Source: Candidatus Hodarchaeota archaeon (GTDB taxonomy: Archaea > Asgardarchaeota > Lokiarchaeia > Sigyniarchaeales > SOKP01). From it: 30,858 nt of DNA. The stretch covers positions 1-30,858 of the forward strand of contig JBHLKB010000001.1 of the NCBI GenBank assembly GCA_048887205.1, in the 5' to 3' direction. The notes under the pieces were generated by a model. It was given only the letters and a program-made list of their open reading frames with translations, was not told the DNA's origin and ran no database searches. The translations under genes were made by a program, and so were the position numbers. Below are positions 1 through 30,858 of the stretch, one piece after another; within the stretch, counting starts at the first letter, position 1; every line of letters begins with the position of its first letter.

Positions 1-627
1 ATGCTAAATTGGGGTGATGCGAATGGAATAACACGGCGTGTAAGATATTATCAAAATATGGCAAATCAAATTGAAGAATTGGATAAAATTACAATAGCGG
101 CGGTAGATGGCTTTGCGGTGGGTGGTGGATTAGAGATCACAATGGTATGTGATTTTGTCATCGCAACAGAAAGAGCTAAATGGGGTATGCCAGAAGTGGA
201 TGTAGGAATAACACCTGGATGGGGTGGAACTACTAGATTATCACGCCTTATTGGACGACGTAGAGCTAAGGAAATCAATTTAATAGGTGCTCTTCAACCT
301 GCACAGCGAGCAGTAGAATGGAATTTATGGAATCGTGTAGTTCCAAATGACCAACTTGATAACGAGGTAGAAAAATTACTCGAAGTACTCAAATCTAAAA
401 ATCAACAAGGTATGAGGCAACTCAAATTTATAATAAATAAAGGAGTTGAGTGTGATCTTTATACAGCACAGGGTTTTGAAGTGTTATCAGGGGCATTAAC
501 AGGAGCAGTTAGTGGAATGTGGAAAATTGAGGATGCAGATCGAGGTGCAGGGATAATAGGTTTTTCTAAAAAAAATGAGCTTTGGGAACGGAGAAGAAGC
601 TTAGCTAAAAACTTCTGGACAGATTAA
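1..627 (+). CDS. Enoyl-CoA hydratase/isomerase (crotonase) family protein, probably 5'-truncated by the window edge
   Basis: Motifs AAVDGFAVGGGLE, GMPEVDVGITPGWGGTTRL and IGRRRAKE; both catalytic Glu positions (GGGLE, PE) are present. The family's N-terminal part is missing, so the ATG at 1 is probably internal. Confidence 0.9.
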   Translation: MLNWGDANGITRRVRYYQNMANQIEELDKITIAAVDGFAVGGGLEITMVCDFVIATERAKWGMPEVDVGITPGWGGTTRLSRLIGRRRAKEINLIGALQPAQRAVEWNLWNRVVPNDQLDNEVEKLLEVLKSKNQQGMRQLKFIINKGVECDLYTAQGFEVLSGALTGAVSGMWKIEDADRGAGIIGFSKKNELWERRRSLAKNFWTD

Positions 628-655
628 TTTTAATATGAATTTTTAAGTCATGAAA

Positions 656-2092
656 TTAATCATGTAGAATAGGTTTTCTTGCTGCAAGTACAGCATCAAG
701 GCGTTTGACTGGAGTATTATGAGGAGCATTTTTTAGGAGATCAGGATTAAATTCTGCTTCTTCATAAATTTTATTCATTACTTCTACAAAGTAATCTAAA
801 GATTGTTTTGATTCGGTTTCAGTAGGCTCGATCATTAAAGCTCCCGGAATAATCAAAGGAAAATAGATGGTAGGCGCATAAATTCCAAAATCCAGTATAC
901 GTTTTGCAATATCTTCAGTAGTAATATTATGGGGCATACCTTGATCTGATAAGACGAATTCATGTTGGCAAATACGGTTATAGGGGAGATTATATTTTTG
1001 TTGTAATCGAGCTCTTAAATAATTTGCATTTAAAACTGCAACTTGAGCAGCTTTCTTTAAACCCTCTGCCCCTAAAGCTAAGATATAAGCGTATGCTCTA
1101 ATTATTACTCCGAAATTACCCCAAAAAGCTTTAATTCTTCCAATTGAATTTTTATTTTTTTCTCTACATATAATACCATCTTCTGTCGACACTAAACAGG
1201 GTTCAGGAAGAAAAGGAATTAGATCATTTACAACACCTAAGGGACCTGATCCTGGTCCACCTCCACCGTGTGGAGTAGAAAAGGTTTTATGTAAATTTAA
1301 ATGAACAATATCAAATCCCATTTCCCGAGGACGACATATTCCTAACATTGGATTTAGATTTGCACCATCATAATAACATAATCCTCCATTATCATGCACA
1401 ATACGCGTAATATCTTTTATTTGACTATCAAAAACCCCTAGAGTATTCGGATTGGTAAGCATGATTCCCGCAACATCACCTTCCTGCATTGCGAATTCTA
1501 ATTGGTCTAATGGAACTTCTCCGTCTTTATTTGATTTTAATTCTATGATTGAAAATCCTGCCATTTTTACTGATGCTGGATTGGTTCCATGAGCGGAATC
1601 TGGAACTATTATTTTTTGTTTTTTAAGAGCTTTCATCTCAAAATACTTTTTCATTATTAATAATCCTACTAATTCTCCATGAGCTCCAGCTGCTGGTTGT
1701 AGCGTAAATCCATCCATTCCTGTTAATTCTCCTAATAATTTTGAAATATGAAAGAGTAATTCAATACACCCTTCATTCTCTTCTTGTAATGGATGAATAA
1801 ACGTAAATCCGGGTAATTTTGCAACAATTTCATTTATTTTAGGGTTATATTTCATAGTGCACGAGCCTAGAGGATATATTCCAGTATCCACACCATAATT
1901 TAGATGACTTAAATTGATAAAATGGCGAACTAGTTCGATTTCTGGAATATTCGGAATTGGTAGATCTTTTCTTTGTAAATTCTCTGGTATAATTTCATTG
2001 AGATCAACAATGTCAATATCCATCTGAGGAGCAAATTTTTGGTGTTTACCATCAAAACCTTTTTCAAAAATTAATGGGACATTAGATTTCAT
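656..2092 (-). CDS. gcvPB: Glycine dehydrogenase (decarboxylating) subunit 2, P-protein beta
   Basis: YPLGSCTMKYNP, QPAAGAHGE, PDSAHGTNPAS, LTNPNTLG and the PLP-lysine motif HLNLHKTFSTPHGGGGPGSGP. Confidence 0.98.
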   Translation of the reverse strand: MKSNVPLIFEKGFDGKHQKFAPQMDIDIVDLNEIIPENLQRKDLPIPNIPEIELVRHFINLSHLNYGVDTGIYPLGSCTMKYNPKINEIVAKLPGFTFIHPLQEENEGCIELLFHISKLLGELTGMDGFTLQPAAGAHGELVGLLIMKKYFEMKALKKQKIIVPDSAHGTNPASVKMAGFSIIELKSNKDGEVPLDQLEFAMQEGDVAGIMLTNPNTLGVFDSQIKDITRIVHDNGGLCYYDGANLNPMLGICRPREMGFDIVHLNLHKTFSTPHGGGGPGSGPLGVVNDLIPFLPEPCLVSTEDGIICREKNKNSIGRIKAFWGNFGVIIRAYAYILALGAEGLKKAAQVAVLNANYLRARLQQKYNLPYNRICQHEFVLSDQGMPHNITTEDIAKRILDFGIYAPTIYFPLIIPGALMIEPTETESKQSLDYFVEVMNKIYEEAEFNPDLLKNAPHNTPVKRLDAVLAARKPILHD

Positions 2093-2094
2093 AA

Positions 2095-3435
2095 TTATTT
2101 AACCTCCGTTTTATCATTTGAAACAGTTCGAGCTGCTTCTATAAAAGTATCAATTGAATCTTTTGAGTTCATTTCAGTTACACATACTAAAGCAATATTG
2201 TTCATTTCAGGATAATAATATGTCATATTAAGTGGAGGTTGAAGATTTCGTTGCTTACATTGTTTAATTAAAGCTTTAATATTAGGACATTTAACCAAAA
2301 ATTCGTTATAAGTTGCTTTTTTATTTAATATTTCATAACCAGGAAGTTTATTAAGTTCTCTTTTAAGAAAATGAGCTTTTTGAAAATTTTGAAATGCTAC
2401 TTCTTTTAAACCTGTTCTTCCCATTGCTAAGAGGTATACTAATGCTGCCAATGAACACAGTGCTTGATTAGTACAAATGTTTGAACTTGCCTTTTCTCTT
2501 CGAATATGTTGTTCACGTGCTTGCAGCGTCAAAATAAATCCCTTTTTTTGCCCATTGATTTCTTTAGTTTTACCAATCAATCTACCCGGCATTTTTCTTA
2601 AATATTTTTGTTTAGCAGTAAATATTCCTAACCCTGGTCCACCAAATGATGGACTAATACCAAAAGATTGTCCTTCAGCCACAAAAATATCAACATCAGT
2701 TTCTCCAGGAGGTTTTAGAATGCCTAGACATGTTGGGTCAGTCATAACTTGAATAATCAAACAGTTTGGGTAATTATCTCTAACGATGTCTGCTATTTTG
2801 GAAACTTCTTCAATATCACCGAAAAAATTAGGATTTTGAAATAATACAGCAGCTACTTCATTGTTTAATTTATCTTTTAGATTTTCTTTTATTCCAGTCT
2901 CAATATTAATATTTTGTCCCCAACAATAGGTTTTAACAACTTCTTCATATTCAGGATGAATTCCTTTAAGCATTATTACTGAATTTTTCCTTGTAATAAT
3001 TGTAGCCATAATAGCAGCTTCAGCAAGAGCAGTTGATCCATCATACATACTCGCGTTTGCGACATCCATCTGTGTTAGTCGAGAGATTATTGTTTGGTAT
3101 TCATAAATAGCTTGTAAATAACCCTGACTAGCCTCAGCTTGATATGGTGTATAAGAGCTATAAAATTCAGATCGAGAGATAACAAAATCAACTAAAGATG
3201 GAATATAATGATAATAACAACCAGCTCCTAGGAAAGAACTTGAATATACTTTATTCTTTTGAGAAAGTTTATTTAATTGATGTAAAAGATCTGATTCAGA
3301 TAGACCAGAAGGTAAGTTGTAATTCTCAATTAATAAATCTTTAGGAATATCCTGAAAAAGTTCTTGTAAAGAATCAGTACCAATAACATCTAACATTTCT
3401 GCAATTGTTTTATTATCATGAGGTACAAAATTCAT
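2095..3435 (-). CDS. gcvPA: Glycine dehydrogenase (decarboxylating) subunit 1, P-protein alpha
   Basis: SFLGAGCYYHYIP, EFYSSYTPYQAEASQG, ANASMYDGSTALAEA, FGGPGLG, LQAREQHIRREKASSNICTNQAL. Confidence 0.98.
   Translation of the reverse strand: MNFVPHDNKTIAEMLDVIGTDSLQELFQDIPKDLLIENYNLPSGLSESDLLHQLNKLSQKNKVYSSSFLGAGCYYHYIPSLVDFVISRSEFYSSYTPYQAEASQGYLQAIYEYQTIISRLTQMDVANASMYDGSTALAEAAIMATIITRKNSVIMLKGIHPEYEEVVKTYCWGQNINIETGIKENLKDKLNNEVAAVLFQNPNFFGDIEEVSKIADIVRDNYPNCLIIQVMTDPTCLGILKPPGETDVDIFVAEGQSFGISPSFGGPGLGIFTAKQKYLRKMPGRLIGKTKEINGQKKGFILTLQAREQHIRREKASSNICTNQALCSLAALVYLLAMGRTGLKEVAFQNFQKAHFLKRELNKLPGYEILNKKATYNEFLVKCPNIKALIKQCKQRNLQPPLNMTYYYPEMNNIALVCVTEMNSKDSIDTFIEAARTVSNDKTEVK
2103..2107 (-). 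promoter_or_regulatory. Shine-Dalgarno-like GGAGG for gcvPB, inside the 3' end of gcvPA
   Basis: Minus strand reads GGAGG-TTAAATAATT-ATG; only 2 nt separate the gcvPA stop from the gcvPB start. Confidence 0.6.
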
Positions 3436-3497
3436 TTGTTTATTAACTCATTTATATGAAAATTCAAAAATTAATAAAAACAATAAAGAAAAAAATA

Positions 3498-3902
3498 TTA
3501 ATGTATTTCTTTTTGGATTATTTGTTTGTATTCTTCACAAGATAAAAGGGCATCTCTTTCATCATAGTGAGAAAATTTTATCCTTATCATCCACCCATCT
3601 TCAAATGGAGAGGAATTTACAAGCTCTGGATTATTAGCAAGATTTTTATTTATCCCTATAATTTCTCCTGATAAGGGCATGATTAAATCACCTACAGCTT
3701 TTACTGATTCAATCTCAGCAGCATTGCTTCCCTTTTCAAATACCATGCCAACTTCAGGAAGTTCTACAAATACAATATCCCCTAATTGATGTTGGGCATA
3801 ATCAGTAATTCCTACAATGGCGATACTATCTTCAAATCTTACCCATTCGTGAGTTCGCGTGTATTCTAAATTGTCTGGAAATTTATAATCCATAATTTTC
3901 AC
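3498..3902 (-). CDS. gcvH: Glycine cleavage system H protein (lipoyl carrier)
   Basis: YTRTHEWV, VGITDYAQHQLGDIVFVELP, lipoyl-lysine motif IESVKAV, NSSPFEDGW; GTG start preceded by GGAG. Confidence 0.98.
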   Translation of the reverse strand: MKIMDYKFPDNLEYTRTHEWVRFEDSIAIVGITDYAQHQLGDIVFVELPEVGMVFEKGSNAAEIESVKAVGDLIMPLSGEIIGINKNLANNPELVNSSPFEDGWMIRIKFSHYDERDALLSCEEYKQIIQKEIH

Positions 3903-3914
3903 ATTTTCTCTCCT

Positions 3915-5012
3915 TTATACATTACGATAAAATGGTGTAGGAACAATCTCTCCTCTTAACAATCTATTTCGAATTTCAATTTCAAATTCAGTTCCTATTT
4001 CTTTATATTGCTTCTTCACAATTCCTAAACCAATTGTCTTTTTAAGCGTGGGTGAATACCCCCCAGAAGTAACAAAACCAATTTCATTACCATCTTTAAA
4101 AATCTTATAATTTTCCCTTATAATTCCTTTGTCTATCAAATTAAGACCAACCAAAACATTTTCAGTTCCTTGAGTTTTTTGTTCGATAAGAATTTCTTTT
4201 CCAATGTAATCAATTCCTTCTTTAGGTTTTACCAACCAGCTGAGCCCGGCTTCAACTGGAGTTATAACATCATTTATTTCATGACCATAAAGAGAATAAC
4301 AAGCTTCTAATCTTAATGAATCTCTCGCTCCCAAACCGGCAGGAGTTGCTCCAATGCTTATTAAATCATTCCAAATCTTTTCTGCAAACCTATTTTCAAA
4401 TGATATTTCAAATCCTCTTTCACCTGTATATCCAGTCCTCGCAAGAAAAACTGGAGCTTCATTAATAGTACAATGAGCAAAATAAAACCTATTAATTTGA
4501 GAAAGCTCAACATTCACTAATGGTTGAAGATATTCATCAGATTTGGGTCCTTGAAACGCAACACGAGATCGTTTTGTCGAAAGATTTGTGATTTTAACAT
4601 CATATTCTCCTAAATGGTCATTAAGCCATTGGAAATCTTTTTCAATATTAATAGCATTAACAATCATTCTAAAACGTTCTGGATTTTCTTCATAATAGAC
4701 TAAATCATCTACAACTGTTCCGTTTTCATAACACATACAAGAATATTGACCTTTAGATGGCTCTAATAAATTTAAATCATTTATCATTATATATTGAAGG
4801 AATTTAATGACATCTTTACCTTCGAGTAGAAATTCACCCATATGTGAGATATCAAATAAACCAACACTAGAACGAACAGCTTCGTGCTCCTTTATTATAC
4901 TATCATACTGAACTGGCATATAATATCCTGCAAAACTAACCATCCGAGCTCCATGTTTTAAATGAATCTCGTAGAGGGCAGTTTTTTTAATTTCAATAGG
5001 TTCAGTATTCAT
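3915..5012 (-). CDS. gcvT: Glycine cleavage system aminomethyltransferase T
   Basis: FAGYYMPVQY, GLFDISHMGE, VVDDL, RTGYTGERGFE, GLGARDSLRLEA, GFVTSGGYSPTL. The ATG at 5012 is preferred over the track's GTG at 5021 because GGTGA at 5022-5026 lies 9 nt upstream of it. Confidence 0.97.
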   Translation of the reverse strand: MNTEPIEIKKTALYEIHLKHGARMVSFAGYYMPVQYDSIIKEHEAVRSSVGLFDISHMGEFLLEGKDVIKFLQYIMINDLNLLEPSKGQYSCMCYENGTVVDDLVYYEENPERFRMIVNAINIEKDFQWLNDHLGEYDVKITNLSTKRSRVAFQGPKSDEYLQPLVNVELSQINRFYFAHCTINEAPVFLARTGYTGERGFEISFENRFAEKIWNDLISIGATPAGLGARDSLRLEACYSLYGHEINDVITPVEAGLSWLVKPKEGIDYIGKEILIEQKTQGTENVLVGLNLIDKGIIRENYKIFKDGNEIGFVTSGGYSPTLKKTIGLGIVKKQYKEIGTEFEIEIRNRLLRGEIVPTPFYRNV

Positions 5013-5021
5013 GATTTCCAC

Positions 5022-5026
5022 TCACC
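5022..5026 (-). promoter_or_regulatory. Shine-Dalgarno-like GGTGA for gcvT
   Basis: Minus strand reads TGGTGAGTGGAAATC-ATG. Confidence 0.6.
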
Positions 5027-5186
5027 ATTACATCATTAATGTATTTAATTTGTATAGTGGAATAAATTATATGCTTAATTTAAATTTTTAGGGTTAGGTT
5101 AAGAGTCAAAGGCTTTCATTCTTAGTGATAATTTTCTAGATAAAAATCGTAAAAATTATTTTATTAGCTATATTTTAATAAAGAAA

Positions 5187-6071
5187 ATGAATGAAAAAAA
5201 TACTGAGAATCATTATTTATCATTAAAAGATATAATCTCTGAGAGTCTTTTACGAGATTTGGTTTTGTTTACTTTCCTTTTTATTTTAATCATCGCACAA
5301 ACATGGGATAATATATTCTTATTATTATTTCCCTTGATAACATTTGCATTTTCCCTATTTTTTAGAATTATTACTAGTAATAAAAAAAGAACAGAATTTC
5401 AAAATAGTCTTGTTATTTATAATCCTTTAGGTTTAGAAAGGAAAAATGCAAATCGGTTGTTTTTTTCTTCCCTTTTTCAAGCAATCTTAGTTTATTGGTT
5501 GGGTGCTGAATCTTTATACAATCCCCATTTAGTTTATGGATATTTCTCCTACTTTAGAGGACTTTTCATCTTTTCATATACATTTGGATTTTTTTGGATT
5601 TTCATTGATTTATGGAAATATACAAGAATAGAAATAATAACAGAGCATATTGATGGAGGAACTCCTCAATATAACGATTCTCAATTCTCTAGTGATTTAA
5701 GGAATGTAATTTCGTTTTTAAAATTGAAAAATTTTAGAATTTTTTCTTTTACCACATTTTTTGTTTTCATATTTCTAAACATTATAAATATAATTCTTAT
5801 ATTCCTCTCATTTTCTAATACTATTGGAGTAAATTTAATCCTTCCAGGTCTAGAAATTATAACATTTTCTTTTTTTATTTATGGATTTCTTATTATTTCG
5901 CCAACGTTAACGTCCATTCTTTTAATTTTAAATTATAAAGCTATTAATAATTTTAGCAGAGAAAAGTTGAATAAGATTATCGAGCCACTACCAAGAAATA
6001 TACAAATTGGCATAATTGAAAATCTTAAAGTATTGAATAATAAAATAAAAGAACAATTAAAAACTGAATAA
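5187..6071 (+). CDS. Hypothetical multi-pass membrane protein
   Basis: 294-aa ORF with about 6-7 Phe/Leu/Ile-rich hydrophobic segments and a charged C-terminal tail; no recognised family. Confidence 0.75.
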   Translation: MNEKNTENHYLSLKDIISESLLRDLVLFTFLFILIIAQTWDNIFLLLFPLITFAFSLFFRIITSNKKRTEFQNSLVIYNPLGLERKNANRLFFSSLFQAILVYWLGAESLYNPHLVYGYFSYFRGLFIFSYTFGFFWIFIDLWKYTRIEIITEHIDGGTPQYNDSQFSSDLRNVISFLKLKNFRIFSFTTFFVFIFLNIINIILIFLSFSNTIGVNLILPGLEIITFSFFIYGFLIISPTLTSILLILNYKAINNFSREKLNKIIEPLPRNIQIGIIENLKVLNNKIKEQLKTE

Positions 6072-6123
6072 AATTTATTAAAATCTTCATTTATATTATT
6101 ATTAATTATCTTTCAAAAAAATA

Positions 6124-6666
6124 TTGACCATAATTATGTCGCAGCGAAAAATACTTTTTAAAATCGTTATTGTCGGAGATGGAGGTGTAGGAAAAAGCAC
6201 TATGGTTCAAAGATTAACTACAGGGCAATTTATTCCTCAGAAAATCACGATTGGGACTGATTTAGCGACATTTGGTATTAATATAGATAATATAAATGCT
6301 ACTTTACAAATTTGGGATTTTGCTGGAGAAAGACGTTTTAGACTTTTTTTACCTCATTATTCTAAGGGTGCAACAGGGTGTTTGCTTTGTTATGATATCA
6401 CAAGGCGTACTAGTTTTGACAGTTTGGATGAATGGTATAATGTTGTTAGCAAAAACGCTGCAGATCCCATATTTATTTTAGTTGGAGAAAAACTTGATTT
6501 AGCTGATATTAGAAGAAGTGTACAATATGAACATGCTGAAGAATTTAAAGAAAAATACAATCTTGACTACTTTTTTGAAACATCTTCAAAGAGTGGTGAA
6601 AATAATAAAAACATTTTCGAAACCTTAACTCGATCAATATTAAAAAAACATAATATTTTAAAATAG
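6124..6666 (+). CDS. Rab-like small GTPase (Ras superfamily)
   Basis: G1 GDGGVGKS, G2 ITIG, G3 WDFAGE, G4 GEKLD, G5 ETSSK; no C-terminal Cys prenylation motif. Start is TTG 6124 or ATG 6136. Confidence 0.95.
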   Translation: MTIIMSQRKILFKIVIVGDGGVGKSTMVQRLTTGQFIPQKITIGTDLATFGINIDNINATLQIWDFAGERRFRLFLPHYSKGATGCLLCYDITRRTSFDSLDEWYNVVSKNAADPIFILVGEKLDLADIRRSVQYEHAEEFKEKYNLDYFFETSSKSGENNKNIFETLTRSILKKHNILK

Positions 6667-6740
6667 TTTGAATCTTATTCTCAAGAAACTAAGCTTATTA
6701 AGTCATAAATTGAATAAAAAGGAAGAAAGAAATTTTTTTT

Positions 6741-7685
6741 TTAATCTTCAAGAATATCTTTTAACTCATCAATGTTAAGATTTAAATATTTAGCTGTTAT
6801 TAACTCTTTGCTAAGGAGTGTTAAGAAATTCTTTTTGCGTTTTTTGTTTAGAAATTTCTTCATCTCAGATAGATCTGGATTTGGATCTGTAATTTCAATT
6901 AGTTTGTTTTTAACAGCAGCATCAACCAGTTTTTGCCCAGTATCCGTTCTAATTATTAGAAAAGCTTCTCCAGAACCTTTTGGAGCCCCCCATGGTGAAT
7001 AGGAAATATCTGAGAACTCTCCAGAGAAATCAGTGCAATATTTACATCCTGTCATACCTCCCGAGGAACAAGCGTATGCAATTCTCAATGAAGTTCGTTC
7101 TGCTCCAGTATTAAAATCGGAGGTTAGAATTTTAGCAAGACCTTGGATATGACATGGATTAGCAAGAATTCCAATTTTACGTTTAAAATCTTTATAAGCT
7201 TGACCTATTCCGGTGATAAGTGGTCCAGCATTATCCATAGTAGCTTTTGGTATATATTTTTTTGCATCTTTAGCATTATCTACGACCACAGGAAAAGCAA
7301 CTGGGGGTTTTTTACTTTTTGGTTCACTTAAAACCATATGTTTTGCTAATCCTGATTCAAAAGCAGCAACCACAAGATTAGTTAAAATGTCATCCTTGTT
7401 TTTCGATTTTACTTGAATTATATCACTATAAACTCCTACAGCTAAATCTATGCGAGTTTTTCCAAATAATTTTTGTTCAATTTCTGATACAGGGAGGAAA
7501 CTTCGTGGGCAAGCATTATAACAGAGTCCTACAGTTTCAGCACATTCATCTACAACATATGCTTCTCCAGTTTCCTGATTAAAATCCATATGTGGACAAA
7601 AAGCATTACAACTTCCACAGTGGACGCATAAACCCGCGTAGATTACTTCATTTTCGAGATCTTGACTAGATTTTTCGATTTTCAT
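6741..7685 (-). CDS. Ferredoxin-fused coenzyme F420 hydrogenase/dehydrogenase beta-subunit-like protein (FrhB/FpoF family), degenerate
   Basis: N-terminal CVHCGSCNAFCP...GLCYNACPR; FrhB-like NPCHIQGL, GCKYCTDFSGEFSDIS and IIRTDTGQKLVDAA. Confidence 0.85.
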   Translation of the reverse strand: MKIEKSSQDLENEVIYAGLCVHCGSCNAFCPHMDFNQETGEAYVVDECAETVGLCYNACPRSFLPVSEIEQKLFGKTRIDLAVGVYSDIIQVKSKNKDDILTNLVVAAFESGLAKHMVLSEPKSKKPPVAFPVVVDNAKDAKKYIPKATMDNAGPLITGIGQAYKDFKRKIGILANPCHIQGLAKILTSDFNTGAERTSLRIAYACSSGGMTGCKYCTDFSGEFSDISYSPWGAPKGSGEAFLIIRTDTGQKLVDAAVKNKLIEITDPNPDLSEMKKFLNKKRKKNFLTLLSKELITAKYLNLNIDELKDILED

Positions 7686-7709
7686 TTATTTTAACCATAT
7701 ACTTTTTGT

Positions 7710-7745
7710 GTGTGAAATTTCACACTAAATGAAATCTCACACTAA
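7710..7745. promoter_or_regulatory. Operator-like site: perfect 16-bp palindrome plus 17-bp-period direct repeat
   Basis: GTGTGAAATTTCACAC at 7710-7725; TGAAATTTCACACTAA (7713-7728) recurs as TGAAATCTCACACTAA (7730-7745); 25-60 bp upstream of the FrhB-like start. Confidence 0.65.
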
Positions 7746-7887
7746 TAAAAAGGTTTTTTATAGAGAACAATTTTCAAATGGACAAATAAGTATTTCAATT
7801 TTGAAAATAAATGTATGAACACTCATTATATTTATTTGTTCTTATCTCTTTAAAATTCAAATCAATTCAGTGTAAAATTATATTATA

Positions 7888-8184
7888 TCAATATTTGTTC
7901 TCATTTTCTGAATCATCTAATAAGCGGGAGCAAGTTTCTTCAAGCTTCTTAATTAAATGGTCGCGGTCTTTCCACATAATCCAGGTATTTCCTGATTTTT
8001 CAAAATGGAATCCATTATATTCATCACTTATTTTAGTCAATGTTTTTTTAACAAAACTCCAAGAAAATCCTGTATCCTCTACTATTTTAGCAATAGCAAT
8101 AGGATGATTAATTTCAAGCTTATTATTAAAATAGGCGATTATTTTCTCGTAACCTGTTTTTGGGGTAAGATTTGTATCAGACAT
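7888..8184 (-). CDS. Small winged helix-turn-helix-like protein, putative DNA-binding
   Basis: Helix YEKIIAYF, HTH-like IAIAKIVEDTGFSWSFVKKTLTKI, then beta-wing-like GFHFEKSGNTWIMW. Confidence 0.65.
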   Translation of the reverse strand: MSDTNLTPKTGYEKIIAYFNNKLEINHPIAIAKIVEDTGFSWSFVKKTLTKISDEYNGFHFEKSGNTWIMWKDRDHLIKKLEETCSRLLDDSENENKY

Positions 8185-8382
8185 TTTAATAATTATTGTA
8201 TTGAGCCTTTAACTCATATAATAATTCTTCTTTTAAATAGTAAACATTTATAATATGTAATTATTGTTTAATGTTTGTAAATGCTACCAAATATCACTTT
8301 TTGAGAGAAATCTGTATTCGATGAGATAATTTGTAGAAACTTCCTAATTTTAAATTATAAAAAAAGGGTGTGATTTTGTATT

Positions 8383-9642
8383 TTGAGTAATTCCACGACG
8401 CCAGAGCGAATTAATCATGACCTCACCAGTAATAAGATAACAAGAGCAGAAGCCAATCTTTTATATATATCTTTGATTGAAAATTGTGAGGATGTTCATT
8501 ATAGGATTAAGTGTTTAGAAGAATTTGGAAAGATAATTATTAATTCTAAAAAAAATTTTCAAATCTTAGAAAACTATTTAATTTCAGATGTGAATCCATT
8601 AGTGAGATTCATTTCAGCAAAAATTTTGCTGCAAAGATTTCCTAATTTATGTTTAAATCCTTTAATATGGGTAATAGAAAATGATAATTCGATAGTAGTC
8701 CTGAAGGAGCTTATGGCATTAATAAAAGTTTCTGAAGAAAAAAACTCAAAATTGTTATCAGAAAGACTCCTAGACAGATTTACAGAAATTTATGGCACTA
8801 TTCCCAAAGAAGCTGAATTTTTATTGGACATAGAATATGAATTAAATCGAAATTTAGAGGTAGCTTTTTTAAAACCTATGGTAAAGAATAAAACTATTAT
8901 AGCATTGGATTTTGCAGGGAAGAAGCTAAAAAGATTACCAGGCTCTATTGGTAATTTATCAAATTTAGAGTATTTGAATCTATGGGACAACAATTTAACT
9001 ACGTTACCAAAGACAATTGAGTCGCTTAATAATTTGCAATTTTTATACTTAGATTGGAATAAATTTCGAAATATGCCAAATTTGCAGTGGGACAAGTTAA
9101 AATCGCTTAAAAAGTTAAGTTATACTAATAATTCTCAGATAAGTGAATTTCCCAACTCGTTATTTAAACTTATTAAAAAAAACTTTATACAAAAATACAT
9201 TAATGAGGGAGTCCTCTCTGATGACGCTCCTATATTAGGATTATTAGAAATTCTCACAGGGATGAAATTAAAAAAATTAATAAAAAAAGAGAAAATTTCC
9301 AGCTTATATGCTTGCAATTATAAAATAAATCTTAATGGAAATATCAGTGGCATTTATTTATATGGATATCACAGTTTTCAGATTAATGTTATTCCAAACT
9401 GTATAAGTTCTTTAAAATTTTTGGAAGAACTCGTGTTAAGGGATCAAAATATAAACTCCATTCCGGAATTCATTAAGGATATCAATACCCTAAAACTTCT
9501 TGATTTAAGGAGAAATAATATTGAAATTATTCCAGAATCATTATTAGAAATAAAATCATTGGAATTCTTAGATTTAGGAGAGAATAAAATAAAAGAACTG
9601 CCTAAATCAGTAAAAGTTTCTCATATTGATCTTTGGTTCTGA
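8383..9642 (+). CDS. HEAT-repeat plus leucine-rich-repeat protein
   Basis: HEAT-like RIKCLEEFG...YLISDVNPLVRFISAKIL; 23-aa LRRs LKRLPGSIGNLSNLEYLNLWDNNLTTLP and INSIPEFIKDINTLKLLDLRRNNIEIIP; TTG start. Confidence 0.9.
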   Translation: MSNSTTPERINHDLTSNKITRAEANLLYISLIENCEDVHYRIKCLEEFGKIIINSKKNFQILENYLISDVNPLVRFISAKILLQRFPNLCLNPLIWVIENDNSIVVLKELMALIKVSEEKNSKLLSERLLDRFTEIYGTIPKEAEFLLDIEYELNRNLEVAFLKPMVKNKTIIALDFAGKKLKRLPGSIGNLSNLEYLNLWDNNLTTLPKTIESLNNLQFLYLDWNKFRNMPNLQWDKLKSLKKLSYTNNSQISEFPNSLFKLIKKNFIQKYINEGVLSDDAPILGLLEILTGMKLKKLIKKEKISSLYACNYKINLNGNISGIYLYGYHSFQINVIPNCISSLKFLEELVLRDQNINSIPEFIKDINTLKLLDLRRNNIEIIPESLLEIKSLEFLDLGENKIKELPKSVKVSHIDLWF

Positions 9643-9675
9643 ACTTATTTTAAAAATTGTTTTTATGAAAATTTA

Positions 9676-10863
9676 TTATTTTCTCATCTGAATGAATTTA
9701 CCAGATTTCATTAGCTCACAGGGTGTCAAATACGTCAAATTTGTTTCTTCTACAAATTCTTCTAATAATTTTGTCCATTTTTCATAATTTCTTTTTCCTG
9801 CCCCAAACGGCCCCGGCATGTCCATTCCAGCCATCATTGTTTCATCAATAATTTTATAACCCGAGACAATACCTTCTTCTAAAAGTCTACATCCCTCATT
9901 TAATTGAATCGCCATAAGAAGCTCAGGATTTAAAATTCCAGCTTTTTTCGTTTTATCAACAGAAAGTTGACCTTCTTTCCATTCAAATAACCCTTTTCCT
10001 GTTTTTTTTCCTAAATTACCTTCATTTACTAATCTTGTCAAAGTTTTTCCTGGAGCGAATTCTGGAGAAAGAGCTTTCGCAAAATAATTTAAAGTATTAT
10101 ATGCTACATCAAGACCAAAATAATCCCATTTAGCAAATGGCCCTATTTTAGCTAAATGGTCAATATCTGCATCAATTTGTTCCAGTGGAATACCTCTCTC
10201 CATCGCATACTCAAGAAGCCAATTAATGTAAAGACCACCTGTTATCGTTAATCTATTTACAATAAAGCCCGGGCTTTCTTTTTCGAGGACTGGTAAAAAT
10301 CTTTCCCCTTTAAGTGCTGGAAATTTTTGGCATACTTTTTTACAGATATTAACTGTTTTCTCTGATGTGTCCTTACCTTTAATGATTTCAATTAATCTAA
10401 GCACTATTACTGGTGTAAAAAAATGACATCCAATGACTTTATCTGGACGTCCAGATGAGGAAGAAATTTCAGTTATACTCATTGTTGATGTATTAGTAGC
10501 CAAGATTGCGTGCTTTGGGGCGATTTTTCCTAATTTCTCGAAAAGATCTTGCTTCAGTTTCATGATTTCCGGAATTGCTTCAATAATGAAGTCTGCTTGC
10601 GATATAGATTTCTTAAGATCCCGTTCTTTTTTTAGATTTTTCATTAGATTAGAAGCTGTATATCCTCCTTTTAATTTTCCTTTAGCTTCTAACCTCTTTA
10701 AACCATTTTCAATTTTGTCTGCTGCTTTATTAAGAATTTCATCTTTTAAATCATTTAATATTACGCATTTAAAACCTCCCATTAAAGCAACCTGGGCTAT
10801 TTCATGACCCATAGTTCCAGCGCCTATAACTGCTATTGAATTTATGCTACTTATATCAACCAT
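9676..10863 (-). CDS. 3-hydroxyacyl-CoA dehydrogenase family protein
   Basis: NAD motif VIGAGTMGHEIA, ADFIIEAIPE, LATNTST, catalytic GCHFF, PGFIVNRL, GNLGKKTGKG and a duplicated C-terminal helical domain. Confidence 0.95.
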   Translation of the reverse strand: MVDISSINSIAVIGAGTMGHEIAQVALMGGFKCVILNDLKDEILNKAADKIENGLKRLEAKGKLKGGYTASNLMKNLKKERDLKKSISQADFIIEAIPEIMKLKQDLFEKLGKIAPKHAILATNTSTMSITEISSSSGRPDKVIGCHFFTPVIVLRLIEIIKGKDTSEKTVNICKKVCQKFPALKGERFLPVLEKESPGFIVNRLTITGGLYINWLLEYAMERGIPLEQIDADIDHLAKIGPFAKWDYFGLDVAYNTLNYFAKALSPEFAPGKTLTRLVNEGNLGKKTGKGLFEWKEGQLSVDKTKKAGILNPELLMAIQLNEGCRLLEEGIVSGYKIIDETMMAGMDMPGPFGAGKRNYEKWTKLLEEFVEETNLTYLTPCELMKSGKFIQMRK

Positions 10864-10900
10864 CGTTTTAATTCTCGTTTCTTTTATTAATTATTTTTAA

Positions 10901-11929
10901 CTAAACAAAAAAAGTTGAAATTAAATACCATGAGAATATCATTGTTCCTATCCCTAGAAAAATTGAAATTGGAAGACCAGGCAAAATTTTATTTCTTTTT
11001 AATCCCGAAATAGTAATACCAGTACCAATTATTATAGAAATTGCAGTAAAAATCATTACTATTAGATTATTGGATTGAACGAGGGCACTAGAAGTAAGCA
11101 TACTATAAAAAGCTAAATCACCTATACCAATCTCTAGTTTTGAAGTGTCATATTCATAATCTCCCGATTTAATTTTACCTTCTAATTCTGTTTCATTGGA
11201 ATTTGATGCAATATCTATTAATTGTTTAATTGGACCGCGTTTATATAATACAGCAAATATATCCCAACATGAAATCCCAATTAGTATGGCTAATGTTGTC
11301 CAGAGAGGCATTAAAACTCCCATTGATGCTCCTATTAACAATCCTATATATAAAACAATAAAATTTTTAGTTTTGATTGACTTTGAACCAAAATATCTAT
11401 ATAACATGAATATGGTGAAAACAGCAGTAAAAAAAATTAATTCAAAATAAAACAAATAGTATACACGAGGTATTGTGTTAAATGCTAACCATATTATTAT
11501 ATCACCAAAAAACCAAGTTTGAAAAAATCCAATCAAAGCGAAACTAAATCCAAAGATATACATTAAAACCCCAATACCCTTTCTTTTTATTACAAATATG
11601 ATAATGAAAGCAGATATTACTGCTAAAGATGTATAAATTAAGCCATTCAAAACTCCGCCCAATAATCCCAATTCACTTTCTGGGAAATATCCCCCATCAA
11701 TTTGTATACCCGCTTCAATATATGTCAGATATGCTAAAATTCCCGAAATTATAACAACAGTAATTATTGGAACTGGATATAAATTTCTTTTTATTCTATA
11801 AGTTGGAAAGAAATGAGGTATAAAATCTTTTTTAATTATTTCTTTATCTGTTTCTGCTTCAATTCCAGATTCTTCGAAATTATCATTCCTTAATTTGGTC
11901 TCCTCAGAATTTTTTGAGATATCTGTCAT
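10901..11929 (-). CDS. Presenilin-type GxGD intramembrane aspartyl protease (MEROPS A22)
   Basis: About 9 hydrophobic segments; first Asp in ISCWDIFAVL (D223), second in GIGDLAFYSML (D271); PAL-equivalent LPGLPISI. Confidence 0.93.
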   Translation of the reverse strand: MTDISKNSEETKLRNDNFEESGIEAETDKEIIKKDFIPHFFPTYRIKRNLYPVPIITVVIISGILAYLTYIEAGIQIDGGYFPESELGLLGGVLNGLIYTSLAVISAFIIIFVIKRKGIGVLMYIFGFSFALIGFFQTWFFGDIIIWLAFNTIPRVYYLFYFELIFFTAVFTIFMLYRYFGSKSIKTKNFIVLYIGLLIGASMGVLMPLWTTLAILIGISCWDIFAVLYKRGPIKQLIDIASNSNETELEGKIKSGDYEYDTSKLEIGIGDLAFYSMLTSSALVQSNNLIVMIFTAISIIIGTGITISGLKRNKILPGLPISIFLGIGTMIFSWYLISTFFV

Positions 11930-12086
11930 TTTTTATTAATATTAATAATAGAAAAATAATTAGTTTTAATTTATAATATTATTAATGACTTAAATACCTA
12001 TTAATAATAATTTTAAACCCAATTTTTCAATTTTTTATTGAAAGAAAGAAACTTCTTATAGAAAGTAACTTATAATTCTTCTGATA

Positions 12087-12833
12087 ATGCCAAAACTTCA
12101 AAAATATGAGCAAAAAATTCGAAGATATAAAGAAAAATTAAAAAAATTAATTACACGAATAGGAATTTCTTACATTGAAGAATTTGAATTAAAGGATGAA
12201 GTCTCAAGTAAACTATTATTCCCTTGTCATTTAGGAATTCTATTCTTTGGAGAATACGATATAGATTTCTTTGAAAGAATCAAATTTAATTTAAATCAAG
12301 TATATGATTCTTTTTTCTTTGGTATTACAAATTTAGGATGTTATAATTTTTCTATCAAGCAATTTTCTAAAGGTGTTAAAAAGGAATATAAAGAAATGCA
12401 AAAACCCTTTGATAAAATGGAAATACATCCAACTAATAAATTCTATCAAATACTAATAAACAAGAGGAAGGAAGAAAATCTTGGATTAATAATTGCTATA
12501 ACTGATCTTCCTATATATTCAAGTAGTAATGATAATATATTGTTTCTATTTGGAGAAACTCACTTAAAACACCGATGTTGTGTAGTATCATCATTAAAAT
12601 TAAAAGAACAATTCTATAATAGACCTGATGATCATCCACTTTTTGAACAGCGAGTATTTAAAGAAATTATCCATGAAGTTGGTCACTTAATAATAAGTCC
12701 TGACCATTGTCTCAAAAATTCATGCGTTATGCGATTTTCAAATAACGTGAGAGAAATTGATAAGAAATCAATTAATTTTTGTGATGAATGTAAAAAAAAA
12801 CTATATAAAGTTAGAGATCGATTCAATTTCTAA
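12087..12833 (+). CDS. Archaemetzincin-like zinc metalloprotease with N-terminal extension
   Basis: IIAITDLPIY, FLFGE, CVVSSLKL, FKEIIHEVGH...HC, Met-turn CVMRFSN and FCDEC (Cys4 structural site). Confidence 0.9.
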   Translation: MPKLQKYEQKIRRYKEKLKKLITRIGISYIEEFELKDEVSSKLLFPCHLGILFFGEYDIDFFERIKFNLNQVYDSFFFGITNLGCYNFSIKQFSKGVKKEYKEMQKPFDKMEIHPTNKFYQILINKRKEENLGLIIAITDLPIYSSSNDNILFLFGETHLKHRCCVVSSLKLKEQFYNRPDDHPLFEQRVFKEIIHEVGHLIISPDHCLKNSCVMRFSNNVREIDKKSINFCDECKKKLYKVRDRFNF

Positions 12834-12851
12834 TAAAACCTAAATAATAAA

Positions 12852-14102
12852 TTAGAAACTAGCAATAGGGAGTTTATGAACAAATTCTTTAACTAACTCC
12901 ACTCTCTCTTTTCTATCTTTCTTATAATAACGTAAAGGGTAGAGCTCATTAATTATAAACTTATAAAGTTTCACCCAAGTTTTTGCTACTTTACTAATTC
13001 TGTAATTTTGTGCTACCATTTTAGAATGCATGCCCATTTCTGTCCTTAAGTCGTCATTTTTAAATAATCTTACGGTATTATCCTTGAAATCATTAAGATT
13101 ATTACAAAGATACCCAGTTTTGCCATGTCTGATCACATTTGAAATTCCAACCGCATTTGCTCCTATACAGGGGGTTCCTTGCGCCATTGCTTCAATTAAT
13201 ACTAATCCCTCAGCTTCTATCCATGACCATAAACAAGCTAAATCAGCAGTATTATATAGTCTTAATAAATCTGTGAAAGGCACTCGACCTAAATATGAAA
13301 CATTATCTCTATAGTGTTTCTTTTTGATGAGTTTCTTAACATGTGAACTTGATGGTCCGTCACTTCCAACAAGTACTAAATGCGAATCTGGTACTTCCGT
13401 TTTGATCTTTCTAAACGTTTTAATTACATTTAGTTGATGCTTCTCAGGGGACAACCTAGAAGCATATAGAAGTATCTTCTTGTTGTCTAAGTTGTATTTA
13501 TCTCGTATTCCATTTTCCTTTAAGTCTGTATAATATAAATCTGATATACCGTTAGTCATACAAATAATTGGTTCTTTAAATCTTTGATTTCTAAGTAATT
13601 CTTTTTTTGATTTCGTAGGAACTGAAACGAGATCATATTTATCTAATACATGCCTTTCATAACGCCAAACCCAATCCATTCTTGCTAATAATTTACCAAA
13701 TACTGGGATGTATTGGGCTGTGTAAAATGATAATGGAGAATTATGAGTTCCAACCATTGGAATCCCTAGATATTTAGCCCAATTAATTCCCATTGAACCA
13801 AAACTGGCATGTGTGTGAATATGAGCAATATCTAGAAAATCATATTGACAAAAAAAGTATCTGTGTATTGGAAGGCTTAGTACAAACCCAGTTTTTGAAG
13901 AAATTTTTGCCCCTAAAAAGTTATAGAGGTATAGATTTTTAATTTTTGTTTTAGGGTAATGAATACCGGGTGCAAATACATGGACATTATGCCCAGTATA
14001 TTTTGCAATGCCTTCAGCAAGGTTTCTGCAAGCTATAGCACTACCATTAATTTGTGAATACATACTGGTGAAAAATCCAATATCCAATTTCTGTTTAGCC
14101 AT
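12852..14102 (-). CDS. GT4-family glycosyltransferase (diacylglycerol glucosyltransferase/UGDG-like)
   Basis: GT-B features: GFFTSMYSQINGS, HIHTHASFG, LYASRLSPEK and the Ex7E motif EAEGLVLIEAMAQGTP. Confidence 0.9.
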   Translation of the reverse strand: MAKQKLDIGFFTSMYSQINGSAIACRNLAEGIAKYTGHNVHVFAPGIHYPKTKIKNLYLYNFLGAKISSKTGFVLSLPIHRYFFCQYDFLDIAHIHTHASFGSMGINWAKYLGIPMVGTHNSPLSFYTAQYIPVFGKLLARMDWVWRYERHVLDKYDLVSVPTKSKKELLRNQRFKEPIICMTNGISDLYYTDLKENGIRDKYNLDNKKILLYASRLSPEKHQLNVIKTFRKIKTEVPDSHLVLVGSDGPSSSHVKKLIKKKHYRDNVSYLGRVPFTDLLRLYNTADLACLWSWIEAEGLVLIEAMAQGTPCIGANAVGISNVIRHGKTGYLCNNLNDFKDNTVRLFKNDDLRTEMGMHSKMVAQNYRISKVAKTWVKLYKFIINELYPLRYYKKDRKERVELVKEFVHKLPIASF

Positions 14103-14148
14103 ATCGCATCTAAAATAAAAGATCGAAGTTTTGAGATTAATCTCTTTG

Positions 14149-14205
14149 AATAAAAAACATGTTTTTTATTAATTAAATTAAAAACATGTTTATATATAAA
14201 AACAT
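14149..14205. repeat. 22-bp perfect palindrome plus reiterated AAAAACAT boxes
   Basis: AATAAAAAACATGTTTTTTATT at 14149-14170; AAAAACAT at 14153, 14180 and 14198; AAACATGTTT palindrome at 14182-14191. Confidence 0.6.
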
Positions 14206-14418
14206 ATGATTTAATAAAAAAAAATTGATTTTTTAATAAGGTTATTCAACATAAAATTAAATTTATTAATGATTCACCAATTAATTTCTAATCTCATATA
14301 TTTAAACATGAGATAATTATGAATAATTTGATAGAAAGTATTTCTTTGGATTTTTTTTTAAGCATTATTCAAATAAAAATTAATAAAATTTTTTTGTATT
14401 GTTAAATGATTCAAAATC

Positions 14419-14589
14419 ATGGACTTAGAAGAAGAGAAGAAAATAATTGAAGAAATCTTAAAACAAAGAAGATTGTCTTATTCTATAGAGATATTAGATG
14501 TCCAAGGAGATAAATACACAATAAGAAATAATTTTGGTTCTAAAATAGTTTATATGAAGAAAGGAGATAGTTTTATATTGGAAGAGTAA
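14419..14589 (+). CDS. Small hypothetical protein (56 aa) missing from the ORF track
   Basis: ATG 14419 to TAA 14587-14589 reads MDLEEEKKIIEEILKQRRLSYSIEILDVQGDKYTIRNNFGSKIVYMKKGDSFILEE; purine-rich coding-like stretch inside an AT-rich spacer. Confidence 0.7.
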   Translation: MDLEEEKKIIEEILKQRRLSYSIEILDVQGDKYTIRNNFGSKIVYMKKGDSFILEE

Positions 14590-14980
14590 CTAACAGAAAA
14601 AGTAGAATATATTCTTTTCTAAATATAAATTTAAAAATTTTTAAAAATTACTTACCCTTTGTGGTATTTTATTTTTTATTTAATAAGATAAGATCTTATA
14701 TTATTTTTTAGATAAGAATTTAAGATACAAATTTTATAATTTAATTAACGATAATAAAAAAATATTCTAATTAATCGGTTGATCAAGTATTCGTCGAAGA
14801 AGGATTGGGTCAGATAGTGCAGAAGATAAATTTATTGAAAAGTTTCGGGCAGTTATTGATGATCACACATCACTTTCAATCTATAATAAAAAGAAAAGAT
14901 CGTTCTGTATTATTCGAAAAGATTTAGCAAAATCATATGAGATCGAGGTTGATGCTTCAGAAGCTCCAGTTTTAAATAAG

Positions 14981-15922
14981 TTGCTCAATGATCCAGAACC
15001 TTATGAGAGCTCGATTGCTGATTTAAAAATTTTGGAGGAAGAAATCTTACCCATAAATGATGCTTTTCAGAAAGTTTTTGGTCTTGATAAAGAGCTTAAG
15101 CTAAATTCTATTAAACTAGCTATAGGTAGTAATATAAGTGATTATGTTACAATTGGAGAAAATGATTTGATTAAATATGATGTCAAACCCACACTTACAG
15201 GATTATTAGATTTCATCAAGGAAAACAAGGAAAGTATTCTAGGGTTTTTAGATTGTGAATATATTAGTGAAGAGGGAAACGTTATATATCTTAATTGTGG
15301 GAAAAAGAACATATCAGAAAATATTTTTTCTATAAAAGTCCTGATCCTTGCCTCTCTGCAACAACGAGGATTTTTTCTTCAACAGGAACATAAGTACTAC
15401 GGTCTTCAACTTTATATAATTCTAGAATCGAGGCAACCAAACGATAATTTGTTATTTAAGTTATTGAAGGAACTAAATATTGATTGGGAATTAATATTTT
15501 TTAGAAGAAAACTTGCTATTCATGATTGGACCGAGATTGAATGTGAAAAAAATTCTGAAAATCTCAAAAGTTATCTTCGCGCCAAGTTTGAGACTCTAAA
15601 TTATTTTGATGTAAATAATATAATACGTTTAATCGTTAAGAATCAGTTACCTTTTAAAGTGGCCTATAAAATGGCCTCTTTATTATATAAAATGAAAAAT
15701 CAGCGAACAATTCGGATTTCCGATAAAGCTTTTCAAGAAAGTTCCTATCCAGAAGACCAAATTCAACAAGATGAGTATTCTATTACCCTTAAAAAAGCTG
15801 AAGTTGCTGCTGCAGCCAAACTCGCTTGTGCATACTTAGGAATCCCAAAAAAAATGAAGTTCGACCGAGATATTTCATCTGATGAAATTCTAAAATATGA
15901 AGAAGAATTAACAAATATGTAA
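14981..15922 (+). CDS. Hypothetical protein; true start probably further upstream; weak TFB/cyclin-fold resemblance at the C-terminus
   Basis: 313-aa ORF from TTG; the frame stays open for 66 more codons upstream, to 14783. Confidence 0.7.
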   Translation: MLNDPEPYESSIADLKILEEEILPINDAFQKVFGLDKELKLNSIKLAIGSNISDYVTIGENDLIKYDVKPTLTGLLDFIKENKESILGFLDCEYISEEGNVIYLNCGKKNISENIFSIKVLILASLQQRGFFLQQEHKYYGLQLYIILESRQPNDNLLFKLLKELNIDWELIFFRRKLAIHDWTEIECEKNSENLKSYLRAKFETLNYFDVNNIIRLIVKNQLPFKVAYKMASLLYKMKNQRTIRISDKAFQESSYPEDQIQQDEYSITLKKAEVAAAAKLACAYLGIPKKMKFDRDISSDEILKYEEELTNM

Positions 15923-15985
15923 TAACTTCACTTATATTTTCTATTAAAAAAAATCATTAGAATTAAAAATACTATTAATCTGTTA

Positions 15986-16981
15986 TTATATCAATCCATA
16001 AGAGAGTTTCAACAATTCATGATTTACTTTTCCTAAAGTTTTACTTCTTCCTGTTTTTATATTTGTAACAGTATATATTGCTGGAGCAAATAATCCTGGG
16101 TCAATATCATAAAAGTTATAATTTGCAGCTTTGAATATTTCAAGAAAAGGTTTTCCATAACTTGGTGATGTATTAGCTGGTGCTTCTTTAAGAAGTTCAA
16201 ATATTTCTTCTTCTTTATCCTTTTCTACATTAATCGTATAATATGTTAAGCCAGCAGCAATTATAGAATCGTTAGTACGCCCCATCGCACCGAGGTCATC
16301 TTTAGCAATAGGAGCAACTGTAGTAGAACCAAAACCATCAATTAAAGCCTCTATCGGAAATTTTATTTCATGTAATTTATGTATTCCAGTCTCTACAATT
16401 CTGGAGGCAACTTGAATTGAACCTGTCAAACATGCAGTTGGAGCACATAATGCATATGTATTATTTGTTTCCACACTACATTTTTTTGCTACAATTTCCA
16501 TAACTTCTTCATTTGGCAATTTATGAGTTTCAAATATAATGACGGCACAATTAGAATCGTCGCTGTAATCTATTTCTTCAAATAACTTTTCCACTTTACT
16601 TTTAGCACGAGCGGGTCCTGATCCCAAAGATTGAAAAACAACTTTTTTTTTAACCTGTCCATCCGTTTCTACTTCCTTTTTTAATTTGACACTCCAACCA
16701 GCCAATTGAGAAGCCAAACATGAAATTATTGGTTCCGAAGTGTAAACATTAACACTCGGCAGAAAATGTCCATCCAAATTATAAGAAGAAAATTTTACAG
16801 TCCCTAAACCACCCATACAAATTTCTCCCATTAATTTGCCTCCATCCCAAGTTGCTTTTGACATATCAAGTACAGTGGACCCATTTGCTAATTTAACTAT
16901 CTCTACATTATAAATATCTTTATTTTGAATGATTTTTTCAATAATATGCTTAGCAATGTCATTTATTTTTACGTGATGCAC
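15986..16981 (-). CDS. mch: Methenyltetrahydromethanopterin cyclohydrolase
   Basis: EICMGGLG, CLASQLAGW, GSGPARA, GSIQVASRIVETG, MGRTNDSI, YGKPF, DPGLFAPA; GTG start with GGTGA at 16988-16992. Confidence 0.97.
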   Translation of the reverse strand: MHHVKINDIAKHIIEKIIQNKDIYNVEIVKLANGSTVLDMSKATWDGGKLMGEICMGGLGTVKFSSYNLDGHFLPSVNVYTSEPIISCLASQLAGWSVKLKKEVETDGQVKKKVVFQSLGSGPARAKSKVEKLFEEIDYSDDSNCAVIIFETHKLPNEEVMEIVAKKCSVETNNTYALCAPTACLTGSIQVASRIVETGIHKLHEIKFPIEALIDGFGSTTVAPIAKDDLGAMGRTNDSIIAAGLTYYTINVEKDKEEEIFELLKEAPANTSPSYGKPFLEIFKAANYNFYDIDPGLFAPAIYTVTNIKTGRSKTLGKVNHELLKLSYGLI

Positions 16982-17094
16982 TTATTTTCACCTTATTAAA
17001 TTTATTTTTTTTAATTGAGTATTTATTATTATTTTGATAATTTAATATAATATAATTTTGATTTTGCATTTATGATTATCTACTTCCATAAATA

Positions 17095-18615
17095 ATGAAT
17101 GATTCCAAAGTAGAATTAGAAAAATTAATTAATGCTTTGAATATCGTTAAGAATAACTTACTTAATTATTTAAGAGATCATAAATCATCTATTCACATAT
17201 ATACGCATTTAGATGCTGATGGATTAAGCGCGAGTGCAATTCTAGGAAAAGCTTTATTCCGGGAAAGAATTCCCTTTCAAATCACCGTTTTAAAGCAATT
17301 AGAAAAGGAAGAAATAGCAAAAATCTCTGAAAATACAAAAGAATATAATAATTTCTTAATATTTACAGATTATGGAAGTGGTCAGTTTTTAGAACTCCAA
17401 AAAGAATTGATATTAAAGAATAATTTCAATTCATTTATTATATTAGATCATCATATTCCTCAGAATGTATCCGGTAAAGAGGATATTGATCTAATTAATA
17501 GTATCTATAATAATACGTTCGAATGGCAAATTAATCCATATTTTTTTGGAATTAACGGAAGTTCAGAAATTTCTGGAGCAGGATTAAGTTATTATTTTGC
17601 CAAATGCTTAAATAGTAAAAATGTTGATTTATCGCCCATTGCTATTGTTGGTGCAATAGGTGATATTCAAAATCAAGGACCAAATAAATCCTTTTCAAGC
17701 ATAAACTCATTAATTTTAAAGGATGCAAAAGATGGAGGATATATTGAAGTCATAAGTGATTTAAATTTTTCTTCAATAAAACCTTTAAATGAAGCAATTG
17801 CATACTCTAAAGAAATTAATCTGCCTGGATTAACTAACGACCCGAATAGGGCTCTAATTTTTTTACAAACTTTAGGAATCCTAATGGAAAATTCAAAAGG
17901 AATTATAAGAACTCTAAGTGATCTTAACCAAGATGAAAAACAAAAGTTGTCTTCAGCAATTATCGAATATGCTTCAATAAAACTTGATATCGAACCGAGT
18001 AAAATTGTAGAGAAATTAATAATAAATAGATATTTAATAAAAAAAGAGGTAATTGGCTCAGAATTATATGACGCAGCTGAATTTTCGAATTTATTAAATG
18101 CGTGTGGGCGAACAAACAGTGCATCATTAGGTATTGCGATAGCAATGGGTGATAGAAAAACTGCATATCAGAAATCTCGAGACATATTAATAGACTATAG
18201 AAATTCCTTAATGAAAAGTCTTACATGGATATATGATAACCAAAAAATTCAACAAAAGGAATATATCCAATACTTTTTTGGTGAAGATGTTATTCCAGAA
18301 AATATTATAGGAACAGTTACTTCAATGTTAGTATTTGAAAATTTTGAAGGTTTTGATAACTCTAAACCTATTTTTGGTTTAGCAAAACGAGAAGATGAAG
18401 ATGTTTATAAAGTTTCAGGAAGAGCACATGAAAAAATAGTAAAAAAGGGTGTTAATCTTTCGCAAGCAATTAGAGACGCTTGTGTGTTATCTAATTTAGA
18501 TGTATTGGGAGGGGGTCATCCTCCGGCAGCGGGTACCAAAATTCCGATTGCCAGTGTGGAAATTTTTTTAGAAAAATGTAATATAGTAATTCAAAAGCAG
18601 TTGCAAAGAAAATAA
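17095..18615 (+). CDS. DHH-family phosphoesterase, archaeal RecJ/Cdc45-like
   Basis: HLDADGLSA, FTDYGSG, ILDHH, EISGAG, VGAIGDIQ and DHHA1 motif GGGHPPAAG. Confidence 0.93.
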   Translation: MNDSKVELEKLINALNIVKNNLLNYLRDHKSSIHIYTHLDADGLSASAILGKALFRERIPFQITVLKQLEKEEIAKISENTKEYNNFLIFTDYGSGQFLELQKELILKNNFNSFIILDHHIPQNVSGKEDIDLINSIYNNTFEWQINPYFFGINGSSEISGAGLSYYFAKCLNSKNVDLSPIAIVGAIGDIQNQGPNKSFSSINSLILKDAKDGGYIEVISDLNFSSIKPLNEAIAYSKEINLPGLTNDPNRALIFLQTLGILMENSKGIIRTLSDLNQDEKQKLSSAIIEYASIKLDIEPSKIVEKLIINRYLIKKEVIGSELYDAAEFSNLLNACGRTNSASLGIAIAMGDRKTAYQKSRDILIDYRNSLMKSLTWIYDNQKIQQKEYIQYFFGEDVIPENIIGTVTSMLVFENFEGFDNSKPIFGLAKREDEDVYKVSGRAHEKIVKKGVNLSQAIRDACVLSNLDVLGGGHPPAAGTKIPIASVEIFLEKCNIVIQKQLQRK

Positions 18616-18640
18616 CTCTTACCAATAAATTTTTAACTGT

Positions 18641-19948
18641 TTAAATTTTGTATACCTCTCCAATTTCAGGAGCAACTGAATTATAACCTTTTTTCACTAA
18701 TTCACTTGCAAAAGTTGTAGTTGATTTATTATCTCCATGAATGCAAAATATATTATTATTAGATTTATTTCGAAATTCCATACTTTCTATATAATCGTAT
18801 AGATGTACATTATCAGCATGGCTAGAAAAATCGAAATAATCGTAATCACATCTAGCTTCAATTTGAAAATTATTGAAAATGTTTTTTTTCTTCCGTTGTT
18901 CTTTAAATTCAAAAAGTCCATGATCGAGTAATCCCCTTCCAGGACTCCCTTCCACTTGATATCCTACTAAATAAATGGCAGATAGAGGATCCGTTAATAT
19001 AGTGTCTATATAATCTAATGCTGCGCCTCCTTTAAGCATACCAGAAGGGGAAATAATAACCCCATTCGCTTTTTTCACATGTATTCTATCTTTTTTCCTA
19101 GAAATGAAATGGGTTTTTTTTACTACGCCTTTAAAAGCCTTTATATCTTTAATAGATTCTGGATATTCTAAATAAATTCTAGAGATTTTTCTAGCTAATC
19201 CATCCATAAAAATTTTACCAGTATAATTATACTTTTCTAAAATCAATAATGCCTCTTGTGAACGGGCAACTCCAAAAGCAGGGATCAAAACTTTTCCACC
19301 TTTTTCAGTGATCTCAGTAATTCGTTCTATAAATTTTTCTTCAAGCAATTTTCTGGGGGGATGCTCCTTAAGAGCATATGTTGATTCAATAATTAAAGCA
19401 TCTAATTTAGGTATATCTATATGATTAGCGGGATTAATTAGATTTGTCATTTGCGTGTTGATATCTCCAGAATATAATATACGCTTATCATCAATCTCAA
19501 TCAATATCGAAACACTCCCAGGTATATGTCCAGCATCAAAAAAAGTCATGAAGAAGTTATCATCTATTCTAAAACGATTTTTTTTCTTAAGAAAATACGC
19601 ATTTTCTCTTAAAATATCTAATTCTCTAACACCAAATGGATAGGGATAATTTGAAATCTTTATCATATCTTGTATTAAAACATCAACAATCACTAAGGAA
19701 ACAGGGTTAGTAAAAAATGGAACTCTATACTTTTTATAGATGAAAGGTAAAGCTCCTGAGTGATCAATATGACTATGAGTCAATCCAACTGCTTTTAGAT
19801 TCTCAAAATTAGTTTCAAGTGGTAATCTTTCTCCATTATTGAATCCAATCCCATAATCTAAAATACATTTTGCTCTATTTTTAGACTCTATAAGAATCCC
19901 TGAGCGCCCAATTTCTCTGCAACCACCTAAAAAAGAAATTTTTACCAT
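18641..19948 (-). CDS. MBL-fold beta-CASP ribonuclease (aCPSF-like, no N-terminal KH domains)
   Basis: FLGGCREIGRS, THSHIDHSG, AGHIPGS, YSGD, IESTY, IPAFGVARSQE, GYQVEGSPG, FSSHAD. Confidence 0.95.
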   Translation of the reverse strand: MVKISFLGGCREIGRSGILIESKNRAKCILDYGIGFNNGERLPLETNFENLKAVGLTHSHIDHSGALPFIYKKYRVPFFTNPVSLVIVDVLIQDMIKISNYPYPFGVRELDILRENAYFLKKKNRFRIDDNFFMTFFDAGHIPGSVSILIEIDDKRILYSGDINTQMTNLINPANHIDIPKLDALIIESTYALKEHPPRKLLEEKFIERITEITEKGGKVLIPAFGVARSQEALLILEKYNYTGKIFMDGLARKISRIYLEYPESIKDIKAFKGVVKKTHFISRKKDRIHVKKANGVIISPSGMLKGGAALDYIDTILTDPLSAIYLVGYQVEGSPGRGLLDHGLFEFKEQRKKKNIFNNFQIEARCDYDYFDFSSHADNVHLYDYIESMEFRNKSNNNIFCIHGDNKSTTTFASELVKKGYNSVAPEIGEVYKI

Positions 19949-20130
19949 GTTCTTTAAAAAATTAAATTTCTTATCAATATCAAAAAATTTGTTATTTTAA
20001 AAAACCAATCAAAAAATATCAACTTTTTTAAAAATTCAAAAGAAAAAAGCAATAATGAAAGTTTTATAATTCAAATCTTATGGTGTAAAAGTAAAAAAAA
20101 ATAAATAGAAATTTACAAGATAACCAACAT

Positions 20131-20880
20131 TTATCTTATTTTTTTTATAGCATTTGTTATTAAATTAACAACATTATTGACATTTTTACTAAAAATTTCT
20201 AATATCTCTTCCCAAGTTACGGGAACTTCATCTTCTTTCCAGCAATCATAATCTGTAGACATCGCGACTGCAGCATATGGAATACCCGCTTCATTTGCTA
20301 AAATTGTTTCAGGAGCTATACTCATATTTATTACATCGGCGCCCCATATCCGAAACATATTTGATTCTGCTCTTGTAGAAAACCTTGGACCTTCAATAGT
20401 AACAACAGTTCCTTTTTCATGAAATTTAAGATTTAACTGCTTAGCAGTTTCAATAAGAATTTTTCTCAACTCTCCTGAAAAAGGATCGGCCATTGGTGTA
20501 TGTTTCATATCTCCAGGAACGAATTGCTCAAAAAAAGTAATTTTCCTATGTCGGGTGAAGTCAATAAATTGGTCAAGGATAACGAGATCACCTCTATCTA
20601 TCTCTTCCCTCAAGCTTCCGCAAGCTGTTGTGGCCATTATATGAGAACACCCTTGATCTTTTAATGCTTGTATGTTAGCTCTATAATTTACTTGTGTGGG
20701 TGGTATAGTATGTTGTCTTCCATGTCTAGCTATAAGAACCACATCAACGTCCTTGATTGTTCCTAATTTTAGAGAAGAACTAGGTTTTCCATATTTGGTT
20801 TCGACATCAATATCCTTAGAATCTTTTAAAATGTCTGGATTGTCCAATCCCGATCCTCCAATAATTCCTATTTTTACCAA
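20131..20880 (-). CDS. mtnP: S-methyl-5'-thioadenosine phosphorylase
   Basis: [52 protein letters not shown]; TTG start with AGGAG at 20888-20892. Confidence 0.97.
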   Translation of the reverse strand: [249 protein letters not shown]

Positions 20881-21053
20881 TGTTTTTCTCCTATCTTATA
20901 TATTGTAGTATATATATTGAGTTCTTTAATTATAAAATTTAAAATTTTATAAATTATTTTTTAAAAACTTACTCCCAAATACTAAATTCTATAAAGTTTT
21001 AACATAATATTGATTTGTGTAAAATATAGTTCTAAAATTTAATTTTATGGCTC

Positions 21054-22052
21054 ATGCGTAAAAATAAAGTTCTTATTCTTGGATCATTAGCTTATGATTA
21101 TATTATGGGGTTTAAAGAAAGTTTTTTTAATGCGGTATCAATTGATCCCGATAAGGAGGAATATCAAAGTACGGTTACAGCAGATAGTCGTTATCAATTT
21201 TTTGGAGGAACCGCAGGTAATATTGCATACAATCTAGGTTTATTAAATATAGCACAAGTTTATTTATTAGGCGCAGTTGGGAAGGATTTTATAAGTTTAG
21301 GTTATAAAGAACATATAAACCAATTTTCAAATATTGATATTGGAGTTGATATTCATGATGATCTCTTCACTGCTGCATGTTATATTGTCAATGATATTAA
21401 ATCTAATCAAATGATTGTTTTTCATGGTGGAGCTTTAGAGAAATGCAAGGAAATTAAGTTGAAAGATAAAATTAAAAATCCTGAGACTTTTGCTTATGCA
21501 ATAAATTCAACACAAAGTGTTGAAGCAATGGGAAATTTTGCAGAGCAATTATATAATTTAAAAATACCCACAATTTTTGATCCAGGTCAAGTAACACCTT
21601 TGTTTCCAAAAGAATTATTAATAGATATAATAAAAAAATCAGAGATTTTAATAGGAAATAGGTACGAGATAAATCAAATTAAAAAAAAAATTGAATTAAC
21701 TGAAGATGAGCTAATCAAATATGTCAATGCTATTATAATTACCCTAGGTTCTGAAGGTTCTAAATTAATTTATAAAGATGCTAAAGGCAAAATATTTAGA
21801 GTAAGTATACGCATAGCAACCCCAAATAAAATAGAAGATACTACTGGAGCTGGTGATGGATATCGTGCTGGGATCTTAACAGGATTAACCTTAGATATGA
21901 CTCTTTTAGATTCATGTCGTTTAGGATCTATAATTGGCTCCTTTGTAGTTGAAACAACAGGGGCTCAAACTCAAAAATTCGATATTAATAATGTAAGAAA
22001 AAGATTTTTTAATACTTTTGGATATATCCCTCAAAGATTAGAACGAATATAA
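21054..22052 (+). CDS. PfkB/ribokinase-family kinase, probable nucleoside (adenosine) kinase
   Basis: GSLAYDYIM, FFGGTAGNIAYNL, FDPGQ and anion-hole motif DTTGAGDGYRAG. Confidence 0.88.
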   Translation: MRKNKVLILGSLAYDYIMGFKESFFNAVSIDPDKEEYQSTVTADSRYQFFGGTAGNIAYNLGLLNIAQVYLLGAVGKDFISLGYKEHINQFSNIDIGVDIHDDLFTAACYIVNDIKSNQMIVFHGGALEKCKEIKLKDKIKNPETFAYAINSTQSVEAMGNFAEQLYNLKIPTIFDPGQVTPLFPKELLIDIIKKSEILIGNRYEINQIKKKIELTEDELIKYVNAIIITLGSEGSKLIYKDAKGKIFRVSIRIATPNKIEDTTGAGDGYRAGILTGLTLDMTLLDSCRLGSIIGSFVVETTGAQTQKFDINNVRKRFFNTFGYIPQRLERI

Positions 22053-22106
22053 AAAAAAATTATTTTTTAATAATTTTCCTGAATAATAGTTTATTTTGGG
22101 ATAGCT

Positions 22107-22640
22107 TTATTCTTCAACTGGTATTTTTACGAGTGAAATAATATCATATCCCGTTAATTTGTCCCTACCATGTAAACTTCCTGTTAATTCAATAACAAAT
22201 GCTATTCCAACAACTTCCCCTCCTGCCTTTTCTACTAAACTGCACGCTGCCTTAGCAGTCCCTCCAGTTGCTAATAAATCATCAAAAACTAGTACTTTAT
22301 CTCCTTTTTCAATTGCATCAACATGCATTTCGATACTATCCATCCCATATTCAAGTTCATAAGTTTCGCTTATAGTTTTGTAGGGTAGTTTGCCTGGTTT
22401 TCTTATTAGGATAAATCCAGCACCTAATTGATAAGCTAATACTCCACCCCATACATATCCACGTGCTTCAATAGCAACTACTTTATTAATTCCCTTATCT
22501 CTATAATGTTTAATAATTCTATCACATGATTCTTTGAATGGTGCGTAATCTTTACATAAAGTAGTAATATCTTTAAATTGAATCCCCGGTTTTGGCCAAT
22601 CTGGAACGTTTCTAATATATTTCAAAAGTCCATCTTCCAT
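22107..22640 (-). CDS. apt: Adenine phosphoribosyltransferase
   Basis: VPDWPKPGIQFKDIT, IEARG, RKPGKLP, YELEYG and PRPP motif VFDDLLATGGT. Confidence 0.97.
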   Translation of the reverse strand: MEDGLLKYIRNVPDWPKPGIQFKDITTLCKDYAPFKESCDRIIKHYRDKGINKVVAIEARGYVWGGVLAYQLGAGFILIRKPGKLPYKTISETYELEYGMDSIEMHVDAIEKGDKVLVFDDLLATGGTAKAACSLVEKAGGEVVGIAFVIELTGSLHGRDKLTGYDIISLVKIPVEE

Positions 22641-22828
22641 TTTTTATTCAATCCATTTACATTTTCTTAAATTGATTTTTTTTAATTAAAAATGATATTT
22701 AAATAAAATCTATTTCCTACTAAGCTACAATTTCTATTTAAGAATTAGAAAAAATTAAATAAAAATTAAAGTATAAAAAATATATTGAAGATAAAGAAAA
22801 AATTAAATCTAAATCTGGTTGTATTTAA

Positions 22829-23785
22829 ATGAAAATTCTATTGTTCGGTCCTGCTGGAGCAGGTAAGACATCACTAATGCGAACGACTTGTTTAGGATAT
22901 AATTTTATGAAAGTGTTAGATTTAAAACCCACTAAAGGAGTTTCAAGAGAAAATTTTATCTTTCGTGGTATAATGGAACTCAATGTATGGGATTTGGGGG
23001 GACAGGAGAGATATATGGAGAGATACTTCTCTGAATCTCAACGTGAACTGATATTTTCAGAAGCCACGACAGCAGTTTTTATGGTTGATTCTGCTGCGGT
23101 GGATCCTAAAGTTAGAGAAATATTTGATAACTTCTTAAAGTATTTATTCCAATTTTCTCCTAAAATTGCTATGGTTTATGTTCTATTAAATAAAATAGAC
23201 TTACAAGAATCTGAAGAAGATGAATATTACAAGATCTTAACAGAAAATTTAAACGACGGTTTAATGGCAAAACTTTCATTCACCCCTGTGTCTGTTAAAG
23301 AAGGAAGTGCTCAACATAGACTGATTGAAATATTAGATTATGAGATTCAAAAGAATACTTTATCAATGCAACGTTTAGGAAAAATTCGACATTTATTAGA
23401 TGAGTTAAAAATCAATACTTTATCGGAATATCTTTTATTTAACCAACCTGATGGATTATTAATTTCCTCTACCTTTGGTAAATTTGAATCGAAACCATTA
23501 AGGTTTATGAAATTTGAAATCGGAACCTTAGATTCTAATATTTATAATATTTATCAACAGATTATGGAACTTCAAAATATATCTATCCTTTCTCCTTTAT
23601 CCTTGTCTACTATTGTATACGAATCAGAGAATTGTTGGATTTTAGTGAAAGAAGTTAGTAACGGAGCAGTTTTGATGGCAGTAACGAGAAATAAAAGGCT
23701 AGAAGTCTTTTCTGGTGTTATGAACGCGCTAACTGGAGATGCATTTAAAAATTTGAAACTATATTTAAAATCTCCTGAATTTTAA
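22829..23785 (+). CDS. Rag/Gtr1-like GTPase with C-terminal roadblock-like domain
   Basis: G1 GPAGAGKTS, G2 KPT, G3 WDLGGQ followed by Rag-type YMERYFSESQRELIF, G4 NKID; C-terminal region of about 130 aa with YLLFNQPDGLLISS and WILVKEVSNGAVLMAV. Confidence 0.88.
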   Translation: MKILLFGPAGAGKTSLMRTTCLGYNFMKVLDLKPTKGVSRENFIFRGIMELNVWDLGGQERYMERYFSESQRELIFSEATTAVFMVDSAAVDPKVREIFDNFLKYLFQFSPKIAMVYVLLNKIDLQESEEDEYYKILTENLNDGLMAKLSFTPVSVKEGSAQHRLIEILDYEIQKNTLSMQRLGKIRHLLDELKINTLSEYLLFNQPDGLLISSTFGKFESKPLRFMKFEIGTLDSNIYNIYQQIMELQNISILSPLSLSTIVYESENCWILVKEVSNGAVLMAVTRNKRLEVFSGVMNALTGDAFKNLKLYLKSPEF

Positions 23786-23860
23786 TCTTTATCATTAATT
23801 TTAAAAAAAATGGAAAATAAAAAAATAATTCTTAAAAATTTTTAACTCATTCTTGTTAAT

Positions 23861-24712
23861 TTATTGTTCTTTATCATATAATCCAATCTTAGTTAAAAAA
23901 TGTTGTTTTGCATGATGTGGTCTTCTAATGACAGTATCGTTAGATTTTTCAATCTCTCTTGCTTCATCACACATTAGAGCTGCGGTTCTCATCATCTCAT
24001 GAGCTGCGGCTAATAATGGCATATATTCAGATCGTTCTTTTAACTGGAAACAAGCCTTTCCTGTAATTTTAGACACTGAAGCTGCTAGTTCAAAAGCAGC
24101 GATTGCTTTAGCCCTAGCATATGGATTCGCGAATTTGGCAGCTTCAGTTGCATTTTTTGCTTCAATGATAATTTGAGGTAAAATAGGTGATCTATTTTCA
24201 AGCATATCCATGATTACCTTATTTAATTCCTCAGAAATTACTTGGAGTGCTCCAGTGATTGCAAGAACCTTTAGTAGATCCGAGTTAAATATACTCATCT
24301 CAACTGGATCGAGAAAAGGTCTACGTGCTCCGATCATGCTGTCACAATTTACTAATATATAACCCATATTCTTTTCTTTTATTTCGTCAATAGCTTTTTT
24401 AGCAGGAGCATCAGAAATAACAATTGTAGGTATTCCCCTCGTCATTTCTCTAACCGCTTTAGGACCAGGCAATGCTGCATTTGGACTAGACATTATTATT
24501 AGTTCAGGCTGAAATTCTAGTAACTTTTTCATAGTTTCTACACATTGGTCTGCTGGATGCATTTTAGCTCCAGAAGTCACTTCTCTTACATTAATTCTCG
24601 TAGCTTCTGCTCTCTCGTCCATTAAAAAAGCAAGTAACAAGGATGAGCCAATGGTACCATTTTTAAGGATACCAATATTAAGTATTTTCCCTTCTTCGCT
24701 CATTTTAAACAA
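23861..24712 (-). CDS. mtd: F420-dependent methylenetetrahydromethanopterin dehydrogenase
   Basis: KNGTIGSS, MDERAE, SGAKM, SPNAALPGP, DSMIGARRPFLDPVEM, FANPYARAKA, AAAHEMMRTA, RRPH; alternative ATG at 24703. Confidence 0.96.
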   Translation of the reverse strand: MFKMSEEGKILNIGILKNGTIGSSLLLAFLMDERAEATRINVREVTSGAKMHPADQCVETMKKLLEFQPELIIMSSPNAALPGPKAVREMTRGIPTIVISDAPAKKAIDEIKEKNMGYILVNCDSMIGARRPFLDPVEMSIFNSDLLKVLAITGALQVISEELNKVIMDMLENRSPILPQIIIEAKNATEAAKFANPYARAKAIAAFELAASVSKITGKACFQLKERSEYMPLLAAAHEMMRTAALMCDEAREIEKSNDTVIRRPHHAKQHFLTKIGLYDKEQ

Positions 24713-24875
24713 TTTTATTTTAAAATTTAAATTTTAAAATTAGAATTATATTACTTTACAATTTTACAATGTTTTTATTTTTTTTTTAAAATTTTATATA
24801 AAATAGAACGCTATAAGTTAATACATATTATTAAAATTAAAATAAAAAATACGATTTAAAGGAGTTATAATAAAA

Positions 24876-25796
24876 ATGGAGATAAATGGTGTCGAGATTG
24901 AAGATACTTTCTGTGAAGCATTTGGAGCATGGTTCACAAGAATTTTAGTTACAGCAAAAAATGAAAAATGGGTGCAGATCGCAGCAAGGGAGGCAACAGG
25001 TTACGGTACATCGGGAATTGGTTGTGATGCAGAAGCAGGTATCGATGTATTAATACCTGGGGAAAATACATTTGATAAGCGTCCTGGAGCAGCCTTAATG
25101 TTCTTTGTTAGAGATAAAAAAAAAATCAGTGATGTGATGCTACACCGTGTAGGGCAATGCATCTTAACTAGTCCTACTGCTGCTTGTTTTGATTTAATTG
25201 ACGGTTCTTTAGAACCAGAAAAAGAGTTTGAAATCAAAACAGGATTCTTTTTAAAATTCTTTGGAGATAAATATGAAGAAAAAGTAGAAGGAGTATACCC
25301 ATTTCCTATATGGAAAATACCTATCATGGCAGGGGAGTTTATAGTTCAAAATACTTTAATGGTTGGAAAAGGAATCGCTGGAGGTAATTTTTTGATAATT
25401 GGAAAAGACCAAGATTCTGTTTTAGAAGCTGCCGAGAAAGCGATTGAAGTAATAAATAATATAAGTAATTTAATTACCCCATTTCCAGGAGGAATTGTAC
25501 CCTCAGGTTCAAAAGTAGGAACTCGATATGAAAATGTTCCAGGACTCTTTGCAACTACTAACCACGCTTATTGTCCAACGTTAAGAACAAAAGTAGAAGA
25601 TACGAAGCTAAGAGAGGAGGATGGGTGTGTATTTGAAATAGTTTTAGACGGTGCGACTGAAGAAGTAATAAAAAGTGCGATGAGGCGGGGAATTGAAGCA
25701 GCAGTTAAAGTACCAGGTGTGAATCGAATCTCTGCTGGAAATTATGGTGGGAAGCTCGGTAAATTCCATTATAGACTTCATGATATTTTAGGTTAA
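24876..25796 (+). CDS. ftr: Formylmethanofuran--tetrahydromethanopterin formyltransferase
   Basis: EINGVEIEDTFCEAF, TGYGTSGIGCDAEAG, RVGQCILTSPT, GIAGGNF, GSKVG, EIVLDG, ISAGNYGGKLG. Confidence 0.97.
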   Translation: MEINGVEIEDTFCEAFGAWFTRILVTAKNEKWVQIAAREATGYGTSGIGCDAEAGIDVLIPGENTFDKRPGAALMFFVRDKKKISDVMLHRVGQCILTSPTAACFDLIDGSLEPEKEFEIKTGFFLKFFGDKYEEKVEGVYPFPIWKIPIMAGEFIVQNTLMVGKGIAGGNFLIIGKDQDSVLEAAEKAIEVINNISNLITPFPGGIVPSGSKVGTRYENVPGLFATTNHAYCPTLRTKVEDTKLREEDGCVFEIVLDGATEEVIKSAMRRGIEAAVKVPGVNRISAGNYGGKLGKFHYRLHDILG

Positions 25797-25849
25797 AAGA
25801 TAAAAACAATCTTTTGGAAAAAAAAGAATCAAAAACAAAAATTTTTTAT

Positions 25850-27565
25850 CTATAATTTTCTTTTTATTTTTCGTTTTGGAAATTCCTCCTTTTCTTCTTT
25901 AGGAGGTTCAATTTCTTCAATTTCCTTTTTCTCGAGTTCTTCTTTAATCAGTTTAGCCTTAGCTTTCTTTTTAATTGGTTTTTTCTTAGTTGGAATTTCC
26001 TTTTTTGAAGGGGGGGTAACTTGTGCTTTTGATTTGAAGTATTTATAAATACTACCAATACCTACAAGGATCCCAATACCTAATCCAAAGAAAAATCCAA
26101 TCCAAGGCATAAAATTACTTAAAATGTCTGGAATTATTCTTATTCCCTGGGGTGCTAAATTATAATCTTTTGTAAGGCTTGTAACTGCACCATCTGAGTC
26201 GATAACATACACATACACATACCAAGTGCCAGTTATTAATTCAATTGTCCTAATAACAATTTCTGTATTTACTCCATTATAAACACTCGTAATATTATAC
26301 CAATCATTTTTTTCGTCTATAAGGGCTAGTTTAACATATGATACTCCCTCAACATCAGATACATTAAATGAAAAAACTAAATTTACACCATATTGGACAG
26401 AAATACTCTGATCCATGGTCATTCCATTGATTGTATAACTATGAATCTCAGGGAGATTGTTTTTCACCGTTAGAAAGGTTTCTTTGGAAGATTCCCCTCC
26501 ATGTTCATCTCGCGCAATTACAATGACTTTATAACTACCAATAGGTCTGTTCGATGGTAATGTAAAAAGATCGGAATAAGAATGTCCACTATCATGCTCC
26601 AATATGTTATTAACCAACACATTTTTACCTTCAGAATCTTGAAGATTCATAAGAACTGTGAGATTCTCCGGTAAGCTTTCAATATCAGTAGCATTTACAG
26701 AAATTGTACAATCATCACTTCTAAATACTTCACTAGGAGAAAGGTCAATGATAGAGGTAATTAAGGGATTAGAATTTCTTACATAGAAAGGAAAGTAAGC
26801 AGCTACTTTTTTTCCAGTATTAATATCAGACATATTTACTTTTATATAATATTCTTTGTTTACCTGTCTGAAAGTCTCATTAATTATTGGAAGGGTGAAT
26901 TGACTACTATTACTTCCAAGATTTATTAAATTATTTTGTGTTGTCTCATTCCTACTATCAACAACAGTTATATTCCACTGAAGTTCATATGTAACACTAT
27001 TACTAGTAAAATTATTATCTATCAACAATTCAGCGTATAAAATATCTCCAATAAAATATTCATAACTAACTATTCCTTCTTTTTTAAAAATCGCTAAACA
27101 GTTTGTATGAATTGTGAAGTTAGTATATGTAGTTTGATCATTTAATAATGTACCAGTTTGATTATAAATTAAAAAACTGACATTTTGAAATCCTAAGGGG
27201 GCATAGTATCCTGGTTTATATTCATAGAAAGATTTATTATTCCCGACCGATGCCATATCATAATTTCTGATAGAGCCATTAAAAAATGATATTTGCATTA
27301 TTGTATAGTTGGCATTTGGAAAATTAGTAGTATCGACAGTGAAATTAATAGACTCAAACCATCGATATACATCTGTTGCATTCTGAAAAATATCAGAATA
27401 TGTCAAGGCAGCAGCGATTTTAGGTAGAGATTCCTCCTCATCATAATTATTATATTTTTGATTGGAAACCTGTTTATGATTTAATGGAGTTAGCAGAATA
27501 TTAAAAACTAAAGCAAGTAAAATGAAAATTACTAAGATACCATATTTGTGTTGACTTTTTATCAA
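25850..27565 (-). CDS. Secreted beta-rich (Ig-like) glycoprotein with C-terminal membrane anchor and charged tail
   Basis: N-terminal hydrophobic segment ILVIFILLALVFNILL; 18 N-x-S/T sequons counted by hand; repeated NxxP-I...N(A/V)(T/S)D.E modules; anchor WIGFFFGLGIGILVGIGSIY; Lys/Glu-rich tail. Confidence 0.8.
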   Translation of the reverse strand: MIKSQHKYGILVIFILLALVFNILLTPLNHKQVSNQKYNNYDEEESLPKIAAALTYSDIFQNATDVYRWFESINFTVDTTNFPNANYTIMQISFFNGSIRNYDMASVGNNKSFYEYKPGYYAPLGFQNVSFLIYNQTGTLLNDQTTYTNFTIHTNCLAIFKKEGIVSYEYFIGDILYAELLIDNNFTSNSVTYELQWNITVVDSRNETTQNNLINLGSNSSQFTLPIINETFRQVNKEYYIKVNMSDINTGKKVAAYFPFYVRNSNPLITSIIDLSPSEVFRSDDCTISVNATDIESLPENLTVLMNLQDSEGKNVLVNNILEHDSGHSYSDLFTLPSNRPIGSYKVIVIARDEHGGESSKETFLTVKNNLPEIHSYTINGMTMDQSISVQYGVNLVFSFNVSDVEGVSYVKLALIDEKNDWYNITSVYNGVNTEIVIRTIELITGTWYVYVYVIDSDGAVTSLTKDYNLAPQGIRIIPDILSNFMPWIGFFFGLGIGILVGIGSIYKYFKSKAQVTPPSKKEIPTKKKPIKKKAKAKLIKEELEKKEIEEIEPPKEEKEEFPKRKIKRKL

Positions 27566-27572
27566 TTCTTAC

Positions 27573-30386
27573 TCATCTTCTTAATTTCTTAAATTTTATA
27601 TCTTTATTTTTAAAAAACAGTATTATTCCAATAGGTATTATAATCGGTAATACGTAAAAAATAATTAAATTAAGAGTTGATAACTCTATTGCGACTTCAA
27701 AATAAAATCTAGCAAATTCTTCCTCAACACTGTCTTTTAATACTATTCTATATTTCTTTATCCCAAACTCATAAGGATTTATTGTAGGCATAATTTGTAC
27801 AAAAATTCTATTTTCTCCAGTATTTAACTCGACTATATTAGTAGCTATTCCTTCTCCATTTATATATAATGAAAATGGTTCTGAATTTTCTTGGTTATTT
27901 CGTATGATAATAATTAAATATGCAAGAACCCCCTGTGGTACACGTTCAGGAAAAGAAACACTAAGGATCTCAAATTTATCTATTATTTGTATTGTAAATA
28001 CTTCAGAATAATATTCTGTTGTGTTTATTAAAATATTCATTTTAATCTTAATTGTCTCATCGGTAATAGATTCTAAAGATTTTAAATTATAAGATACTGC
28101 TCTTATTTCATTTTCATTTAATGTTTCCTCTTTTACATAATCATCAATACTGTTTTGAGTGATTCCTGTAAAACTTATGTTTAATGATTGGGTTGCATTT
28201 GGCAGAAAGTTTTTTATATTCATTGATACAAATATATTATCTCCAGGAACCACTTTACTTTGATATAAGAGGTTGCTATAGTCAAATGAATATCCAATCT
28301 CTATAATCCTTTTAATTTTTAAATAAATTACATTGCCTTGCTTAATTTTAAAAAATATTTCGGTCTTTCCAGGTATTGCCCCAGTTTTAGCTGTAAGGTT
28401 AAAAGAGATTATGATTTGTTTAGAAGCCGTAAAATTGATTACTTGTGGGGCGTAATATTTTATTTCCTGCCCTTCTAAAGATGCTGTTACGGTTAAGTTA
28501 TCACGACGTGTGTTGTTGATAACTAGAGACACATTTACAATTGGTCCTTGATATAAGGTGCTTATTAATCCATTAATTGTTGTATTAATTAAACCTGAAC
28601 TAACGTTGAAGCGCTTTAGATCTTGTGCCATTTTAAAATAAGTTGTATTAGCCCACACATAGATGAAGTATCCATCACCCATAGGCAAACTTTCTTCGAC
28701 ATTATATAAAAGAGTAGAGGAGGTAACAGGATCAACAATTTGGTCTTCAAGTTGATAAAAGAAAGTTCCGTTCGGATATTTTAACAGGTAAGTAATACTA
28801 GCATTTGTAATATCATATTGTACTGTAAAACTTAGATAAGAATTGCTATCGGGATTATAATATTCATTAGTTTTTTTAAATGAATAACTAGATGTTAAAT
28901 TCAAAGTATCATGATTAAAGATAAAATCTGGAATATCGTTTGAAACATTATACGTTGCAATTAAAATTGTACTATTATAAATTTCAAAAGCGTCTAAATA
29001 CGCCTCGCTTAATCCGAGGTTTGAGTTAAAATTTTTAGAATTGTTTGCTAAGTTAAAATCATAGGCATTATTTACATTGTCATATAAATTTGTTTCAATA
29101 CCATTGAAAATTTGCAAAGCTCTATTATAATAGGTATAATTTCCTGTAATTTCAAATAGTTTTAAACAAGCACTCATCATTAAGGCATTTGCTTTAAGAT
29201 CTGGTGTAGAATCAATAACAGTCCAATCCGGTTGAGCAATATTTTCATAGAGATTATTAATATCATCCCATAAATTATTATCTAAGCTGTTATAGACATC
29301 AATAGCTTTTTGAAAATAAGGGTAGTAGGTAGAATCATTTTTCATTCCAGTTTTAATCCAAAATTCTAAAAATGTAATTATTCCTAAAGCATTTGTACTT
29401 AAATGATAATTTGTACCAAAAAGAACAATAAAAGGATTCCAATTTGTGTCAGAATGGTGATAGAAAGCTTTTCCTGATGTACTCCACATACTATTATTAA
29501 TAGCAATCATTGTAAGATTTGCTAATTCATAAGCTCTATCTCTTATAGAAATATCATACTTGGGGTCTTGATAAACTCGATGAATTAAAAGATTTGCTAA
29601 AACGCTATAAAAATTGCTTTCAAGATACTTATCAGAGGTAGAATTATGATTGTAAAATCCATAATTAGACCCGTCCCAAAATTCAGATGAATTTATTAAA
29701 TAAAACATTTCATTTATAGAATCTTCTGGAAATATACCATCAATGGAGAAATCATCAAGATCATATCCAATATTTCCAATTAGAAGAAAAATGGGTAGTA
29801 AATTATCATATAAATACCTATCACTATTTTTTACTTGGCTGGTAGAATTATCAATTGATTCTACGAATCCATAATTAAATTGGCCGTTGTTGCCTTCATA
29901 CCATAATGGAGTCTCTTTTAGCTTTAAATACATATCAAATGTGGTAGTTTTACTTATTTCCATTTTCTTTAATGACTTATAATAAAGTAAATTATCTTCT
30001 GAAAAAATAGTATCATCAGTAATATCACCATCTGTATCCCCATATCGAAAATACATGGGCACTTCAAAGTCTAAACTTGATTGATACTTATTTTCAAAAA
30101 AAGCTCTTAATAATTCAAAATTCACAGTAAAAGGATTTCGAAGTATTGAAGTTCCTGCGGTTGTTATTTTATTATCAAGGAGATTCTCCTGTTTATCACT
30201 TTCATCTATAGGTAAAAAGACTTCAGGATTATTAATTTTAAAATTACTATCGTTAATAAGTAAAAAATTTAGCATAATAATCATTGTTAAGAGAAGACAT
30301 ATAACTCCTTTTAACAATTGCTTCCTCTGTCTTCTTTTCTTTTCAATATTGTTTAAACTCAAAAATCTCATTTTGACTTGAATCAA
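27573..30386 (-). CDS. Large membrane-anchored surface protein: (alpha/alpha)-toroid-like domain, Ig/CARDB-like domains, C-terminal TM
   Basis: Basic N-terminus plus hydrophobic segment; helical-hairpin repeats ending in W/Y-D...F/Y; many sequons; anchor LIIFYVLPIIIPIGIILFF then KNKDIKFKKLRR; alternative ATG at 30371. Confidence 0.75.
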   Translation of the reverse strand: MIQVKMRFLSLNNIEKKRRQRKQLLKGVICLLLTMIIMLNFLLINDSNFKINNPEVFLPIDESDKQENLLDNKITTAGTSILRNPFTVNFELLRAFFENKYQSSLDFEVPMYFRYGDTDGDITDDTIFSEDNLLYYKSLKKMEISKTTTFDMYLKLKETPLWYEGNNGQFNYGFVESIDNSTSQVKNSDRYLYDNLLPIFLLIGNIGYDLDDFSIDGIFPEDSINEMFYLINSSEFWDGSNYGFYNHNSTSDKYLESNFYSVLANLLIHRVYQDPKYDISIRDRAYELANLTMIAINNSMWSTSGKAFYHHSDTNWNPFIVLFGTNYHLSTNALGIITFLEFWIKTGMKNDSTYYPYFQKAIDVYNSLDNNLWDDINNLYENIAQPDWTVIDSTPDLKANALMMSACLKLFEITGNYTYYNRALQIFNGIETNLYDNVNNAYDFNLANNSKNFNSNLGLSEAYLDAFEIYNSTILIATYNVSNDIPDFIFNHDTLNLTSSYSFKKTNEYYNPDSNSYLSFTVQYDITNASITYLLKYPNGTFFYQLEDQIVDPVTSSTLLYNVEESLPMGDGYFIYVWANTTYFKMAQDLKRFNVSSGLINTTINGLISTLYQGPIVNVSLVINNTRRDNLTVTASLEGQEIKYYAPQVINFTASKQIIISFNLTAKTGAIPGKTEIFFKIKQGNVIYLKIKRIIEIGYSFDYSNLLYQSKVVPGDNIFVSMNIKNFLPNATQSLNISFTGITQNSIDDYVKEETLNENEIRAVSYNLKSLESITDETIKIKMNILINTTEYYSEVFTIQIIDKFEILSVSFPERVPQGVLAYLIIIIRNNQENSEPFSLYINGEGIATNIVELNTGENRIFVQIMPTINPYEFGIKKYRIVLKDSVEEEFARFYFEVAIELSTLNLIIFYVLPIIIPIGIILFFKNKDIKFKKLRR

Positions 30387-30507
30387 GCAATTAAAATTGT
30401 TCTAACGAAAGTTCACTTCTTAAATTATATTTGTAAAAAATCCTTCTCTTTAAAATTTTTTCTGAACGCATCAAATAGATCATAATATTTAGCAATAGTG
30501 TAAGAAT

Positions 30508-30858
30508 TTACTCTCTTTGCTTATTTTTTATAATTTCAGAAAGATCTGAAATGTTTACTCTTATTTGATCCATTGAATCACGTTCTCTGATGGTTACTGT
30601 ATTATCCTCCAGCGATTCATAATCTATAGTGATACACCATTTTGTTCCTAATTCATCTTGCCTTCTATATCTCTTTCCAATAGATCCCGCTGCATCATAA
30701 AAGGAACCTATCCGATTTTCTAACAAATTTCTATGAACTTTTAGTGCTAAAGTTCTTATATTTTCTTTATTTCTAACAAGAGGAAATACAGCTACCACAT
30801 TTGGAGCTAAATTTGGTTTGAGTTTCAAATTTATTCTTCCTTCCTCAACATTAAAAGT
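30508..30858 (-). CDS. glyS: Glycyl-tRNA synthetase (homodimeric archaeal/eukaryotic type), C-terminal anticodon-binding domain only
   Basis: LKLKPNLAP, VFPLV, YDAAGSIGKRYRRQDELGT, CITIDY, TVTIRERDSMDQ; the frame is open to the window edge, so the TTG at 30828 is internal. Confidence 0.93.
   Translation of the reverse strand, partial: TFNVEEGRINLKLKPNLAPNVVAVFPLVRNKENIRTLALKVHRNLLENRIGSFYDAAGSIGKRYRRQDELGTKWCITIDYESLEDNTVTIRERDSMDQIRVNISDLSEIIKNKQRE

Follow-up and report, generated by a model that had tools for sequence, protein, structure and literature searches.

Does an archaeon encode a presenilin and, if so, how would such a protein work? The question is raised by one open reading frame in the 30,858-nucleotide stretch of Asgard archaeal DNA analysed here (the window). 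This frame occupies positions 10901–11929 of the minus strand, starts with ATG and runs uninterrupted, encoding a protein of 342 aa with nine predicted transmembrane (TM) helices. We describe it as the gene for a presenilin-type intramembrane aspartyl protease (PF01080, MEROPS A22A-like). Three kinds of protein serve for comparison: the eukaryotic presenilins PS1 and PS2 of gamma-secretase (PF01080, A22A), SPP and SPPL2a (PF04258, A22B; PDB 9K92/9K93), and the methanogen protein PSH, which is MCMJR1 of Methanoculleus marisnigri (PDB 4HYC/4HYG/4Y6K; PF06550, NF041679). PSH is used as a cofactor-free surrogate for presenilin, the Alzheimer-related protease.

The content of the window is typical of Asgard archaea and includes a methenyl-H4MPT cyclohydrolase (MCH). 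A Ras-family small GTPase (6124–6666), a leucine-rich-repeat protein (8383–9642) and a Rag-like GTPase (22829–23785), all on the plus strand, form a dense eukaryote-like signalling set beside the presenilin gene within the same 30 kb. Scans of the window for tRNAs and Rfam families found nothing. The sequencing runs that contain the stretch are of sediment and mangrove metagenome DNA only; no RNA run is listed.

Family and fold of the protein

Which sequence features mark the protein? Three motifs were located, all on the minus strand. The first, ISCWDIFAVLYKRGPIKQLIDIA in TM6 (11207–11275, residues 219–241), carries the catalytic aspartate D223 (codon 11261–11263). The second, GIGDLAFYSML in TM7 (11096–11128, residues 268–278), carries the other, D271 (codon 11117–11119); 47 residues lie between the two aspartates. 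The third, KILPGLPISI (10961–10990, residues 314–323), stands at the start of TM9 and supplies the equivalent of the PAL motif (PGLP, residues 317–320). A preliminary description of this DNA had quoted these motifs and this spacing, and had set them beside strings from human PS1 and from PSH. All three motifs are present in the frame; the PS1 strings can be read in the PS1 chains that phmmer aligned to the protein, and the PSH string GMGDLIMP stands in the solved chain 4hyc.

In TM6 the protein has WD, a variant of YD, followed by the presenilin-type signature KGP[IL]K. In TM7, GxGD is followed by FYS, as in presenilins, whereas xxxP is the form found in PSH and SPP. The per-group motif consensus assigns WD to the window's clade as a typical feature and YD to the other groups. 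Among archaeal and eukaryotic members alike the consensus of the PAL equivalent is LP[AG]LP, with Gly in place of Ala in most archaeal members; eukaryotic presenilins have YD and PALP where the window's protein has WD and PGLP. Across an alignment of 84 sequences the columns of D223, V227, G232, G268, G270, D271, G302, P317, L319 and P320 are invariant, and those of P233, F274 and Y275 almost so.

How does the protein compare with the two other families? The motifs of PSH (YDAISVYRTKHM, GMGDLIMP and NPQAGLP) differ from those of the window's protein, which lacks the family's GxGDxxxP and YDAxSVYxTKHM patterns. The GxGDxxxP and QPALLY-type motifs of SPP and SPPL2a are likewise missing. Neither PF06550 (PSH) nor PF04258 (SPP) matched at E ≤ 1, and an NCBIfam scan, in which one spurious match of 17 bits was all that came up, did not return NF041679. 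The PF01080 model, on the other hand, for which the cut-off is 34.3 bits, matched with 80.6 (E = 1.3e-22), in two stretches that correspond to the N- and C-terminal halves. When solved structures were searched with phmmer, chains of PS1 and PS2 alone were matched (best PS1 E = 3.8e-13); PSH chains gave no match at E ≤ 10. Profile–profile comparison with hhalign points the same way. The Lokiarchaeal clade scored 228.5 against eukaryotic presenilins and 99.3 against PSH, the eukaryotic presenilins themselves scoring 68.1 against PSH; against the other archaeal PF01080-type homologues the Lokiarchaeal score was 305.

The fold was examined in an AlphaFold2 model built from an 84-sequence alignment (pLDDT 88.2, pTM 0.85). 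The model, which is of high confidence, has nine long helices and shows the nine-helix presenilin fold. The top Foldseek match was ligand-bound human PS1 (TM 0.71/0.78, identity 21–22%), while PSH and SPPL2a lay near TM 0.5 and 14% identity. In structural alignments the identity is 23% to PS1, against 14–15% to PSH. A structural search of Swiss-Prot returned presenilins as all of its best 28 matches. The tree presented below contains no SPP or SPPL sequences, so it is the scores of HMMs, profiles and structures that underlie the topology of the three families. Four independent measures (profile HMMs, profile–profile scores, motif consensus and modelled fold) place the window's protein with the presenilin (PF01080) type and with neither the PSH nor the SPP type, and the preliminary description, which had read the motifs in this way, is borne out on this point.

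One feature of the model sets the protein apart from PS1 and PS2. By DSSP the residues TYRIK (43–47; 11789–11803, minus strand) form a short N-terminal strand, which in the model pairs on the cytoplasmic face with strand 264–268 (11126–11140), immediately before GxGD; the block has a pLDDT of 94. TYRIK is conserved in part within the window's clade, as judged from the group consensus. In PS1 this is the region in which a hybrid sheet arises between enzyme and bound substrate. As modelled, strand 43–47 could be a structural or a self-occupying element.

Topology, cofactors and mode of action

How would the protein lie in the membrane, and with what partners? The charges of its loops obey the positive-inside rule for a protein whose N-terminus is in and whose C-terminus is out. 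This is the topology of PS1; that of SPP is inverted, and hence opposite to the one predicted here. The structural match to SPPL2a is also weaker than that to PS1.

In gamma-secretase, eukaryotic PS1 and PS2 have nicastrin, Aph-1 and Pen-2 as partners. The preliminary description had suggested looking for these; none of the three was found in the window's own genome, which is 83% complete. Among 251 fairly complete Asgard genomes, neither Aph-1 nor Pen-2 occurs above cut-off in a single one. The nicastrin domain gave marginal, partial matches in 17 of the 251, six of them above cut-off, and in none of the 38 from the window's genus. These matches are likely to be cross-matches to peptidase domains, judging from their partial cover of the model and from frames that are long or of unrelated size. 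We judged a Pen-2 match of 12.9 bits in the window's genome to be noise, as we did one match each to Aph-1 and Pen-2 elsewhere in the phylum, both with stop codons inside.

The spacing of the two aspartates is a second difference. Eukaryotic presenilins have a median of 131 residues between them; with 47, the window's protein lacks the long autoproteolytic loop. This loop had been called minimal. Short it is, yet in other archaeal members the spacing is shorter still, at 36–41 residues. Of the features that characterize gamma-secretase, then, the obligate partners look absent here, and the long endoproteolytic cytoplasmic loop is missing.

What does such a protein do? We think it probable that this protein of nine TM helices is a presenilin-type intramembrane aspartyl protease that stands alone and needs no cofactor, one that would work like PSH while being built like PS1. 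D223 and D271 would activate a water molecule within the membrane and cut the TM helix of single-pass membrane proteins. In the PS1-like orientation the N-terminus and the loop between TM6 and TM7 would be cytoplasmic, and the C-terminus would lie outside. Since the charge distribution predicts the topology of PS1, substrates would be expected to have type I orientation. The enzyme would act without nicastrin, Aph-1 and Pen-2, as PSH does, since these three eukaryotic cofactors, the only ones searched for, were not found.

Might the protein instead perform SPP-like housekeeping, clearing the type II remnants of signal peptides and anchors, its likeness to presenilin being one of sequence and not of substrate choice? 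For that job no gene of PSH or SPP type is present in the window's genome. PSH-type genes are nearly missing from the phylum as a whole, with two strong matches in 400 genomes, and the near-universal conservation of the presenilin-type gene would suit a housekeeping role. However, the predicted topology is that of PS1 and not the inverted one of SPP, and both the motifs and the modelled fold are nearest to PS1. We consider this role improbable. One strong PSH-type gene (locus L034, G057:C15) sits on a contig of 5.9 kb, and its product shares 97% identity with a protein from Bathyarchaeota; it probably entered the genome bin as a contaminant.

A role in ion conduction would account for the protein in quite another way. 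The transporter classification employed in a survey of 2021 (PMC7997004) treats presenilins as leak channels; the survey places the Asgard homologues in the presenilin ER calcium leak channel family, suggesting for them a part in calcium control. Were the main role that of a cation (calcium) leak channel and not of a protease, the catalytic and substrate-gating residues would hardly be expected to be invariant, as they all are, across very distant lineages. Such invariance indicates selection on proteolysis, and the conserved neighbour of the gene is itself a peptidase. It is very unlikely that leakage is the main function; a dual role, as protease and leak channel, is possible. Less likely still is an inactive pseudo-protease retained as a scaffold. 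The replacement of Tyr by Trp beside the first aspartate in the window's clade might be taken to hint at it, but both aspartates, both glycines of GxGD and P-x-L-P are invariant in 84 diverse sequences, and superposition of the model on PS1 in its active, ligand-bound state gives 2.6 Å.

Archaeal distribution and eukaryotic presenilin

Is this active-site arrangement peculiar to the window's lineage? Of close homologues alone there are 531, at 68–87% identity, and at E ≤ 1e-10 a library of 1.84 billion sequences yields 166 representative proteins; with the E values for PF01080 and PS1 given above, this puts the similarity far outside what chance would give. Searched exhaustively, the 1.84 billion representatives gave 721 relatives; GxGD..FYS is found in all, and P[AG]LP in nearly all, of the best 150 of these 721 covering the region. 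PF01080 matched 307 of 400 Asgard genomes, 255 of them above cut-off, and 129 of the 134 genomes of the window's own family (f1).

The distribution extends well beyond the Asgard archaea. With a degenerate TM6 pattern taken from the short basal forms, 343 genes were confirmed in species genomes. The best 80 of these 343 come from Thermoproteota (Thermofilaceae among them), many Bathyarchaeia, one MAG of Nitrososphaeria, two of Aenigmatarchaeota and one labelled Methanocella. All 21 basal archaeal representatives pass PF01080. The homologues from Bathyarchaeia, Thermoproteota, Nitrososphaeria and Aenigmatarchaeota are of the same family as the window's protein and share its motifs, but at about 290 aa they are smaller, with next to no N-terminal extension and the short aspartate spacing given above; most are annotated as hypothetical. 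The per-group consensus shows the three ‘presenilin’ signatures to be common to every archaeal group and to eukaryotes, PSH having a set of its own. The preliminary description had presented the gene as a close relative of gamma-secretase's catalytic subunit. The presenilin type stands, but it is not special to this gene or clade, the motifs being pan-archaeal.

The sister family f3, of the same order as the window's genome (loci L004–L012 and L017), has longer presenilin-type proteins of 371–465 aa with long N-termini. Their aspartates are 69–129 (about 75) residues apart, GSGD replaces a GxGD in which x is elsewhere hydrophobic, and PALP is as in eukaryotes. In some Asgard genomes the presenilin-type gene occurs twice, on separate contigs or far apart (L134 and L139 in genome G007, L137 and L140 in G002), which indicates paralogy within the family.

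How are the archaeal and eukaryotic proteins related? A maximum-likelihood tree was built from 96 rows and 303 columns under LG+C20 PMSF and rooted on PSH-type sequences. Nitrososphaeria form the first branch, followed by a clade of Thermoproteota and Aenigmatarchaeota. Next comes a 98/95 clade that unites Bathyarchaeia with a further 98/95 clade, which holds all Asgard-labelled rows together with the eukaryotes. The labelled archaeal rows of this inner clade are Asgard without exception; the TACK and DPANN lineages, and with them the non-Asgard homologues described above, branch outside it. The eukaryotic presenilins form one 100/100 clade with no archaeal row within it, which removes the concern, raised in the preliminary description, that the window's protein might nest among them. 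That protein falls in a 95/99 clade that joins f1, to which it belongs, with the sister family f3. We conclude that the window's presenilin is a member of an archaeal family, conserved by vertical descent, that stands nearer to eukaryotic presenilin than do PSH and SPP.

Which Asgard lineage is nearest to the eukaryotes? Two quick trees disagree, one placing f3 with the window's clade and the other placing it with the eukaryotes. In AU tests, a topology that groups all archaeal members and leaves the eukaryotes outside was not rejected (p = 0.38), nor was one in which the eukaryotes and the window's clade are sisters (p = 0.32). Because the quick trees disagree and the tests reject neither alternative, we claim no specific sister of the eukaryotes. 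Most likely, to judge from the tree, the window's protein is of the lineage that gave rise to eukaryotic presenilin. As regards the origin of gamma-secretase, the tree favours descent of eukaryotic presenilin from inside the Asgard archaea, the three accessory subunits being later additions.

Although it is from eukaryotes that PF01080 is best known, the idea that the gene was recently acquired from one of them, or that the assembly contains contaminating eukaryotic DNA, is effectively refuted by a eukaryotic clade that excludes every archaeal row, by the presence of the gene in nearly every genome of its family, by its GC content of 28% in a window of 30%, and by archaeal flanking genes such as MCH and archaemetzincin on the 30.9-kb contig.

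What use might the family have? Being nearer to PS1 in identity and signatures, small, short in the loop and apparently without partners, the archaeal PF01080 proteins could make a better minimal model of PS1 than PSH does. Presenilin homologues in Loki, Heimdall and MK-D1 were mentioned in passing by a survey of 2021 (PMC7997004), and the PF01080 label was already attached to these proteins in the sequence collection that we searched. On the practical side, the tested archaeal relatives of the window's protein match no NCBIfam model, whereas a true PSH-type protein scores 285 bits against NF041679; this blank agrees with the label ‘hypothetical protein’ carried by the named close homologues.

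The archaemetzincin neighbour

What lies beside the presenilin gene? An intergenic region of 157 nt with 13% GC (11930–12086) separates it from a divergently transcribed gene on the plus strand (12087–12833), a neighbour by which the locus differs further from PS1 and PS2. Its product, of 248 aa, is a probable archaemetzincin (Peptidase_M54) paralog that matches PF07998 with 76.4 bits, above the cut-off; against the NCBIfam model archmetzin it scores 111 bits, below the cut-off of 145. The archaemetzincin signature is HExxHxxGxxHCx4CxMx17CxxC. In the window's copy the zinc motif HEVGHLIISPDHC (12672–12710, plus strand) is one residue longer than HExxHxxGxxHC, retaining the His and Cys ligands with their spacing increased by one and with Ser in place of Gly.

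The divergence is shared within the family. Presenilin-linked M54 paralogs of f1 have the longer zinc motif HExxHxxxGxxHC; an N-terminal extension of about 65 aa, basic in character, is common to them and the window's copy. Most f1 genomes possess two M54 genes, of which the presenilin-linked copy falls in a separate, long-branched 100/100 clade. The unlinked copies, including a second, partial one in the window's own genome, are canonical.

How often are the two genes adjacent? All fetched loci were searched with the window's archaemetzincin. At nine of the 11 other f1 loci an M54 gene stands beside the presenilin gene, head-to-head as in the window. In Bathyarchaeia 50 of 61 loci have one, upstream on the same strand and ending at the start of presenilin; here the partner is a canonical archaemetzincin that abuts the presenilin gene, and not a divergent paralog as in the window. 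The one f33 locus likewise has it upstream on the same strand. None was seen in Thermoprotei (0 of 10 loci), in f19, f28 and f18 (0/9, 0/5 and 0/3), or in f3 (0/10, with short flanks). The archaemetzincin–presenilin pairs are found among loci L013–L033 and L056–L125.

Linkage in two phyla and in two arrangements argues for a functional tie. On the other hand, the linkage is not universal: besides the groups in which no adjacency was seen, there is f3, in which none of 14 genomes has an M54 gene and 13 have the presenilin. We give somewhat less than even odds to the idea, drawn from gene order, that presenilin and the divergently transcribed archaemetzincin act together. The paralog, a soluble zinc peptidase that is probably cytoplasmic, would either shorten substrates within their cytoplasmic part or break down the fragment that is set free on that side of the membrane. 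A co-fold of presenilin (alignment A2) with archaemetzincin (A3) scored 0.00; run without controls, it speaks neither for nor against binding.

Could the tie be ancient? A more speculative proposal, which we think rather unlikely as a whole, is that the two proteins constitute an archaeal two-protease module older than the split of Asgard and TACK, in which the intramembrane cut would come before or after a cytoplasmic zinc-peptidase step. Eukaryotic presenilin would then be a vertical descendant of the Asgard version that took on nicastrin, Aph-1 and Pen-2 at a later stage. To our knowledge, no natural substrate in archaea has been named for either the presenilin-type or the archaemetzincin family. 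If true, the module would provide a first physiological context for both orphan protease families, the vertebrate archaemetzincins AMZ1 and AMZ2 included. In either case the recurrent linkage furnishes a concrete, testable hypothesis for two families of proteases. Archaemetzincins are described as having no known physiological role (PMC3427221).

Beyond the passing mention in PMC7997004, we found no paper devoted to the archaeal PF01080 family or to a link between presenilin and archaemetzincin, in a search that left subscription journals mostly outside its reach, so that an earlier description is possible; nor did any of 35 papers that mention archaemetzincins appear among those retrieved for presenilin. 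Within the searchable literature three things seem undescribed: a pan-archaeal family nearer to PS1 than PSH is, the position of the eukaryotic presenilins within the Asgard branch of the maximum-likelihood tree, and the recurrent linkage of presenilin to archaemetzincin.

On the 16.8-kb contig JBLNCY010000063.1 (L100), from a MAG labelled Methanocella sp., an archaemetzincin–presenilin pair nests inside Bathyarchaeia in the tree; mis-binning or transfer is a possible explanation.

Follow-up and report, generated by a model that had tools for sequence, protein, structure and literature searches.

The genes for a presenilin (PS) and an archaemetzincin (Peptidase M54, hereafter M54) that lie head-to-head in the window (the whole 30,858-nt stretch of Candidatus Hodarchaeota DNA that was analysed) are neighbours in seven families from three classes of Asgard archaea, and their adjacency has outlasted general synteny. 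We consider it plausible that the two genes are co-expressed and functionally linked in some way, because the adjacency is conserved and one lineage carries them in an operon with overlapping stop and start codons. More specifically, we tentatively favour a module of two co-expressed proteases, of which the metzincin would act on the cytoplasmic face of the membrane.

The presenilin, the archaemetzincin and their common spacer

PS (342 aa; positions 10901..11929, minus strand; approximately nine transmembrane segments, TM) and M54 (248 aa; 12087..12833, plus strand) diverge from a common intergenic spacer of 157 bp (11930..12086). These ORF coordinates match exactly the head-to-head arrangement given in the original prediction, and both start codons are backed by conservation of the N-termini in relatives.

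PS matches the Pfam family Presenilin (PF01080) with 80.6 bits (cut-off 34.3). Its catalytic residues are D223 (CWDIF, a WD motif) and D271 in G268-I-G270-D271 (GxGD), both motifs being invariant across 11 diverse Asgard PS, and its PAL-like motif is a variant, P317-G-L319-P320, in which the P, L and P are invariant in the same 11 proteins and the middle residue is either G or A. By sequence, family membership and catalytic residues mark PS as a GxGD di-aspartyl intramembrane protease; its N-terminal tail comprises some 48 aa, and its dN/dS is 0.18. Like PSH/MCMJR1 of Methanoculleus marisnigri and eukaryotic presenilin-1 (MEROPS A22A, PF01080), it has nine hydrophobic segments by Kyte-Doolittle, a crude method, as well as the (W/Y)D, GxGD and P-x-L-P motifs; it differs from both in having WD where they have YD, and PGL where they have PAL. 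Its best sequence match among solved structures is human presenilin-1 (E 3.8e-13), to which it is nearer than to any archaeal PDB chain at E<=0.01.

No match at E<=0.01 to nicastrin, APH-1 or PEN-2 (PF05450, PF06105, PF10251) was found in the window's genome, which is 83% complete, and the control genomes gave no APH-1 or PEN-2 positive either. Since these gamma-secretase cofactors were not found, PS is probably a stand-alone enzyme like PSH, the characterised archaeal presenilin homologue, which is active without removal of an ectodomain, without cofactors and in its uncleaved form, and whose natural substrates are not known (PMC2947513). A conserved metzincin gene next door, such as that of PS, has not been described for PSH.

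M54 matches Peptidase_M54 (PF07998) with 76.4 bits (cut-off 24.4) and, among PDB sequences, AfAmzA (E 3.7e-16) and MkAmzA (E 2.1e-12). A helix (residues 2-24) and a flexible linker (residues 25-44) precede the metzincin core, whose motif string is HEVGHLIISPDHC...C213-V-M215...C232xxC235. Across 118 M54 sequences there is little or no variation in the zinc ligands, catalytic Glu, Met-turn and Cys4 site, and H196, E197, H200, H207, C208, C213, C232 and C235 are conserved in all of them. The AF2 model (pLDDT 86.7, pTM 0.81) predicts a metzincin fold with a Cys4 zinc finger, and Foldseek places it closest to AfAmzA (3ZVS, TM 0.81), together with 2X7M, 3LMC and 4AXQ (E 1e-12 to 1e-13). Neither a signal peptide nor a TM was found in the 118 M54 homologues, the window's included (homologues were judged at the N-terminus), and the window's M54 lacks any hydrophobic segment (maximum KD19 1.08), which bears out a caveat of the original prediction; the enzyme is predicted to be soluble and cytoplasmic.

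The archaemetzincin consensus reads HEXXHXXGXXHCX4CXM...CXXC (PMC3427221). In the PS-linked M54 of the f1/f3 clade, an insertion makes the zinc motif one residue longer (HExxHxxxGxxHC), and in the window genome its Gly is replaced by Ser. The linked copies of families f4, f6, f7, f9 and f26 carry the canonical motif; with every ligand in place, the f1/f3 spacing reads as a variant of the motif, not its loss. The linked paralogue forms a separate clade (SH-aLRT 99) on a long stem branch (1.29 substitutions per site), yet its dN/dS of 0.24 shows purifying selection: in the window's family, it is a fast-evolving but selected paralogue. With AfAmzA (3ZVS/4AXQ), MkAmzA (2X7M), AMZ-tk and human AMZ1/AMZ2 (MEROPS M54) it shares the fold (TM 0.76-0.81, target-normalised), the HExxH...H zinc site, the Met-turn, the Cys4 zinc finger and solubility. 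Unlike these known archaemetzincins, the window's M54 has about 45 additional N-terminal residues (a cationic amphipathic helix plus linker) and one extra residue between the second His and the Gly (here, Ser), and its clade is separate, long-branched and always found beside presenilin. The N-terminal helix is conserved, with a charge of +8 and a hydrophobic moment of about 0.6.

Between the two genes, the spacer ranges from 24 to 273 bp in length (median 146) in 67 related loci. An alignment of 41 species revealed a 39-bp core, TTTATAATATTATTAATGACTTAAATACCTATTAATAAT (11970..12008), with columns conserved at 80% or more, while the remaining spacer is variable. The core, in which two ATTAAT palindromes are found together with TATA-like boxes on each strand, could be a shared promoter or operator element of PS and M54. 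It is retained in genera g1 and g20 only; when conservation beyond the family was sought, it was not seen in f3, f6, f7, f26, g18 or g21. We rejected it as a regulon-wide operator: it occurs as a single copy in the window and in the genome, and its near-matches were no commoner than, and indeed below, the reversed-pattern control. A known ncRNA in the spacer was likewise discarded, as no Rfam family was found and the sole match was a spurious miRNA (E 0.22). The spacer alignment also exposed a second conserved block, AAGAAACTTCTTAT (12046..12059), an AAGAA-N2-TTCTT dyad that precedes the M54 start by 28-41 nt.

Persistence of the junction and an ancestral Asgard gene block

Divergent PS-M54 adjacency occurs in 32 of the 36 genomes of the genus and in 67 of 78 named family-level Promethearchaeota MAGs, although the neighbourhood is syntenic throughout f1, so that most of these raw counts are not independent. 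Beyond f1, we found the two genes adjacent in the Lokiarchaeia families f3, f6, f7 (G059) and f4 and, via f26 and f9, in two further Asgard classes. Outside f1 the flanking synteny is lost and the junction is still there. The original prediction had proposed to look for the adjacency in other Asgard genomes and had allowed that it may be chance; with seven families in three classes, it is far above chance, the contrast being provided by 20 unlinked M54 loci, which have almost no neighbours in common between families.

The arrangement of the pair has been remodelled without parting the genes. In f9, as at 4464-5399 and 5396-5956 of L035, PS and M54 are co-directional, with a stop/start overlap (TGATG) indicative of a translationally coupled operon. 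In f4, a single gene stands between them, for a membrane-anchored S15 family peptidase with approximately 5-6 TM, and in G103 the pair is interrupted by a TnpB-like mobile element.

The link is not obligate, and the two genes are not consistently co-inherited. In no fewer than 15 Asgard families that carry PS, M54 or both, the two are not found together: PS is present and M54 absent in f2 (14 genomes), f32 has PS with no or little M54, and f24 and f13 have M54 without PS. Moreover, the linked M54 has been cleanly deleted, with its flanks intact, from 11 of 78 evaluable family-level loci. An apparent joint loss of PS and linked M54 in G191 proved to be an assembly break, the contig starting within the flanking GT4 gene. 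We found no PS-M54 fusion protein, which is weak evidence against a link; the partner fused to M54 in the sole long protein is PMT_2. A full-text literature search returned no paper linking presenilin and M54 in archaea.

The PS-M54 junction is the best-kept part of a decaying ancestral Asgard block, KH-PS-M54-betaCASP-PAC2-PNP, recognisable in f6, f7, f26, f9, f4, f17 and f11. It persists in seven families, against three each for betaCASP-PAC2 and M54-betaCASP. In the window, the block is represented by two further remnants on the minus strand, a beta-CASP/RMMBL metallo-beta-lactamase RNase (18641..19948; Pfam) and a PNP_UDP_1 phosphorylase, MTAP-like (20131..20880; Pfam and clustering). The phosphorylase recurs as a block member in f4, f26 and f11. 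The beta-CASP RNase adjoins M54 or PS in f6, f7, f26, f9 and f17, and occurs in 10 of 17 PS-linked loci as opposed to none of the 20 unlinked M54 loci. We know of no description of this block. It resembles the archaeal exosome-proteasome "superoperon", a conserved block of housekeeping genes, in that genes for RNA processing (beta-CASP RNase, KH) and proteolysis (the PAC2 proteasome-chaperone family, M54, PS) are loosely kept together, but its gene set is different and its distribution within Asgard archaea patchy.

The block also provides the main rival to a functional module: PS and M54 may both descend from a slowly decaying set of housekeeping genes (KH, beta-CASP RNase, PAC2, PNP) and persist side by side without functional coupling, the shared divergent promoter region making their junction harder to break. 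We regard such residual synteny as possible, if doubtful. In f17, the beta-CASP RNase lies 3 nt upstream of PS, and in f11, PAC2 adjoins PS, with M54 elsewhere in both cases; PS can thus be equally tight on other partners, and tight adjacency need not imply a common function. The recognisable block in seven families, the repeated loss of linked M54, the f2 PS without any M54 and the strong f1-wide synteny, which inflates the adjacency counts, all agree with this explanation. However, it does not readily account for the PS-M54 junction surviving in seven families where others survive in three, nor for the survival of the pair in f9, where its divergent orientation gave way to a co-directional one and the genes became translationally coupled; in f4, the inserted gene itself encodes a membrane peptidase. 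Furthermore, where a divergent gene pair is conserved across class-level distances, its members are as a rule co-regulated.

Possible cooperation at the cytoplasmic face of the membrane

In the module that we favour, PS and M54 would be co-regulated and could interact physically or sequentially. PS, as a stand-alone enzyme, would cut single-pass membrane proteins inside the bilayer, and the soluble M54 would work at the cytoplasmic face, its most likely role being to trim or degrade the cytoplasm-facing fragments or tails set free by PS cleavage. In the window's family, the tethered cationic amphipathic helix could hold the enzyme at the membrane or the PS surface. That the metzincin might degrade the released cytoplasmic fragment was the fallback of the original prediction; it fits the topology, and we have adopted it. 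The proposed order has a counterpart in bacterial regulated intramembrane proteolysis (RIP), where DegS, RseP and ClpXP act successively on RseA and a cytoplasmic protease finishes the work: an intramembrane cut would come first, and a cytoplasmic protease would then attack the cytoplasmic fragment so freed. A finishing protease in the cytoplasm agrees best with the topology here. The protease families are unrelated, however, being an S2P metalloprotease and the AAA+ ClpXP in bacteria as opposed to presenilin and M54, and no substrate of the anti-sigma type, comparable to RseA, was identified.

Canonical archaeal AmzA is inactive in standard assays and its cleft is occluded, for which a trigger or partner was suggested (PMC3427221); casein is a substrate of AMZ-tk (PMC4681839). 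A narrower form of the module, for which we see only a modest chance, is that in an ancestral Asgard system M54 would dock at or near PS (in the window's family, by the tethered cationic helix), be activated there, and process the intracellular fragments released by PS. We also considered whether the basic M54 helix might pair electrostatically with an acidic PS N-tail and dropped the idea, the net charge of the PS N-tail being inconsistent across lineages (-7 to +1).

Could the metzincin act on the presenilin itself? In the standard 9-TM topology of presenilins, the N-tail and the TM6-TM7 loop are cytoplasmic, and eukaryotic presenilin requires endoproteolysis of this loop. As a "presenilinase" acting in trans, M54 would switch PS on or off, or promote its turnover, by cutting the N-tail (of about 48 aa in PS) or the TM6-TM7 loop. 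AmzA, whose activity seems to depend on a specific substrate or trigger (PMC3427221), and AMZ-tk, with its endoproteolytic and self-cleavage activity (PMC4681839), speak for such a role, but we consider it improbable: archaeal PSH is active uncleaved (PMC2947513), the longest PS loops occur in f2, where M54 is absent, and PS persists without change at loci that have lost their linked M54 by deletion.

Nor do we put much faith in the linked paralogue being a non-proteolytic regulator like Myxococcus CarG. The inserted residue in HExxHxxGxxH, the Gly to Ser change in the window genome and the long stem branch, at 1.29 substitutions per site, could betray lost catalysis, and an inactive archaemetzincin homologue in transcription has precedent (PMC3427221). 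Unlike CarG, which is without the Glu, the paralogue keeps the catalytic Glu, the three His, the Met-turn and the Cys4 site invariant or nearly so; its dN/dS is 0.24, and the motif is canonical in the linked copies of f4, f6, f7, f9 and f26. This reading is accordingly very unlikely.

The original prediction also pointed to two C-terminally anchored single-pass glycoproteins in the window. We confirmed two type-I-like single-pass proteins, of 571 aa and with a Lys-rich tail (25850-27565, minus strand) and of 937 aa (27573-30386, minus strand), each with an N-terminal hydrophobic segment and one C-terminal TM; their glycosylation is suggested by 18 or 25 NxS/T sequons, respectively. They are tandem neighbours, and hence one locus, 14 kb away from the PS-M54 pair. 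The genome (83% complete) encodes no fewer than 32 such proteins in scattered positions, with about 0.36 expected per window, and the presence of two here is not remarkable. With some 32 of them genome-wide and nothing that ties these two to the protease pair, we rejected them as its linked substrates.

In eukaryotic two-step RIP, for example of Notch and APP, ADAM10/17 act first and gamma-secretase second. The original prediction saw an analogue of this in the head-to-head pair, the metzincin being the site-1 sheddase that takes ectodomains off before the presenilin cut. There are likenesses: a metzincin-fold protease and a presenilin are encoded together in a conserved adjacency, the M54 fold distantly resembles ADAM catalytic domains (Foldseek E ~1e-4), and the Asgard genome, like those of eukaryotic RIP hosts, encodes type-I-like membrane proteins as potential substrates. 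Nevertheless, sheddase action is highly improbable, as M54 and its 117 homologues are without signal peptide or TM and the model predicts a soluble fold of the AmzA type, which makes ectodomain cutting by M54 impossible. The metzincin is cytoplasmic here and an ectoenzyme there; nicastrin, APH-1 and PEN-2 went undetected (genome 83% complete), and a shedding requirement is not expected, archaeal PSH needing neither ectodomain removal nor cofactors (PMC2947513). The partnership is, moreover, dispensable, given the f2 PS without M54 and the repeated loss of linked M54, and the two named glycoproteins have no link to the pair. Compared to eukaryotic RIP, the two proteases, if they act in any order at all, would do so in the reverse one or at the other face of the membrane. 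Of the original interpretation, the conserved adjacency and a plausible functional link therefore stand, while the sheddase mechanism and the analogy to Notch/APP processing find no support.

Implications for presenilins and archaemetzincins

Presenilin homologues and archaemetzincins are two families with solved structures and no known physiological role in archaea, and their conserved link, in the archaeal phylum closest to eukaryotes, constitutes a testable hypothesis for both enzymes. The sheddase analogy being topologically impossible, any cooperation of PS and M54 is restricted to the cytoplasmic side. If the link is residual synteny only, there would still be a conserved Asgard gene block, not described before, and an archaemetzincin subfamily in its own right. 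If, on the other hand, M54 does dock at PS and is activated there, this would be the first physiological role for both orphan enzymes, and multi-protease intramembrane signalling or clearance would be older than eukaryotes.

The presenilin-archaemetzincin gene pair

The two protease genes that the original prediction placed divergently across a 157-bp spacer are supported by their open reading frames (ORFs), which lie 157 bp apart, and by Pfam. The presenilin gene (PS; 10901-11929, minus strand; 342-aa ORF) matches Presenilin at 80.6 bits (cut-off 34.3), and the archaemetzincin gene (M54; 12087-12833, plus strand; 248-aa ORF) matches Peptidase_M54 at 76.4 bits (cut-off 24.4). Pfam identifies the flanking genes as those for a 3-hydroxyacyl-CoA dehydrogenase (HCDH; 9676-10863, minus) and a GT4 glycosyltransferase (12852-14102, minus). 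Further along are a 313-aa protein without Pfam match (14981-15922, plus) from flanking-ORF cluster c5, found beside the block in families f1 (that of the window), f3 and f4, and Mch (15986-16981, minus). The genome (2.78 Mb, 430 contigs, 83% complete) includes one presenilin gene and two M54 genes, the second, on contig C297, being of the canonical short type. With Mtd (23861-24712, minus) and Ftr (24876-25796, plus), the window carries three tetrahydromethanopterin C1 pathway enzymes; the divergent Mch-DHH (RecJ-like) pair is also kept in f1, f3 and f4. A Gtr1/RagA-like small GTPase (22829-23785, plus) and a leucine-rich-repeat protein (8383-9642, plus) are of the eukaryote-signature type typical for Asgard genomes.

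The window's presenilin has nine hydrophobic segments by hydropathy, and D223 (WD), G268-x-G270-D271 and P317-[GA]-L-P320 are invariant in 11 diverse Asgard presenilins. Among solved structures, it matches human PS1 and PS2 best (E 3.8e-13 to 2.9e-9), while no archaeal PSH chain matches at E<=0.01; judged by sequence, it is closer to eukaryotic presenilin. Profiles of nicastrin, APH-1 and PEN-2, run without positive control, matched nothing in the 83%-complete genome. The presenilin homologues in a collection of 5.8 billion proteins are all annotated as hypothetical.

The two single-pass proteins (25850-27565 and 27573-30386, both minus), predicted as C-terminally anchored glycoproteins, do carry one C-terminal transmembrane (TM) segment each, along with an N-terminal hydrophobic segment and 18 or 25 sequons; no tie to the protease pair emerges, since they are tandem neighbours 14 kb away and the genome encodes at least 32 proteins of this type. 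The first, a 571-aa type-I-like protein without Pfam match, has a very Lys/Glu-rich tail of 65 residues after its single TM segment.

Conservation of the pair and a proposed ancestral gene block

Conservation of the adjacency in other Asgard genomes, the check proposed with the original prediction, extends well outside the genus, to at least seven families of at least three classes, the counts of families outside the window's class being lower bounds among the matches listed. In the window's genus, a divergent presenilin gene and an M54 gene of ~250 aa share a contig in 32 of 36 genomes; of the other four, two lack the long M54, one has a contig break and one, 58% complete, lacks presenilin. 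At the family level, the pair occurs in 67 of 78 evaluable loci (80 named loci), with spacers of 24-273 bp (median 146), gene starts in some relatives' loci having been picked mechanically; all genomes are MAGs, and related ones are not independent in these counts. The linked M54 is cleanly absent from 11 family-level loci, DHH-Mch-c5-GT4-[ ]-PS-HCDH being otherwise whole; by identity these loci form two groups or more, which implies that it was lost repeatedly. A candidate co-loss of both genes in genome G191 was rejected as an assembly break.

Within the class, the genes are adjacent and divergent in f3, f6 (two genomes) and f7 (one of two genomes), and still divergent in f4 with one gene in between. 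This gene (G039, L040:2790-5153; homologue in L041) encodes a 787-aa X-Pro dipeptidyl-peptidase (S15), membrane-anchored by ~5-6 predicted TM segments that precede its catalytic domain, making a cluster of three proteases, two of them membrane-embedded. Outside the class, the pair is divergent in all three genomes listed of f26, which shares a class with f8; in one of them (G103, L038:1171-2484), a TnpB-like ORF (Cas12f1-like TNB domain) and a 131-aa ORF separate M54 from presenilin, a mobile element having been inserted into an otherwise adjacent pair. In both genomes of f9, which with f23 forms a small class of its own, the genes are co-directional and the M54 stop overlaps the presenilin start (TGATG).

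Among the matches listed, neither gene has the other within 6 kb in f5, f8, f10, f11, f12, f14, f17, f18, f20, f21, f22, f25, f27, f28 and f32, and likewise in G060 (f7) and in f1 genera g19, g22 and g24; M54 occurs without presenilin in f24 and f13 (among the matches listed). In f2, all 14 genomes have presenilin and not one has M54.

Gene orders were derived by clustering of flanking ORFs and Pfam identification (arrows give direction): HCDH< PS< M54> GT4< c5> Mch< DHH> betaCASP< PNP< in f1; M54< PS>.< DHH< Mch> in f3; DHH< Mch> PS< S15-peptidase> M54>.< PNP< betaCASP> in f4; PAC2< betaCASP> M54< PS> in f6; PS< M54> betaCASP< in f7; KH< PS< M54>.> betaCASP< PAC2> PNP< in f26; betaCASP>.< PS< M54< in f9; and PAC2< betaCASP> PS> ... 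KH> in f17, where M54 is elsewhere. In f11, PAC2 abuts presenilin, and M54 lies elsewhere, near a PNP gene. These orders are most simply read as remains of an ancestral block, KH-PS-M54-betaCASP-PAC2-PNP, decaying differently by lineage.

The PS-M54 junction is retained in seven families, betaCASP-PAC2 and M54-betaCASP in three each. At 20 unlinked M54 loci, neighbours are almost never common between families, so general synteny is essentially lost at such distances. The persistence of the PS-M54 link, its operon form in f9 and the insertion of another peptidase in f4 argue for selection on it. That the adjacency is residual synteny of genes with no functional relation is nonetheless a serious possibility, on the less probable side: in f17 (G126, L194:2491-4647), just 3 nt separate the end of the betaCASP/RMMBL RNase gene, which has PAC2 upstream, from the start of the presenilin gene, an operon-like pairing equally tight, which shows that adjacency in the block is no guarantee of shared function.

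A specialised metzincin and a shared spacer

In a quick-search tree (208 columns), the presenilin-linked M54 proteins of f1 cluster with those of f3 as a single clade (SH-aLRT 99), on a stem of 1.29 substitutions per site; all canonical M54 proteins fall outside it, even the second copies from the genomes that encode its members. Their zinc motif is HExxHxxxGxxHC, a one-residue insertion relative to the canonical HExxHxxGxxHC, with the Gly replaced by Ser in the window's genome, and at the N-terminus they carry 44 additional residues, also conserved, for which the model shows a helix (residues 2-24, with a net charge of +8 and a hydrophobic moment of ~0.6) and a low-confidence linker. Linked M54 of f4, f6, f7, f9 and f26 have canonical length and motif. 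Across 118 aligned M54 proteins, H196, E197, H200, H207, C208, C213, C232 and C235 are invariant and M215 nearly so. The AF2 model (pLDDT 86.7; pTM 0.81) best matches AfAmzA and MkAmzA (TM up to 0.81), ADAM/adamalysin domains being only distant metzincin relatives. The linked paralogue of f1 and f3 evolves under purifying selection, with a median dN/dS of 0.24 over 14 independent close pairs, versus 0.18 for presenilin.

The original caveat that the metzincin has no visible signal peptide or TM segment holds for the window's M54 and for the whole set: all 118 lack both a signal peptide and an N-terminal TM segment, and M54 is thus predicted to be cytoplasmic. The one long protein with an M54 domain that was found, P0121 from an ENA metagenome (1002 aa), carries it fused to the polytopic membrane glycosyltransferase domain PMT_2 (PF13231), so membrane tethering of an archaemetzincin domain can occur.

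In the spacer, conservation stays at or above 80% across 41 species over a 39-bp core (11970-12008) while the rest drifts, apart from a second block, AAGAA-N2-TTCTT (12046-12059), upstream of the M54 start. The core occurs once in the window and nowhere else in the genome, and it is kept in genera g1 and g20 only; it holds two ATTAAT palindromes, TATA-like boxes can be read on either strand, and no Rfam family matches it. These features are consistent with a candidate shared regulatory region.

Possible roles of the pair

Presenilins cleave type-I membrane proteins inside the bilayer and thereby release a C-terminal fragment into the cytoplasm. Among the three roles that topology allows, we favour one in which M54 would process such released fragments; that the pair truly forms such a functional module is a tentative reading, held at a little under even confidence. 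An archaeal presenilin homologue, for which no substrates are known, cuts without cofactors or earlier ectodomain removal (PMC2947513). Archaeal archaemetzincins appear catalytically complete, yet they show no activity in standard assays and their cleft is occluded, which suggests that a trigger or a highly specific substrate is needed (PMC3427221); casein is degraded by AMZ-tk (PMC4681839).

The second role, in which M54 would act instead on the cytoplasmic tail or loop of the presenilin itself, is improbable; the third is the absence of any functional relation, the residual synteny weighed above. The metzincin as an ectodomain sheddase preceding presenilin, the core of the original prediction, has a very slight probability, as a cytoplasmic M54 could not shed ectodomains; a CarG-like, non-catalytic role for M54 is about as remote.

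Full-text searches turned up no publication that connects the two protease families in archaea. Each of the two proteins is an ordinary member of its own family; what is new is their conserved association, the gene block in which they lie and the specialised M54 subfamily.
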